64,000 nt of DNA from Pseudomonadota bacterium (GCA_027622715.1 JAQBYN010000015.1:11745-75744); one strand, 5' to 3'. Positions 1 through 64,000 are shown, numbered from the stretch's first letter. Numbers and translations are program-made. The notes: generated by a model from the sequence alone, not told the origin.

Positions 1-3000
1 CCTAAACGCACCGACATCAAAAGCATCCTTATTATCGGCGCCGGGCCGATCGTGATTGGGCAGGCGTGCGAGTTCGACTATTCGGGATCGCAGGCGTGCA
101 AGGCGTTGAAGGAAGAGGGTTACCGGATCGTGCTGGTCAACTCGAACCCAGCGACGATCATGACCGATCCGGATCTCGCCCATGCCACCTATATCGAGCC
201 GATCACCCCGGAGTTCGTGGCCAAGATCATCGAGAAGGAGCGGCCCGACGCGCTGTTGCCGACGATGGGTGGGCAAACCGCGCTCAACACCGCGTTGGCA
301 CTGGCTGAGGACGGCACTCTTGAGAAATACGGCGTCGAACTGATCGGCGCCAACGCCGAAGCCATCGCCAAAGCCGAAAACCGGCTGTCGTTTCGCGACG
401 CCATGACCAAGATCGGCCTTGAGAGCCCACTCAGCGGCATTGCCCACACCATGGAGGAGGCGCTTGAGGCGTTGAAGGTTGTCGGCCTGCCGGCGATCAT
501 CCGGCCCTCCTACACGCTGGGCGGCTTGGGCGGCGGTGTTGCCTACAACCGCGAGGAATTCGAGCAAATCATCGCGCGCGGCCTTGAGGCATCGCCCACC
601 ACCGAAGTGCTGGTGGAAGAATCGGTGCTCGGCTGGAAAGAATATGAAATGGAAGTCGTTCGCGACAAGAACGACAACGCCATCATCATTTGCTCGATCG
701 AAAACATCGACCCGATGGGCGTACACACCGGCGATTCGGTCACCGTGGCGCCGGCGCTGACTTTGACCGACAAAGAATACCAGATCATGCGCAGCGCCTC
801 GATTGCATGCCTGCGCGAGATCGGCGTCGAGACCGGTGGTTCGAACGTTCAGTTCGCGGTCAACCCCAAGACCGGCCGGTTGGTGGTGATCGAGATGAAC
901 CCGCGGGTATCGCGGTCTTCGGCGCTGGCCTCTAAGGCGACCGGGTTTCCCATCGCGAAAATCGCGGCGCGGCTTGCGGTCGGCTATACGCTCGACGAAC
1001 TCGACAACGACATCACCAAGGTGACGCCGGCGTCGTTTGAACCGACGATCGATTATGTCGTGACAAAAATCCCGCGCTTCACGTTTGAGAAATTCCGCGG
1101 CGCCGAAGCGATCCTGACGACGTCGATGAAATCGGTCGGCGAGGCGATGTCGATCGGCCGCACTTTTGCCGAGAGTCTGCAAAAAGCGCTACGGTCAATG
1201 GAGACCGGCCTGACCGGGCTCGACGAAGTCGAAATCCCCGACTTTGACGGCACCGACACTAACACCATCCGGGCCGCCCTGACCAAGCAAACGCCCGACC
1301 GGATCCTGTTGATCGCTCAAGCAATTCGTTCCGGCATGACGCTGACGGATATCCACGACTGCTGCCACTACGACATGTGGTTCCTGGAGCAGATCGCTGA
1401 AATCGTCGCGGTGGAGGCGGGCGTCCGCGCGCACGGGCTGCCCGACTCGCGGGCGGATCTGGCAACACTGAAGCGGATGGGATTTTCGGATGCGCGGCTG
1501 GCCACGCTAGCCGGTAAGGCCGAGACCGAGGTCGCCGCGTTGCGTCATACCCTCGGCGTGCACCCGGTTTACAAGCGCGTCGACACTTGCGCCGCTGAAT
1601 ACGAAGCCCAAACGCCGTACCTGTATTCAACCTACGAATACGACAGCGACGAGAGTGCCGGCGCAGCCGAGAACGAGGCGGCCCCGAGCGACCGCGAAAA
1701 AATCATCATTCTTGGCGGCGGCCCGAACCGCATCGGCCAAGGCATCGAGTTCGACTATTGCTGCGTCCATGCCGCCTACGCGCTGACCGAAAGCGGCTAT
1801 GAGACGATCATGATCAACTGCAATCCGGAAACCGTGTCGACCGATTACGACACCTCGGACCGCTTGTATTTCGAACCGCTGACCGCCGAAGACGTCATGG
1901 AAATTGTCCGCGCCGAAAGCGCAAACGGCAAACTCAAAGGGGTCATTGTGCAACTCGGCGGGCAGACCCCACTGAAACTCGCCGGCGATCTCTCGGCTGC
2001 TGGCGTGCCCATCCTGGGCACCTCACCGGATGCGATCGACCTGGCCGAGGACCGGCAACGGTTTCAGAAATTGCTGGGCAAGATCGGTCTGAAGCAACCG
2101 CCGAACGGGATCGCCTTTACCGCTGAGGACGCAGAGACCGTCGCGGAGGAGCTGGGGTATCCGGTGGTGATCCGGCCATCCTATGTCCTGGGTGGCCGGG
2201 CGATGGAGATCGTCCGTGATCGCGCCTCCTTACGCCGTTTCATCGGCGAAGCGATGCGGTTGTCGGGCCGCAACCCGGTGTTGATCGACAGTTATCTCGA
2301 CAACGCAATCGAAATCGATGTCGACGCCATCGCCGACGGCGACGACGTTTTCGTCGCGGGCATCATGGAACACATAGAAGAAGCCGGCATTCACTCCGGT
2401 GACTCGGCATGCTCGCTGCCGCCCTACTCATTGGCCGGCGTAACGATCGTCGAGTTGCGGCGACAGACCGAAGTATTGGCGCGCGCACTTGGCGTCGTCG
2501 GCCTCATGAACATTCAGTTTGCGATCAGGGACGGTGAAATCTTCATCTTGGAGGTCAATCCCCGCGCCAGCCGCACCGTACCGTTCGTTGCCAAATCAAT
2601 CGGCATTCCGATCGCCAAGATCGCATCGCGCGTGATGGCCGGTGAAAAACTTTCGAGCTTCAAGTTGACGCAACCCAATCCCAAGCACGTTTCGGTCAAA
2701 GAGGCTGTCTTCCCCTTCGCGCGGTTCCCCGGCGTCGATACGCTGTTGGGACCGGAAATGAAATCGACCGGTGAGGTGATGGGGATCGACACAACCTTCG
2801 ATCGCGCCTTCGCCAAGTCGCAGCTAGCGTCCGGCACAGCGTTGCCGCTTACCGGCAAAGTTTTCATCTCGGTGCGTGACGCTGATAAGGCGCAGCTCAT
2901 CGAGCCCGCCCGGCAACTCATTGCTCTTGGATTTGGGATCGTCGCATCGCGCGGCACCGCGACCTATCTAGAGGCCGCCGGCATTGCGGTGGAGCGCGTC

Positions 3001-3255
3001 AACAAGGTGCTCGAGGGTCGGCCCCATATCGTCGATGCGATGAAAAACGGCGATATCCAGTTGGTCTTCAATACGACCGATAGCGCCCAGGCCGTGGCAG
3101 ACAGCTTTACCTTGCGACGAACCGCCCTGACCAACGCCGTGCCCTATTATACGACCGTGGCAGGCTCGCGTGCGGCGGTCATGGCAATTGCGCGCCTTCG
3201 CGAGGGCAGCCTTGATGTGGCACCGTTGCAATCCTATTTTAGTGATCCCAATTGA
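1..3255 (+). CDS. carB: carbamoyl-phosphate synthase large subunit. The 5' end is truncated by the window edge.
   Basis: Translation from nt 1 in frame reads [41 protein letters not shown], the classic CarB N-terminus. Two ATP-grasp halves and the C-terminal MGS-like domain are visible. The ORF continues to the stop at 3255. Confidence 0.95.
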
Positions 3256-3314
3256 TCTGGTCGCCGCATCGCGTTTGATATCGTGCCGACCGCGTTTCTG
3301 GTAAGATTGCGCCC

Positions 3315-3809
3315 ATGATTAAAGAACCAATGACAGCCGACGGTTATCGGCGCGTTGAAACAGAATTGAAGCGCCTCAAACATGAGGAGCGTCCCGCTGT
3401 CATCAAAGCGATCGAGGAGGCGCGCGCGCACGGCGACTTGTCGGAGAACGCCGAATATCACGCCGCCAAAGAACGCCAAGCCTACGTCGAAGGCCGCGTC
3501 GCCGAGCTTGAAGACAAGATCAGCCGGGCCGAGGTTATAGACCTATCGACGCTGACGGGGACCACGGTGATGTTCGGGGCGACGGTCTCGGTCGCCGACG
3601 AAGACACCGACGAGGAGTCGACCTATCAGATCGTCGGCACCGAAGAATCGGACATAAAACAGGGACGCTTGTCGATTGCATCACCTCTCGCACGGGCGCT
3701 GATCGGTAAGTCGGTCGGTGATTCGGCGGAAGTTAGTACGCCAAAAGGACCGCGGTCCTACGAGATAATCTCGCTGCGCTACGAACAGGCTCGCCCGCCG
3801 GCCGACTAG
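3315..3809 (+). CDS. greA: transcription elongation factor GreA
   Basis: 164 aa. The N-terminal coiled-coil carries the LSENAEYHAAKERQ motif, and the C-terminal FKBP-like domain carries the SIASPLARALIGKSVGD motif. Confidence 0.93.
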   Translation: MIKEPMTADGYRRVETELKRLKHEERPAVIKAIEEARAHGDLSENAEYHAAKERQAYVEGRVAELEDKISRAEVIDLSTLTGTTVMFGATVSVADEDTDEESTYQIVGTEESDIKQGRLSIASPLARALIGKSVGDSAEVSTPKGPRSYEIISLRYEQARPPAD

Positions 3810-6367
3810 GAGTCTGCGGCGATGCGCGTTGGCGCGGCCGCGCTGCTTTTCTTGGTGGCATCAAGAAGACGTCGGACACGCAGCGCGAGATCTTCCCGCG
3901 AGTAAGGCTTCATCAGTATCTCGACATCGCGTGCGGCGTCCTTCAAAGCACCCCGCGCATAGCCGGTGGTAAACAAAACAGGCCCGACGAAGCCGAGGGT
4001 TCGCGCATTGCGCACCAGTGCCTCGCCGTCCATCCCGCCGGGAAGAACAACGTCACTCACAATGAGATCGAACTTCCCATTGGACCGGAGAAGATCGATA
4101 GCGGTTTTCCCGTCGGCGGCAGCAACTACGTCGTAACCCAGAGAGCGTAGCGACGAACCAATGTGCTCGCGCACATCGTTGTCGTCCTCGACAACGAATA
4201 GCCGCTCATCACCGTGCGGTAGGTGCGCCGCGGCGAGATTCGACATTTCTGGAGCGCGCACTTTTGCGCCTGACGTCGGAAAGTAGAGTGTGACCGTGGT
4301 CCCGCGACCCGGCGCCGTAACGATCTCTGCGCCGCCGCCGGACTGACGGGCAAACCCGTAGATCATCGACAGACCGAGGCCGCTTCCCTTGCCGACGTCT
4401 TTCGTCGTGAAAAATGGGTCGAACGCCCGCGAGACGACGTCGGCCGACATGCCGCTTCCATTGTCGGTCACAGCGACCGTCACATAACTTCCGGCTTCCA
4501 ACCTATCTTCGCCCATCAATCGGCGGGCGGGATCAACAATGGCCGTCGCCGTTTCAATGGTGACCATGCCGCCCTCCGGCATCGCGTCCCGGGCGTTTAG
4601 CGTCAGGTTCAAGACGGCGTTTTCAAGCTGTCCCGCATCGACCATTGTGGCAGGGACGCTTTCTCCCAGACTTAGGCGCACCTCGATACGCTCGCCGAGC
4701 GAGCGAACCAAGAGATCGGCGAAACTACCAATGAGATCGGAGACTGACGCTTGGCTGGGCTGGAGCATTTGCCGGCGCGAAAATGCGAGAAGCCGCTGGG
4801 TGAGTTCTGCCGCCCTTAGGGCGCCGCGGCGCGCGGACCGGATCGCGCCCGTTGCAGGCAGCTCTTCGGGCAATGCCTCCTCGGCGAGATCGAGGTTGCC
4901 GAGGACGACGGTCAATAGATTGTTGAAGTCGTGCGCGATTCCCCCTGTCAATTGGCCGAGGGTCTCCATCTTTTGCGCTTGCCGAAGTTGTTCTTCCAAA
5001 CGCCGCCGGTCGGTGACGTCGATTCCGAAGACAAAAATTGCGTCGACCTCACCCCGTCGCAAGTGCGGTACGACGCTAACCGCGTAGTGACGTTGCGCCG
5101 CGCCTCCGCCGAGGGTCATTTCTTGGCTGACCGATTCGCCACAAAATCCTAGATCTAAAATCGGCCCCAGACTGGCAGCGTCGGCTTCCTCATAAAACTC
5201 GCTCCACTCGTGACCAACCATCTGCTCTGGTAGACGTCCGACCGAAGCCGCGCGGGCCAAGTTGACGAAACGAAAACGGCCATCACGGTCGATCAAGGAA
5301 ACCAAGAAAGGAAGGCTGTCCGAGATCAATCGCAGTTGGCGCTCGCTCTTCTCAATTTCGCGGTCCTTGCGGGTCAATTCGGTAATGTCGGTGAGCGTGG
5401 CAACGGTCCGACCATCGCTCGCTCGGCGCTCGAAACTTCGGATTAGCGTCCCTTCAGGGGTCTTGTAAATGCTGGTGTGCTCGGCGTGCGCGCTCAAGTT
5501 GTGCATTCGTTCGTTCAGCCAATCCCGAACTGCCGTGCGGGTCAACACCGGGAGTAGATCAGCCATTGCCCAGGTCATTTCTTCGACCGACAACCCGACG
5601 CGAAGCACCTTGGCGACTTCCCCGTTGAGGCGCGCAAAGGCGTGATTCCAAAGGACGAGATGATCATTTTGGTCAAACAGGGCAAACCCGTCACTGGTCG
5701 CCTCCAGAATGATCGCAAGACGACCATGTGCATCGGCAGCCTCCGCTTGTTTTTCGCGCCCAATCTTTGTCAGGACTTCATAGCGTGCCTCGCGATCTTT
5801 TTGCTCCGCGATATGGACCGACCTGAACGCCACCAGGCCACCGACGCCGGTGACCGCCAGCAGCAGAATGAACACCGCGATTAGCGGGGTCGGCGGGCGG
5901 AGCGAGTGCGTAATGGACAACAACGCGACCGGTCCAGCCGGGCCCTGGACAATGATACTTTCCCTGTGGGTGGGTCCCTTCGGCTCGCCACCGACCGACC
6001 GGAGTAGATTTCCGTCGAGCGCATCTAGTCGGACTCGAACCGCCCGGCCGGGAATGAGGACCGCCGCCGGGAACGGAAGAAGGGCACGAGTCAGAATGGC
6101 CTCCGCCGCCGCCGACCGTTGCCAAGCGGCGTCGTCAGCTGCCAATTGGGACAGTTCAATCGCGGTTGTATGCCCGACGCTTTTAACGGTCTTTTCGATG
6201 GCCAAGAAATCTTGGATTATGGTGACGCGCCCGACCACGAACAAAACGAACAACGTCGCCCACAACGTCAAATAGACGATCCGGCCGCGACGCCAGGGCG
6301 GCCGCTTTGGCACTTCGGAGGCAACGGTCATGGAACAAGCATCTACCCGCCTACGCGTTTGCGCCAT
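3806..6367 (-). CDS. hybrid sensor histidine kinase/response regulator (two TM segments, periplasmic domain, PAS, HisKA, HATPase, REC)
   Basis: 853 aa. Two hydrophobic segments flank a roughly 130-aa periplasmic region. An H-box (GGIAHDFNNLL) is present. G-boxes (DNGSGM, GSGLGLS) are present. The C-terminal receiver has a DD pair and the conserved Asp in LIVSDVVLPGGMDG. The true start may instead be the internal Met at 6331 (MTVASE). Confidence 0.85.
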   Translation of the reverse strand: MAQTRRRVDACSMTVASEVPKRPPWRRGRIVYLTLWATLFVLFVVGRVTIIQDFLAIEKTVKSVGHTTAIELSQLAADDAAWQRSAAAEAILTRALLPFPAAVLIPGRAVRVRLDALDGNLLRSVGGEPKGPTHRESIIVQGPAGPVALLSITHSLRPPTPLIAVFILLLAVTGVGGLVAFRSVHIAEQKDREARYEVLTKIGREKQAEAADAHGRLAIILEATSDGFALFDQNDHLVLWNHAFARLNGEVAKVLRVGLSVEEMTWAMADLLPVLTRTAVRDWLNERMHNLSAHAEHTSIYKTPEGTLIRSFERRASDGRTVATLTDITELTRKDREIEKSERQLRLISDSLPFLVSLIDRDGRFRFVNLARAASVGRLPEQMVGHEWSEFYEEADAASLGPILDLGFCGESVSQEMTLGGGAAQRHYAVSVVPHLRRGEVDAIFVFGIDVTDRRRLEEQLRQAQKMETLGQLTGGIAHDFNNLLTVVLGNLDLAEEALPEELPATGAIRSARRGALRAAELTQRLLAFSRRQMLQPSQASVSDLIGSFADLLVRSLGERIEVRLSLGESVPATMVDAGQLENAVLNLTLNARDAMPEGGMVTIETATAIVDPARRLMGEDRLEAGSYVTVAVTDNGSGMSADVVSRAFDPFFTTKDVGKGSGLGLSMIYGFARQSGGGAEIVTAPGRGTTVTLYFPTSGAKVRAPEMSNLAAAHLPHGDERLFVVEDDNDVREHIGSSLRSLGYDVVAAADGKTAIDLLRSNGKFDLIVSDVVLPGGMDGEALVRNARTLGFVGPVLFTTGYARGALKDAARDVEILMKPYSREDLALRVRRLLDATKKSSAAAPTRIAADS

Positions 6368-6405
6368 TCGGATGATTACTCGCCCGCTAAGGGGTGGCCC
6401 GCAGC

Positions 6406-6882
6406 TTATTCCGCTTCGAGCGGGACCCCGGGCTCGACCTTATTTGCACGTATCGCGAGAGAACTTTTCACATGCGCAACGTTCGGTGCAGCCGTGAGTT
6501 CTCGCGTGAGAAAAGTCTGATATTCGTCCCAATCGCGGGCAACGATTTTTAGAAGGAAATCGACCTCGCCCGCCAGCATGTGGCATTCGCGCACCATCGG
6601 CCACGCGGTGCACCGGCGCTCAAAGGCGGCCAGATCGCTCTCGGCCTGCGAATCGAGGCCAACCATGGCAAAAACGGTCACATCGAAGCCCAACGCCTTG
6701 GCATCGAGATCGGCATGGTAGCCGCGGATATAGCCGTCGCGCTCCAGCGCCCGAACGCGCCGTAGGCAAGGCGGCGCTGAAATCCCGGCGCGCCTTGCGA
6801 GGTCGACATTGGTCATGCGACCGTTCCGTTGCAGGTCGACCAGAATGCGTTGGTCGATGTCGTCGAGCTTGACCCGGGCCAT
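6406..6882 (-). CDS. Lrp/AsnC family transcriptional regulator
   Basis: 158 aa. It has an N-terminal HTH (DDIDQRILVDLQRNGRMTNVDLARRAGIS) and a C-terminal RAM/AsnC_trans domain. Confidence 0.9.
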   Translation of the reverse strand: MARVKLDDIDQRILVDLQRNGRMTNVDLARRAGISAPPCLRRVRALERDGYIRGYHADLDAKALGFDVTVFAMVGLDSQAESDLAAFERRCTAWPMVRECHMLAGEVDFLLKIVARDWDEYQTFLTRELTAAPNVAHVKSSLAIRANKVEPGVPLEAE

Positions 6883-6950
6883 GCATCCTCCGTTGTGCGC
6901 TGCGGCGCAGCATTATAATAAAGTTTCGTATTCGTGAAAGATTATTGCGC

Positions 6951-7946
6951 ATGAGCGACGAGGGTCCGCCCTGCTGGGTGCTTTCGGATGGTAAGGCCGG
7001 CACGGAAAACCAGTGCATCGGCCTGGCCGAGGCGCTCGGCATCTCGTTTTTGGTACATCGCCTCGCCCGTCGCGCCGTCACCGATTGGCTGCCGGCCCAG
7101 TTTTGGGCCGCTACCGGAACACTGGCGCTGCGTGCCGCGGGCCGGGCCCCCGGTCTCAAGCCACCCTGGCCGCGCCTCTTGATCGCCGCGGGCCGCCCGA
7201 GCGTGGGCCCGGCGATAGCCATTCGCCGCGCAGCACAGGGCGCGACGTTCGTCGTGCAATTACAGGATCCGCGTGTCGCACCGAGACACTTCGATCTCGT
7301 CATCCCGCCGGCACATGACGGCTTGGTTGGTCCCAACGTCCTGCCGACACTAGGCGCCCTCCACCGCATTACATCCGACAAATTGGCGGCCGCAGCCGAT
7401 CGTTGGCAAGGCCGATACGCTGCGCTCCCGCAGCCACGCATTGCTGTTCTGATTGGTGGCGCCAGCAAGCATCACCGGATGTCGATTGACACCGCCAAAC
7501 GCATCGGGATGCAGTTGCGTGCGCTTTGCCTGTCGTCTGGCGCCAGCCTGATGATTACCACCTCGCGGCGCACCGATCCGGCCTGCCACCAGGCGCTGGC
7601 GCAAGCGCTCGTCGGGCAGCCCGTGGATTTCTGGGATGGCACCGGCGACAATCCGTATGCGGGCATGCTGGCAACCGCAGACGGTATCGTGGTCACGGCG
7701 GACTCGGTGACCATGGCCTCAGAGGCGGCAACCACCGGCAAGCCGGTGTTCGTCGCGGACCTGGTTGGCGGCAGCCCAAAATTCGACCGTTTCCACGACA
7801 CCCTGCGACAACGTGGGATCAGCCGAGAATTCGACGGTCACTGGGCGACGTGGACCTACCAGCCACTGAACGAGGCGCACCGAATAGCCGAGGAAGTCCG
7901 TCGTCGCTTGGCGTTGCCGCCGCCCAATGGCGACGATTTCCACTAA
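6951..7946 (+). CDS. ELM1/DUF1022 family protein (mitochondrial-fission ELM1-like, putative glycosyltransferase fold)
   Basis: The N-terminus WVLSDGKAGTENQCIGLAEALG matches the conserved start of bacterial ELM1-family proteins. It is about 330 aa long. The ATG at 6951 is preferred over the upstream TTG at 6945. Confidence 0.7.
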   Translation: MSDEGPPCWVLSDGKAGTENQCIGLAEALGISFLVHRLARRAVTDWLPAQFWAATGTLALRAAGRAPGLKPPWPRLLIAAGRPSVGPAIAIRRAAQGATFVVQLQDPRVAPRHFDLVIPPAHDGLVGPNVLPTLGALHRITSDKLAAAADRWQGRYAALPQPRIAVLIGGASKHHRMSIDTAKRIGMQLRALCLSSGASLMITTSRRTDPACHQALAQALVGQPVDFWDGTGDNPYAGMLATADGIVVTADSVTMASEAATTGKPVFVADLVGGSPKFDRFHDTLRQRGISREFDGHWATWTYQPLNEAHRIAEEVRRRLALPPPNGDDFH

Positions 7947-8044
7947 GCCAAGAGGCCCGATATGGCGCTTGCAAACGGGGCATAAAACCCTACTTTTCCC
8001 GGCATGCGTTTGACGCATAGCTCACCAGAACGACGGGAGGTTCC

Positions 8045-9013
8045 ATGTCTCAGCAGCACCATAGCCGCGTACTGATCCTGGGATCGGGCCCTGCCGGCCT
8101 TACCGCCGCGATCTACGCCGCGCGCGCCAACCTCGAGCCGATTCTGGTTCATGGCATCCAGCCCGGCGGTCAAATGACGATCACCACCGACGTCGAAAAC
8201 TATCCTGGGTTCGCCGAGGTGGTTCAGGGCCCTTGGCTCATGGAGGAGATGCAGAAACAGGCTGAAAGTGTCGGCACGCGGATGATCGCCGACACAATCA
8301 CCGAGGTCGATCTGTCGCGCCGCCCGTTTCGCGCGGTCGGCGACTCCGGCGACACCTACAGCGCCGACGCTGTGATTGTCGCAACCGGCGCCCAAGCCAA
8401 ATGGTTGGGTCTGCCCAGTGAGGACAAGTTCAAGGGCTTCGGCGTCTCGGCATGTGCGACGTGTGACGGTTTCTTCTTTCGCGGCCGCACTGTCGTGGTG
8501 ATCGGTGGCGGGAACACGGCCGTCGAAGAAGCACTCTATCTAACCAATCACGCGTCCAAGGTGACGCTTGTCCATCGCCGCGACACCTTGCGCTCAGAGA
8601 AAATCCTGCAGGATCGGCTGTTCAAGAATCCCAAGGTCGAAGTGCGCTGGGACACTGTGCTCGAAGAGGTCGTCGGTGCCGAGGACCCGTTGGGTGTGAC
8701 CGGGGCGCGGCTGCGCAATATCAAGACCGCCGAAAGCGAGGTCCTTGCTGTCGACGGCGTATTCGTCGCCATCGGACACACACCCAATACCGAAATATTC
8801 AAAGGCGTGCTCGACATGGACGGCGAAGGGTATTTGATCACCAAGCCCGATTCGACGCGGACCAATATCGAGGGGGTCTTCGCGGCGGGCGACGTCCAGG
8901 ACAAAATATTTCGCCAGGCAGTAACGGCGGCAGGCACTGGCTGCATGGCCGCCCTTGAAACGGAAAAGTATTTGGCGACCTTGGAAGAGCCTGCGGCGGC
9001 AGCGGCCGAGTAA
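8045..9013 (+). CDS. trxB: thioredoxin-disulfide reductase
   Basis: FAD motif ILGSGPAGLTAAIYAARA. Redox-active CATCDG. NADPH motif VIGGGNTAVEEALYL. 322 aa. Confidence 0.95.
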   Translation: MSQQHHSRVLILGSGPAGLTAAIYAARANLEPILVHGIQPGGQMTITTDVENYPGFAEVVQGPWLMEEMQKQAESVGTRMIADTITEVDLSRRPFRAVGDSGDTYSADAVIVATGAQAKWLGLPSEDKFKGFGVSACATCDGFFFRGRTVVVIGGGNTAVEEALYLTNHASKVTLVHRRDTLRSEKILQDRLFKNPKVEVRWDTVLEEVVGAEDPLGVTGARLRNIKTAESEVLAVDGVFVAIGHTPNTEIFKGVLDMDGEGYLITKPDSTRTNIEGVFAAGDVQDKIFRQAVTAAGTGCMAALETEKYLATLEEPAAAAAE

Positions 9014-9023
9014 GCGGCAGCTC

Positions 9024-9914
9024 ATGGATTGGAATCGCCTCAAGGTCTTTCACGCTGTGGCCGAGGCCGGCAGCTTTACCCGCGCCGGCGAATTGCTGAA
9101 CCTGAGCCAGTCGGCGATCAGCCGTCAGATTAGCGCGCTGGAAGGCGAACTCGGCACGCCACTGTTTCACCGTCATGCCCGCGGGCTGAGCCTTACTGAA
9201 CAGGGCGACTCACTTTACCGGACAGCACACGAGATCTCGGCGAAGCTCGCGATGACCGAGGCAGTCTTGGGCGAATCCCGCGAACGCCCGACCGGCAAAC
9301 TCAAGATCACCACCACGGTGGGATTCGGCTCGACCTGGCTAACCCCGCGGATCGGAGAATTTCTGGAACTCTACCCGGAGGTCACCGTGGACGTCGTCCT
9401 CGATGACCGGCTTCTCGACCTCAGCATGCGTGAGGCTGACATCGCGATTCGCATGCGGCCCCCGACTCAGGCCGACCTCGTTCAACGGCGCCTTCTCACC
9501 GTACACAACCACCTTTACGCTTCACCAACCTACTTGAAACGGCACGGCACGCCGCGCGACCTCGCCGATCTGCAAAATCACCGGATCATTACGTATGGCG
9601 AGGACACGCCACCGCCGGTGACCGAGATCAACTGGCTGCAAAAGGCTGGACGCAAACAGGGACTGAATCTTGTGCCGGTGCTCACGGTGAACAATGTTTA
9701 CGGGCTCCTCCTTGCCGTTGAGAGTGATGTCGGCGTCGCCTCCCTGCCCGACTACATGATCACGGGGCATTCCAACGTCGTGCGCGTGCTCCCCGATGTC
9801 GATGCACCGTCATTCGACACGTTCCTGGTCTACCCAGATGAACTGCGCGAAACGAAGAAAATCAGCGTTTTCCGGGATTTTCTGCTCAACAAGGTCGCCG
9901 GGTGGCGCTTCTAA
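9024..9914 (+). CDS. LysR family transcriptional regulator
   Basis: The ATG at 9024 gives MDWNRLKVFHAVAEAGSFTRAGELLNLSQSAISRQISALE, a LysR-type HTH. The C-terminal domain is a substrate-binding domain. It lies 10 bp after the trxB stop. Confidence 0.88.
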   Translation: MDWNRLKVFHAVAEAGSFTRAGELLNLSQSAISRQISALEGELGTPLFHRHARGLSLTEQGDSLYRTAHEISAKLAMTEAVLGESRERPTGKLKITTTVGFGSTWLTPRIGEFLELYPEVTVDVVLDDRLLDLSMREADIAIRMRPPTQADLVQRRLLTVHNHLYASPTYLKRHGTPRDLADLQNHRIITYGEDTPPPVTEINWLQKAGRKQGLNLVPVLTVNNVYGLLLAVESDVGVASLPDYMITGHSNVVRVLPDVDAPSFDTFLVYPDELRETKKISVFRDFLLNKVAGWRF

Positions 9915-10108
9915 CGCATTGACGTTGGGTTACCCATGCGCGATCCGCATAGCTGGTTTGCGCTCCTAGGGGTGGTATTCGCCCGCCACTGGCCCTAAAT
10001 ATTTTTCAAATCTGGCGTGGCACTGCCGCGTTGGATGGCGGCACTCGGTCATATCGTTTTTGGCCGGGTCCGCACGTCTCCCAGACGTTAAGCCTCCCTG
10101 TTATGACT

Positions 10109-10138
10109 GGCCGGACCTTCGGGTCCGGCCTTTTTTTT
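10109..10138 (+). terminator. rho-independent terminator (GGCCGGACC-TTCG-GGTCCGGCC followed by T8)
   Basis: A perfect 9-bp GC-rich stem, a 4-nt loop and eight consecutive T residues, seen directly in the sequence. It lies about 195 nt after the LysR stop and about 150 nt before the 5'-nucleotidase start. Confidence 0.8.
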
Positions 10139-10291
10139 GCCGATATGCCGACGATTCGGTCACGGCCGGGCGGCGCCTCGTTCGCCAGTGGCGACACCCC
10201 TACCTATTGCACTTGCTACAAGCCGCGCCCGGCGCGACCATCCACCCGCAATAACCGTGATGCACAAACAAAAATCGTTGGGGAGGCTCAG

Positions 10292-11815
10292 ATGAATATG
10301 CCCTTAGGGATGTATCGTTCGGCGCGCCTAGTCGCTGTCGTCCTAGTGCTCGCCGTTGTTAGCCCGCTAGCGGGATACGCACAGTCCGCCAAGCTAACCT
10401 TCCTTCACATCAACGATGTATATGAAATTTCGCCGCGGCGCGGCATCGGCGGGCTCGCCGAATTGATGACGCTGTTACGTCAAGAACGCGCCCAAGCTGA
10501 AAACCATATCACCACATTGGGCGGCGACTTGGTGTCACCCTCCGTGATGTCGGGGCTGACCAAGGGCAAGCAAATGATCGCGCTGATGAACGCGATCGGC
10601 GTCGACTATGCCGGCCTCGGCAACCACGAATTCGATTTCGGCGATGACCTGCTCAAGCAACGCCTGTCCGAATCAAAGTTTTCCTGGCTTGCGACCAACA
10701 CCCTCGAGAACGGCAAACCGTTTGGCGGGATGGCTGCGACAGCGGTTCGCGACATCGGTGAATTCAAGGTTGGCTTCTTCAGTGTCCTGACCCCGGAGAC
10801 CACTCATTTGTCGAGCCCCGGGAGCGCGATCACGTTTGCCCCGGTTGAGGACGCCGCTAAACAGGCGATCGCCACGTTAAAGGAACAAGGCGCGCACTTC
10901 ATCGTTGCGCTGACGCACTTGGACTTGGCTCAGGACCGCGCGTTGGCGCGCGCGCTTGGCGATATCGACATCATCCTGGGCGGCCACGACCACGATCCAA
11001 TCATGATTTACGAGGGCAGCACGTTGATCCTAAAGGCCGGGACCGACGCCCACTTTCTGGCTGTTGCCGATGTCACCCTGATCAAAGGCGAATCGCGCGG
11101 CACTGTGACCTACTCATTCCAACCGGAATGGCGGCTTCGGACCACGGCCGGCGTGCAACCCGATCCCGAGGTCGCGGCGTTGACCGGGAAATACAATGCC
11201 GAGCTTGATGCCGAACTGTCGATCCCGGTCGGAAAAGCCGGTGTCGAATTGGATAGCCGCCGAGCAAGTGTGCGCACCCGTGAAACCACGATGGGCAATC
11301 TCATTGCGGACGCCATGCGGGCCAGTGTGACGGCCGATATCGCGCTGACCAACGGCGGCGGCATTCGCGGCGACCGTACCTACGACGCCGGTTCGACACT
11401 GACCCGCAAGGACGTGCTGACCGAATTGCCGTTCGGCAACGTCACGGTTGTTCTTGAGCTCAAAGGGTCCGACCTTCTGGCGGCACTCGAGAACGGCGTA
11501 AGCCGCATCGAAGACACCGCGGGCCGCTTTCCCCAAGTCTCCGGGGTGCGCTTTTCGTTCGACTCGACAAAACCAGCCGGCAGTCGCGTCAGCGATGTCA
11601 ACGTCGGCGGTCAGGCGTTGGACGCCAACAAACTGTACCGCGTTGCGACCAATGATTTCATCGCGGGCGGCGGCGACGGGTTCGATGCACTGACGGCGGG
11701 GCGGGTGATCGTCGACGCCGCCGGCGCGACCCTGATCGCGACGATGGTGATGGACTACATCTCGGCCAACGGGACCGTTACACCGAAAGTCGATGGCCGG
11801 ATTAGCGGTCGTTAA
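10292..11815 (+). CDS. periplasmic bifunctional metallophosphatase/5'-nucleotidase (UshA-like) with signal peptide
   Basis: A GGGAGG ribosome-binding site precedes the ATG at 10292. The N-terminus is MNMPLGMYRSARLVAVVLVLAVVSPLAGYAQS. The calcineurin-like motifs INDVYE and GNHEFDFG are present. A C-terminal 5'-nucleotidase domain is present. The upstream in-frame extension starting at 10031 has no coding character. Confidence 0.85.
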   Translation: MNMPLGMYRSARLVAVVLVLAVVSPLAGYAQSAKLTFLHINDVYEISPRRGIGGLAELMTLLRQERAQAENHITTLGGDLVSPSVMSGLTKGKQMIALMNAIGVDYAGLGNHEFDFGDDLLKQRLSESKFSWLATNTLENGKPFGGMAATAVRDIGEFKVGFFSVLTPETTHLSSPGSAITFAPVEDAAKQAIATLKEQGAHFIVALTHLDLAQDRALARALGDIDIILGGHDHDPIMIYEGSTLILKAGTDAHFLAVADVTLIKGESRGTVTYSFQPEWRLRTTAGVQPDPEVAALTGKYNAELDAELSIPVGKAGVELDSRRASVRTRETTMGNLIADAMRASVTADIALTNGGGIRGDRTYDAGSTLTRKDVLTELPFGNVTVVLELKGSDLLAALENGVSRIEDTAGRFPQVSGVRFSFDSTKPAGSRVSDVNVGGQALDANKLYRVATNDFIAGGGDGFDALTAGRVIVDAAGATLIATMVMDYISANGTVTPKVDGRISGR

Positions 11816-11872
11816 ACGGTTGCCCGGCCGGGTCGCATCAATGCGGCGCGATCCGGCTGGCGACCGACTGCC

Positions 11873-12655
11873 ATGACCGATGCCGTCTTAGCGGGTTTCG
11901 ACCGCACGACTTTTACGCACAACGGCAAGACCCGCCCGGTATTCAGCGCGGGCAGCGGTCCCGGCGTTATCGTGATTCATGAGGTTCCCGGTATTACGCC
12001 CGAGGTTGCACGGTTTGCCACCTGGGTCGTCGAGGCCGGGTTTCATGTCGCGATGCCGTCGTTGTTTGGCGCCCCCGGCAAACCAAAATCGACCGGCTAC
12101 ATCCTGGGTTCCTTCGCCCGGGCCTGTATCAGCCGTGAATTCAATTGCCTCGCCGCCGAACGGTCGAGCCCGGTCACGGACTGGCTGCGGGCGTTGTGCC
12201 GTACAGTGCATGCCGAGTGCGGGGGATTAGGGGTCGGCGCGGTGGGGATGTGCCTGACCGGCAACTTCGCGCTCTCACTGATGGTCGAACCGTCGATGAT
12301 GGCGCCGGTCTTGTCCCAGCCGTCGCTACCCCTGCCGGTTGGAAACAGGCGGCGGGGCGCGCTGCACCTGTCTCCTGCAGATTTGGACACCGCCAAGGAA
12401 AGAACGCGACAAGGCGTCCGCATTCTTGGCCTGCGATTCGACACCGATCCGACCTGCCCTGGCGCGCGCTTTGCGCGATTACGGGAGGAGTTCGGGGCCG
12501 ATTTCGAAGCGATCGAAATTCCGGGCCACTTTGCCGCGACAAAAATGCGGCACAGCGTCTTGACCAACGACCTTGTCGACGAAGTCGGACACCCAACAGT
12601 GGCGGCCCGCGACCGCGTGTTGACGTTTCTCGCGGCGCAACTCAAGCCGGCTTGA
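11873..12655 (+). CDS. dienelactone hydrolase family protein
   Basis: 260 aa with an alpha/beta-hydrolase fold. It shows the DLH-like elements VIVIHEVPGITPE and GMCLTGNFA, a nucleophile-elbow-like motif. Confidence 0.75.
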   Translation: MTDAVLAGFDRTTFTHNGKTRPVFSAGSGPGVIVIHEVPGITPEVARFATWVVEAGFHVAMPSLFGAPGKPKSTGYILGSFARACISREFNCLAAERSSPVTDWLRALCRTVHAECGGLGVGAVGMCLTGNFALSLMVEPSMMAPVLSQPSLPLPVGNRRRGALHLSPADLDTAKERTRQGVRILGLRFDTDPTCPGARFARLREEFGADFEAIEIPGHFAATKMRHSVLTNDLVDEVGHPTVAARDRVLTFLAAQLKPA

Positions 12656-12710
12656 TCACTGCGCCAGGCGGCGCACAAACGAGATCTCGTGCTACCCTGC
12701 GTGTGGGCAG

Positions 12711-13799
12711 GTGGGACCATGCCGAACGTGGAACAGAACAGTGACAGCCGAGAACCTCGATCTGGCCAGTTTTGGCTGGAACGCCTTTTTTGAATCCCAG
12801 CGTCAGCTTGACGATCAGGCCGACGCCGTGCCCGTGCGCGTCATGTCGGTTCACCGCGCCGGCCTTAGTGTTGCCGCGCCGGGCATTGATCTCCTGATTC
12901 CGACGATCAAAGCCTCCCCGGGCAATGAAGCGGCCGCTGCCACGGTTGGCGACTGGCTGCTGCTCGACCGCGAAACGTCGGCGCCGCGCCTAATGCAACG
13001 CAAGAGCCTGTTCTCGCGCCGCGCCGCCGGTGCCGCCCGTAAGCTGCAACTCATCGCCGCCAATGTTGACACGCTATTTGTCGTGTCGTCGTGCAACGAA
13101 GACTTCAACGTCGCCCGTTTGGAACGCTATCTCGCGCTGGCGCGCGAGGCAGACGTGACGCCGGTTATCGTACTCACCAAAGCCGACCTGACCGACGAGC
13201 CTGAAGAATTTGTCCGCGCGGCCGCTGCCCTCATGCCTGGCCTCATGGTCGAAATTGTCGATGCGCGCGATCCGAAGAGCGTTGCCGGTCTCGCTGCCTG
13301 GTGTGGGCTGGGCCAGACCGTCGCGCTGGTCGGCTCGTCCGGCGTCGGTAAATCGACTCTTGTGAACACGTTGACCGGTATCGACCAAGCCGCGACGCAG
13401 AGCGTTCGTGAGGAAGACGGTAAGGGGCGCCACACGACATCGGCCCGCTCGCTCCATCGTTTGCCCACGAAGGGCTGGATTGTGGACACGCCGGGCATGC
13501 GGGAATTGCAGCTGACCGATATTACGACTGGCATCGACGAGGTTTTTGCCGATGTTGTCGCGTTGATCAAGGAATGCAAATTTACCGATTGTCGCCACGA
13601 GGCGGAACCCGGCTGCGCGGTCCTGGCCGCGATCGCCGCCGGCACATTCGATTCCGCACGGCTGACACGCTGGCAGAAACTCGTCGCCGAAGAAGCCCAC
13701 AACACGGCCAATCTCGCCGAGCGACACGCGCACGATCGAACATTCACCAAGAAGATCAAGGTCGCGGTAAAGAGCAAGCGGCGCCCGCGCGGAAGATGA
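12711..13799 (+). CDS. rsgA: ribosome small-subunit-dependent GTPase A
   Basis: A circularly permuted GTPase. It has an OB-fold N-terminus, a G4-like VLTKADL motif, a VGSSGVGKSTLVN P-loop, and a C-terminal zinc-finger-like CKFTDCRHEAEPGC. Confidence 0.85.
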   Translation: MGPCRTWNRTVTAENLDLASFGWNAFFESQRQLDDQADAVPVRVMSVHRAGLSVAAPGIDLLIPTIKASPGNEAAAATVGDWLLLDRETSAPRLMQRKSLFSRRAAGAARKLQLIAANVDTLFVVSSCNEDFNVARLERYLALAREADVTPVIVLTKADLTDEPEEFVRAAAALMPGLMVEIVDARDPKSVAGLAAWCGLGQTVALVGSSGVGKSTLVNTLTGIDQAATQSVREEDGKGRHTTSARSLHRLPTKGWIVDTPGMRELQLTDITTGIDEVFADVVALIKECKFTDCRHEAEPGCAVLAAIAAGTFDSARLTRWQKLVAEEAHNTANLAERHAHDRTFTKKIKVAVKSKRRPRGR

Positions 13800-13887
13800 G
13801 CCACTGCTGATCGTCGGTTGGGCCGCCCGGTTGAAAGCCAAAAAAAAGGCGGGCGAAAGACACCGGCCTTTTTGATGTTTGATTGGG

Positions 13888-14862
13888 TTAGATGAACAGC
13901 GCGCGGTCTTGCGGCATATCCTTGTACAGATCGGCCACGAATTCGCCGTAACCGTTATAGATCAGGGTCGGCACTCGTTTGTCGGTGCCCAGCACGCGTT
14001 CCGTTTTTTGGGTCCAGCGCGGATGGTCGAACGCCGGATTGACGTTGGCCCAAAACCCGTATTCGGCGTCTTGGAGTTCTTCCCAGAAGGTCTTGGGCCG
14101 TTTGTCGGTAAACGTGATGCTGACAATCGACTTGGCCGACTTGAATCCGTATTTCCATGGCACCGCGATTCGGATCGGCGCCCCGTGTTGCGGCAACGCC
14201 GGATGACCGTAGGTCCCGGTCACCATGAACGTCATTTCGTTCATCGCCTCTTCCATCGTCAGGCCTTCCACGTAGGGCCAGGGATACCAGAACTGGCGTT
14301 GACCCGAGGCGAAGCTCTTGTCCACGAAGGTGCGAAACTCGACATACTTGGCCGATCCCAGCGGTTGCACCATTTTGATGAGATGGCTCAATTCGAACCC
14401 ACTCCACGGGATCGTCATGGACCAGGCTTCGACGCAGCGATGGCGGTAGAGGCGCTCCTCGAGCGGCATTTTTGCCAGCAGGTCGTCGATCCCGATTTCC
14501 ATTTCGTTCTCGACCATGCCGTCTATCCGTACGGTCCACGGGCGCACCGGCAACCGTTGGGCGGCACGCCAGATTTCTTTGTGCGAACCGAACTCGTAAA
14601 AATTGTTATAGGTCGAATTGATCTTCTCAGGCGTGAGATCGCGATCGAGCCGGTACCGTAGGTTCTGCTTGACCGGATACAGATGCGCCGACGGATCGTC
14701 TTCGGTCGCCGCCTGGGCGACGCCGCCCAGAACGGGGCCCGCAGCCGCGAGAATGGTTCCCGCTGCGGCACCCTTCATCAGTTGCCGGCGATTCAGGTAA
14801 GCCGATTCGGACGTGGCGGCCGATTCGGGAATTTCCCATCCTTTGGGATTCTTGATCAGCAT
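13888..14862 (-). CDS. msrP: protein-methionine-sulfoxide reductase catalytic subunit MsrP (YedY-type molybdoenzyme) with Tat signal
   Basis: Starting at 14862 gives MLIKNPKGWEIPESA...NRRQLMKGAAAG, a twin-arginine signal. The sulfite-oxidase-family Moco domain is present (YNNFYEFG, RCVEAWS). No msrQ follows. Confidence 0.88.
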   Translation of the reverse strand: MLIKNPKGWEIPESAATSESAYLNRRQLMKGAAAGTILAAAGPVLGGVAQAATEDDPSAHLYPVKQNLRYRLDRDLTPEKINSTYNNFYEFGSHKEIWRAAQRLPVRPWTVRIDGMVENEMEIGIDDLLAKMPLEERLYRHRCVEAWSMTIPWSGFELSHLIKMVQPLGSAKYVEFRTFVDKSFASGQRQFWYPWPYVEGLTMEEAMNEMTFMVTGTYGHPALPQHGAPIRIAVPWKYGFKSAKSIVSITFTDKRPKTFWEELQDAEYGFWANVNPAFDHPRWTQKTERVLGTDKRVPTLIYNGYGEFVADLYKDMPQDRALFI

Positions 14863-14986
14863 GCTGGTCTCCCGCCTAATGCGTTGTCCATGGACGTAGC
14901 GGCTGCAGAGCGCCGCCACAATTCAAGTGTCGGTGAGACTTCTCACGAAAGTCTCCCGATATCGCGGGTCGACGCCGAAATCGGGG

Positions 14987-17016
14987 TTATTGGGCGGCGT
15001 CCGCCATGCCGGCACGGTAAGTTTGGACGGCCTCGTCGGCGAGGCGGCCCCGAATTTCCTGCAAATGATCGAACGCCCAGGTGTAGCTGCCGACCCCTTG
15101 GGAAACCGACCGCAGCTCAATAATCAGATCGTGAATTTCCGACTGCGGCAGATTGACCTTTACGACATCCCAGCCGGACCACCCTTCGCGGGTGTCGAAG
15201 CCAAGAATTTGGCCGCGCCGTGCACTGGCCATGGCGTTGACCTTTGGCGTCACTTCCGATGGCACGGTGACGTTGACGGCCAAGATGGGCTCCAGCAGGA
15301 CCGGGTCGCATTTTGGCATGCCCTCTTTCATGGCCATACTGCCCGCCGTCTTAAACGCCATCTCCGACGAGTCGACCGAATGGTATTGGCCGTCATTGAG
15401 CGTGACGCACAAATCGACGACGTTGAAGCCGAGCGGCCCGCGCGTCAGATATTCACGAACGCCTGCTTCGACGGCAGGGATGTACTGGCGTGGCACCGAC
15501 CCGCCAACAACTTTGTCCTCGAACTGGAATCCACTGCCCCGGGGCAACGGTTTGATGTCGATATGGACGTCACCAAACTGGCCGTGGCCGCCCGACTGGC
15601 GCTTGAACCGCGCGTGCTGGGAGACCGGTTTGCGAATGGCTTCCTTATAGGGAACACGGGGGCGGCCGGTTTCGATCTCGATCTTGAACCGGTTTTTCAT
15701 TTTCTCGGTGGCGACGCGCAGGTGAATTTCCCCCTGGCCCCGCAGGATCGTCTCGCCGGTCTCCTGGTTGTGTTCCAGTTGGAGGGATGGATCCTCATCG
15801 AGTATTTTTGCAAGTGATCCAGACAGCTTCACGTCGTCATCGCGCTTCGCCGGCGCGATCGTCATCGCAAAGACCGGCGGCGTCGCCGCGACCCGTGGCA
15901 AGGCCGGTGCAGTGCCTGTCGCGGTCAGTGTGTCGCCGGTTTTCGCTTCGTCGAGCCGCCCGAAAGCCACGATCTCACCGGGACCAGCCACCGATACTTT
16001 TTCGGTGTGTTGTCCAACCATATGGAAGAGGCTCGCGATCCGCTCTCCATTGGCGGAGTCGCCGTCCTTGAACGTCCCGCTCCAGACCCGCGCCACCGAC
16101 ATTTTGCCAAAATTCGGCGTCTGAAAGGTCTTGAGTATTTGTGCCACGGGCTTCGTCGTCGTCGCCCCGATCCGGGCCGCCGCGACGTCGGGTGATGCAA
16201 CTTCATGGCGCAGCATCTTCAGCAGGCGCCAGACGCCGGCGTCGTGTTCGGCCGCACCGAAAATCGTCGGCACGATGTGGCCCTCTTGGAAAGCCGTGCG
16301 GAGCGACGCGTAGGCCTGATTGTTGTCTGCGGCTTCTTCTTCCAGAAGGCGTTCCATCAGCGCTTCGTCGAAGTCCGATAGCCGTTCGAGCATCGCATAG
16401 CGGGCGGCGGCGAATTCGTCCCTCAGCGCCGCCGGCACGTCAGTTTGGGTGGACGCACCGTCATCCGCATAGGTGAATGCCCGGCCACTCGGCAGGTCGA
16501 TGTAGCCGCGCAAATTTTCCCCCTCAAGAATCGGGAACTCGCGCAGCACGAGCGGGGCTTGCGACGTGGCTTGGATCGAGTTGACGACTCGATCCACCGT
16601 GCCCTCCATTTTGTCGACCTTGTTGATGAATAGAAGGCGCGGGATGCGATGTTCTTCCAAGAAGTGCAGAAGCCCCGACAACGCCAACGCTTTGGCTGGG
16701 TCAGCATCCGCCACGATTACGGCGGCATCGACTCCGATCAACGCATTGTAGGTTTCTTGAGCAAACTCGATCGAACCCGGACAATCCAGAAAAGAGAACG
16801 AATCGCCGAGGTAGGATGCGGTCGCGACGTTGACCTCAGTCCCCATGCTGCGATCGCGGGCTTCTTGCGAATGATCCCCGACGGTGCTGCCCTCGCCGGT
16901 TGTGCCCTTGCGAGAAATCTTTTTGGTGGCAAACAAGATGCTCTCAAGCAACGTGGTCTTGCCCGACATATAGGGCCCGACGAGAGCGACTGAGCGTGGT
17001 CCGGCACTATTCGCCA
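14987..17016 (-). CDS. elongation factor G paralog (EF-G-like translational GTPase)
   Basis: Starting at 17016 gives MANSAGPRSVALVGPYMSGKTTLLESIL, a G1 motif. Domains II to V of EF-G are recognisable. About 675 aa. A GGGAGGA ribosome-binding site directly precedes the ATG. Confidence 0.85.
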
Positions 17017-17039
17017 TGACATCCTCCCTGCGCCTTGTT

Positions 17040-17059
17040 CTTGAAACCATGGTTTCAAG
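17040..17059. promoter_or_regulatory. 20-bp perfect palindrome CTTGAAACCATGGTTTCAAG in the leader of the EF-G paralog
   Basis: Reverse-complement identity verified by eye. It lies 24 to 43 nt upstream of the EF-G-like ATG, immediately 5' of the ribosome-binding site. Confidence 0.6.
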
Positions 17060-17171
17060 CCATCCGAGGCGGCGCAAGGGGAATCCTGTAATCGGGCAGT
17101 CTGGGACGGCTTAGCGGCAGACCGCGTGCACTGTGCGGTCATTCTGGGTCGGCGCGGGAAGTTATGAGCGG

Positions 17172-18095
17172 TTAGCCGCGACCGCCGTTGGCCCACGGTT
17201 TGAGGGCGCCCCAGACTACATCGTGGGTTGGGGTCGGCACACCGACCTCACGACCGAAGCGGGAGATCGCGCCGGAGAGCCACTTCACCTCCAGCGGCTT
17301 GCCGCGTTCTAAGTCGTGCAACATTGACGGTTTGATCGCGGGAATCTTGGTCGGATCGAAACGCTGGGCTGCGCCGAGGGCGCCGGGCTCGAGCGTGATC
17401 TTGCGCGCTGCCGCAACGGCGGCGACTTCTTGCATGGCGCGTTTGACGAGTTCAGCGCCTTCCGGTTCGGCCATTACATCGCGAATCGGTAACCGCGCGA
17501 GACAGCAAATCCCGCTCAATGCAGTCAGCATGACCATCTTCGACCAAATCGCCGATTCGACGTCGTCGGTCAGCACTGCCTTAACGCCGAACGCCGCAAC
17601 CGCCGCTAGGAAAGCCTCAGCCGCCGGTCGCCCCGCCGGATCGAGCGCGCCAAAAACCAGCCGCACCCCGGCGGTCTCGTGAACGATTACGCCGGGTTCG
17701 GCGATGTGCGACGAAATATAGATCGAGCCGCGCAGAACGTGGGCCGCACCGAAGGTATCGACCAGCCATTGGTGGCTTTCGACACCGTTAAGGACATCGA
17801 GAACGACTGTGTTCGGACCGATCAGCGGCGTCATCGCGGCAATGGCAGCCTGCGCATCGTAGACCTTGACCGAAAAGATGACCGTATCCACCGGGCCGAT
17901 GGTCGCCGGATCGTCGGTTGCCTGCGCCGGGTTGACGATGATGGGCCGGTCTTTGTCGTCGAGCCGCAGGCCCTTGGCCTGCATCGCCGCGAGGTGCGCG
18001 CCGCGGGCGACAAAAAAGACGTCGTGGCCTTGGTCGGCGAGGCGGGCGCCGAGATAGCCCCCGACGCCGCCCGATCCCATAATCGCGATCTTCAT
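17172..18095 (-). CDS. panE: 2-dehydropantoate 2-reductase (ketopantoate reductase)
   Basis: MKIAIMGSGGVGGYLGARLADQGHDVFFVARG Rossmann N-terminus and ApbA/PanE C-terminal domain, about 307 aa. Confidence 0.85.
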   Translation of the reverse strand: MKIAIMGSGGVGGYLGARLADQGHDVFFVARGAHLAAMQAKGLRLDDKDRPIIVNPAQATDDPATIGPVDTVIFSVKVYDAQAAIAAMTPLIGPNTVVLDVLNGVESHQWLVDTFGAAHVLRGSIYISSHIAEPGVIVHETAGVRLVFGALDPAGRPAAEAFLAAVAAFGVKAVLTDDVESAIWSKMVMLTALSGICCLARLPIRDVMAEPEGAELVKRAMQEVAAVAAARKITLEPGALGAAQRFDPTKIPAIKPSMLHDLERGKPLEVKWLSGAISRFGREVGVPTPTHDVVWGALKPWANGGRG

Positions 18096-18115
18096 TCCAG
18101 GACTTCCCGCTATAT

Positions 18116-19339
<1,224 letters not shown>

Positions 19340-19404
19340 CTAGGACCAAAGCGGCAGAATTCGGCCGCACGCTACGCCCCCTATTGAGGCCGCGCAACCG
19401 CCGG

Positions 19405-20241
19405 TCAAGGGCCGTCCGAGCCCCGCGCCCGGCGGATATAGACGACGTAGTAAACGAGCGCCACGAACACGCTGCCACCGACAATGTTGCCTAGTGTCAC
19501 CGGCACGAGATTCGCCGCGAGGCCCGCGACAGTGAGCCCCATCGAGGCGGGATCGGGGGCGACGAGCATGCCCAACGGCACCAAAAACATGTTGGCCACC
19601 GAATGCTCGAACCCGGCGGCGACGAACGCCGAGATCGGGAATACGACGGCAAGTATCTTGCCCGACACCGAATGGGCCGCCATCGCCAACCACACGGCGA
19701 GGCAGACCAGGGCGTTACACAAGAGCCCGCGGAAGAACGCCTCGACGAATGGCAGTGACGTCTTTGCGGCGGCAACCCGCACCGCCGAATCGCCTAACGC
19801 GCCGCCGTGGCCACCCATGACCCCCGAAAGATCAACGATCACCGCGGTCGCGACAGCACCGACAAAGTTGGCGGCGAAAACAAGTCCCCAGTTTCGCAAC
19901 AACCGACCCGACGTGATTTTACGGTCGGCCCAGGCGATCACGATAAGGTTGTTGCCTGTAAAGAGTTCCGCCCCGGCGACCACGACCAGGACCAGCCCGA
20001 GCGAAAAACAAATCCCGCCGACAACCCGTTCGAGGCCATAGCCGAGGCCGGAATCGGTGATCGCCACGAGATAAAACAGCGACCCGAACGCGATAAACGC
20101 GCCGGCCAGGACGCCAAGAGCAAGGGTCGGGACTATCCCCAGACCGGCCTTAGTGACCCCGGCGCTTTCCACCCGGCGGGCAATCTCCGCCGGAGCGTAA
20201 GCGTCAAGGAGGGTGAAGGGGTTGCCCTGATTGTTTTCCAT
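19405..20241 (-). CDS. formate/nitrite transporter family protein (FocA/NirC-like)
   Basis: Starting at 20241 gives MENNQGNPFTLLD. Six TM helices. An FNT-like signature is present around LVVVAGAELFTGNNL. Confidence 0.85.
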   Translation of the reverse strand: MENNQGNPFTLLDAYAPAEIARRVESAGVTKAGLGIVPTLALGVLAGAFIAFGSLFYLVAITDSGLGYGLERVVGGICFSLGLVLVVVAGAELFTGNNLIVIAWADRKITSGRLLRNWGLVFAANFVGAVATAVIVDLSGVMGGHGGALGDSAVRVAAAKTSLPFVEAFFRGLLCNALVCLAVWLAMAAHSVSGKILAVVFPISAFVAAGFEHSVANMFLVPLGMLVAPDPASMGLTVAGLAANLVPVTLGNIVGGSVFVALVYYVVYIRRARGSDGP

Positions 20242-20305
20242 ATGGCGGCATCCTGGCAGAATCGGCCGGTGTTGTACCTTGATCCGGCGCAAAGGCAGCA
20301 GATTG

Positions 20306-20321
20306 CTGACACCGTGGTGTC
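20306..20321. promoter_or_regulatory. inverted repeat TGACACC-GT-GGTGTCA in the divergent FNT/uvrB promoter region
   Basis: 7-bp perfect arms with a 2-nt spacer, seen directly. It lies between the divergent starts at 20241 (-) and 20378 (+). Confidence 0.45.
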
Positions 20322-20377
20322 AGGAGGTCGCGGCCACGGCCTAGCAACGGCAGGCCCGCGCGACATATAAAAGGGGC

Positions 20378-22564
20378 ATGGCAATTGAGCACGATCCAGC
20401 GGTGAACCTCGCCCCCTTTCCCCTGCCTTTCGAGAAAGGCGAAGGGGGAATTCCGTTCGAGCTGGTGTCCGACTTCCAACCGGCGGGGGACCAACCGCAA
20501 GCGATCGAGGCTCTGATAAGCGGCGTCGGCGAGCACGAGCAGGATCAAGTGCTACTGGGCGTCACCGGGTCCGGGAAAACCTTCACGATGGCGCATGTCA
20601 TCGCCCGGACCCAACGGCCAGCATTGATCATGGCGCCGAACAAGACTCTTGCCGCGCAGCTTTACGGCGAAATGCGCGACCTGTTTCCGAACAACGCCGT
20701 CGAATATTTCGTCTCCTATTACGACTACTACCAGCCGGAAGCGTATGTGGCGCGGACGGACACCTATATCGAGAAAGATTCATCGATCAACGAGCAGATC
20801 GACCGCATGCGCCACGCGGCGACACGATCGCTGTTCGAGCGCGATGACGTCATCATTGTCGCGAGTGTCTCGTGTATCTACGGCATGGGATCGCCCGAGA
20901 CCTACCTCGATATGACGATCCCGCTAAAGGTGGGCGAGACCTTCCCCTTGAAGGAACTGCTGAGGCGTTTGGTCGAGCTCCAGTACAAGCGCAACGATCA
21001 GAGCTTCGTACGCGGTGCGTTCCGGGTTCGCGGCGACACGGTCGAGCTGTTTCCCGCGCATTATGAAGACCGCGCCTGGCGTCTGTCGCTGTTCGGCGAC
21101 GAGATTGAATCGATTGTCGAGTTCGATCCGCTGACCGGAGAAAAGACCGAGAAATTGGAGTCCGTACGGGTCTACGCCAACTCGCATTACGTGACACCAC
21201 GACCAACGATCGCCCAGGCGATCAAGCGAATCAAACGCGACCTCGTCATTCGGTTGGACGAGTTCCGGCAGACCAACAAACTCCTCGAAGCGCAACGGCT
21301 GGAGCAACGCACCCAGTTCGACATCGAGATGATGGAGGCGACGGGCAGTTGCGCCGGCATCGAAAACTACTCGCGGTATTTGACCGGCCGCAAACCCGGC
21401 GAACCACCGCCGACATTGTTCGAGTATCTGCCCGACAATGCCCTGCTGATTGTCGACGAATCGCACGTCTCGGTGCCGCAAGTGGGGGGCATGTTCAAGG
21501 GCGACTTTCGTCGCAAGTCGACGCTGTCGGAGTTTGGCTTTCGCCTGCCGTCGTGCATCGACAATCGACCGCTCAAGTTCGAAGAGTGGGACACGATGCG
21601 GCCGCAAACAGTGTACGTCTCGGCTACCCCGGGGCCGTTCGAGATGGAGCGTGCGGCCGGCGTGGTCGTCGACCAAGTCATCCGGCCGACCGGCCTCATC
21701 GATCCGGTCTGCATCGTTCGCCCGGTCGAAAACCAGGTTGACGATCTGCTCCACGAATGCCGCGAGACGGTTGCCCGTGGCTTTCGCATTCTGGTCACCA
21801 CCCTGACCAAACGGATGGCTGAGGACCTGACCGAGTTCATGCACGAAGCCGGGTTGCGCGTGCGCTACCTCCATTCCGACATCGACACGCTCGAACGGAT
21901 CGAGATTCTGCGCGACCTGCGGCTCGGTGCTTTCGACGTTTTGGTTGGGATCAACCTGCTGCGCGAGGGCCTCGACATCCCGGAATGCGCGCTGGTCGCG
22001 ATCCTGGACGCCGACAAAGAAGGTTTCCTGCGGTCCCGCACCTCGCTCGTCCAGACCATCGGTCGGGCGGCTCGCAACCTCGAGGGACGGGTGATCCTCT
22101 ATGCCGACAAGATGACAGGCAGCCTCGACTACGCCCTGAAGGAGACCGAGCGCCGCCGCAACAAACAGCGGGCCTACAACGAGGCAAACGGCATTACGCC
22201 TGAAAGCGTACGCAAGAATATCTCGGACGTCCTACTGAGCGTGTTCGAAAAAGACTACGTCACGCCCGGTCTGTCCGAGGATGGCGACGGGTTCGAGCAT
22301 CTGGTTGGCCACAACCTGCGCGCCCATATTCAGGACGTAGAAAAGAAAATGTTGGAATACGCCTCCAACCTTGAGTTCGAGGACGCCGCCCGGTTGCGCG
22401 ACGAAATCAGCCGCCTAGAAAGCGCCGAGTTAGGCCTGCCCGGCGAATCAGCGAAGGACGTGCGGGCCCGCCAGCGCGAGTTGAAGAGCGGCGCACGCTC
22501 GTCTGGCGGCCGACCGGGGACGCGGGTCCGCCGTGGCAAGACCAACAAGACGACGTGGATCTGA
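20378..22564 (+). CDS. uvrB: excinuclease ABC subunit B
   Basis: [10 protein letters not shown] Walker A motif. Helicase motifs. A C-terminal UVR domain ([16 protein letters not shown]). An additional basic tail of about 45 aa follows the UVR domain. Confidence 0.95.
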
Positions 22565-22571
22565 CCGGCTG

Positions 22572-23432
22572 ATGGATCGCGCCCACCCGGTAGCCGTTCC
22601 ACCGTCTGCCGACGCCGCCTACCTTGCCCGGATCGTTTGCGAAACCTGTTGGGCCCACTTCCGGTCGTGGGCGGCGTGGCCCGGGATCGCGGTTCACGTC
22701 GAATCGGATGTCACCTGGACCGAAGCACCGATCCCCCACATATTCTTCAACCAGGTCTACGGCGCCCGATTCGGACGCGGCGAAAGTCGGCGTCGGATCG
22801 CCACCATGGTCTCCCACGCACGTCATCTCAACGTGCCTCTAATATGGCGGGTTGGGGCCGACAGCGCGCCAGAGAACCTCGGTTCGCGCCTTGAAGAGGG
22901 CGGCTTTTCGTTTGGCGACGAAGCGGTCGCGATGGCGATGGACCTCCAACGTTTGGAAGCCGGCGAAGACATCGCCGACCATGTCACGATCGAATCGGTG
23001 CGCGACGACGCTACGCTACGCGAGTGGAATGAGATTGGACTTGAAGGCTTCGAATTTCCCAACTTCGCTGGCGAACCGTCGTTTCAGTTGCACCGCGCCA
23101 TTGGGCTGGATACCGCGCAACCGCATCAGCATTTCGTCGCGCGAATTGACGGCGTCGCAGTAGGGATGGCGACGCTCACCATCTACTGCGGGGTTGCGAC
23201 GCTCCAGAATCTTGCGACCCGCGCAGCGTATCGTCGTCGGGGCATCGGCACCGCGCTGACGCGGCATGCCATGCGCGAAGGGCGAAAACGTGGATTCCTG
23301 ACCGGCGTGTTGCAGGCATCGCCGATGGGCCGGGGCGTCTATCGGGACATCGGTTTTCGCGACGTCGGGATCGTATCGTCGTACTTGCTAGACGTTGCGG
23401 TCCCCGCGGTGCGCGCACCTATGAACGGCTAG
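22572..23432 (+). CDS. GNAT family N-acetyltransferase (two-domain)
   Basis: The C-terminal acetyl-CoA motif RRRGIGTALTRHAMREGRKRGF (Q/RxxGxG/A) is present. The start is the ATG at 22572, just after the uvrB stop. Confidence 0.7.
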   Translation: MDRAHPVAVPPSADAAYLARIVCETCWAHFRSWAAWPGIAVHVESDVTWTEAPIPHIFFNQVYGARFGRGESRRRIATMVSHARHLNVPLIWRVGADSAPENLGSRLEEGGFSFGDEAVAMAMDLQRLEAGEDIADHVTIESVRDDATLREWNEIGLEGFEFPNFAGEPSFQLHRAIGLDTAQPHQHFVARIDGVAVGMATLTIYCGVATLQNLATRAAYRRRGIGTALTRHAMREGRKRGFLTGVLQASPMGRGVYRDIGFRDVGIVSSYLLDVAVPAVRAPMNG

Positions 23433-24034
23433 AGCAGTCCGGCAGCGGCGCCAAACCGTCCAGCAAAGACAAACTCATCCAGCGGCTTGCGTGTCCGTGG
23501 GTTGGGTTCGCGCGCGCGGTCTTTTTCCTCGGGCAGCAATGCCGCATCGCCCTGATAGCCGAGGGCGATGGCGCTGACCGGATCGAAATCCGGTGGCACC
23601 GCGTAGACCTCGCGAATCTTGTCGAGGTCGATGCCGGACATGTGGTGGGTGCGCAGGCCAAGCGCCTCCGCTTGGATCGATAACATTGCGGTCGCCATGC
23701 CAAGGTCGTGCTGGGCCGTCCGGTTGACCCGCTCTTCACCGGCCCATTTCAGACGGGCGAAGGTGAGAATGAGGACGGGGGCCAGCGCCGCCCAGCTCTG
23801 GTTGCCTGGTACGAGACATTGCAGCATCTGATCGAACGCCGCCTTGTCGCTACGCTGCGCGACAATGAATGCCCATGGTTGACCGTTGCTGGAAGAAGCT
23901 GCCCAGCGCGCCGCCTCGAACACGGCCAGTAATTTAGCCGGCTCGACCGGTCGGTCAGTAAAGGCGCGCGGGCTCCATCGATTCGCTAACAATTCATGGA
24001 TTGGGGCGGCGGTTTCGGCGGTTTTGTGGAGCAT
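23429..24034 (-). CDS. nitroreductase family protein
   Basis: 201 aa. The N-terminus LANRWSPRAFTDRPV and an FMN-binding nitroreductase fold are present. It is convergent with the GNAT gene, with a 4-bp overlap. Confidence 0.8.
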   Translation of the reverse strand: MLHKTAETAAPIHELLANRWSPRAFTDRPVEPAKLLAVFEAARWAASSSNGQPWAFIVAQRSDKAAFDQMLQCLVPGNQSWAALAPVLILTFARLKWAGEERVNRTAQHDLGMATAMLSIQAEALGLRTHHMSGIDLDKIREVYAVPPDFDPVSAIALGYQGDAALLPEEKDRAREPNPRTRKPLDEFVFAGRFGAAAGLL

Positions 24035-24096
24035 GAGGCCTCGCGAATGGATCGGGTTGCGCGCTTATACTCCCTCCAATAAAAAACAACAATATT

Positions 24097-24113
24097 ATGT
24101 GATATAATCACAT
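24097..24113. promoter_or_regulatory. 17-bp perfect palindrome ATGTGAT-ATA-ATCACAT containing a TATAAT -10-like hexamer
   Basis: Seen directly. It lies in a 190-bp AT-rich intergenic region between the divergent nitroreductase gene (-) and YeeE/YedE gene (+). Confidence 0.55.
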
Positions 24114-24163
24114 TTACGTCCGTCTATTGTATTAATGGCCAATTGACCCCAGTTCGGCCTCAG

Positions 24164-24201
24164 GACCTAATAGTCGCCGACAGACCTAATAGTCGCCGAC
24201 A
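24164..24201 (+). repeat. tandem direct repeat 2 x 19 bp (GACCTAATAGTCGCCGACA), followed by a duplicated start-region motif ACATATGRAAAACTTC (24200-24215 and 24224-24239)
   Basis: Exact copies at 24164-24182 and 24183-24201. The second duplication creates an out-of-frame upstream ATG at 24203, which opens a 21-codon ORF overlapping the real start at 24228. Confidence 0.85.
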
Positions 24202-24227
24202 TATGAAAAACTTCTGGTCGAGGACAT

Positions 24228-24650
24228 ATGGAAAACTTCACACCGATCTCCGCACTCGTCGGGGGTAGCCTGATTGGCTTGTCGGCGGCGCTGTTGTTTG
24301 CCCTCAACGGTCGTCTTGCCGGAATCAGCGGCCTCTTGGCCGGACTCATGCCGGCGGCACGGCAAGACGCCACCTGGCGGGTCATGTTCTTGGTCGGTCT
24401 TATCGTTGGTACCGGTGTCTGGCTTGCGGCGACCGGCCGACCGGTGGTCGCATTCGATGTTGGATGGCCGGTGATCGTCGGCGGTGGTGTCCTGACGGGG
24501 ATCGGTACCCGGATCGGCGCCGGCTGCACCTCTGGTCACGGCGTCTGCGGCCTCGCCCGTTTGTCGCCGCGCTCACTCGTTGCGACCGTCACATTCGTCG
24601 GTGTTGGCGGGCTGACCGTCTTCGTCGCCCGCCACGTGATGGGGGTCTGA
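24228..24650 (+). CDS. YeeE/YedE family (sulphur-transport PF04143-like) membrane protein, half-size form 1
   Basis: 140 aa with 4 TM helices. Conserved Cys motifs GAGCTSGHGVCGLARLS are present. Confidence 0.75.
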   Translation: MENFTPISALVGGSLIGLSAALLFALNGRLAGISGLLAGLMPAARQDATWRVMFLVGLIVGTGVWLAATGRPVVAFDVGWPVIVGGGVLTGIGTRIGAGCTSGHGVCGLARLSPRSLVATVTFVGVGGLTVFVARHVMGV

Positions 24651-24652
24651 TC

Positions 24653-25102
24653 ATGGCGCGCAATCTTGTCGCGTTGGCCGCCGGGCTCATCTTTGGCCTG
24701 GGCTTGGCAATTTCGGAAATGGTCAGTCCTTTGAAGGTCAAAGCGTTCCTCGATGTCGCGGGCGACTGGGACCCGAGTTTGATTTTGGTAATGGGCAGCG
24801 CCGTCGTTGTCAGCTTCGTCGCCTTCCGGTTGATCTTGCGGCGCCCACAGCCTGTGCTCGATCTCAAATTCGACATCCCAACGCGGCGCGATATCGACGG
24901 TCGACTAGTCGGCGGCGCCGTGGTGTTCGGCGTGGGTTGGGGGTTAGTGGGGCTGTGCCCAGGCCCTGCGTTGTCTGGGCTGGTCTACGGGAACGTCGAA
25001 TCCTTCGTGTTTGTTGGCGCGATGCTGGTTGGCCTAGCGATCGGACCGCGACTCGTCACCCTGGTCGGCGCGCCACCGGTCGCGAGCGCGACGCCGGGCT
25101 AA
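24653..25102 (+). CDS. YeeE/YedE family membrane protein, half-size form 2
   Basis: The ATG at 24653 gives MARNLVALAAGLIFGLGLAISEM. 149 aa with 4 TM helices. The motif GLVGLCPGPALSGL mirrors the first half. It starts 3 nt after the previous stop. Confidence 0.75.
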   Translation: MARNLVALAAGLIFGLGLAISEMVSPLKVKAFLDVAGDWDPSLILVMGSAVVVSFVAFRLILRRPQPVLDLKFDIPTRRDIDGRLVGGAVVFGVGWGLVGLCPGPALSGLVYGNVESFVFVGAMLVGLAIGPRLVTLVGAPPVASATPG

Positions 25103-25281
25103 GCAACCAGCCTGCCCCGCCTTCTGCGGACACGCCCAAACGCTTACCTGAGCGAATAAAACAGCCCTGCCCTTGAAAAACGGCAGCCCCATCCCCCAGA
25201 TTGGGGGATCGGCGGCCAGTAGGCGGCTACCCATCACTGGCCACGCTGTGGCGGCGCGGCACTCGATCGGACGCCCAAAGC

Positions 25282-26250
25282 ATGGATTTTCTCTTCGTCG
25301 CGGGTGGCCTGCTCCTCCTATTTCTTGGCGGGGATTTTTTGGTCCGGGGTTCGGTCGCGCTCGCCCATCGGCTGGGGATTTCGACCCTCGTTATCGCCCT
25401 AACCGTCGTCGCCTTCGGCACCTCGACCCCAGAGCTCATCGTCAGCGTCGGTGCCGCGCTAAAGGGGTCCCCGGAACTCGCGATCGGCAATATCGTCGGC
25501 AGCAATATCGCCAACATTCTGCTGGTGCTTGGACTGCCGGCCATGATTGCGCCGCTTGGCACCGGCAATAAATCAGCGGGGCGTGATCTTGGCTTGCTGT
25601 TTGCGGCCGGCCTCATTTTCACGGCCCTTGCCTGGAACAATGTCATCGCGTTTTGGGAAGGCGCCGCGATGGTGGCGATGCTCGTCGGCTACTTGGGGCT
25701 GGCCTATACCCTGGCCCGGCGTGATGCGTCGGCGGCCCGACTGTATGCCGAGGAACTCGATGAATTCGAGGTAGGCCCGCAAAAGAAGCCGTTTATCGCG
25801 CTCTCCATCATCGGCGGTTTGGTCGCCCTTTTCGCCGGATCGACGCTGCTGGTCGAAGGCGCCGTCAATATCGCGCGCGCGGCCGGCATTTCCGAAGCCG
25901 TGATCGGGCTAACGCTTGTTGCTTTCGGCACCTCACTGCCCGAACTGGTGACATCCTTTGTCGCGCTGATCCGCAAACATGGCGATGTCGCCCTCGGCAA
26001 CGTGCTGGGTAGCAATCTATTCAATCTATTGGGCGTCGGCGGTATTACAGCATTGGTCACGCCGATCCCAGTGCCGCCACGCATGCTCATCTTCGACATT
26101 CCGGTTATGATCGGCGTCGTGATCATCCTGTCCCCCTTCATTCTTTGGCGCCTGCGCTTCGGTCGCCTGGCCGGCACCATCTTCATCGGCGCCTATGTCC
26201 TGTATGTCTGGTCGCAATTCAACGGCCTGTCCGGCGTTTCAATCGGATGA
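25282..26250 (+). CDS. calcium/sodium:proton antiporter, CaCA family (YrbG-like)
   Basis: The ATG at 25282 gives MDFLFVAGGLLLLFLGGDFLVRGSVALAHRLGIS. Two alpha-repeats of GTSTPEL and GTSLPEL type are present. About 322 aa. Confidence 0.88.
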   Translation: MDFLFVAGGLLLLFLGGDFLVRGSVALAHRLGISTLVIALTVVAFGTSTPELIVSVGAALKGSPELAIGNIVGSNIANILLVLGLPAMIAPLGTGNKSAGRDLGLLFAAGLIFTALAWNNVIAFWEGAAMVAMLVGYLGLAYTLARRDASAARLYAEELDEFEVGPQKKPFIALSIIGGLVALFAGSTLLVEGAVNIARAAGISEAVIGLTLVAFGTSLPELVTSFVALIRKHGDVALGNVLGSNLFNLLGVGGITALVTPIPVPPRMLIFDIPVMIGVVIILSPFILWRLRFGRLAGTIFIGAYVLYVWSQFNGLSGVSIG

Positions 26251-27005
26251 GCGCCAAAGGCGCCGCATTGGTAACCGGCGCCGGCAAGCGGATCGGCCGC
26301 GCCATTGCTCTTGATCTGGCGGCCGCGGGGTGGTCGATCGCTGTCCACCATCACCAGTCAACGGCTGAGGCCGACGCAATCGTTGGTGAAATAGTCGCCG
26401 CGGGTGGCAACGCGGCCGCGCTTGCTGCGGACTTGTCCGATGCGCAGGCGACGGCGACCTTGGTCGATCGCGCCACGGACTCGCTCGGCCCGGTGACGGT
26501 TCTTATCAACAACGCGTCGGCGTTCGAGCGCGATTCCATTACGGATCTGACCGCCGACCTGTGGAACACCCATCTCGACATCAACCTGCGGGCGCCAGCG
26601 ATTTTGACCAAATCCTTCGCCGCTGCGCTGCCCGACGAAGTTAGCGGTAACGTCATCAACTTGATCGACCAGCGGGTCTGGAACCTGACCGGCGAATTCA
26701 TCTCGTATTCGGTAAGCAAAGTCGGCCTGTGGGGTTTGACCCAAATGACCGCGCTTGCCCTAGCACCCCGCATCCGCGTCAACGGGATCGGGCCCGGACC
26801 GGTTTTGCCAAGTGCGCGTCAAAGCGCCGCTGACTTCGCGCGGCAGTGCGCCGCCACGCCGCTCGGGCGCGGCTCGTCACCGCAGGAAATTTGCGATGCC
26901 ATCCGATATATCCTCGCAGCACCGGCGATGACCGGACAGATGATCGCGCTCGACGGCGGCGCGCATTTGACGTGGAAGTCTGCAAGTGGGGCGCCGCCGG
27001 AATGA
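26247..27005 (+). CDS. short-chain dehydrogenase/reductase, pteridine-reductase/FolM-like
   Basis: The ATG at 26247 overlaps the antiporter stop as ATGA. A TGAGKRIGRAIALDLAAAGW Rossmann motif and a YSVSK (YxxxK) catalytic motif are present. It lies immediately upstream of folB. Confidence 0.75.
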   Translation: MSAKGAALVTGAGKRIGRAIALDLAAAGWSIAVHHHQSTAEADAIVGEIVAAGGNAAALAADLSDAQATATLVDRATDSLGPVTVLINNASAFERDSITDLTADLWNTHLDINLRAPAILTKSFAAALPDEVSGNVINLIDQRVWNLTGEFISYSVSKVGLWGLTQMTALALAPRIRVNGIGPGPVLPSARQSAADFARQCAATPLGRGSSPQEICDAIRYILAAPAMTGQMIALDGGAHLTWKSASGAPPE

Positions 27006-27421
27006 CCAGCACCTCCAAAATCCAACCGCTTCGCCTCGCCGATGCCGAGAGCGGCGTCCGTCATGTCTTTGTGCGAGACCTCGTGCTCCAAGCGGAAATC
27101 GGCGTTCATCGCCATGAGAAGCGCCGCCAACAACCCATCCGGGTCAATATCGATCTGACGGTCAAGGAGGACGCCCGACCACTCGATGACCGCCTTGAGA
27201 ATGTCGTCGACTACGAAACCCTGATCGAAGGCGTGCGGCGCCTGATCGGTGCCGGCCATATCAATCTCGTCGAGACCTTGGCCGAGCAAATCGCCGGCCT
27301 GGCACTGTCCGACAGCAGGGTGATCACGACGCGCGTACGTGTGGAAAAACTTCAAGTCGTGAAAGATGCTGAAAGCGTGGGTGTTGAGATCGAGCGTCGG
27401 CGATCAGGGCTAGAGCGCTGA
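27002..27421 (+). CDS. folB: dihydroneopterin aldolase
   Basis: The ATG at 27002 overlaps the SDR stop as ATGA. 139 aa. The conserved FolB elements LQAEIGVHRHEKRRQQPIRVNIDL and VDYETL are present. Confidence 0.85.
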   Translation: MTSTSKIQPLRLADAESGVRHVFVRDLVLQAEIGVHRHEKRRQQPIRVNIDLTVKEDARPLDDRLENVVDYETLIEGVRRLIGAGHINLVETLAEQIAGLALSDSRVITTRVRVEKLQVVKDAESVGVEIERRRSGLER

Positions 27422-27795
27422 GAATACCGACGAATTCTTAGTGAGACCCAGTTTGTCGACTTGTGCACAAGGCGCGCGGTACGCCCCTAACGGGTGTTGC
27501 AGAACCGGCACACACGGCACGCCGCGAACCGCTTGATTTTGATATCTGCTGAAACTTCAATGGGTTACAGAACATGCTCAATATTTGGGCATAGTGGAGT
27601 CACGCCCGGAAATCCACGCTCGGCACCCCGTCGCGGGCGATCCGCCCACAAACTTGTCCCCAGGAGTCGTGGACATCATCACAGCCGCGTCACATTTCGC
27701 GACCACACCGAGTATTGCGCGCCCAGCAATTCGACCACCAGGGGTGGCACCCGACACGTTGACGGTCGAACCTACGGTCGCGATATAACCTACTG

Positions 27796-29688
27796 ATGAC
27801 CGCCACCCCCGCCGAACCCGGTACAGACGAGGAACCGCCACCACCGGGTGCCGGGCGTGCTGTTATTCGTGCCGCGCTGAAGTCCATGCCCGGTGTCCCG
27901 GGCGTCTACCGAATGCTCAATCGTCGCGGCGAGGTTCTTTACGTCGGCAAAGCCCGCAATCTCAAGAAACGGGTCGGCAGCTATGCCAACCGGACCGGTC
28001 ACACCAACCGCATCTTGAATATGATTGCCGCGACGGCCTCGATGGAGATCGTCACGACCCACACGGAGGTCGAGGCGCTGCTGCTTGAATCAAATCTGAT
28101 CAAGCGCCTCAAGCCACGGTTCAACGTCACGCTGCGGGACGATAAGTCGTTTCCGTACATCATGATCCGGCGCGACCACAACTGGGCACAGATCGCCAAA
28201 CACCGCGGCGCCCGCGACCGCGACGCCGAGTATTTTGGCCCCTTCGCTTCGGCCGGCGCGGTCAACCGAACGCTCTCCGCGTTACAACGCGCGTTCCCCC
28301 TGCGGTCATGTAGCGATTCCGTTTTCGAAAGCCGCACCCGCCCCTGCCTTCAATTTCAGATCAAACGCTGCACGGCGCCCTGTGTCGGCCGAATCGAAAA
28401 ACCCGACTATGAAGAAATCGTCCATCAAGCGCGGGACTTTTTAACCGGCAAAAGCCATGAGATTCAGCAACGGCTTGCGTCATTGATGACCACCGCAGCG
28501 GAAACCCGCGACTACGAAACCGCGGCAATGTACCGCGACCGGATCAGAGCGCTTGCCCACATCCAAGCACGACAGGGCATCAACGTTCAGACGGTCGACG
28601 AGGCCGACATCATGGCGTTGCATCAAGAAGGCGGTCAGGTCTGCGTCCAGGTCTTTTTCTTCCGCGGCGGCCAGAATTTCGGCAGTCGTGCCTATTTTCC
28701 GGTCCACACCCAGTCGATGGACCCGCCGGAAATCCTCACCGCGTTCTTCGGCCAATTCTATGAAAGCCGACCGGCGCCACGGTTGATCTTAACCAACCAC
28801 GACTGCGAAGAGCGCGCGCTGATCGAAGAAGCGCTGTCGATCCGCGCCGGCCACTCGGTGAAAATAAATCGGCCGCAGCGCGGCGAAAAAGCCGACCTCG
28901 TGCGTCATGCGCTCGCCAACGCCAGTGACGCACTGCGCCGACGCATGGCCGAAAGCGCAACCCAACGCGCCTTGCTGGAGGGCATTGCCGAAACGTTCAA
29001 GCTGGAAAGTGCGCCCGAACGGATCGAGGTCTACGACAACAGCCACGTCAGCGGCACGCACGCGGTCGGCGCGATGATTGTTGCGGGCCCGGACGGCTTC
29101 ATGAAAGCCCACTACCGCAAGTTCAATATTCGCGACAAAGACCTATCCCCAGGCGACGACTACGGCATGATGCGCGAGGTTCTGACACGCCGGTTTAAGC
29201 GCCTGCTCAAGGATGACGAAGGCCATGCCGGGACCTCGTGGCCGGGGCTTGTCCTGATCGATGGCGGACGCGGCCAGCTAGGCGTCGCAAAAGCGGTCCT
29301 TGCCGATCTAGGGGTAAGCGATGTGCCGATCGCCGGCATCGCCAAAGGGCCCGATCGCAACGCGGGGCGAGAGCGGTTGTTCCTCGATGATGGCACCGTC
29401 ATTCGTCTCGAGCCGCGCGATCCAGTGCTGTACTTCCTGCAGCGCATGCGAGACGAGGCGCACCGCTTCGCCATCGGTAGCCACCGGGCGCGCCGCTCAA
29501 AGGCAATCGGCACGTCACCGCTTGACGAGATCCCAGGCATCGGCGCCCGGCGTAAACGCGCCCTGCTGCATCATTTCGGGTCGGCCGGAGAAGTGGCGCG
29601 GGCCGGCCTGCATGACCTTGAAAAGGTCGACGGGATTAGCGGCAATGTCGCCAAGGTCGTCTATGGTTTCTTTCACAGCGAAACCTAA
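27796..29688 (+). CDS. uvrC: excinuclease ABC subunit C
   Basis: A GIY-YIG N-terminus ([24 protein letters not shown]). A UVR domain. RNase H-like and C-terminal HhH domains. 630 aa. Confidence 0.93.
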
Positions 29689-29732
29689 CGCTATGCGACA
29701 TGGTACGATCCGAGTCTAACCCCACGGGGACA

Positions 29733-30314
29733 ATGGATACCAACCTTCCAAACCTACTCACGTTGTCGCGTATCGCTGTGATTCCGTTAATCATTGCCGC
29801 GTTCTATCTACCTGTGCCGGCCTCCAGTTGGACCGCGTTCGGGCTCTTCGCGTATGCCAGCGTCACCGACTATTTTGACGGCATGCTGGCGCGGCGACGC
29901 AACCAAACTACCGACTTCGGGCGATTTCTCGATCCGATTGCCGACAAACTCCTGGTTGCCGCCGTTGTTATTATGATGGTCGCGGCCGGTACCATTGCGG
30001 GTGCCGCGGTAATTGCCGCGATGCTCATCTTGTTGCGCGAAATATTGGTGTCGGGCCTTCGCGAGTTTCTCGCCGGTAGACAGATCGGCGTACCGGTCAG
30101 CCGTTTGGCCAAATGGAAGACCGGTGTCCAGCTGGTTGCGATTGCACTGCTTTTATTGACGGACGCGCTACCGCAGGTGGGTGCGGTCGGGACCGGTTTA
30201 TTGTGGATCGCCGCCGTGCTCACTGTGTACACCGGCTACGACTACCTGCGCGGAAGCATCGCGCAGTTAACGGCGAAGCCCGAGCGTGCCGACCCAGCGG
30301 CAGACCGGCGATGA
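29733..30314 (+). CDS. pgsA: CDP-diacylglycerol--glycerol-3-phosphate 3-phosphatidyltransferase
   Basis: The ATG at 29733 gives MDTNLPNLLTLSRIAVIPL. The CDP-alcohol phosphatidyltransferase motif DGMLARRRNQTTDFGRFLDPIADK is present. Confidence 0.88.
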   Translation: MDTNLPNLLTLSRIAVIPLIIAAFYLPVPASSWTAFGLFAYASVTDYFDGMLARRRNQTTDFGRFLDPIADKLLVAAVVIMMVAAGTIAGAAVIAAMLILLREILVSGLREFLAGRQIGVPVSRLAKWKTGVQLVAIALLLLTDALPQVGAVGTGLLWIAAVLTVYTGYDYLRGSIAQLTAKPERADPAADRR

Positions 30315-30832
30315 AGGTTTTTGGTCTCGCCGGATACTCAGGGAGCGGCAAAACGACGTTGATGGTCCGGCTCCTGCCGCTTCTCATCGCGCACGGCATC
30401 AAAGTTTCGACAATCAAACACGCCCATCATCAATTCGACGTCGATCAACCGGGCAAAGATTCCTTTGAGCATCGGGCCGCCGGCGCGACCGAAGTGATGG
30501 TGTCATCGGCGACACGCTGGGCGCTGCTGCACGAACATCGCGGCGCGCCCGAGGCTGAACTCGGCGATCTGCTGGAACGCATGTCGCCTGTCGACCTTGT
30601 GCTGGTCGAAGGGTTCAAGCGCGACCGGCACGACAAGCTGGAAATTGTCCGCGGTGATGAGGCGACGCCGTCCCTTTGCCGAACCGATCCAAATGTCGTG
30701 GCCCTCGCCAGTGATCGGCAATGGCCGGACGCGGCCTGCCCGGTCCTGTCTCTCAACGATCCGCAAGCGATCGCAGGGTTCATCCTTCAACACTGCGATC
30801 TTCGCCAAATGCCGCTCGCCGAAGACGCCTGA
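30311..30832 (+). CDS. mobB: molybdopterin-guanine dinucleotide biosynthesis adapter protein MobB
   Basis: The ATG at 30311 overlaps the pgsA stop as ATGA. The P-loop MKVFGLAGYSGSGKTTLM is present. About 173 aa. Confidence 0.88.
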   Translation: MKVFGLAGYSGSGKTTLMVRLLPLLIAHGIKVSTIKHAHHQFDVDQPGKDSFEHRAAGATEVMVSSATRWALLHEHRGAPEAELGDLLERMSPVDLVLVEGFKRDRHDKLEIVRGDEATPSLCRTDPNVVALASDRQWPDAACPVLSLNDPQAIAGFILQHCDLRQMPLAEDA

Positions 30833-30833
30833 C

Positions 30834-32090
30834 ATGGCGCAGCTTGGCAACGATTGCTTCGCCGCCGGACAGGGCTTGATGACTGCCGCCGACGCGTTGG
30901 CATTTATCGACACCCGAATCGCGCCTGTCGCGGAAATAGAGAGCCTACCGCTTGCCCAGGCCCGTGGTCGAATATTGAGCGATGATCTTGTTGCATCGGG
31001 GAACGTCCCGCCGCATGACAACGCCGCCGTTGACGGTTTCGCGTTTCGATCCGGCGACATCAAGGACGGCGCGCCGACCCGTTTTCGGATCGCCGGCCGG
31101 GCCGCGGCGGGACATCCCGCCACGGCGCCCGCGTCGCCCGACGAGGCGATCCGAATCTTCACCGGCGCCGTGATGCCGGCGGAACTCGACACCATCGCCA
31201 TGCAGGAGGATTGCACCAGCGATGATAGCGAGGTCACGATCCCGCCGGGCCTTCGTCCCGGCGCGAACTGCCGGCAGACCGGAGAAGACATCACGTCGGG
31301 CGCGATCATCCTTCGCGCCGGTCAGATCCTGCGGCCCCAGGACATCGGACTTGCCGCGGCCGCAGGGAATGCCCTGCTGAGCGTTCGCGAGCGTCTACGA
31401 GTAGCGGTGTTTTCGACTGGCGATGAAATCGTCGAACCCGGCGCGCCGCTGCCGGCAGGTGCGATCCACGACGCCAATCGGTATACGTTGATCGCGCTGC
31501 TGGAAGGCATGGGCTGTGCGGTGCGCGACCTCGGCATTCTGCCGGATCAAAGTGCAGCGATCGCTACCGGCCTAACCAGCGCGGCAACCGACAGCGACCT
31601 GGTCGTCACCTCGGGCGGCGTCTCTGTCGGCGAAGAAGATCATGTCCGCGGCGCCGTCGAGAAGCTTGGGCGCCTTCATTTCTGGCGCCTCGCGATCCGC
31701 CCCGGGCGACCGCTCGCACTCGGCCAAATTGGGAATACCGCGTTTGTCGGCATTCCCGGCAACCCGGTCGCGGTAATGGTGACATTCCTGATGTTCGTTC
31801 GCCCCATGGTCCACCGATTGGCCGGTGCCGCGGCGACGCCACCGCGCCGTTTCCCGGTGGCCGCCAAATTCAAATGCGGCAAGAAACAAGGCCGTCGGGA
31901 ATGGGTGCGCGCGCGGCTTGACGGGACGCAAGGCGACCTGCCCGCGGCGAAGCGGTTCGAGCGCGACGGCGCCGGCATTCTTTCATCGATGGTCGAGTCC
32001 GACGGTCTGATTGAACTGGCCGAAGACATTACCCACGTAAGTCCAGGCGATGTCCTGCCGTTTATCCCCTACAGCGAGTTGCTGTCTTGA
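30834..32090 (+). CDS. moeA: molybdopterin molybdotransferase MoeA
   Basis: The ATG at 30834 gives MAQLGNDCFAAGQGLMTAADALAFID. The MoeA N-terminal and linker domains, a MoCF_biosynth domain and a MoeA C-terminal domain are present. Confidence 0.88.
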   Translation: MAQLGNDCFAAGQGLMTAADALAFIDTRIAPVAEIESLPLAQARGRILSDDLVASGNVPPHDNAAVDGFAFRSGDIKDGAPTRFRIAGRAAAGHPATAPASPDEAIRIFTGAVMPAELDTIAMQEDCTSDDSEVTIPPGLRPGANCRQTGEDITSGAIILRAGQILRPQDIGLAAAAGNALLSVRERLRVAVFSTGDEIVEPGAPLPAGAIHDANRYTLIALLEGMGCAVRDLGILPDQSAAIATGLTSAATDSDLVVTSGGVSVGEEDHVRGAVEKLGRLHFWRLAIRPGRPLALGQIGNTAFVGIPGNPVAVMVTFLMFVRPMVHRLAGAAATPPRRFPVAAKFKCGKKQGRREWVRARLDGTQGDLPAAKRFERDGAGILSSMVESDGLIELAEDITHVSPGDVLPFIPYSELLS

Positions 32091-32338
32091 AGGTGCTCTA
32101 TTTCGCATGGCTGCGGCAGCGTGTTGGCGTCGCCGAGGAGACGGTCGACCTGCCCGACGACGTGACGACCGTTGGCGCTATGCTGGCCTGGCTGCGCGAG
32201 CGCAGTGACGCGCATGCGACAGCCCTGGCGGATCTCTCCGTGGTTCGCGTCGCCGTAAACCAGGACTACGCGCGGGACGGTGACCCCGTGGCGAACGGCG
32301 ATGAGGTCGCCCTGTTCCCACCGGTGACGGGGGGCTGA
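32087..32338 (+). CDS. moaD: molybdopterin synthase sulfur-carrier subunit MoaD
   Basis: 83 aa ending in the diagnostic GG (…FPPVTGG). It uses a TTG or GTG start that overlaps the moeA stop. Confidence 0.8.
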   Translation: MKVLYFAWLRQRVGVAEETVDLPDDVTTVGAMLAWLRERSDAHATALADLSVVRVAVNQDYARDGDPVANGDEVALFPPVTGG

Positions 32339-32339
32339 C

Positions 32340-32801
32340 ATGATTCGGGTTCAGCGCGAGGACTTCGACATCGGCGCCGAACTCGAGGCGCTGACCGCTG
32401 GCAACCATCGCATCGGCGGGATCGCGACGTTCGTTGGGACAGTGCGCGATATTGCCGATGGCCGGCCAATTTCGACCATGACCTTGGAACACTATCCGGG
32501 CATGACGGAAAAGCAGCTCGGCGCAATCGAACAGGAGGCGCGGCAACGCTGGGACCTGGAGTCTTGCCTGATCATTCACCGCTACGGCCGTCTTGAGCCC
32601 GGCGAGCGTATCGTGATGGTGGCGACGACGTCAGCCCATCGCGCAGCTGCGCTAGAATCCTGCGCCTTTCTGATCGACTGGCTTAAGACCAAGGCGCCGT
32701 TCTGGAAACTGGAAGAGACCGACGGTGGTGCACAGTGGGTCGATGCGCACCCCACCGACGAAGACGCCGCGGCGCGCTGGTCCGATCCGTCGAAATCGTA
32801 A
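32340..32801 (+). CDS. moaE: molybdopterin synthase catalytic subunit MoaE
   Basis: 153 aa. It starts 2 nt after the moaD stop and has a MoaE fold (RIGGIATFVGTVRD…HRYGRLEPGE). Confidence 0.88.
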   Translation: MIRVQREDFDIGAELEALTAGNHRIGGIATFVGTVRDIADGRPISTMTLEHYPGMTEKQLGAIEQEARQRWDLESCLIIHRYGRLEPGERIVMVATTSAHRAAALESCAFLIDWLKTKAPFWKLEETDGGAQWVDAHPTDEDAAARWSDPSKS

Positions 32802-32817
32802 CGCCGCCGCGACGCTG

Positions 32818-32858
32818 AGAAAAACGGCCGGGCGCTGGGCCCGGCCGTGGTCATTTTT
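32818..32858. terminator. bidirectional rho-independent terminator (GGCCGGGC-GCTG-GCCCGGCC flanked by A5 and T5) between convergent moaE and ilvE
   Basis: An 8-bp GC stem seen at 32826-32846. On the minus strand it is followed directly by GTTTTTCTC. On the plus strand a T5 run follows after 6 nt. Confidence 0.7.
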
Positions 32859-32872
32859 CGGCTGCGCAGCGT

Positions 32873-33775
32873 CTATTCGGCGGCAACGGCGTCGTTCAAT
32901 GGCCTGCCCCGAACGGTATTTTCGTAATCCGCCATCAGCGTTTGGGTAATCGCCCCCACCGTGAAGATGTGATCGTCGATCGAGCCGACCGGGGTAACTT
33001 CGGCGGCGGTGCCGGTCAGGAATACTTCGGCGGTTTTGCTTAACTCCTCCGGCCCAATGGTGCGCTCGACCACTTGATAGCCGCGCGCCTTGGCCAGCGC
33101 GATGACCGTCTGCCGGGTGATCCCGTCGAGGAAATGGTCGGGCGACGGCGTATGTAGAACGCCGTCTTGAACGAGAAAGATATTTGCCCCCGTCGACTCG
33201 GCAATGTTGCCCCGCCAATCGAGCATGAGCGCATCGTCGTATCCTTCGCGCTCAACCTCATGCTTGGACATCGTACAGATCATGTACAGGCCCGCGGCTT
33301 TGCTTTTGCAGGGCGCCGTGTCGGGTGCCGGCCGCCGCCACCGTGCTGTTTTGAGACGAATGCCCTTGAGGCGTTGCGCCGGATCGAAATAGGACGGCCA
33401 CTCCCACCCGGCGATGGCGACATGGATTTTGGTTTGCTGTGCGGAGACACCCATCATCTCGGAGCCGCGCCACGCGATCGGCCGCAAATACCCGTCGCGA
33501 AAGCCGAGCGCTTGGACAACGTCGCGGCAGGCTTGATCGATGGCGGCGACCGAATACGGCACCTCAAAGCCAAGAATCTTTGCCGAGCCATGCAGGCGTT
33601 CGGTATGCGCCGTCAGCTTGAAGATTTCGCCTTCGTAGACTCGTTCGCCTTCGAAGACCGCGCTAGCATAGTGGAGCGCATGGGTCAGCACGTGTACCGT
33701 TGCGTCGCGCCAGGGAACCAGCGCGCCGTCTAGCCAAATAACACCGTCACGATCATCGAATGGAATAAGAGACAT
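32873..33775 (-). CDS. ilvE: branched-chain-amino-acid aminotransferase
   Basis: 300 aa, PLP fold type IV. The N-terminus WLDGALVPWRDATVHVLTHALHYASAVFEGERVY is present. Confidence 0.92.
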   Translation of the reverse strand: MSLIPFDDRDGVIWLDGALVPWRDATVHVLTHALHYASAVFEGERVYEGEIFKLTAHTERLHGSAKILGFEVPYSVAAIDQACRDVVQALGFRDGYLRPIAWRGSEMMGVSAQQTKIHVAIAGWEWPSYFDPAQRLKGIRLKTARWRRPAPDTAPCKSKAAGLYMICTMSKHEVEREGYDDALMLDWRGNIAESTGANIFLVQDGVLHTPSPDHFLDGITRQTVIALAKARGYQVVERTIGPEELSKTAEVFLTGTAAEVTPVGSIDDHIFTVGAITQTLMADYENTVRGRPLNDAVAAE

Positions 33776-33851
33776 GGCGCCACCGTCAGATGATTAGTTA
33801 TATGACCCTTTCAGGCTCTTTCTTGTAACAATGTAAGCCAGATATGTCAAC

Positions 33852-34346
33852 ATGGCTGACGTAAAATCTTCTATAAACCCACTTTTCCTGCGCGAGGAGG
33901 AGCTCCGACAAGGGATCGAGCTCCTTTTCTACGCCTACCGGGACTTTACCGGTGAACCCGACTCTATCCTCGCGGAATACGGCTTTGGGCGGGCGCACCA
34001 CCGGGCGATCCACTTCATCGACCGCGATCCCGGGATGACCGTCGCGGCGCTGTTGGCGATCTTGCGGATCACCAAACAAAGCCTGAGCCGTGTCCTCGGC
34101 CAGCTGGTGGACGAAGGCTATGTCGAACAGCGCAAGGGCGTCCGCGACCGGCGTCAGCGCCTGCTCTATTTGACCGAAAAGGGCCGCGAACTGGAACGCC
34201 GCGTCTCCGAGCCGCAGCGCGCCCGGGTTGCCCAAGCTTACCGCGAGGCGGGCGCCGAGGCGGTTGAAGCCTACCGAAAGGTCCTTCTCGGCCTGATCAA
34301 TGCGGCGGACCGCGCGGCGGTCCTTCGGTCGATTCAGAAAGGCTGA
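33852..34346 (+). CDS. MarR family transcriptional regulator
   Basis: 164 aa. A winged HTH is present (LLAILRITKQSLSRVLGQLVDEGYVEQRKGVRDRRQRLLYLTEKG). Confidence 0.85.
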   Translation: MADVKSSINPLFLREEELRQGIELLFYAYRDFTGEPDSILAEYGFGRAHHRAIHFIDRDPGMTVAALLAILRITKQSLSRVLGQLVDEGYVEQRKGVRDRRQRLLYLTEKGRELERRVSEPQRARVAQAYREAGAEAVEAYRKVLLGLINAADRAAVLRSIQKG

Positions 34347-34347
34347 C

Positions 34348-35031
34348 ATGAATGACGAGGAGGCGGTCCGCCATCTTCTCGTCGTCGACGACGACCGGCG
34401 GATCCGCGAGTTGCTGCAAAAATTCCTAATTGAGCACGGCTATCACGTAACGACAGCGTCCGACGCCCAGGAAGCCCGCCAGCGCATGACCGGGTTCGAG
34501 TTCGACCTACTGATCGTCGACATCATGATGCCGGGTGAAGACGGCCTAACGCTCACCAAGCAATTGCGTACAAAAACCGACGTCCCCATTCTTGTTTTGA
34601 CGGCGCGGGGGGAGCCGGAAGATCGCATCGCCGGATTTGAGTCCGGTGCCGATGATTACCTGGCCAAGCCGTTTGAACCCAGAGAATTGCTGTTGCGGGT
34701 GGCGTCGATTCTGCGGCGCGCCGCAGGGCCGCTTCCGGCAGTCGCCGGGTTGTCGCTGGGACGTTTTTACTTCGACCTCAAACGCAACGAGTTGCGTAGC
34801 GGTGATAAGCCAGTACGCCTGACGTCGACCGAAACCGGCCTCCTAAAAATATTCGCGGCGCAACCAGGTCGCACCATTTCGCGCTACGTGTTGTGCGACA
34901 CCCTGGGGGTTAGCGATCGAACAGTTGACGTCCAAGTCACCCGCCTACGGCGCAAGATCGAAGATGATCCGCGGGTGCCCCGCTACCTTCAGACCGTTTG
35001 GGGTGAGGGTTATGTTCTGCGCCCGGACTGA
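34348..35031 (+). CDS. OmpR-family response regulator (ChvI-like)
   Basis: The ATG at 34348 lies 2 nt after the MarR stop. The receiver has HLLVVDDD, the phospho-acceptor in LLIVDIMMPGEDG, and KPF. The C-terminal winged helix has VQVTRLRRKIEDDP. Confidence 0.9.
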   Translation: MNDEEAVRHLLVVDDDRRIRELLQKFLIEHGYHVTTASDAQEARQRMTGFEFDLLIVDIMMPGEDGLTLTKQLRTKTDVPILVLTARGEPEDRIAGFESGADDYLAKPFEPRELLLRVASILRRAAGPLPAVAGLSLGRFYFDLKRNELRSGDKPVRLTSTETGLLKIFAAQPGRTISRYVLCDTLGVSDRTVDVQVTRLRRKIEDDPRVPRYLQTVWGEGYVLRPD

Positions 35032-35037
35032 ACCGAT

Positions 35038-36375
35038 GTGCCCATGCTGAAACGGATGCTGCCCAAGACGTTGCTCGGGCGATCAATTGCCATCGTCGTC
35101 GCGCCAGTGGTGTTCCTTCAGATCATCCTGGCGATCGTGTTCTTCGACAATCACTGGGATTCGGTCACGCGCCGATTATCGCTCGGCATCGCCGGCGATA
35201 TTTCGATGGTGATCCGGCTACTCGACGGCGCCAATGAAGCCAAGAAGGCAGAGGTTCTGGGCCTCGCCCGCACCTACCTTGATCTGGACGCGGCGGTGAT
35301 ACCGCAAGAGGTTCTGCCGCCCTCGATCACCCGCAATCAGCCGGTATTCAACATTCCAGATCGCATGCTGCACCGCGCGCTCGGCGAGCGCTTGTTTCGC
35401 CCCTACGCGATCGATACCGCCAACTTCGGCGATCGCGTTCAGATTCTGGTGCAATTGCCCGAGGGCGTCTTGCGTATCCTAACCTCGCGCAAACGGCTCG
35501 ATAGCACGACCACGACGATTTTCGTGCTGTGGATGGTCGGGTCGTCTTTGATCCTTCTAGGCATCGCGATCGTCTTCTTGCGCAACCAGATGCGCCCTAT
35601 CTACCGGCTCGCTGATATGGCGGATGCCCTAGGAAAGGGGCGCGAAGTTGCCGATGTGCGCCCCTCGGGAGCGACCGAAATTCGGTTGGCAACGCGCGCC
35701 TTCATGGCGATGCGCGACAGGTTGCGCCGCAGCGTCGAACAGCGAACCGAGATGCTGGCCGGGGTGTCCCACGATCTGCGAACCCCGCTAACGCGCGTCA
35801 AATTGGAACTCGCGCTGGTCGGCAACCAAATCGATGTGTCGAACATTGAATCCGACATCCGCTCCATGGAACAAATGATCGAGGAGTATCTGTCATTTGC
35901 GCGCGGCCAGGACGTCGAGCGTCCGGTCAATACGGACATCGCGGCGCTGCTGCGTGAAGTGACCGATGAGGCGCATCGGCAGGGCCACAGCGTCGCGCTC
36001 CACACCGGCGACAATTTGGCAATCCCGATTCGGCCCAACGCATTTAAGCGCTGCCTCACCAACCTCATCGAGAATGCGATGCACTATGCCGTTTCCGGAA
36101 CCGACGCGCCGCCGCGCGTCGAGATTGCCGCCATCCGTCACCCGGCATTCGTCGAGATCACGGTCGACGATAGCGGGCCTGGGATCGCGGCGGAATATCG
36201 CGACGAAGCGTTTAAAGCCTTCAGCCGCCTGGATTCTGCGCGCCGCTCCGACACCGCCGGGGTCGGCCTTGGTCTGACCATCGCGCGCGATGTCGCCCGC
36301 AGTCACGGCGGCGATCTCACGCTCCACGACTCGCCCTTGGGCGGCTTGCGGGCGTTGATCCGGTTGCCGGTCTAA
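35038..36375 (+). CDS. sensor histidine kinase (ChvG/EnvZ-like: 2 TM, HAMP, HisKA, HATPase)
   Basis: 445 aa. The H-box AGVSHDLRTPLTRV is present. The N-box IENAMHYA is present. G-boxes DDSGPGI and GVGLGLTIA are present. It lies 7 nt after the response-regulator stop. Confidence 0.9.
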   Translation: MPMLKRMLPKTLLGRSIAIVVAPVVFLQIILAIVFFDNHWDSVTRRLSLGIAGDISMVIRLLDGANEAKKAEVLGLARTYLDLDAAVIPQEVLPPSITRNQPVFNIPDRMLHRALGERLFRPYAIDTANFGDRVQILVQLPEGVLRILTSRKRLDSTTTTIFVLWMVGSSLILLGIAIVFLRNQMRPIYRLADMADALGKGREVADVRPSGATEIRLATRAFMAMRDRLRRSVEQRTEMLAGVSHDLRTPLTRVKLELALVGNQIDVSNIESDIRSMEQMIEEYLSFARGQDVERPVNTDIAALLREVTDEAHRQGHSVALHTGDNLAIPIRPNAFKRCLTNLIENAMHYAVSGTDAPPRVEIAAIRHPAFVEITVDDSGPGIAAEYRDEAFKAFSRLDSARRSDTAGVGLGLTIARDVARSHGGDLTLHDSPLGGLRALIRLPV

Positions 36376-36379
36376 CGCC

Positions 36380-36733
36380 CTAGAAGAGTCGCCCGCCGTC
36401 GGGCACTGCCAGGTCGACGCCGACCAAACAGATGGCGCCACCGGCATCGGGAAAGCCGAGGACCAAGACCTCCGAACGAACCGGGCCGATTTGACGCAGT
36501 GGGAAGTTGACGACCGCCGCCACTTGGCGGCCGACTAACGCTTCTGGCTGGTAGTGAACCGTAATTTGGGCGGAGGATCGCTTGATCCCAACGTCAGGTC
36601 CAAAGTCGATCTGAAGTTTGTAGGCTGGCTTTCGCGCTTCGGGAAACGCTTCGGCAGAAATGATCGTCCCCACGCGAATGTCGACCTTGAGAAAATCTTC
36701 GATGCCGATCAGCGATGCTGGCGGAGCGCCCAC
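36380..36733 (-). CDS. tRNA-binding protein (CsaA/YgjH-like OB-fold)
   Basis: The C-terminal 115 aa match the CsaA/Trbp111 fold ([20 protein letters not shown]…[17 protein letters not shown]…SEVLVLG). A GTG start near 36733 is inferred. The long upstream in-frame extension overlaps proC and is rejected. Confidence 0.65.
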
Positions 36734-36738
36734 GACGT

Positions 36739-37560
36739 TCAGTCGGCAAGTTCGCGCGACCGCGCGGCAGCAGCCAGAACCGCCCGTGTCATCACGTCCT
36801 GCAGGCCATGGTCGCCCATCAAAACCGACAGGGCCGCGGCCGTCGTGCCCCCGGGGCTGGCAACGTTTTGGCGGAGCGTGGCTGGGCTTGAGCCATCTTC
36901 TCGGCTGAGTGCCGCGGCGCCCTCGACCGTTTCGCGCGCAAGGCGTTCGGCGAGTGCGATGGGCAGGCCCGCGGCCACACCCGCGGCCGCGAGGCATTCG
37001 ATCATGTAAAAGACATAGGCCGGGCCGCTGCCAGAGACCGCCGTGACGGCGTCCATCAACCCCTCGTCGGCGGTCCATGTGACCCCGCCGACCGCGGTCA
37101 TCAGCGTTTCGGCCAGCGCCCGGTCCGCCGCCGTCGCGGCGTCATTGGCACACAGGACCGTTATCCCCCGCCCGATGGCCGCTGGTGTGTTGGGCATGGC
37201 GCGAACAACCGACGCCTCGGGCGTTAGATGGGCGGCGAAAAAGGCGAGCGGCTTGCCCGCGGCGATCGACAAAAATGTCGTCGCAGGTGCGACAAAACGA
37301 CGGTAGGCGGGAACGACCTCGGCCATAACTTGGGGCTTAACCGCAAAGATGACGATGCGCGGCACAAAATTTTGCTCGGTCGCGCTGAGGTCGCCTAGAA
37401 CCCGGACGCCCCGATCCCGCGCGCTGGCGCCGGTCGCGGCTGTCGGTTCGATGACCACCACGTTGGTCGGCGCGACACCGTGGCCTATCCAGCCGTTGAG
37501 CAAGGCGTCGCCCATTTTGCCGCAACCGACGAGAAGGATGGGACCGTCGCGCACGTCCAT
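36739..37560 (-). CDS. proC: pyrroline-5-carboxylate reductase
   Basis: 273 aa. The NADP Rossmann motif [17 protein letters not shown] is present. A P5CR dimerisation domain is present ([14 protein letters not shown]). Confidence 0.92.
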
Positions 37561-37571
37561 GTCGGCGCGGT

Positions 37572-38075
37572 TCAGGCTTCGCCTTCGGTCTCGAGCATCG
37601 CCGCGGCAATTGCCTCGTTCGGTCCTTTACCGCCCCACAAAACAAACTGGATGGCGGGGTAAAAGCGTTCGGATTCCCGCAGGCCGACCTCGACGACATC
37701 TTCGAGTTGGGCGCTGGTCGCTTCCGCGCCGCCGGAAAAAACCAAAGCGTGACGGAACATCAACAAGCCTTCATGCGCCCAAAGATCGAAATGGCCGAGC
37801 CAGAGCTTCTCGTTCATCAGCGCCATGAGAGAGTGCACTGCGACGACCTTTTCCTTAGGCACCTTGAGATCGAAGGCACACGAGAACTGGAGCGCCTCGT
37901 GTTCTTGACGCCAGGCAAACCACAAATGGTAGCGGGTCCAACTTCCCTCGACACCGACGTTGAGTTCGTCGTCGGCATGGCGGTCGAATGGCCACTCGTT
38001 GGCGGTGACGATTTGCTCGATGATATCGAGGGGATTGCCGGGGGTTATCACGTCGCTAGCGGTCAACAAAGGCAT
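37572..38075 (-). CDS. YbjN domain-containing protein (putative bacterial sensory transduction regulator fold)
   Basis: 167 aa and acidic. Internal repeats of the YbjN type are present. The gene sits immediately upstream of proC. Confidence 0.6.
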   Translation of the reverse strand: MPLLTASDVITPGNPLDIIEQIVTANEWPFDRHADDELNVGVEGSWTRYHLWFAWRQEHEALQFSCAFDLKVPKEKVVAVHSLMALMNEKLWLGHFDLWAHEGLLMFRHALVFSGGAEATSAQLEDVVEVGLRESERFYPAIQFVLWGGKGPNEAIAAAMLETEGEA

Positions 38076-38417
38076 TCGCGGCTCCCCCGCATCAGCTTAT
38101 GTCCTAGGATCCGCCCCTGCTGCGGCTGAGCAACAATGTTTCGCCCCGAGGCTCCCAATCGCACGATCTAGTGTCTTTCCCAATCGGCAACCCAAGATGT
38201 ATGCCAAAGCCGTGGACTCCGCGTCAAGCCACCATTCCGAGATTCTCGTTTTGAATCAACAGGCTGCACCCCATTGCTCGACTCGTCCTAAAAACAGTTT
38301 TGCGAGTCGGTTCAATGCGTTAGCTATTCCGAGTCACATGAACGTGGCTCTGGCCCGCCTTTTTTATCCACAACTTTTTTGCCAGGATGCCCGTCGTCAG
38401 TCGGAGGACCAATCCAC

Positions 38418-39053
38418 GTGGCCAAAAAGCATAAGAAAAGAACGAAGAGCACGCCGTCCCATCAATCGAAAACGGGGGGTGCGACGCGACGCCGGTCGCG
38501 CGGGCGTTTCCTCAAGCTCAAGACGTGGGAATTAGGTGTCTTGGCAGTCATCGCCGGGTTGGTCATTTGGGCCGTCGCGACAGAATTTTCCGGCGGCGTC
38601 GATGAAACAGCGTTTCTGCGCCTCGCCGCGCAAGGTCGGGAGCGGTTGAGCGACGTCGTTTCAGTGGCCGACGCCGGCAACGCGCATATCCCCGACGCGA
38701 CGTATGCCAGCGACTATCCGACCACTGGGCCGCACAACCCCAATCCATTGAGCCCTGGTTTTTATTCGAGCGAACAGCGCCCGGACCGGCTGGTCCACTC
38801 ACTCGAACACGGCATGATCGTGATCTACTACGACGAACCCGGCGACGACATCGCCGATCAGTTACGCGATTGGGCCGCACTGTATCGGGGCCCGTGGAGT
38901 GGCGTCATTGTCACCAAGAAGAAGGGGCAGGGTCCAGAGATCGTTCTCGCGGCCTGGCGCAACCTGTTGCGTTTGCCGACGTTCGAGCCAACCGGCGCCG
39001 CAGCATTCGTTGATCGATTCCGCGGGCGCGGACCGGAAAACCCCGTTCGCTAG
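38418..39053 (+). CDS. DUF3105 domain-containing membrane-anchored protein
   Basis: A GTG at 38418 is preceded by GGAGGA 9 nt upstream. The N-tail is lysine/arginine-rich. One TM helix is present (LGVLAVIAGLVIWAV). The DUF3105 core is present (HSLEHGMIVIYYD…IVLAAW). Confidence 0.6.
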   Translation: MAKKHKKRTKSTPSHQSKTGGATRRRSRGRFLKLKTWELGVLAVIAGLVIWAVATEFSGGVDETAFLRLAAQGRERLSDVVSVADAGNAHIPDATYASDYPTTGPHNPNPLSPGFYSSEQRPDRLVHSLEHGMIVIYYDEPGDDIADQLRDWAALYRGPWSGVIVTKKKGQGPEIVLAAWRNLLRLPTFEPTGAAAFVDRFRGRGPENPVR

Positions 39054-39059
39054 ACGCTG

Positions 39060-39362
39060 CTAGGTCGCGGGTTTATCGATCACAGGCTTTGCGACTGCCG
39101 CGGGTTTCTTCGCGGTCGCCTTTAGCGCTGCCTCAAGCGCCGTCACCCGCGTGGCCAGTACTTCATTCTGTTCGCGCGCCTTTTGCGCCATTGCCTGGAC
39201 AACCTCGAACTCTTCACGAGTCACCAGCTCCATGTCCGCTAGCCACCGCTGGAACTGGTCTTTGACTTTCGCTTCGATTTCTTCCCGAACACCGCCGACC
39301 GCGCTCAACGCGCCGCCGGCGACCCGGGCAATATCGTCAAAGATGGGATTGTTTGATGCCAT
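39060..39362 (-). CDS. ubiK: UbiK/YqiC (BMFP) family accessory factor
   Basis: 100 aa. The N-terminus is of the MxxNNPIFDDIARVAGGALS type, followed by a coiled-coil. Confidence 0.75.
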   Translation of the reverse strand: MASNNPIFDDIARVAGGALSAVGGVREEIEAKVKDQFQRWLADMELVTREEFEVVQAMAQKAREQNEVLATRVTALEAALKATAKKPAAVAKPVIDKPAT

Positions 39363-39521
39363 GGGTTCCTCCGCGTTGTCGAGCGACTATAGGACCGCGC
39401 AACCGAACGGTGAAGCCGCCGGGTTTTCACCCCAGCGTGACGCGTCTCGACTTGGTTTAACCCCGGTGTTTGCCTATTTTCACGACACCCTGACAACCGC
39501 TGGCCAGCAAAGTGAGCGCCG

Positions 39522-40340
39522 ATGATCCTGAGCGCCCTGCCCTTCCCGACCATCGATCCGGTTCTGATCGCGATCGGCCCTTTCGCGATCCGTTGGTATG
39601 CCATCGCCTACATCGCGGGGATTGTGCTGGCTTGGCGGCTTGTTTTGCAGCTGATCCAGCACGGAAACACGGCGCTGAGCCGCAAGGACGCGGACGATTT
39701 CGTGGTTTGGGCCACGGTCGGCATCATCCTGGGTGGGCGGTTGGGCTATGTCCTGTTTTACCGGCCCGAATTCTACCTTTCCCATCCCGTCGAAATCCTC
39801 TTCATCTGGCAGGGCGGCATGTCCTTCCACGGCGGCCTACTTGGGGTGACCGGGGCGATTATCCTGTTTTGCCGAAAGCGCGGGCTCCGTCTCTTCGCGG
39901 TTGCCGACTTGATCGCCGTTGCGGGCCCCGTCGGCTTGTTCTTTGGCCGCATTGCTAACTTCATCAATGCCGAACTATTCGGCCGCGCCACAGACCTGCC
40001 CTGGGGAGTCGTCTTCCCCACCGGGGGCCCCCTGCCCCGCCACCCGAGCCAGCTCTACGAAGCCGGCCTCGAAGGCATCGTGTTGTTTGGGATTCTTATC
40101 GCGCTGTATTTCGCCACCACGATCCGTCATCGACCAGGGCTCATGACTGGGGTTTTTGTGGCGGGTTACGCGGCGGCCCGGTTGTTCGTTGAGATGTTCC
40201 GCGAACCGGACGCGCATCTCGGCTTTCTGGCCGGCGGCATCACGATGGGTCAAGTCCTGTCAGTGCCGTTGCTGCTGTTCGGCATCTTCATGATCGGCCT
40301 GGCGATGCGCCGCGCGCCCACGGTGCCCGGCCTCCGGTGA
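39522..40340 (+). CDS. lgt: prolipoprotein diacylglyceryl transferase
   Basis: 272 aa. The Lgt signature IWQGGMSFHGGLLGV and the G-x-x-RxANFINAELFGR motif are present. Confidence 0.92.
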   Translation: MILSALPFPTIDPVLIAIGPFAIRWYAIAYIAGIVLAWRLVLQLIQHGNTALSRKDADDFVVWATVGIILGGRLGYVLFYRPEFYLSHPVEILFIWQGGMSFHGGLLGVTGAIILFCRKRGLRLFAVADLIAVAGPVGLFFGRIANFINAELFGRATDLPWGVVFPTGGPLPRHPSQLYEAGLEGIVLFGILIALYFATTIRHRPGLMTGVFVAGYAAARLFVEMFREPDAHLGFLAGGITMGQVLSVPLLLFGIFMIGLAMRRAPTVPGLR

Positions 40341-41413
40341 CGACACCGCTGGGCGCGCACCTGCGCCAAATGATCGCGATAAATGGACCGATCACGGTTG
40401 CCCGTTTCATGGCCGAGGCACTCGGCAACCCGGATCACGGTTACTACATGACGCGCGATCCCTTCGGCGCAACCGGCGACTTCATTACAGCGCCCGAAGT
40501 TAGCCAGATGTTCGGCGAGCTGTTCGGCGCCTGGTGCGCGGACCTCTGGCGTCAAATGGGGATGCCCAGTCCGGTCGCCCTAATCGAGGTCGGGCCCGGC
40601 CGCGGTACGCTCATGAGCGATGCGTTGCGCGCGACACGCCAAATTCGCGGTTTCCACGCCGCTCTGAATATCCACCTCGTCGAAACCAGCCCGCTATTGC
40701 GTGCCCGCCAAGCCAGTGCGCTGGCGGCATACGATGTCCGTTGGCACGACGCTGTCGATGATGTCCCAACCGGCCCCGCCATCGTCGTGGCGAACGAACT
40801 ATTCGACGCGTTGCCGATACACCAATTCCAGTTTGCCGACGGACAGTGGCATGAACGTCTAATCGAATTCGCCGAGGATGGCGCCTTTCGCTTCGTGTTG
40901 GACCCGACCGGGGCGAGGTTCCCAGGCCTAAATCGCTTTGCCGATCCGCCGCCAAATGCAATCGCCGAAATCTGTCCCAGCGGCGCGGCGCTGGCGCTGC
41001 AGTTGGCGGGACGGCTCGCCGGACATCCCGGCGCCGCGTTGATCGTGGATTACGGACACGTTCAACCTGGCTTTGGCGATACGGTTCAAGGTGTCCGCGC
41101 CCATCGTGCCCAGGACATCTTCGATGCGCCGGGCACCGTTGATATCTGCGCCCACGTCGACTTTGCCGCCCTGCGTGACGCCGCCCATGATGGCGGTGCC
41201 CGCGTTTGGGGCCCGGTCGCGCAAGGCGCTTTCCTGACACAACTGGGGATCGAAACGCGCGCCGCTGCCCTAACGGCAGCGTCACCGACCGACAGCGCGT
41301 CGATCGCCGCCGACATGCACCGATTGACCGGTCCTAACGAGATGGGCAGGCTGTTCAAGGTGCTCGCTTTGACCAGCGCCGGACTCGAACCGGCCGGATT
41401 CGACGATACATGA
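40337..41413 (+). CDS. class I SAM-dependent methyltransferase, DUF185/NDUFAF7 (MidA) family
   Basis: 358 aa. The characteristic FITAPEVSQMFGEL and a VEVGPGRGTLMSD SAM motif are present. It overlaps the lgt stop by 4 nt. Confidence 0.85.
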   Translation: MTTPLGAHLRQMIAINGPITVARFMAEALGNPDHGYYMTRDPFGATGDFITAPEVSQMFGELFGAWCADLWRQMGMPSPVALIEVGPGRGTLMSDALRATRQIRGFHAALNIHLVETSPLLRARQASALAAYDVRWHDAVDDVPTGPAIVVANELFDALPIHQFQFADGQWHERLIEFAEDGAFRFVLDPTGARFPGLNRFADPPPNAIAEICPSGAALALQLAGRLAGHPGAALIVDYGHVQPGFGDTVQGVRAHRAQDIFDAPGTVDICAHVDFAALRDAAHDGGARVWGPVAQGAFLTQLGIETRAAALTAASPTDSASIAADMHRLTGPNEMGRLFKVLALTSAGLEPAGFDDT

Positions 41414-42171
41414 TTCAATCTGAATTGCTTTCCTCTGCGCCCGGCGTCGTGCATGGATTTTTCACGCGCCAGGGCGGGGTATCGACCGGCATCTACGCAT
41501 CACTCAATTGCGGCGTGGGCTCAGACGACTCGCGCGACAATGTCGGCGACAACCGAGCTCGGGTGCTCCAACAGATCGGGGTCCCGACTGGCACGCTGAA
41601 TACCGTTCACCAGGTCCACGGAACGACGGTTGCTACAGCGACCGGTGCCTGGCCGACCGAGCCGCCGGTCGCGGACGGCGTTGTCTCCAACACACCCGGT
41701 GTGGTGCTCGGCATTTTGACGGCCGATTGCGCACCCGTTTTGTTCGCGGACTTTGACGCGGGCGTCATTGGCGGCGCCCATTGTGGCTGGCGCGGCGCGC
41801 TGGATGGGGTTGCCGAACAGGTTCTCGAACACATGGTCGCTATGGGCGCGCGGACGAGCCGCATCGCCGCCGCCGTCGGCCCGGCAATTGCGCAAGCGTC
41901 ATACGAAGTAAGCACCGACTTCGAAGTGGCCTTCCTCGCCAAAGATCCGCGCGCGACAGTCTTCTTTGCGCCCGGAAAATCTGGTCACGCGCAATTCGAT
42001 CTGCCGGGTTATGTGGTGGATCGACTAAGGCGGGCCGGGCTGATGTCCGTGGCCTGGACGGGGCATGACACGTATGTGGGCGAGGCCGACTTCTTCAGCT
42101 ATCGCCGTGCCACGCACCGGCACGAGACAGACTACGGACGCCAGGTCTCGGCAATTGCGCTCGCCACCTAA
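41410..42171 (+). CDS. pgeF: peptidoglycan editing factor PgeF (YfiH/laccase-domain, Cu-oxidase_4)
   Basis: 253 aa. VHGFFTRQGGVS, TADCAPV and GWRG are present. It overlaps the upstream stop by 4 nt. Confidence 0.88.
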   Translation: MIQSELLSSAPGVVHGFFTRQGGVSTGIYASLNCGVGSDDSRDNVGDNRARVLQQIGVPTGTLNTVHQVHGTTVATATGAWPTEPPVADGVVSNTPGVVLGILTADCAPVLFADFDAGVIGGAHCGWRGALDGVAEQVLEHMVAMGARTSRIAAAVGPAIAQASYEVSTDFEVAFLAKDPRATVFFAPGKSGHAQFDLPGYVVDRLRRAGLMSVAWTGHDTYVGEADFFSYRRATHRHETDYGRQVSAIALAT

Positions 42172-42187
42172 TTGGGCACGGGTTGCC

Positions 42188-43051
42188 GTGCCATTGGCGG
42201 CGATGGCGCTGACACTCATCAGCGCTTGCCAACCCTTACCGCGCCCGTTTCAACCCGACAGTAAGCGGCTAAACGCCGCCGATTTCACCCGGCTCGGCAC
42301 GCGAGGTGGGATTATTGTTCGGCTTCCTGTTTTGGCGGATCGAGCAACCGCTGAACGCTTGGCGGGGCTCGTGGCCGCAGCGCTACGCGACGTCGACGTT
42401 CCGGCAATCGCCGGTCCCCTGGAGGAAACCAACCGCTACGTGCTTATCGGCCGTGCCGATATCACCGACAGCGTTGGAACGGACGTCGCGCTCGCCGGAG
42501 TTTGGCGGTTGGTCGACCCACAAGGCCGAGAGATCACGACGTTTCAGTTGGCGCACCAACTCGATGCTGCGGGCTGGCGATCGGGCGATACCGCGACGCT
42601 TGCGCTGCTGGCGGAATCCGTGGCCCAGGAAACGGCGAAACAGATCGCCGGCGTGCCGCCGCCGGCCCCACGCCCCGTGCTGGCACCACAACGGATTGCG
42701 GTTTGGCCCATCGGCGGGCTCTCCGGCGAACAGGCGAGTGGGTTGGCGGCGGCGGTTCAGGGAGCGCTACGCACCCGGGGGCTGATTGTCGTTAGCGTCG
42801 ATGACCCGGCGGCTTTCGTGGTCACCGCCTGGGTCGAGCGAACCGACACCGGCCCCGCTACCGAGCGAATATCTGTCGAGTGGGCGCTCCTTCGCGGCGA
42901 TGGCCAGGAGGTCGGGGTGGTGTCGCAAACCAACCTCATCCCGGCAGGTGAACTCGACCGCACCTGGCCCGACGCGGCGCTCGCCATTGCGGGTGCGGCC
43001 GCGGACGGCCTAGTGGAAATGTTATCTCGGATGCCGAACCCAGAATCTTAA
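42188..43051 (+). CDS. hypothetical Ala-rich lipoprotein (lipobox LISAC)
   Basis: The ORF continues from the pgeF region. Plausible starts are the GTG at 42188 or the ATG at 42203. LTLISAC^Q is a lipobox. I recognise no conserved domain. Confidence 0.5.
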   Translation: MPLAAMALTLISACQPLPRPFQPDSKRLNAADFTRLGTRGGIIVRLPVLADRATAERLAGLVAAALRDVDVPAIAGPLEETNRYVLIGRADITDSVGTDVALAGVWRLVDPQGREITTFQLAHQLDAAGWRSGDTATLALLAESVAQETAKQIAGVPPPAPRPVLAPQRIAVWPIGGLSGEQASGLAAAVQGALRTRGLIVVSVDDPAAFVVTAWVERTDTGPATERISVEWALLRGDGQEVGVVSQTNLIPAGELDRTWPDAALAIAGAAADGLVEMLSRMPNPES

Positions 43052-43168
43052 TCGAATCGGCTACTCTGGCCTCGCCCTTGTTGGGCGAAAACCCTTATAT
43101 CTGGTCTACAAATATTCGGTCGCCGACGCGAGGCGGCGAGATGACTCGAAACCATCCAGGGACGCGCC

Positions 43169-43807
43169 ATGAACGAATTCGACCGCCTCGTGGACGGCTA
43201 CCACCGGTTCCGCCAAGACCGCTTCACCCGCCAGAATGCGTTATATCGGGACCTCGCCGAAACCGGCCAGTCCCCCCGGGTCATGGTTATTGCCTGCTGC
43301 GATTCGCGCGCCGATCCGGCGATGATATTCGACACCGCGCCGGGCGAGATTTTTGTCGTCCGCAATGTCGCCAACCTCGTTCCCCCCTATGCGCCGAGTG
43401 ACGACTACCATGGCACCAGCGCGGCATTAGAATTTGCCGTCACTGGGCTGGGCGTGGCCCATATTCTTGTGCTCGGCCATGCCCGCTGTGGCGGTATTGC
43501 CGCTAGCCTGTCAGGCGATGGCCGGGGCACCTTTATCGGCCGCTGGATGTCGATCTTGGAGGATACGCGTCGGGGAGTCCGCGATTCTACCGAGGGAGAC
43601 GCCCAGCCGCGCGCGCTGGAACTGGCCGGTGTCGGGAAATCGCTGGAAAACCTGATGACCTTCCCGTTCGTGGCAGAGCTGGTCCGCGAGGAACGCCTTC
43701 AATTGCACGGCGGCTACTTTGATATCGCGACCGGGATTCTCAATTTGCGGGACCCTAGCAGCGGTGAATTCACCTCGGTTCTTGATGGCGCGCCAGCATT
43801 TACATAG
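43169..43807 (+). CDS. beta-class carbonic anhydrase
   Basis: 212 aa. The zinc ligands C-D-R (IACCDSRAD) and HxxCG (GHARCGGI) are present. Confidence 0.92.
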   Translation: MNEFDRLVDGYHRFRQDRFTRQNALYRDLAETGQSPRVMVIACCDSRADPAMIFDTAPGEIFVVRNVANLVPPYAPSDDYHGTSAALEFAVTGLGVAHILVLGHARCGGIAASLSGDGRGTFIGRWMSILEDTRRGVRDSTEGDAQPRALELAGVGKSLENLMTFPFVAELVREERLQLHGGYFDIATGILNLRDPSSGEFTSVLDGAPAFT

Positions 43808-43894
43808 GGAGCCCCCCTTGTTACAGTCCGCGCGCTTTTGGCCCCTTTCGGGTTTTTCCATGTCGCCAAGCAGTAGGCCAGCGCCTCGCCAGCA

Positions 43895-44827
43895 ATGAAA
43901 ATCATCGCCGGCAACAGCAATAGGCCACTCGCCGAGGCAGTGGCCGCCTACCTCAACCTTCCGTTGTCCAAGGCCTCTATTCGGCGCTTCGCTGACATGG
44001 AGGTGTTTGTCGAAATCCACGACAATATGCGCGGCGAAGACGTCTTCATCATTCAATCGACGTCCTATCCGGCAAACGACAACCTCATGGAATTGCTGGT
44101 GATTATCGATGCCGTGCGACGCGCGTCGGCGCGCCGGATCACCGCCGTTATCCCCTATTTCGGGTATGCCCGGCAGGACCGAAAGCCCGGGCCGCGAACG
44201 CCAATTTCCGCCAAACTCGTGGCCAACCTGATCACCGAAGCGGGCGCCGATCGGGTCCTCACGTTGGATTTGCATGCCGGCCAAATCCAAGGCTTTTTCG
44301 ATATCCCGACCGACAACCTTTATGCCGCGCCCATCGTTGCCAAAGATATCCAGGATCGCTTCGAAAGCGATAATCTGATGTTCGTATCGCCCGACGTGGG
44401 CGGTGTGATCAGAGCGCGCGCCGTTGCCCGGCGATTGAATGCCGATCTGGCGATTGTGGATAAGCGCCGAGAGCGTGCCGGCGTGTCCGAGGTGATGCAT
44501 ATCATTGGCGACGTCGAGGGCCGCCGCTGCATCCTTATCGACGACATCGTCGATTCGGCAGGAACCCTTTGCAACGCGGCCAACGCGTTGAAAGAACAGG
44601 GTGCTGAATCGGTGATGGCATACGTCACCCACGGCGTTTTGTCGGGCGGCGCGGTAGCCCGTGTGTCGAGCTCGGCGCTGGACACCCTAGTCACGACCGA
44701 CACAATTTTGGCCACCGAAGCGATGCGGGTATCTGACAGCATCCGGCGGCTGACCATTGCCCCCCTGATGGCCGAGGCGATGCGCCGAATCAGCGACGAA
44801 TCCTCAGTTTCAAGCCTGTGGGACTAG
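43895..44827 (+). CDS. prs: ribose-phosphate pyrophosphokinase
   Basis: 310 aa. [17 protein letters not shown] is present. A PRPP-binding loop is present ([12 protein letters not shown]). Confidence 0.95.
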
Positions 44828-44934
44828 GAATCGGGCCTAAATAGGTATAGAACGGCGCCGCTTCAGCAATGTCAGCACCCTTGGAGGCTGGCGGCGAGCA
44901 GGCCAAAATCGCGTCGAAACATAGGAGAATTGCG

Positions 44935-45594
44935 ATGAGCGACCAGCAGATGATCGCCGCGCAGGTGAGAGAGCGGGCCGGAAAAGGGGCCGCACGTGCT
45001 GCTCGCCGCGCCGGTTTGGTCCCCGCCGTTATCTACGGCGCGAAGAAAGACCCTACGCACGTCACGATCGAACGGCGCCGACTTCAGGTTGAGCTCGCTA
45101 AAGGCGGGTTCACCAGCCGACTGCTTGATATCGCCGTCGGCGACGGTAAAGAACACGTCCTGCCGCGCGAGATTCACTACCATGCGGTCACCGACGTGCC
45201 GCTCCATGTCGATTTCCTGCGGGTTACAGATTCGACCCTGATTAACGTCGAGGTCCCGGTAAATTTCGTGGGCGAGGAAGAATGCCCCGGTCTGAAGCTG
45301 GGCGGCGTTCTGAACATCGTCCGCCATGAAGTCGAGCTGAAATGCCGCGCCGGCGCGATCCCGGAGATTCTGACGGCCAACCTGGCTGGCCTCGAGATTG
45401 GCGATAGCTTGCGGATCAGCGCCATCGAGCTACCAGGCGGGGCCCGCCCGATCATCACCGATCGTGATTTCACCATCGCCACCATCGCCGCGCCGACAGT
45501 TCAGGTCGAGGTCGAGGCGGTCGACGAGGATGAAGAAGTCGAGGGAGCTGAGGGCGAGGCGAAAGAAACAGAAGACGAGGACGGCAAGGCCTAA
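44935..45594 (+). CDS. rplY: 50S ribosomal protein L25/general stress protein Ctc
   Basis: The ATG at 44935 gives MSDQQMIAAQVRERAGKGAARAARRAGLVPAVIYG. An acidic C-terminal tail is present. Confidence 0.9.
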   Translation: MSDQQMIAAQVRERAGKGAARAARRAGLVPAVIYGAKKDPTHVTIERRRLQVELAKGGFTSRLLDIAVGDGKEHVLPREIHYHAVTDVPLHVDFLRVTDSTLINVEVPVNFVGEEECPGLKLGGVLNIVRHEVELKCRAGAIPEILTANLAGLEIGDSLRISAIELPGGARPIITDRDFTIATIAAPTVQVEVEAVDEDEEVEGAEGEAKETEDEDGKA

Positions 45595-45621
45595 GGCCCG
45601 GCCGCCCCCGCCGCTCGACAG

Positions 45622-46227
45622 ATGGTCCTGCTGGTTGGGTTGGGAAATCCCGGCCCCGACTACGCCAAGAACCGTCACAACATCGGCTTCATGGCCGTCG
45701 ACAATATTGTGCAGCGCTACGGGTTCAGCCCCTGGCGCGGGCGATTTCACGGCCAAGCGTGCGAAGGCCAGCTATCGGGGCGCCGCGCTTTTGCGCTGAA
45801 ACCCGAGACCTACATGAACGAGTCCGGACGCGCGGTGGTTGCGGCGATGCGCTACTACCGGTTCGAACCCGAAAACATCATCGTGCTCTACGACGAGATC
45901 GATTTAGAGGCCGGCAAAGTGCGCTGCAAACAGGGCGGCGGCAATGCGGGCCACAACGGACTGCGTAGCATAGATTCGCATATCGGACGCAATTACGTGC
46001 GCGTTCGCCTCGGCGTTGGCCATCCGGGCGATCGCGATCGCGTTTCGAACCATGTCCTTGGCAATTTCTCGAAGTCGGACATGACGTGGGTGAACAATGT
46101 CATCGATGCGGTCGGCGGCGCTGTGCCGGCGTTGACGATTGGCGATATCCCCGGGTTTTCCAACCAAGTGGCCCTCCGCCTCGCGCCGGCCCCGGCGAAG
46201 TCGGCGGCGACGCCAACCAAAGAGTAG
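45622..46227 (+). CDS. pth: aminoacyl-tRNA hydrolase (peptidyl-tRNA hydrolase)
   Basis: LLVGLGNPGPDYAKNRHNIGFM and GGGNAGHNGLRSI are present. Confidence 0.95.
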   Translation: MVLLVGLGNPGPDYAKNRHNIGFMAVDNIVQRYGFSPWRGRFHGQACEGQLSGRRAFALKPETYMNESGRAVVAAMRYYRFEPENIIVLYDEIDLEAGKVRCKQGGGNAGHNGLRSIDSHIGRNYVRVRLGVGHPGDRDRVSNHVLGNFSKSDMTWVNNVIDAVGGAVPALTIGDIPGFSNQVALRLAPAPAKSAATPTKE

Positions 46228-46233
46228 CGCCGG

Positions 46234-47334
46234 ATGGGTTTCACCTGCGGAATCGTCGGCCTGCCGAATGTGGGTAAATCGACACTCTTCAATGCACTGA
46301 CCAGCACGGCGCAGGCCGAAGCCGCGAACTACCCGTTCTGCACGATCGAACCCAACGTCGGCCGGGTCTCAGTCCCGGACGAACGCTTGGAAAAGATCGC
46401 GGCTCTATCAAAATCGGCGCGGATCATTCCCACTTTTCTCGACTTTGCCGACATCGCCGGCCTGGTGCGCGGCGCCAGCAAAGGCGAAGGGCTAGGCAAT
46501 AAATTTCTCGCCCATATTCGGGAAGTTGACGCGATCATCCATGTCCTGCGCTGTTTCGAAGACGAGAACGTCACCCACGTCGAGGGCCGAATCGATCCCA
46601 TTGCGGATGCCGAGACGGTCGAGACTGAACTTATGATCGCCGACCTCGAAAGCCTGGAGCGCCGCGCCGACGCGGCGGCCAAGAAGGCCAAAGGGGGCGA
46701 CCGCGACGCCAAAGCCCAGTTTGACCTTATGCAACTGGCGCTGGCTCCCTTGCGTGCCGGGCGCGCGGCGCGCACCGCCAATATCCCAGCCGATCAACTA
46801 CGCGATTGGCAGGCACTCCAGTTGCTCACCTCAAAGCCGGTCCTCTACGTGTGTAACGTTGACGAAGAGTCAGCCGCGAGCGGCAATGCCCAGTCCGAAA
46901 AGGTCGCGCAATGGGCAGCCGACCAGGGTGCCGGCTGTGTCGTCATTGCCGCCGCCATTGAGGCCGAAGTGGCGCAGATTGCCGATCCCGACGAACGCCG
47001 TGAATTCCTTGCCGCCATGAGCTTGACCGAGACCGGGCTCGCGCGAATTATTCGCGCCGGCTACCAGCTGTTAGCGCTGATCACATTTCTTACCGCCGGC
47101 CCGAAAGAGTCTCGCGCCTGGACCGTGCGCCGCGGCGCAAAGGCACCCGAAGCGGCAGGCGCAATCCACTCGGACTTCGAACGTGGATTTATTCGCGCCG
47201 AAACCATTGCCTACGACGACTTCATCGCCTGCGGCGGCGAGACGGGGGCAAAAGAGGCGGGCAAGATGCGGTCGGAGGGCCGCGATTACGTGGTCCGCGA
47301 CGGCGATGTCTTGTTGTTTCGCTTCAACGTGTGA
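46234..47334 (+). CDS. ychF: redox-regulated ATPase YchF (Obg-like)
   Basis: The P-loop GIVGLPNVGKSTLFNALT is present. A TGS C-terminal domain is present (RDGDVLLFRFNV). Confidence 0.95.
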   Translation: MGFTCGIVGLPNVGKSTLFNALTSTAQAEAANYPFCTIEPNVGRVSVPDERLEKIAALSKSARIIPTFLDFADIAGLVRGASKGEGLGNKFLAHIREVDAIIHVLRCFEDENVTHVEGRIDPIADAETVETELMIADLESLERRADAAAKKAKGGDRDAKAQFDLMQLALAPLRAGRAARTANIPADQLRDWQALQLLTSKPVLYVCNVDEESAASGNAQSEKVAQWAADQGAGCVVIAAAIEAEVAQIADPDERREFLAAMSLTETGLARIIRAGYQLLALITFLTAGPKESRAWTVRRGAKAPEAAGAIHSDFERGFIRAETIAYDDFIACGGETGAKEAGKMRSEGRDYVVRDGDVLLFRFNV

Positions 47335-47340
47335 GGGACC

Positions 47341-47799
47341 GTGACCCGCTATCTTGAAGACATCAACGTCGGCGACAAACTTGCGTTCGGACACTACGAA
47401 GTAGGCGAACGCGAGATCATTGAGTTCGCGACTAAATACGATCCCCAACGCATTCACACCGACCCCGCGTTCGCCGTGGAAAGCGATATGGGCGGCCTCA
47501 TTGCCAGCGGCTGGCATACCGCCAGCATGTTCATGAAAATGATGGTCGATGCGATCATGGGCCAAGATAGCGGCATGGTCTCGCCCGGCATCGACGAACT
47601 GCGCTGGCTACGCCCGGTGCGGCCAGGCGACATCTTGCGGGTTGAGGGCGAGGTGACCGCGGCCCGCCCCTCGCAGAGCAAGCCTGACCGCGGTATCGTG
47701 CAAATGCGTTATGCGGTGCTCAACCAAAACGACGAAGTGGTGATGAGCCTGAGGACCAATAATTTCATGCGGCGACGCGACCACGCGATCGCCACTTAG
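47341..47799 (+). CDS. MaoC-family dehydratase (hot-dog fold)
   Basis: 152 aa. The MaoC-like core is of the DPQRIHTD…ASGWHT type. Confidence 0.8.
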   Translation: MTRYLEDINVGDKLAFGHYEVGEREIIEFATKYDPQRIHTDPAFAVESDMGGLIASGWHTASMFMKMMVDAIMGQDSGMVSPGIDELRWLRPVRPGDILRVEGEVTAARPSQSKPDRGIVQMRYAVLNQNDEVVMSLRTNNFMRRRDHAIAT

Positions 47800-47809
47800 G
47801 GAGGGAACA

Positions 47810-48481
47810 ATGGGCGAGAACATCAAACTAAAGGCCGAGGACGGATTCGAATTGGACGCCTATTTGGCGCTGCCGAGCGGCACACCAAAGGGCGGCGTGA
47901 TCGTTATCCAAGAGATCTTCGGGGTGAATTCGCATATTCGCGACGACGCCGACAAATTCGCGAAGGCCGGCTATGCAGCGCTGGCGCCCGCCATGTTTGA
48001 CCGTGCCCAAAAGGGAGTCGATCTGGGCTACGACGCCGAGGGTATTGAGGCCGGGCGCGGGCTCATGACGAAAATCGACTGGGCCAACGTCGAAAAGGAT
48101 TTGCGGGCCGCCTCGGGCGCGCTCAAGAAATACGGCAAGATCGGCGTGGTCGGCTATTGCTGGGGCGGCTCAGTGGCCTGGGTGTCGACAATCCGCGATT
48201 GCGGGGTCGATTGCGCCTCGGGCTATTACGGCGGCCGGATCATCGACTTCATCGGCGAGACGCCGAAAGTGCCGATCATCCTGCACTTTGGCGACAAGGA
48301 TCACGGCATCCCCATCGAAAACGTCGAGAAAATCAAAGCAGCGCATCCCGATGTGCCGGTCTACCGCTATGCCGAGGCCGATCATGGGTTTCACTGCGAT
48401 CAACGGGCGTCCTACCATGCCGAGAGCGACGCGATTTCGACCAAGCGCACGATGGAATTCTTCGCGAAAAACATCGGCTAA
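47810..48481 (+). CDS. dienelactone hydrolase family protein
   Basis: 223 aa. The nucleophile motif GYCWGG is present. The conserved DLH architecture is present (GVIVIQEIFGVN…HFGDKD…ADHGF). Confidence 0.85.
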   Translation: MGENIKLKAEDGFELDAYLALPSGTPKGGVIVIQEIFGVNSHIRDDADKFAKAGYAALAPAMFDRAQKGVDLGYDAEGIEAGRGLMTKIDWANVEKDLRAASGALKKYGKIGVVGYCWGGSVAWVSTIRDCGVDCASGYYGGRIIDFIGETPKVPIILHFGDKDHGIPIENVEKIKAAHPDVPVYRYAEADHGFHCDQRASYHAESDAISTKRTMEFFAKNIG

Positions 48482-48513
48482 TCGCCGTGACGACGGGCGA
48501 CCTCGCTGAGACA

Positions 48514-49809
48514 ATGTGGTCGGCGACCGCCGCGCCCGCGCCCACCACAGATTCGCTCGACACCGATATCACGGTGTCCGTGGCCATCGTGGGGGCCGGG
48601 TATACCGGCCTCTCGACGGCCCTTCATCTGGCCCGGCGCGGCATCGAGGCGGTGGTCCTAGAGGCCCACGACATCGGTTCCGGCGGGTCGGGGCGAAATG
48701 GCGGGCACCTGACGCCAACGTTTCATTTTCGCCCCGAGTTTTCGCTGACCAATCTCAAGAAACGTCTGGGCGACGAAACTGCGGCGCGCTTGATCGACCT
48801 GCAGACCGGCGCGGCGGACCTTATCTTTGGGTTGGTCGACAAATATGGAATCGATTGCGAACTCGAGCGGGTCGGCTGCATTCACGCCGCCCATACACCA
48901 AGCATGATGCCGGCATTGGAGGAAAAGCACGCCGACTACCAGTCGTTGGGTAGGCCGATGCAGCTGCTCGACCGCGACCAGACTGCCACGCTGACCGGGT
49001 CGGACAAGTTTCACGGTGCCTGGGTGTATGAGAACGCCGGGCACCTCCAGCCCCTGAGCTATGCCCGCGGATTGGCGCGCGCGGCCCTCAAGGAGGGCGC
49101 CCGCATCTTTACGGGCTCGCCAGTCAACCGGCTGGAACGCCGCGGGACGAAATGGCGGCTGACAACGCCGCATGGCACCGTCACCGCTGATTTCGTGGTG
49201 CTGGCCACCGGTGCGTATAGCAGCGCGCTGTGGCCACGGCTGAAGCGGACCTATGCCCATTTCAGGCTGGGGTGTGCGGCAACCGCACCGCTGAGCACGG
49301 AAATCCGGCGCGCGGTCCTGCCGCAGAACAACCATCTGGTGGACACCCGGCGCGACACATTCGCGCTGAAGTTTGACGCGGCCGGGCGCCTCGTAACCGC
49401 CTTCAACGTTTCTGGCTTACGTGGCATGAGCCGCCGCAACATGGCGGCCCTCGTCGCGCGCCGTTACAGCTGGGTGTGGCCGCAACTGGCTAGCGCCAAG
49501 TGGGACTTCTTTTGGACGGGCGCCATCGACCTGCGGGCTGATCTGTTTCCGCGGCTGTTCGAGTTGGGCCCCGGATTGGTGACCGCCATCGGCTTTTCTG
49601 GGCGCGGTATCCCGACCGGGACGGCGATGGGAACCGTTCTTGCCGACTATCTCAGCGGCACACAGAAAGAGGCGCTCGCCGCGCCACTCGAGCAACCCAG
49701 CTATGTGCCGCCGCTGATGCGGTTGGTCGCGCGGATGATGATCCCGCGCTTTCGGCGGCAAGATGCGCAAGCCATGCGCGACGACGGATTAGAACCGCCG
49801 CGCTTTTGA
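48514..49809 (+). CDS. FAD-dependent oxidoreductase (DAO family; PuuB/DadA/SoxB-like amine or amino-acid oxidase)
   Basis: The ATG at 48514 follows the dienelactone hydrolase stop. A VAIVGAGYTGLSTALHLARRG Rossmann motif is present. About 431 aa. The long upstream extension from 48157 overlaps the hydrolase gene and is rejected. Confidence 0.75.
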   Translation: MWSATAAPAPTTDSLDTDITVSVAIVGAGYTGLSTALHLARRGIEAVVLEAHDIGSGGSGRNGGHLTPTFHFRPEFSLTNLKKRLGDETAARLIDLQTGAADLIFGLVDKYGIDCELERVGCIHAAHTPSMMPALEEKHADYQSLGRPMQLLDRDQTATLTGSDKFHGAWVYENAGHLQPLSYARGLARAALKEGARIFTGSPVNRLERRGTKWRLTTPHGTVTADFVVLATGAYSSALWPRLKRTYAHFRLGCAATAPLSTEIRRAVLPQNNHLVDTRRDTFALKFDAAGRLVTAFNVSGLRGMSRRNMAALVARRYSWVWPQLASAKWDFFWTGAIDLRADLFPRLFELGPGLVTAIGFSGRGIPTGTAMGTVLADYLSGTQKEALAAPLEQPSYVPPLMRLVARMMIPRFRRQDAQAMRDDGLEPPRF

Positions 49810-49920
49810 CCGGACATTTGACCACTCGGTGGTCGGCAGTTGGCCCGCCTGAGATTCCACACTACGCTTCGTGTTCTAACTCAGACCATCGTGTTTTGAA
49901 AAAACTTGTGGGAGGACGAC

Positions 49921-50985
49921 GTGGGCAGATTTTTTGGATCCATTGCGCTGGTGCTGGCGCTAACTTTCGGCGCAGTTAGCGCTCAGGCGCAGGAAGTTAA
50001 ATGGCGATTGCAGAGCATCATTCCGGTCAACACGTTCTTCTGGACCGAAATGGTGAAGAAATACACCGATCAGGTTCTCCTCCTTTCAGGTGGGCGAATC
50101 GACATCACGCCGTTCGGCGTTGGTGAAATCGTCCCCGCATTCCAGGTGCACCCGGAAGTCGCCAAGGGCACCGTCGATGCTGGCTGGACGTCAGCCGCAT
50201 TTCTCGCGAACGCCGACCCGACCAACGCCATTCTGTCGGACTTTCCCGGCGGCCCGTCGCCTGAAACCTACATGCATTGGTATTACAACGGTGGCGGCAA
50301 AGAGCTGCATCAGCAGTACCGCAAAGAGGTGCTGGGGGTCCACGCGATGTTGCTCGGCATCGGCACCACAGAGTTCTTTGCGGTATCCACCAAGCCGATT
50401 CGCACCAAGGACGACCTGAAAGGGTTGAAGCTGCGCACCACGGGGGCGTGGGCCACGGTCATGAAAGAGTCGTTCGGCGGATCTACCGTCGTCATGCCGT
50501 CGGGCGAAATCTTCAGCGCGCTCGAACGCAAGGTCATCGATGCGGTCGACTGGGCAGGTCCAGGCGGCAATCTCGGTATGGGTTTTCACAAGGTTGCCAA
50601 GTATCTGATCGTCCCCGGGGTCCATCAGCCCTCGTCGCCGGTCGAACTGATTATCAACTTGGACAAGTGGAATGCGTTGTCCGATGCGGACAAACAGCTC
50701 CTCGAGTTGGCGGCCCAGCTGACGACGTTCCAGTCGTATATGGCAACGGGTCAAGCCGACCAAGCTGCGATGCCGGAATATCGCAATAACGGCAACGAGT
50801 TCGTTACGCTTGATCCGGCGCTTCAGGCCGAAATCAAAGCTGAAACGTTGAAATGGCTTCAGGCCCGTGCGACGGAGCAGAGCGAAAAAGGCAACCCGTG
50901 GACGCAGCGCATGCTCGATTCGATTCTGACCTATCAAGCAACCTGGGCCGGCAACGGCTTTACCCGAGCCTGGGACGCTGAGTAG
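49921..50985 (+). CDS. dctP: TRAP transporter substrate-binding protein (DctP family) with signal peptide
   Basis: The GTG at 49921 is preceded by GGGAGG. The signal peptide FFGSIALVLALTFGAVSAQAQE is present. About 354 aa with a DctP fold. Confidence 0.82.
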   Translation: MGRFFGSIALVLALTFGAVSAQAQEVKWRLQSIIPVNTFFWTEMVKKYTDQVLLLSGGRIDITPFGVGEIVPAFQVHPEVAKGTVDAGWTSAAFLANADPTNAILSDFPGGPSPETYMHWYYNGGGKELHQQYRKEVLGVHAMLLGIGTTEFFAVSTKPIRTKDDLKGLKLRTTGAWATVMKESFGGSTVVMPSGEIFSALERKVIDAVDWAGPGGNLGMGFHKVAKYLIVPGVHQPSSPVELIINLDKWNALSDADKQLLELAAQLTTFQSYMATGQADQAAMPEYRNNGNEFVTLDPALQAEIKAETLKWLQARATEQSEKGNPWTQRMLDSILTYQATWAGNGFTRAWDAE

Positions 50986-51002
50986 CAGCCATTCCTGAAA
51001 AC

Positions 51003-51040
51003 CCGGGGGGCTGGCCCATCCGGTCCGCCCCCCTTTTTCG
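51003..51040 (+). terminator. rho-independent terminator/attenuator after dctP (GGGGGGC…GCCCCCC followed by T5)
   Basis: A G6C/GC6 stem closed by TTTTT, seen at 51005-51038 between dctP and dctQ. Confidence 0.65.
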
Positions 51041-51051
51041 TTGCAACGAAC

Positions 51052-51588
51052 TTGATCGCACGTTTCGTTAAGATCGCCGACGCCATCTCATTTGCGACTG
51101 CGGTCGTCGCGATGGCGATGATCCTCGGCCTGGTGGCATCTATGCTCTACGAGGTTGCCGCGCGCTACATCTTTAACGCCCCGACGATCTGGGCGTATGA
51201 CGTGTCCTACATGCTCAACGGTGCGCTGTTCATCCTGGCGGCAGGCCTGACGCTCACCAAGAACAACCATGTGCGAATAGACTTTCTGTCCTCGCGGTTG
51301 AAACCGCCGACCCAGCATTTGATCAATGCGATCTTCTACTTGGTTCTGTTTCTGCCGGCGCTCGGCTTCGTGACACGGTCGAGCATCATCGCTGCGTGGA
51401 GCGCACTAATGACAGGTGAGGTTGAGGCAATTAGCCCTTGGGCTCCGGTCATCTGGCCTTTCAATGCGGCGATCGCCATTGGCCTCGCCGCGTTATGGCT
51501 CCAGGCGGCGGCCGAGACTCTGCGCCATATTCTGGGTGCCAGAGACGCGAGCGCCGCCCGCGCGCCCGGCGTTTCTCTGCCGCATTAG
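51052..51588 (+). CDS. dctQ: TRAP transporter small permease (DctQ family)
   Basis: 178 aa with 4 TM helices. The typical …YEVAARYIFNAP… region is present. The start codon is uncertain (TTG at 51052 or an internal Met). Confidence 0.75.
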   Translation: MIARFVKIADAISFATAVVAMAMILGLVASMLYEVAARYIFNAPTIWAYDVSYMLNGALFILAAGLTLTKNNHVRIDFLSSRLKPPTQHLINAIFYLVLFLPALGFVTRSSIIAAWSALMTGEVEAISPWAPVIWPFNAAIAIGLAALWLQAAAETLRHILGARDASAARAPGVSLPH

Positions 51589-51596
51589 ATTCGTTC

Positions 51597-52919
51597 ATGG
51601 ATTCCAGCTTCCTGTCCGCCCTGATGTTCCCGGCGCTTTTCGCGCTGATCTTCCTCGGCATTCCTGTGGCCTTCGCGCTAATCAGCGTGGCATTTGTGTT
51701 CGGGTTTGTCGCGTTTGGCGACACGATCGGCCAGGTCCTTTACGGTCGTGCAATGGGCGTCGCCGCCAGCTCCGTTCTTGCGGCGATCCCTCTGTTTATC
51801 TTCATGGGATCGATGCTGGAGCGCACGTCAATCGCCAAACGATTGTTCGAAGCGATGCAGCTATGGTTGGGTCGTATGCCGGGCGGTCTCGCGGTGGCGA
51901 CCATCACCATGTGCGGTGTCTTCGCGGCGGCGACCGGGATTATCGGCGCCGTCGAAACGGTCATCGGGATGATGGCGATCCCACCGATGCTGAAACACGG
52001 ATACGACAAAGGATTGATTTCGGGCACGATTTGCGCGGGTGGGTCGCTCGGCACGATCATTCCGCCGTCGGTCACTGTCATCATCTATGCGTCGATCGCC
52101 GAACTTTCCATCGGTGATCTGTTTGTTGGAATCATCATTCCCGGTCTGCTGATGATTCTCTTCTTCGTTGGCTACATCTTCATCCTTGGAATCATAAGAC
52201 CCGACCGCGCGCCAAAACTTCCTCGCGAACTTGTCTCGGTGCCTTTGGGCCAAAAACTCAAGGTCACCGCCACAGGATTGCTCCCCGCAACAATTCTGAT
52301 CGGCGCCGTCTTGGGATCGATCATCTTTGGTGTCGCCTCGCCGACGGAAGCGGCGGCGGTCGGCGCTGGCGGCGCGCTGGTGCTGTCGCTCGTTTACCGT
52401 GAGTTTTCCTGGACAGTCCTCTATGAGGTCGCCCGAAAATCTGTCTCTATCAGCGCGATGGTGATGCTGATCGTGGTCGGCGGCGGCATGTTTTCAGGTG
52501 TGTTCCTCGTCAACGGCGGCCGCGACTTGGTCGCCGGTGCAGTCGAGATATTGAATTTGCCACCGGCCGGGCTCGTCGCGGTCTTTTTGCTGATCGTGTT
52601 CCTTTTTGGCTTTGTGCTCGATTGGATCACCATTGTGTTGATCGCGTTGCCAATCTTCTTGGCGCCGCTCAAAGCAGCGGGTGTCGATCAAGTATGGTTC
52701 GCCGTCTTGATGATCGTCGTCATCCAGACCAGCTATATGACGCCCCCGATGGCGCCGGCGATCTTCTATTTGCGCTCGATCGCACCCAAGGAAATCACCT
52801 ATGGCCACATGTACCGCGGGGTGATGCCCTTCGTGGTCGCCGAACTGTTGGTTCTGGCGGTGGTCGCGCTCTTTCCCTGGACCGCGACGTATCTGCCGAC
52901 GGTTCTGCTGGGGTTCTAG
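51597..52919 (+). CDS. dctM: TRAP transporter large permease (DctM family)
   Basis: The ATG at 51597 gives MDSSFLSALMFPALFALIFLGIPVAFAL. About 440 aa with many TM helices. Confidence 0.88.
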   Translation: MDSSFLSALMFPALFALIFLGIPVAFALISVAFVFGFVAFGDTIGQVLYGRAMGVAASSVLAAIPLFIFMGSMLERTSIAKRLFEAMQLWLGRMPGGLAVATITMCGVFAAATGIIGAVETVIGMMAIPPMLKHGYDKGLISGTICAGGSLGTIIPPSVTVIIYASIAELSIGDLFVGIIIPGLLMILFFVGYIFILGIIRPDRAPKLPRELVSVPLGQKLKVTATGLLPATILIGAVLGSIIFGVASPTEAAAVGAGGALVLSLVYREFSWTVLYEVARKSVSISAMVMLIVVGGGMFSGVFLVNGGRDLVAGAVEILNLPPAGLVAVFLLIVFLFGFVLDWITIVLIALPIFLAPLKAAGVDQVWFAVLMIVVIQTSYMTPPMAPAIFYLRSIAPKEITYGHMYRGVMPFVVAELLVLAVVALFPWTATYLPTVLLGF

Positions 52920-53767
52920 CCGGCGACAAACTCTAGAATCACGCCGCATGCATCCTCCGGGGCCACACGGATCATGTCGTTCAGGCTTTCATGCGTGGCG
53001 CCCGCCGACACAAGACAGGCTTCGGCCGCCGCCAGGTTGTCGGTTTCCAGCGTTAGGATCGCGATCGCCGGCGGCGGGTGGCTAATAGCGGCCGCATATC
53101 CGACGTAGTCCTCAGCCAAACTGGCCGCGGTAAGGAAACGAAAATCGCCGTGGCCGGTGAAGATTTCGAAACCGCCGGCGATTGGCCGCGCAGCGGCACC
53201 AAAAAGGCGCTCGTAATGCGCGCGCAAAGCCGTGGGCTCATTGACCGCAATCGTCATGGATCGAATGCGCCGCGCGCCGTTGGCGTGGGTGACCCAAGCG
53301 GGGCGCCGCATGTTTTGCGGCGTCAGCGGTTGCACCAGCATCAGGTACATGTCCGGCGTTGCCGCCTCGCCGATCTTGAGCCAGCGAAACGACTGCGGCA
53401 CCACGCCGTCGGGCGCCTCGCAGTTGATCGTCACCTCGTTCAGGGGCGTCGGATCGGCGCCTAGGCGGCTTAGGGCGTCGTGGGCAGCGGCGACATCGTT
53501 GGCCCGTAGTGTGACGGCCATCGCGCCTTCACCACCGGCCAGAAAATCCGCAAGCCCAGGGGTTAGAAAAGCCGCGGGATCGACAACACCCAGGAGTTCG
53601 ATGAAGTCTTTGTCGTCGAACATGACGCTGTGATTGGCGGTGCCCCAGCCGACCATGCGCCGGCGGGGTGTCGTCGTGAAGCCGAGGCGTTCGAACTGCG
53701 TCTTGGCGTGTGCGAGGTCGGCGACCGCGACGACCGCATGATCGATCCCGTCTATACCATTGGCCAT
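52916..53767 (-). CDS. VOC (glyoxalase/bleomycin-resistance/dioxygenase) family protein, two-domain
   Basis: 283 aa. HAVVAVADLAHAKTQFERLGF at the N-terminus is a typical VOC beta-alpha-beta-beta-beta start. It is the last gene of the minus-strand mtnP operon. Its stop overlaps the dctM stop convergently by 4 nt. Confidence 0.7.
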   Translation of the reverse strand: MANGIDGIDHAVVAVADLAHAKTQFERLGFTTTPRRRMVGWGTANHSVMFDDKDFIELLGVVDPAAFLTPGLADFLAGGEGAMAVTLRANDVAAAHDALSRLGADPTPLNEVTINCEAPDGVVPQSFRWLKIGEAATPDMYLMLVQPLTPQNMRRPAWVTHANGARRIRSMTIAVNEPTALRAHYERLFGAAARPIAGGFEIFTGHGDFRFLTAASLAEDYVGYAAAISHPPPAIAILTLETDNLAAAEACLVSAGATHESLNDMIRVAPEDACGVILEFVAG

Positions 53768-53815
53768 CGCGCGATCCCCTGCTCCACTCAGTCGCCACGG
53801 TAAATCATATCGCGA

Positions 53816-55873
53816 CTAGCGTAGCGCCGCCGCGATGTTGCCGCCGTCCACCGTCATCACCGCGCCCGTTGATTTGCGCGCGAGGGCAAGATCGACAAAG
53901 GCCTGGGCGACGTCTGCCGCCTTGACCTCGCGGTTCAGGAGGTTGCCCGAGCGCAAATATTGTTCCGGGGTCAAGCCGCGCGCCTTGGCGCGCTGTTCCA
54001 AAAGGCCGTCGGCGAAGATCCCGGTATTGACCCGGTCGGCGTTGACCGCGCCGGTGCGAATTCCGGCACTGCCGTAATCCAAAGCGTATTGGCGCATGAG
54101 AAACAGCGTCGCCGCTTTCGGCAGGCCGTAGGGGCCGAAATCAGGCCCTGGATTGACTGCCTGTTTGGACGTGTTGAACAGCAAGCAGCCGCCGGTGCCT
54201 TGCGCCAGCATGATCCGCACGGCCTCTTTGGCGACCGATTGATGGGCAAAGAAGTTGAGCTCGAACGAGGCGCGCAAGTCGGCGTCATCGACCTCGCCAA
54301 TCCGGCCCTGCCAAGCTGCCCCGGCGTTGGAAACGACAATATCGATACCGCCGAAAGCGCGGCAGACCTGGGCCAGGGCTTCGGTGACGTGGGCCGGATT
54401 GGTGACATCACACTCAATGCCGATCGCCGCGCCGCCGATCTCGCCCGCGGCCCGGCGCGCACCGGCATCGTCACGGTCGAGGAGCGCGACCTCCGCCCCC
54501 CGCGCGGCCATTGCTCGCGCGGTAGCGGCGCCGATGCCGCTGGCCGCCCCGGTGACCACGGCGATCTGGCGGGCCAACGGTTGCTCGGCGCCCTTGCCCA
54601 GCTTGGCTTGTTCGAGCGACCAGTACTCGACATCGAATAGATCGGCCTCCGACACCGGCAGGAAGGTGCCGATGGCTTCGGCATCGGTGACGACGTCGAT
54701 CATATTTTCGCTAATGTCGGCGGCGATGGCGGCATCCTTGGCAGACTTGCCCATCCCAAAGATGCCGAGGCCGGGGACCAGCGCCACCCGCGGCATTGGG
54801 TCGAGTTCGGTTTTCTCAGGCCCGCGCTTCCCGTTGTGCCGGGCGAAATAGGCGTGGTAGTCGTCGACAAAGCGCGCCACGGCCGCCTGCGCCCCGTCGC
54901 GAAAGACCGTGACGTCGTCAGCCGCCGGCAGAACCACCGGCCAATTCTTGGTGCGGATGGTGTGGTCTGGGGTCACCACGCCTTGCTGGGCGTAACGCGC
55001 GACCTCGGCACCGCCGACAAAATTAAGGATCGCCTCCGATGTCCGGAAGGCCAGTACCTGGCGCTGCCATATGCCGTCATTGTCATCGACGCATTGCGCA
55101 ACCAAACCCCGAACCACCGGCGCCACCTGCGCCACGGTCAGCCCCTTCTTGGGGAGGGTTGCGGCAGAGAACGTTCGGGTTGTCGCCTTGGCCAGGCGTT
55201 TCTCGGCCAGCGTCACGAGCACGATCATGCGCGCGTAGGCCTCTTGTGCCGTGGCACCAAAGCTGAAAATGCCGTGTTTGAGCAGGATCAGACCTTCGAC
55301 GTCGGGATGGTCCGCCTGTACTTCGGCGGCGAGCTTGGCGAGGCCAAAGCCCGGCATGACGTAGGGCACCAAGGCCGCACGCTCGCCGTAAACCTCAGCG
55401 CAGATCGCCTCGCCGTCGGGCTGATCGGTCAGCGCAAGGACGGCAGTTGAGTGGGTATGGTCGATGAACTTGTGCGGCAGAAATGCATGCAACAGCGTTT
55501 CGACCGACGGATTGGGCGAGGCCGGATCGATTAGCGCGGTGCGCTGGATCGCCACCATGTCTTCGTCGCTCAGCGTGTCGAGGCTTCGCAGGCGGCGCAG
55601 TACGTCCATGCGGACCGCCGGAAGCCCGGCGGGCTCGATGTTGCCCATGTCCCATCCCGAGCCCTTCACGCACAGCACCTCGGCGCTGTCGCCTAATTTA
55701 TCGACCGCCGTGGTCTTGACCGATGTATTGCCCCCACCGTGCAGCACGAGGCGTGGGTCGCTGCCCAGTAGCCGGGTGGTATAGACGCGCACGGCAACAT
55801 CTTCGCCGATGCCCTGGGCGGCGTAGCGGGCGACATAGTCCCGGGCTTCGGCGGGCTTCCAGCGTGAGTCCAT
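53816..55873 (-). CDS. bifunctional class II aldolase (rhamnulose/fuculose-1-phosphate aldolase-like) and short-chain dehydrogenase fusion
   Basis: 685 aa. The N-terminal approximately 420 aa form a RhaD-like class II aldolase/adducin domain. The C-terminal approximately 250 aa form an SDR. Its cofactor motif is VVTGAASGIGAATARAMAARGAEVALLDRD and its catalytic motif is YGLPKAA (YxxxK). Confidence 0.85.
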   Translation of the reverse strand: MDSRWKPAEARDYVARYAAQGIGEDVAVRVYTTRLLGSDPRLVLHGGGNTSVKTTAVDKLGDSAEVLCVKGSGWDMGNIEPAGLPAVRMDVLRRLRSLDTLSDEDMVAIQRTALIDPASPNPSVETLLHAFLPHKFIDHTHSTAVLALTDQPDGEAICAEVYGERAALVPYVMPGFGLAKLAAEVQADHPDVEGLILLKHGIFSFGATAQEAYARMIVLVTLAEKRLAKATTRTFSAATLPKKGLTVAQVAPVVRGLVAQCVDDNDGIWQRQVLAFRTSEAILNFVGGAEVARYAQQGVVTPDHTIRTKNWPVVLPAADDVTVFRDGAQAAVARFVDDYHAYFARHNGKRGPEKTELDPMPRVALVPGLGIFGMGKSAKDAAIAADISENMIDVVTDAEAIGTFLPVSEADLFDVEYWSLEQAKLGKGAEQPLARQIAVVTGAASGIGAATARAMAARGAEVALLDRDDAGARRAAGEIGGAAIGIECDVTNPAHVTEALAQVCRAFGGIDIVVSNAGAAWQGRIGEVDDADLRASFELNFFAHQSVAKEAVRIMLAQGTGGCLLFNTSKQAVNPGPDFGPYGLPKAATLFLMRQYALDYGSAGIRTGAVNADRVNTGIFADGLLEQRAKARGLTPEQYLRSGNLLNREVKAADVAQAFVDLALARKSTGAVMTVDGGNIAAALR

Positions 55874-55950
55874 GGCGAGGGCGCGATCCTGGTTAGCGTT
55901 TCAGTCGAGAGTTAGCGGCTTTTAGCAGCGTCGAGCAACGGCCCACGGCC

Positions 55951-57051
55951 TCAAGCCCGTTCAGGATACAGGGTGAGCAGACCGGCTTCGCTGGCGGCGC
56001 ACGTTCCGCGGTCGGTAATCAGTCCGGTAACAAGGCGGGCCGGCGTGACATCGAACGCATAATTGGCAGCCGGCGCGCCTTCGGGACCAATTCGGACGGT
56101 TTGAATCGATCCGTCGGCGGCTTGCCCGGTCATCAGCGTTACTTCGCTGGCATCGCGCTGTTCGATCGGAATATCGCGGCCTGAGGATAACTCCCAGTCG
56201 ATGGTCGGCGACGGCAACGCGACATAGAACGGCACGTCGTTGTCGAATGCGGCGAGAGCCTTGAGATAGGTGCCAATTTTATTGGCGACATCGCCGCTGC
56301 GCGTCGTGCGGTCGGTGCCGGTAATACACAGATCGACCTGGCCGGCTTGCATCAAATGACCACCCGTATTGTCGGCGATCAACGTGTATGGCACGCCGTG
56401 TTCTTGCAGTTCCCACGCCGTCAGCGCGGCGCCCTGATTGCGCGGCCGCGTTTCGTCGACCCACACATGCAGCGGTACGCCTTCGTCGTGGGCCACGTAG
56501 ATTGCCGACAACGCGGTGCCCCAATCCACTGTTGCCAGCCAGCCCGCGTTGCAGTGGGTCAAGATGTTGACCGGTTCGGCTGGCGACCCGTCTTTTTTCT
56601 CGTGCCACAGGCGCACGATGTGTTCGGCGCCATGTTCGCCGATGGCACGGTTGATATTGGCATCGTCATCGCAGATTTCGACCGCCCGGCGATAGGCCGC
56701 CGCAACGCGGCGCTCGGGGGGCGTGTTGGCGAGAACAGACCGCAGATCATCCAGCGCCCAGCGCAGATTGACCGCAGTCGGTCGGGTCGCCAGCAGGCGA
56801 TCATACGCCACCGCGATCCCTGCATCGGACGGATCTGCTCGCATCGCCAACGCCATGCCGTACGCCGCCGTGGCGCCAATGAGTGGTGCACCGCGGACTT
56901 GCATGGTGGTAATGGCCGCCGCCGCCGCATCGACGGTGCGCAACGAACGAACGACGAACGCGTGCGGCAGCTGCGTCTGGTCGATGATATCGACGCTCCA
57001 GCCGTCCGTGTTGAGCCAGATTGAACGGTAGTGGGTGCCGCCGACCTTCAT
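55951..57051 (-). CDS. mtnA: S-methyl-5-thioribose-1-phosphate isomerase
   Basis: 366 aa, eIF2B-like fold. The motifs GAPLIGATAAYG, CNAGWLATVDWGTALS and the GTDR segment are present. Confidence 0.9.
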   Translation of the reverse strand: MKVGGTHYRSIWLNTDGWSVDIIDQTQLPHAFVVRSLRTVDAAAAAITTMQVRGAPLIGATAAYGMALAMRADPSDAGIAVAYDRLLATRPTAVNLRWALDDLRSVLANTPPERRVAAAYRRAVEICDDDANINRAIGEHGAEHIVRLWHEKKDGSPAEPVNILTHCNAGWLATVDWGTALSAIYVAHDEGVPLHVWVDETRPRNQGAALTAWELQEHGVPYTLIADNTGGHLMQAGQVDLCITGTDRTTRSGDVANKIGTYLKALAAFDNDVPFYVALPSPTIDWELSSGRDIPIEQRDASEVTLMTGQAADGSIQTVRIGPEGAPAANYAFDVTPARLVTGLITDRGTCAASEAGLLTLYPERA

Positions 57052-57069
57052 GATGATTAGGGCCGCGAC

Positions 57070-57597
57070 CTAGTCGCCGTCGAAGGCGCACAGGAAATGG
57101 ACGGTGTGGCCTGAATCGCGGATTCGTTGCGCCCCGCCAAGGTCGGGCAAATCCACGACAAACGCGCAGGACACGATATCGCCACCGATCGCTTCGATTA
57201 GCGCGATTGCCGCCATCGCGGTGCCGCCGGTGGCGATTAGATCGTCGACCAGAAGCACCTTTTCACCCTCGAGAATGGCGTCATCGTGGACCTCGACCCG
57301 GTCGGTGCCGTATTCGAGCTGGTAGTCACGGCCGATGGTTTTGCCGGGCAATTTGCCCTTCTTGCGGATCGGCACGAAGCCGGCCTCAAGTTTCTCGGCG
57401 ACGGCCCCACCCAAAATAAACCCGCGCGCCTCGATGGCCGCGACCTTATCGATCCGTTGCCCAGCATATGGCTGGATCAAACCCTCAATTGTCAGCCGAA
57501 ACCCGACTGGATCCTGCAGCAGGGTCGTGATGTCGCGAAACATGATCCCCGGTTTTGGATAGTCCGGAATGGTCCGAATGCGTGATTTGATCGGCAT
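57070..57597 (-). CDS. apt: adenine phosphoribosyltransferase
   Basis: 175 aa. The PRPP motif [13 protein letters not shown] is present. The N-terminus is [15 protein letters not shown]. Confidence 0.95.
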
Positions 57598-57598
57598 G

Positions 57599-58492
57599 TT
57601 ATTGCGTCCTTAATACTCGCCCAGCGACGGCGTCCAGCTTGGCCAGCAGTGCAGGATCGCGGGCCTCGGGGGCGGTGATCATCGCCGAGTCCAATGCCCG
57701 GTCGCAGCCATGCGTGCAGGTTGCAAGACGGGCCGCGGCGACACCGGGGACCACGCTCTTGACCAGAGCGCGGGCATTGTCGGCGTTTTGGGACAGAACT
57801 TTAATAATGTCAGCGACCTCGACATCGTCGTGGTGCGGATGCCAGCAATCGAAATCGGTCACCATCGCGACCGTCGCGTAACACATCTCAGCTTCGCGGG
57901 CGAGTTTGGCCTCAGGCATGTTGGTCATGCCGATCACGTCGCAGCCCCATGAGCGGTACAGTTCAGACTCGGCGCGGGTCGAAAACTGCGGCCCTTCCAT
58001 GCACAAGTAGGTGCCGTTGCGCACGACCTTGAGATTTAGGTCGAACGCTGCCGCCTGGAGCGCGTCGCCGAGGCGAGCGCACACCGGGTTCGCCATCGAG
58101 ACGTGGGCAACCATGCCTTTGCCAAAGAAGCTTTTTTCACGCGCAAAGGTGCGGTCGATGAACTGATCGACGATGACAAAAGTACCGGGCTCAAAGTGTT
58201 CGCGGAACGATCCCACCGCCGACAGTGAAATGATATCCGTCACGCCAGCGCGTTTGAGAATATCGATGTTGGCGCGGTAATTGATGTCTGACGGGGCGTG
58301 GACATGGCCACGGCCATGGCGCGGCAGGAAAACCACCCGGACCCCGTCGAGCGATCCCGTAAATACAGCATCCGATGGCGCGCCCCAGGGCGATTCGATT
58401 TCAATCCATTGGGTATCGGTTAGCCCAGCGATTTCGTAGAGACCCGAACCGCCGAGGATACCGACTACCGGTTTAGTGTGCTGTTCGTTCAT
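57599..58492 (-). CDS. mtnP: S-methyl-5'-thioadenosine phosphorylase
   Basis: Starting at 58492 gives [29 protein letters not shown] fold is present ([27 protein letters not shown]). Confidence 0.9.
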
Positions 58493-58549
58493 GGGATTCA
58501 CCAGATCGCAGGATGGTTCGCCCACTGTAATTCATTCCAGGATCGAACC

Positions 58550-58590
58550 CGAAACGCCGCCAAAGAAGAGGCCGCAAAAGCGGCCTCTCT
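58550..58590 (-). terminator. rho-independent terminator of the petABC operon (GAGGCCGC-AAAA-GCGGCCTC)
   Basis: A perfect 8-bp stem with a 4-nt loop at 58568-58587. On the minus strand it is followed by TTCTTTGG. It lies 20 nt after the petC stop. Confidence 0.65.
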
Positions 58591-58610
58591 TCGCGTTGCT
58601 GCGTGCGATT

Positions 58611-59387
58611 CTAGTGGTCCAGCTTGCGCCAAACCCGTTGTTTGACGATGAGGAACAGCCCGGTCAGCAGGATCAAATAGACCATCACCTGAAAGCCGAT
58701 TTGGTGCCGGCGCTCCAGCTCCGGGTTCGCGGCCCAATGGAGAAACGTGGTGACATCTTCGGCCATCTGTTCGACCGACGCCTCGGTACCGTCGGCATAT
58801 TCAACCATGCCTTCGCTGAGCGGCGCCGGCATCGCAACCTGATGGCCCGGGAAATACACGTTGTAGTTCATGCCGGGACCCATGGTCATGTCGGCGGGCG
58901 CATCTTCATACCCCACCATCAACGCGCGGATGTAATCCGGCCCATGCTCGCGGGCCTTGGTGATCAGCGAAAGATCCGGCGGCAATGCGCCGCTGTTGGC
59001 CGCCCGCGCCGCTTGTGGGTTCTGATACGGCGCCGGGAAAATGTCGGAAAGCGCCGCCTTCCGTGTTGTCGGATCGCCAAATTCGTCGGGCTCGCCGGCA
59101 ACTTCATACTCCTCGGCAAGTGCTTTCGCCTCGCCCTCGGTGAACCCGATATCAACCAAGTTGCGGAATGCGACGTACTTCATGGCGTGACACGAGGCAC
59201 AGACGTCTTTGTAGACCTTGTAACCGCGTTGCAATGCGGCCCGGTCGAACGTGCCGAAAAGGCCGTTGAATGACCAGTCTTGGGCGGGCGGCAGCGCCTC
59301 GGCCTCAGCGGCGCTCACTTGGTTTGCGCCGGTGGCCAGGATTAGGCTGACCGCCGCCGCTGTCAGAATCCCACGCAACTTAGTCAT
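58611..59387 (-). CDS. petC: cytochrome c1
   Basis: Signal peptide. Haem motif CASCHAM. C-terminal TM anchor. Confidence 0.93.
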
Positions 59388-60634
59388 TCTGCGGCCTCCG
59401 CCACGGCCGCGCCGCTTTTGAGCACGGGTTTGCTAATACTTTCCGGCAACGGTCTGGGTCGTTCGAACCATCCCACGAACGGCAGGATGATCACAAAATG
59501 GGCAAAGTAGTAGGCGGTCGCCAAGCGGCCGATCAACAGAGACGCGCCCTCCGGATGCTGCGCCCCGACCCATCCGAGGATGATGACATCGAGCACGAAG
59601 ATCCAGAAAAAGTAGCGATAGGTCGGCCGGAACCGAGCGGACCGTACCCGTGACGTATCGAGCCATGGCAGCAGGAACAGGATGGCAATTGACGCCCCAA
59701 ACATGACGACCCCACCGAGCTTATCGGGAATCGACCGCAAGATCGCGTAGAACGGCAAGAAGTACCATTCAGGCACGATGTTTGCCGGCGTTTGCAACGG
59801 ATCGGCCGGTTTGAAGTTGTCGGGATGCGACAGGAAGTTTGGTTCGTAAAACACCAAAAAGGCGAGGACGATGAAGGATAGGCCAATCACCGACATGTAC
59901 TTGGAGGTGTAATACGGATGGTACGGAATGGTGTCTTGCTTGCTGCGGGTCGAAATCCCAACGGGATTTGACGATCCATGAACGTGCAACGCCCAGACAT
60001 GGAGGAGCGAGATCCCGAAAATCACGAACGGCAACAAATAATGCAAGCTGTAGAAACGTTGTAGCGTCGGGCTATCGACGGCAAACCCGCCCCACAGCCA
60101 CGTGGTGATTCCGTTGCCAACCAACGGGATCGCCGAGAATAGGTTGGTGATCACCGTGGCCGCCCAAAAGCTCATTTGGCCCCACGGCAGGACGTAACCC
60201 ATAAACGCCGTCGCCATCATGACGACAAAAATGACCACGCCAATGATCCACAATAATTCCCGTGGCGCCTTGTACGAGCCGTAGTACATGCCGCGCAAAA
60301 TGTGCAGATAAACCGCGGCGAAAAACAGCGAGGCGCCGTTGGCGTGGACGTAGCGCAACAGCCAACCGTAATTGACGTTGCGCATGATTTGCTCGACCGA
60401 ATCGAAAGCCATTGCCCCGTTCGGAATGTAATGCATCGCCAGGAAGATGCCCGTGGCGATCTGAATGATCAGCGCGAGAAACAGAACCGATCCGAGCGAC
60501 CACCAATAGTTGAGGTTCTTCGGCGTCGGCATGTCGCGACCGATCGTCGCTTCCACCGCACTGAAAATGGGCATGCGATATTCGACCCATCGAATCAGGC
60601 GGTTGTTGTACTGGCGTGCAGGTCCTCCGGCCAT
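59384..60634 (-). CDS. petB: cytochrome b
   Basis: 416 aa. [26 protein letters not shown], haem-ligand His residues and a PEWYFLPFY motif are present. Confidence 0.95.
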
Positions 60635-60644
60635 CTAACGTCCC

Positions 60645-61187
60645 CTACCCGAGTTGGATTGTTGTATCGCTGATGAACGAATAGGGCGGCACATCGAGAT
60701 TCTTTGGTGCCGGGCCTTTGCGAATGCGCCCCGAGGTATCGTAGTGCGATCCATGACAGGGGCAGAACCAACCGCCGAAATCACCAAGACGCTCGCCGAC
60801 GCGCTGCCCCTGAGGAATGCACCCCAGATGAGTGCAGATTCCGATCAACACAAGCCATTCTTTGCGCTGGACCCGGTCGGCATCGGCTTGTGGATCCTTT
60901 AGATCCCCGAGCGCAACACCCTCCGCCTCCTCAATTTTTGCCGGCGCGCGATGGTCGATAAAGACCGGTTTCTTGCGCCATAATACAGTGATCCGCTGAC
61001 CCTCCTCGATCGGCGTGAGATCAACCTCCGCGGTCGCCTCCGCCAACACGTCGCGAGACGGGTTCATTGAATTCACAAAGGGCCAAACTGCCAAGCCAGC
61101 GCCTACCGCCGATGCCGAAATTGCGGCAACGAAGATGAAGTCGCGGCGGGGTCCCTCTTCGCCCGGGTGCGGGGCCGTCGTCGCCAT
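60645..61187 (-). CDS. petA: ubiquinol-cytochrome c reductase iron-sulfur (Rieske) subunit
   Basis: Rieske boxes CTHLGC and CPCHGS. Tat-like N-terminus with a TM anchor. Confidence 0.95.
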   Translation of the reverse strand: MATTAPHPGEEGPRRDFIFVAAISASAVGAGLAVWPFVNSMNPSRDVLAEATAEVDLTPIEEGQRITVLWRKKPVFIDHRAPAKIEEAEGVALGDLKDPQADADRVQRKEWLVLIGICTHLGCIPQGQRVGERLGDFGGWFCPCHGSHYDTSGRIRKGPAPKNLDVPPYSFISDTTIQLG

Positions 61188-61336
61188 GTACCAACCTCGT
61201 TAAAACCAAGGATTTGTGCGCGCCTTTATTCCATCAATTCCAAATAAAGTCCACAATCAGCGGCGAGGGCGACATGTTGCCGCAGCGCAATATATTGGCC
61301 GGTCCCAGCCAGACTCCGCTCGAAGTTGAAACCCAA

Positions 61337-61825
61337 ATGCGCCTCGCCCTGTACCAGCCTGACATTCCGCAAAACCTAGGGACGCTTATCCGCCTCGGGG
61401 CATGCCTCGGCGTTCCGCTAGATATCGTCGAGCCCTGCGGATTCCCCTTCGGCGACCGCAGTTTAAAGCGGGCGGCGATGGATTATGCGGCGGCCGCATC
61501 TATCACCCGCCACACTTCGTGGGCGGCATTTTGCCGCGCCCGAGGGGGTGCCCGACTGGTTTTGCTGACAACCAAAGCGAGTACGACGTACCAAGATTTC
61601 GCTTTTGAACCGGATGATTGTCTTTTAGTTGGCAGCGAAAGTAGCGGCGTTCCTGAAACGGTTCACGCAGAGGCCGACCATCGCCTGTGCATTCCGATGA
61701 AACCCGGCCTGCGATCGCTCAATGTGGCCATCGCTGCCGCAATGGTCGTCGGCGAGGCCTTGCGTCAAACTCGCGCTCTGGCCGCGTATGATAGTCAATC
61801 GGCAAAGGACACCCCGCATGGATGA
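61337..61825 (+). CDS. trmL: tRNA (cytidine(34)/U34-2'-O)-methyltransferase, SpoU/TrmL family
   Basis: The ATG at 61337 gives [31 protein letters not shown] knot is present ([11 protein letters not shown]…[13 protein letters not shown]). The long upstream extension is rejected. Confidence 0.8.
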
Positions 61826-62669
61826 AAATTTCGAGGCCCACCAAGTCGCCGCCGCAGAATGGTTCGAAATCCTGCGTGATCGGATTTGCGCTGCGTTCGA
61901 AGCGATCGAGGACGACCACGCCGGCACCAACCGCGACAAACCCGCCGGTCGCTTCGCGCGCAAGACTTGGGCACGACCTGGCGGCGGCGGCGGCACGATG
62001 TCGACCATGAAGGGCCGCGTCTTTGAGAAAGTCGGTGTCAACATTTCGACCGTCCACGGAACGTTCTCGGAGGAATTTCGGAAGAATATTCCCGGTGCCG
62101 AAAAGGACGGAGGATTTTGGGCAGGCGGGATTTCGCTTGTCGGGCATATGTGTTCGCCCGTGGTGCCAGCCGTGCATATGAACACGCGGTTTATCACGAC
62201 CAGCAAGGCTTGGTTCGGCGGCGGCGCGGACCTGACGCCAATGATTGCGAACGACGCTGATACCGAGACATTTCACGCCGCGCTGCGCGGCGCGTGTGAT
62301 CGGTTCGACCCCGCCTACTACGACAAATTCAAAAAATGGTGCGACGAATATTTTTTCATCAAACACCGAGACGAACCGCGCGGGGTAGGTGGAATATTTT
62401 ACGACTACCTTGATTCCGGAAATTGGGATGACGACTTCGGCTTCACGCGCGCGGTCGGCGAAACGTTCGAGACGGTCTACCCGAAAATCGTCCGACAGCA
62501 CTTCGACGAACCCTGGACCGAGGAACAGCGCGAACACCAGCTGGTCCGGCGTGGGCGCTACGTGGAATTCAATCTTGTCTATGACCGAGGTACGCAGTTC
62601 GGCCTCAAGACCGGCGGCAATGTCGAGGCAATCCTCATGTCGCTGCCGCCCGAGGTGAAGTGGCCGTGA
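61818..62669 (+). CDS. hemF: oxygen-dependent coproporphyrinogen III oxidase
   Basis: The ATG at 61818 gives [19 protein letters not shown]. The HemF core is present ([23 protein letters not shown]…[16 protein letters not shown]). It overlaps the trmL end by 8 nt. Confidence 0.92.
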
Positions 62670-62751
62670 CGAGCACTCGACCCGACTGCTGGTCAGTCGC
62701 GCGGGGCCTCCTTAGGATGGCCGTACGCACCCCTGCACCTGATGAGCCGCA

Positions 62752-63297
62752 ATGAGATTCATCGCCGCCGTTCTCGTCGCCATCCTGGCCACCGTCTCTG
62801 CCCAAGCCGCAGAGGCTGGGGTTAAAGATTTCTATGGCCGGTGGCTCGGCGAAGGGATCGCCGAGACCGAGACCGGCGAAGATACCGAGCGCGAATTGCG
62901 CGGACTGGAAGTGATTGTCCGAGATCATCCCTCCGGGTTCCAATTGTGTTGGTCGACCATCCGCGCCACGCCCGGCCGACCCGATCGCCAGAGTTTCGCC
63001 ATGATGCTGTTCGCCCCGACTGGCGAACCGGAGTCCTGGAAAGCAATCTTCTCGGCCGACGGCTCGGCGAGCCAAGGGAGCGCACGAGCCGAACTCAAAG
63101 ACCAAACTCTTCGCGTCTTTAATCGCGCGGTGCGAGAGGACGGCAAGATCGAATTGCAGATCTACGAGAGAAGCCTGACCCGCGGTGGAATGGACCTGCA
63201 TTTCACGCGGTTCGACGATGACCGTTTGGTGCGCGTCGTTCAGGGACGACTAGAACCCGCGGCGCAAAACAGCGGCAATTCGGCATCGTGGTGTTGA
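62752..63297 (+). CDS. hypothetical secreted protein (signal peptide), paralog 1
   Basis: 181 aa. The signal MRFIAAVLVAILATVSAQA is present. I recognise no domain. It is homologous to the next ORF. Confidence 0.55.
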   Translation: MRFIAAVLVAILATVSAQAAEAGVKDFYGRWLGEGIAETETGEDTERELRGLEVIVRDHPSGFQLCWSTIRATPGRPDRQSFAMMLFAPTGEPESWKAIFSADGSASQGSARAELKDQTLRVFNRAVREDGKIELQIYERSLTRGGMDLHFTRFDDDRLVRVVQGRLEPAAQNSGNSASWC

Positions 63298-63355
63298 GCA
63301 ATTGGTCGCGAGGCCCGCGCTTCGCTAAACTCGGCGCAATAGGTGGGAGATCGAG

Positions 63356-63901
63356 ATGACGCGTTTAAGGATTGCTTTGGTCGCCGTGACGGTCGCTGCG
63401 CTACTTGGCGGCACGGCGTGGGCCCAGTCCACGGTCAACATTGCCGCGTTCTACGGCAAATGGTCTGGCAGTGCGATTTCCGAAAGCAATATCAGCATCA
63501 ACTTCCAACTGACCGCGCGCGACATGGATATCGAGGTGCGTCCAGCCGGCACCGGTTTCACGGTCATCTGGACGACCGTGCTGCGCCAAAGCGGCAACCC
63601 GAATGCGCCGACCGCAGAACGGCGGTCGACCGAACTTAGCTTCGAGCCGACATCGCGGCCCAACGTGTGGCGCGCGGTGGGCTCAAATGACCCGCTCATC
63701 GACGAACGCTTTGCCTGGGCCCGCCTCACCAAACAAACGCTCACGATTCATACCTTGGTGATTCGCGATGACGGCGGCTACGACATGCAGATCTACGATC
63801 GCGCGCTGAAACCGACCGGCATGGAATTGGAATTTACGGCGTTTCGGGATGGCGAAGAGCGGCGCACCGCGAAGGGGCGGTTGGTCAAGGTCGCGAATTA
63901 G
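63356..63901 (+). CDS. hypothetical secreted protein (signal peptide), paralog 2
   Basis: 181 aa. The signal LRIALVAVTVAALLGGTAWAQS is present. It shares FYGK/RW, GF..W.T, QTL.…IR.DG.…QIY.R.L, G..L.FT.F and KGRL blocks with the previous ORF. Confidence 0.55.
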   Translation: MTRLRIALVAVTVAALLGGTAWAQSTVNIAAFYGKWSGSAISESNISINFQLTARDMDIEVRPAGTGFTVIWTTVLRQSGNPNAPTAERRSTELSFEPTSRPNVWRAVGSNDPLIDERFAWARLTKQTLTIHTLVIRDDGGYDMQIYDRALKPTGMELEFTAFRDGEERRTAKGRLVKVAN

Positions 63902-64000
63902 ACCGCCGCCGACCCGCCGGCCACTTGCCGTTCCAAATCGCGAAGTTTGCGCAAACAAGCTCTGCGATCGGCGGCAAAATCCCCGGCTATCCACCATGCT

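Follow-up and report, generated by a model that had tools for sequence, protein, structure and literature searches.

A class II aldolase/short-chain dehydrogenase fusion encoded beside methionine-salvage genes is a probable unrelated replacement of Ald2 in the DHAP shunt

How is the product of MtnA consumed in a methionine-salvage cluster without mtnB, mtnC or mtnD nearby? The question was raised by a cluster from a Pseudomonadota bacterium in which mtnP, apt and mtnA were joined by genes for a fusion of a class II aldolase with a short-chain dehydrogenase (SDR) and for a VOC protein. A review of July 2026 described only two characterised variants of the DHAP shunt and stated that the enzyme acting on 2-methylthioacetaldehyde was unknown (PMC13474568).

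The five genes were found as open reading frames on the minus strand in the order proposed by a sequence-only reading of the window, that is, the whole stretch of 64,000 nucleotides (64 kb) under analysis (Table 1). The gaps, counted from the VOC gene through the fusion gene, mtnA and apt to mtnP, were 48, 77, 18 and 1 bp, so that the spacing of 1 to 80 bp given earlier was measured as 1 to 77 bp. Three of the products scored well above the cutoffs of their family models: MtnP with 521 bits on NF006492 (cutoff 437), Apt with 273 bits on NF002634 (cutoff 170), and MtnA with 401 bits on TIGR00512 (cutoff 279) and 465 bits on NF004326 (cutoff 271). The longest open reading frame of mtnP reached a GTG at 58525, but gene prediction on the source contig likewise started from the ATG and gave a product of 297 residues. 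A Pfam survey of essentially every open reading frame in the window found no mtnB, mtnC, mtnD, mtnK, mtnN or RuBisCO-like protein and no rhamnose or fucose genes, and a tblastn search of the window with E. coli Ald2 gave no match. The two absences on which the sequence-only reading had relied, those of mtnBCD and of rhamnose or fucose genes, were thereby borne out for the 64 kb; of the gene set expected for the DHAP shunt, the window held genes for MtnP, MtnA and an adjoining aldolase-domain protein.

Table 1. Features of the methionine-salvage cluster and its flanks, in positions of the window
Feature	Position	Strand	Remarks
mtnP, S-methyl-5'-thioadenosine phosphorylase	57599-58492	minus	ATG at 58492; PF01048 and NF006492
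apt, adenine phosphoribosyltransferase	57070-57597	minus	NF002634; 1 bp past mtnP
mtnA, 5-methylthioribose-1-phosphate isomerase	55951-57051	minus	TIGR00512 and NF004326
Class-II-aldolase/SDR fusion, 685 aa	53816-55873	minus	PF00596, PF00106/PF13561, NF006192
Fusion residues 1-230, RhaE-type class II aldolase domain	55184-55873	minus	
Fusion residues 231-430, family-specific middle domain	54584-55183	minus	Matches PRK08324 models only
Fusion residues 431-685 and stop codon, classical SDR domain	53816-54583	minus	
VOC (Glyoxalase_3) protein, 283 aa	52916-53767	minus	PF13468
petA, petB, petC (cytochrome bc1)	58611-61187	minus	Pfam and NCBIfam matches; upstream flank, outside the pathway
dctPQM TRAP transporter	49906-52919		Downstream, convergent with the cluster

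Both catalytic domains of the fusion appeared intact. The N-terminal domain had the fold of the class II aldolase/adducin superfamily, matching PF00596 (Aldolase_II) with 85.7 bits (cutoff 22.2) over residues 31-224, and had its motifs in place (G46-G-G-N-T-S51, K70-G-S-G73, E125, H129, H139-x-H141, and H200-G). The C-terminal domain matched PF00106/PF13561 above gathering over residues 436-678 and carried the features of a classical SDR: a Rossmann fold, the TGxxxGxG cofactor motif (T441-G-x3-G-I-G448), D466, and the N-S-Y-K tetrad (N540, S569, Y582-x3-K586). The Asp at the end of SDR strand β2, here D466, is the position of NAD preference. The nearest structural neighbours were alcohol and polyol dehydrogenases. 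Among 24 orthologues, the catalytic residues of both domains showed no variation (in the aldolase H139, H141, H200, E125, G46-S51, and S72-G73), and D466 was also invariant. These residues agreed with the motifs known from FucA/Ald2 and from SDRs; on inspection, those of the aldolase aligned with IPSSE, HTH, and HHG in E. coli Ald2. The middle domain was kept in a stand-alone homologue of 416 residues, the S. meliloti aldolase (L092:8001-9251).

The fusion scored 1021 bits on NF006192 (PRK08324.1-6; cutoff 639), with residues 1-685 on profile positions 1-685, although this model is broad, bears the label "bifunctional aldolase/short-chain dehydrogenase", and accepts proteins from other sugar contexts too. 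The full-length alignment with the PRK08324 models and with L087 covered the aldolase, the middle domain and the SDR. More than 8000 homologues were present among the matches listed, and JGI pipelines name homologues "rhamnose utilization protein RhaD". Two groupings of the aldolase domain had been considered in the sequence-only reading, Ald2 and RhaD; the domain joined neither Ald2 nor the E. coli-type RhaD and grouped with the RhaE-type domain of PRK08324. No similarity to Ald2 of E. coli S88 was detectable (hhalign probability 0.13), a protein which itself scored 366 bits on NF005984. FucA models gave E values of about 1e-4 or worse, and a phmmer search of the PDB with the domain matched only 3m4r and found neither DrdA nor FucA. 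On its profile scores, the aldolase is of the RhaE type, in a subfamily apart from the rhamnose RhaEW enzymes. Since the domain grouped outside Ald2, its position beside mtnA would therefore reflect non-orthologous displacement rather than a fused Ald2.

Linkage of the fusion to mtnP, mtnA or mtnK was conserved across genomes and arose in several independent gene arrangements. In 38 of the 73 evaluable species loci, mtnA and/or mtnP lay directly upstream on the same strand, and mtnA was less than 300 bp upstream in 26. All three of mtnP, apt and mtnA were present in 19 of these loci, with apt between the other two, and the earlier suggestion that Apt recycles the adenine released by MtnP is a reasonable one. 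Every deep branch of the orthologue tree held mtn-linked loci, some of them on contigs that binning had assigned to Gemmatimonadales, Longimicrobiales, and Tepidisphaeraceae. The gene order was pet-mtnP-mtnA-fusion on Tistrella mobilis pTM3, mtnK-mtnA-fusion in L147, apt-mtnA-fusion in L146, and fusion-mtnA in L132, L154, and L166. On Brucella anthropi pOANT04 and in Shinella and Ensifer, a SorC-type regulator, the fusion, a sugar ABC transporter, mtnK and mtnA were found together. The pet flank upstream was common to 21-25 related loci and Tistrella, and the linkage is in part inherited synteny of a single pet-mtnP block. Viewed from the side of mtnA, in 53 evaluable metagenome loci, the fusion adjoined mtnA in 11, a FucA-like Ald2 in 15, both in none, and neither in 27; no Ald2 homologue was found in any fusion locus.

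These observations suggest a pathway in which the fusion takes the place of Ald2. By equivalog-level homology, MtnP is assigned the phosphorolysis of the nucleoside to adenine and 5-(methylthio)ribose-1-P or 5-deoxyribose-1-P, Apt the conversion of the adenine to AMP, and MtnA the isomerisation of the sugar phosphate to its ribulose-1-P form. The metal-dependent aldolase at the N-terminus of the fusion would then cleave 5-methylthioribulose-1-P (MTRu-1-P) to DHAP and 2-(methylthio)acetaldehyde, or 5-deoxyribulose-1-P to DHAP and acetaldehyde, and the NAD-type SDR at the C-terminus would convert the aldehyde without its release. Judged from sequence and context, we consider it probable, with a fair margin of doubt, that the fusion is an unrelated replacement of Ald2 which cleaves these two substrates and then processes the aldehyde with NAD. 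The proposal of the sequence-only reading that one polypeptide performs both DHAP-shunt steps on the MtnA product found good support in comparative genomics, through the mtn linkage, the exclusivity with Ald2 and the lack of rhamnose genes in the contexts examined. RhaEW cleaves a 6-deoxy-ketose-1-P to DHAP and lactaldehyde, for whose oxidation it uses NAD+; it is inactive with NADH, and its cleavage needs NAD+ (PMC3870299). By analogy, the fusion may use NAD+ to oxidise its aldehyde to 2-(methylthio)acetate or acetate, in tight coupling with cleavage. Provided that the aldolase assignment is right, oxidation is the most likely direction, but reduction comes close behind it. The complete version, an "oxidative DHAP shunt" in which one RhaEW-type polypeptide never releases the aldehyde and yields DHAP together with NADH and 2-(methylthio)acetate or acetate, is a tentative proposal that we hold at somewhat below even chances. 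R. palustris Ald2 (RPA4655) may itself be such a fusion, and the primary DHAP-shunt papers (North 2017, 2020) may mention aldolase/SDR fusions.

The direction of the redox step is uncertain because the product of R. rubrum and R. palustris in vivo is 2-(methylthio)ethanol, an alcohol rather than an acid (PMC5893883), for which the dehydrogenase is unknown (PMC5893883; PMC13474568). The SDR could accordingly work as an NADH-dependent reductase that makes 2-(methylthio)ethanol or ethanol from the aldehyde, and be the missing alcohol dehydrogenase of the DHAP shunt, as would suit a family whose members usually interconvert alcohols and carbonyls and the structural neighbours named above. This reading is possible but unlikely: RhaEW, the sole characterised homologue, works in the oxidative direction, and the preference for NAD over NADP indicated by the invariant Asp466 suits catabolic oxidation, although NADH-dependent reduction would still be compatible with it. 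A larger departure is that the fusion acts on another phosphorylated ketose (a deoxy-sugar, for instance, or a sugar phosphate that has been damaged) and lies beside the mtn genes through inherited synteny rather than shared function. About half of the orthologues (Reyranella and Xanthobacteraceae clades) were unlinked to mtn genes and had housekeeping neighbours only, and pet-mtnP-apt-VOC formed a conserved backbone. Relatives with 51-52% identity (R. etli p42a and S. meliloti Ak57) were found in other sugar clusters, near a gene for an FGGY kinase or one resembling glycerol-1-P dehydrogenase, yet NF006192 remained the best-scoring model for one of these relatives; the stand-alone homologue sat in an AI-2 (lsr) locus. 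Substrate specificity therefore differs between members of the family. For the fusion, however, such a substrate is improbable, as at least five gene orders join the fusion to mtnA, mtnP or mtnK, among them the catabolic cluster with transporter and kinase on Rhizobiales plasmids, the fusion and Ald2 are strictly exclusive beside mtnA, and a second subfamily, NF006196, represented in L146, is mtnA-linked too.

Two further readings concern the aldolase-fold domain. It could be an MtnB-like MTRu-1-P dehydratase, which would place the fusion in an unusual salvage that regenerates methionine and not in the DHAP shunt; MtnB shares both superfamily and substrate (PMC6302742), and MtnB is known to occur fused to enzymes of later steps (MtnBD, DEP1). 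We regard this as very improbable, given that the MtnB models, with cutoffs of 137-281 bits, gave only about 21 (TIGR03328, 21.1 bits, cutoff 137), that the closest relative of characterised function is an aldolase, that mtnC, mtnD, and mtnW/X were absent beside the fusion in the window and the annotated loci, and that a dehydration would leave the SDR without an evident task. That the fusion is an ordinary RhaEW, a rhamnulose-1-P aldolase/lactaldehyde dehydrogenase, is suggested by the identical domain architecture and by the RhaD name of the JGI pipelines, but has next to no likelihood. The fusion stayed under the cutoffs of both RhaEW equivalogs (478 bits on TIGR02632, cutoff 567.75; 441 bits on NF006189, cutoff 634), on which the RhaEW from the rha locus of R. 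leguminosarum (Rhizobium) scored 1287 and 1192 bits; the identity of the fusion to that protein was about 30%. No rhaA, rhaB, rhaI or rhaS was found in the window or in about 90 loci examined, the surroundings of the 80 orthologues were likewise free of rha genes, and no fuc genes were near the fusion in the contexts examined.

The VOC protein matched PF13468 (Glyoxalase_3) over residues 8-189 (E = 1.3e-31) and had no close solved structure. It had been suggested to act on the sulfur-containing aldehyde or acid, a role that the gene contexts did not support. Of 80 loci, only 6 had a VOC gene after the fusion, whereas Pelagibius and Oceanibacterium loci with neither mtnA nor the fusion carried homologues immediately behind mtnP or apt. 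The VOC protein therefore belongs to the pet-mtnP-apt backbone and is untied to the aldolase product; it probably lies outside the aldolase module, and the scheme works without it.

If the replacement of Ald2 by the fusion is correct, a large family now called "bifunctional aldolase/short-chain dehydrogenase" or mislabelled RhaD would gain a function, and the DHAP shunt would gain a third variant, in which the key aldolase is swapped for a non-orthologous enzyme. It would also address the enzyme gap at 2-(methylthio)acetaldehyde stated in the 2026 review (PMC13474568), and the lack of ald2 and mtnBCD in a genome would cease to signal an inability to use MTA or 5'-deoxyadenosine. Were the product 2-(methylthio)acetate, the sulfur would take an unexplored course and bypass methylthioethanol, methanethiol, and ethylene, to which the known route gives rise. 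An oxidative shunt, if true, would be the main disposal of SAM by-products in many aerobic Alphaproteobacteria of soil and freshwater; in Brucella/Ochrobactrum, Shinella, and Ensifer, where mtnK and an ABC transporter accompany the fusion, it would support growth. Cultured strains carrying fusion clusters include Tistrella mobilis KA081020-065 and Brucella anthropi ATCC 49188.

Among known systems, RhaEW (B. subtilis YuxG and C. aurantiacus Caur_2283) has the same three-part architecture and converts a deoxy-ketose-1-P to DHAP and an aldehyde that is oxidised in the same polypeptide, as is proposed for the fusion. It differs in having an Asp aligned with E125, in its distant sequence, and in its rha context, whereas the context of the fusion is mtnP, mtnA and mtnK and its proposed substrates are the 5-carbon MTRu-1-P and 5-deoxyribulose-1-P. 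Ald2/DrdA (EC 4.1.2.62) shares with the fusion the superfamily, the proposed reaction and a place in the genome next to mtnA together with mtnP or mtnK, where the two exclude each other; these FucA-like proteins of about 213 residues, however, have no detectable sequence relation to the fusion aldolase and no fused dehydrogenase. PDB 3m4r, from structural genomics, covers in isolation the class II aldolase domain at the N-terminus of an uncharacterised protein from Thermoplasma acidophilum. In Tetrahymena MtnBD and Arabidopsis DEP1, a domain of the class II aldolase fold is likewise fused to the next enzyme acting on MTRu-1-P, but these proteins are dehydratase-based, regenerate methionine, and have a dioxygenase or a HAD phosphatase as the partner.

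ORF analysis of the window revealed five closely spaced minus-strand ORFs at 52916-58525, whose profile matches are listed in the table. In transcription order, mtnP, apt, mtnA, the aldolase/SDR fusion and the VOC gene were separated by gaps of 1, 18, 77 and 48 bp. The functions of MtnP, Apt and MtnA are predictions at the level of equivalog homology. The petABC genes lay directly upstream of mtnP on the same strand, TRAP transporter genes were convergent with the cluster from the other side, and the remaining genes of the window were housekeeping genes only (e.g., carB, greA, trxB, fusA-like, uvrB, uvrC, moeA/moaDE, proC, lgt, prs and pth). A Pfam survey found no mtnB, mtnC, mtnD, mtnK, mtnN or RuBisCO-like protein gene and no rhamnose or fucose genes in the 64-kb window. 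The gene order, gaps and window-level absences described in the sequence-only reading were thus accurate, as the ORFs, profile matches and Pfam survey all agreed with them.

Locations of the genes in the window and of loci retrieved from other genomes or metagenomes (L-numbers)
Feature	Position	Strand	Match or remark
mtnP	57599-58492 (from ATG)	-	NF006492, 521 bits (cutoff 437)
apt	57070-57597	-	NF002634, 273 bits (cutoff 170)
mtnA	55951-57051	-	TIGR00512, 401 bits (cutoff 279)
Fusion, 685 aa	53816-55873	-	PF00596, residues 31-224; SDR PF00106/PF13561, residues 436-678
VOC, 283 aa	52916-53767	-	Glyoxalase_3 family
VOC/dctM stop codon overlap	52916-52919	-/+	
Cu-oxidase_4 gene	41410-42171	+	YfiH/PgeF/LACC1-type
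GST-like gene, ~198 aa	L013:8319-8915		cluster 24
Reyranella/Enhydrobacter fusion loci (examples)	L026:~7000-13045, L046:98-598		
E. coli S88 Ald2	L082:370-1011		NF005984, 366 bits
B. anthropi split transketolase	L085:11132-12799		pOANT04
E. adhaerens split transketolase	L090:18581-19513		
S. meliloti stand-alone homologue, 416 aa	L092:8001-9251		pSymB
VOC homologue loci	L094:5027-6888, L096:4567-6870		PF13468 after mtnP (Pelagibius) or apt (Oceanibacterium)

The VOC gene and the convergent dctM overlapped by 4 bp at their stop codons, with no hairpin resembling a terminator between them. Rfam, searched at gathering thresholds over the full window and permissively over 52700-58800, gave no credible match to a riboswitch or sRNA, so a SAM riboswitch upstream of mtnP was unsupported. 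Scanning for promoter and terminator consensus sequences was uninformative, since the counts did not exceed those in shuffled sequence. Elsewhere in the window, a Cu-oxidase_4 gene followed lgt and a Methyltransf_28 gene. Purine nucleoside and methylthioadenosine (MTA) phosphorylase or deaminase activities have been reported for members of the Cu-oxidase_4 family, and the product could be a second MTA-processing enzyme.

The fusion matched NF006192 from end to end (1021 bits, cutoff 639), a model carrying only the name "bifunctional aldolase/short-chain dehydrogenase", and scored under both rhamnose equivalog cutoffs (TIGR02632, 478 vs 568 bits; NF006189, 441 vs 634 bits). The sequence-only reading had asked whether the aldolase domain groups with Ald2, the FucA-like aldolase of the described DHAP shunt, or with RhaD. 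Scanned alone, the domain grouped with neither: it matched strongly only the PRK08324-type fusion models, with E values of only ~1e-4 against the FucA, AraD, RhaD and MtnB models. Its sole solved relative was 3m4r, which comes from a Thermoplasma protein that is itself uncharacterised and is entered as "N-terminal class II aldolase domain". ECS88_4903 of E. coli S88, the counterpart of R. rubrum Ald2 according to Sekowska et al. (PMC6302742), was recovered as a FucA-like protein of 213 aa. It showed no profile similarity in hhalign to the fusion family. This negative is weak alone owing to a shallow alignment (Neff 1.8), but NCBIfam scores and PDB sequence searches agree with it. A true RhaEW, the rhamnulose-1-P aldolase/lactaldehyde dehydrogenase fusion, from the rhaS/rhaI locus of Rhizobium leguminosarum was only ~30% identical to the window fusion. 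Because of the profile scores, the dissimilarity to Ald2 and the low identity to true RhaEW, the domain is classed by sequence as RhaE type, neither Ald2 nor E. coli-type RhaD, in a subfamily distinct from the rhamnose RhaEW enzymes.

Both catalytic centres of the fusion look intact. In the aldolase domain, G46-G-G-N-T-S51, K70-G-S-G73, E125, H129, H139-x-H141 and H200-G were invariant in 24 orthologues and corresponded to the GNVS, PSG, PSSE, HTH and HHG motifs of Ald2. T441-G-x3-G-I-G448, N540, S569 and Y582-x3-K586 of the SDR domain were likewise invariant in this set, as was Asp466 at the end of strand β2, a position that marks preference for NAD over NADP.

The genomic context of the fusion was examined in one genome per GTDB species. 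The scan gave at least 600 matches, from which 80 loci were kept, 73 of them with enough upstream sequence; neighbours were counted by tblastn with the window proteins, and ORF clustering was filtered by GC3, the DNA being high in G+C. Among these 73 loci, mtnA and/or mtnP lay upstream on the same strand in 38, mtnA was less than 300 bp upstream of the fusion in 26, and mtnP, apt and mtnA were all present in 19. The mtn-linked loci were found on all deep branches of a neighbour-joining tree of 79 orthologues, and the unlinked fusions fell into a few clades (Reyranella/Enhydrobacter, Xanthobacteraceae and two others). Linked loci also occurred on contigs assigned by binning to Gemmatimonadales, Longimicrobiales and Tepidisphaeraceae; the adjacency of mtn genes and fusion is seen on the contig itself and is independent of binning, whereas the taxon labels depend on the binning. 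Judged by eye, the Reyranella/Enhydrobacter fusions were flanked by genes for a xanthine-guanine phosphoribosyltransferase-like protein (gpt), a zinc alcohol dehydrogenase, a TctC-type binding protein, a TauD/TfdA-like dioxygenase, an aldo-keto reductase and an amidohydrolase, and the Xanthobacteraceae fusions by rne and an aminotransferase. On this reading, the neighbours in the unlinked clades were of housekeeping type or unrelated, with no rhamnose genes among them. The TauD-like gene was directly downstream of the Reyranella/Enhydrobacter fusion and may have a bearing on an organosulfur acid product. A gene that was glutathione S-transferase-like by eye sat between apt and mtnA in about nine Rhizomicrobium/Micropepsaceae-type loci (mtnP-apt-X-mtnA-fusion).

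Metagenome contigs were also scanned with an MtnA alignment, giving 80 loci, 53 of them evaluable. An aldolase/SDR fusion adjoined mtnA in 11 of the 53, a FucA-like Ald2 in 15, neither in 27, and both together in none. Where neither was present, the downstream gene looked unrelated by eye (e.g., MmcB-like, peptidases, MFS transporter). Six of the adjoining fusions were 57-64% identical to the window protein and five were 38-45% identical, the latter comprising one mtnK-mtnA-fusion locus, one apt-mtnA-fusion locus (NF006196-type) and three with the fusion upstream of mtnA. Neither the window nor any fusion locus contained an Ald2 homologue. Such alternation of fusion and Ald2 at one position is a textbook signature of non-orthologous gene displacement.

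The VOC protein had been suggested to act on the product of the aldolase, a role to which nothing ties it. It was rejected as a pathway component because it followed the fusion at only 6 of the 80 loci kept from at least 600 matches, and homologues occurred in loci lacking mtnA and the fusion. These homologues, 36-39% identical, stood in the order pet-mtnP-VOC in Pelagibius and pet-mtnP-apt-VOC in Oceanibacterium hippocampi, where the apt-VOC gap was 2 bp; both mtnA and the fusion were absent from both loci. Because the wider order cca-hemF-spoU-petABC-mtnP-(apt)-VOC ... DLH-ychF-pth-L25-prs was common to the window and these loci, the VOC gene belongs to a conserved backbone; mtnA and the fusion appear to be insertions into it. 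The VOC protein, which lacked a close solved structure and any NCBIfam assignment, may be related to mtnP/apt, and its place after these genes suggests a link with phosphorolysis of MTA or with salvage of adenine.

The fusion family is clearly not uniform in substrate specificity, so homology alone does not carry the assignment of the window fusion, which depends on gene context. Fusions of R. etli p42a (L086) and S. meliloti Ak57 (L091), 51-52% identical to the window protein, lay in a different conserved cluster with a SorC regulator, an FGGY kinase or sn-glycerol-1-P-dehydrogenase-like/Fe-ADH gene, a HAD hydrolase, an ABC transporter and an SDR, which points to a different sugar substrate. 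One of them still scored best on NF006192, which shows that this "equivalog" is functionally heterogeneous. A stand-alone homologue on S. meliloti pSymB, with the aldolase and middle domains, no SDR and 45% identity to the fusion, ended an AI-2 lsr-like operon (lsrK, regulator, lsrACDB), with a VOC gene ~1 kb downstream. The stand-alone protein may stand in for LsrF in processing phospho-AI-2.

Three lines of evidence, namely intact class II aldolase machinery, homology to RhaE and gene context, suggest that the fusion would carry out the aldolase step. Its SDR domain would oxidise the aldehyde, 2-(methylthio)acetaldehyde or acetaldehyde, to the corresponding acid. Oxidation is favoured by analogy with RhaEW, which converts rhamnulose-1-P to DHAP and L-lactate with NAD+, is inactive with NADH and does not cleave its substrate without NAD+ (PMC3870299). 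Reduction of the aldehyde by the fusion is a serious alternative, because it is the alcohol that builds up in the organisms examined to date (PMC5893883).

In the searchable literature, the DHAP-shunt aldolase was described only as the FucA-like Ald2/DrdA (PMC6079011, PMC10986504, PMC5893883), and a review of July 2026 (PMC13474568) listed two characterised variants of the shunt and called the aldehyde-processing enzyme unknown. No description of a RhaEW-type fusion linked with mtn genes was found in this literature, which did not extend to the two primary North et al. papers (2017 PNAS, 2020 Mol Microbiol), and the supplement of Beaudoin 2018 did not mention the arrangement. The role of the fusion in the mtn cluster is a solid, testable functional prediction from sequence and no new category of system.

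Independent arrangements were present in cultured organisms. Replicon pTM3 of Tistrella mobilis KA081020-065 carried petB-petC-mtnP-mtnA-fusion, the fusion (L088:10001-12049) being 62.7% identical to the window protein. In Brucella (Ochrobactrum) anthropi ATCC 49188, plasmid pOANT04 carried a SorC-type sugar-binding regulator, a fusion (OANT_RS24825; 57% identical), a sugar ABC transporter, mtnK, mtnA and a split transketolase, and the same layout was found in Shinella sumterensis and Ensifer adhaerens. The genes for the N- and C-terminal transketolase subunits directly followed mtnK-mtnA in the kinase-type clusters of B. anthropi and E. adhaerens. In other settings, transketolase acts on 5-deoxyribose in the synthesis of 7-deoxysedoheptulose. 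The B. anthropi-type layout represents the pathway's kinase version, here in a catabolic context, and it closely parallels the mtnK-mtnA-ald2/transporter/MtnR island of E. coli (PMC12632272), with the fusion replacing ald2.
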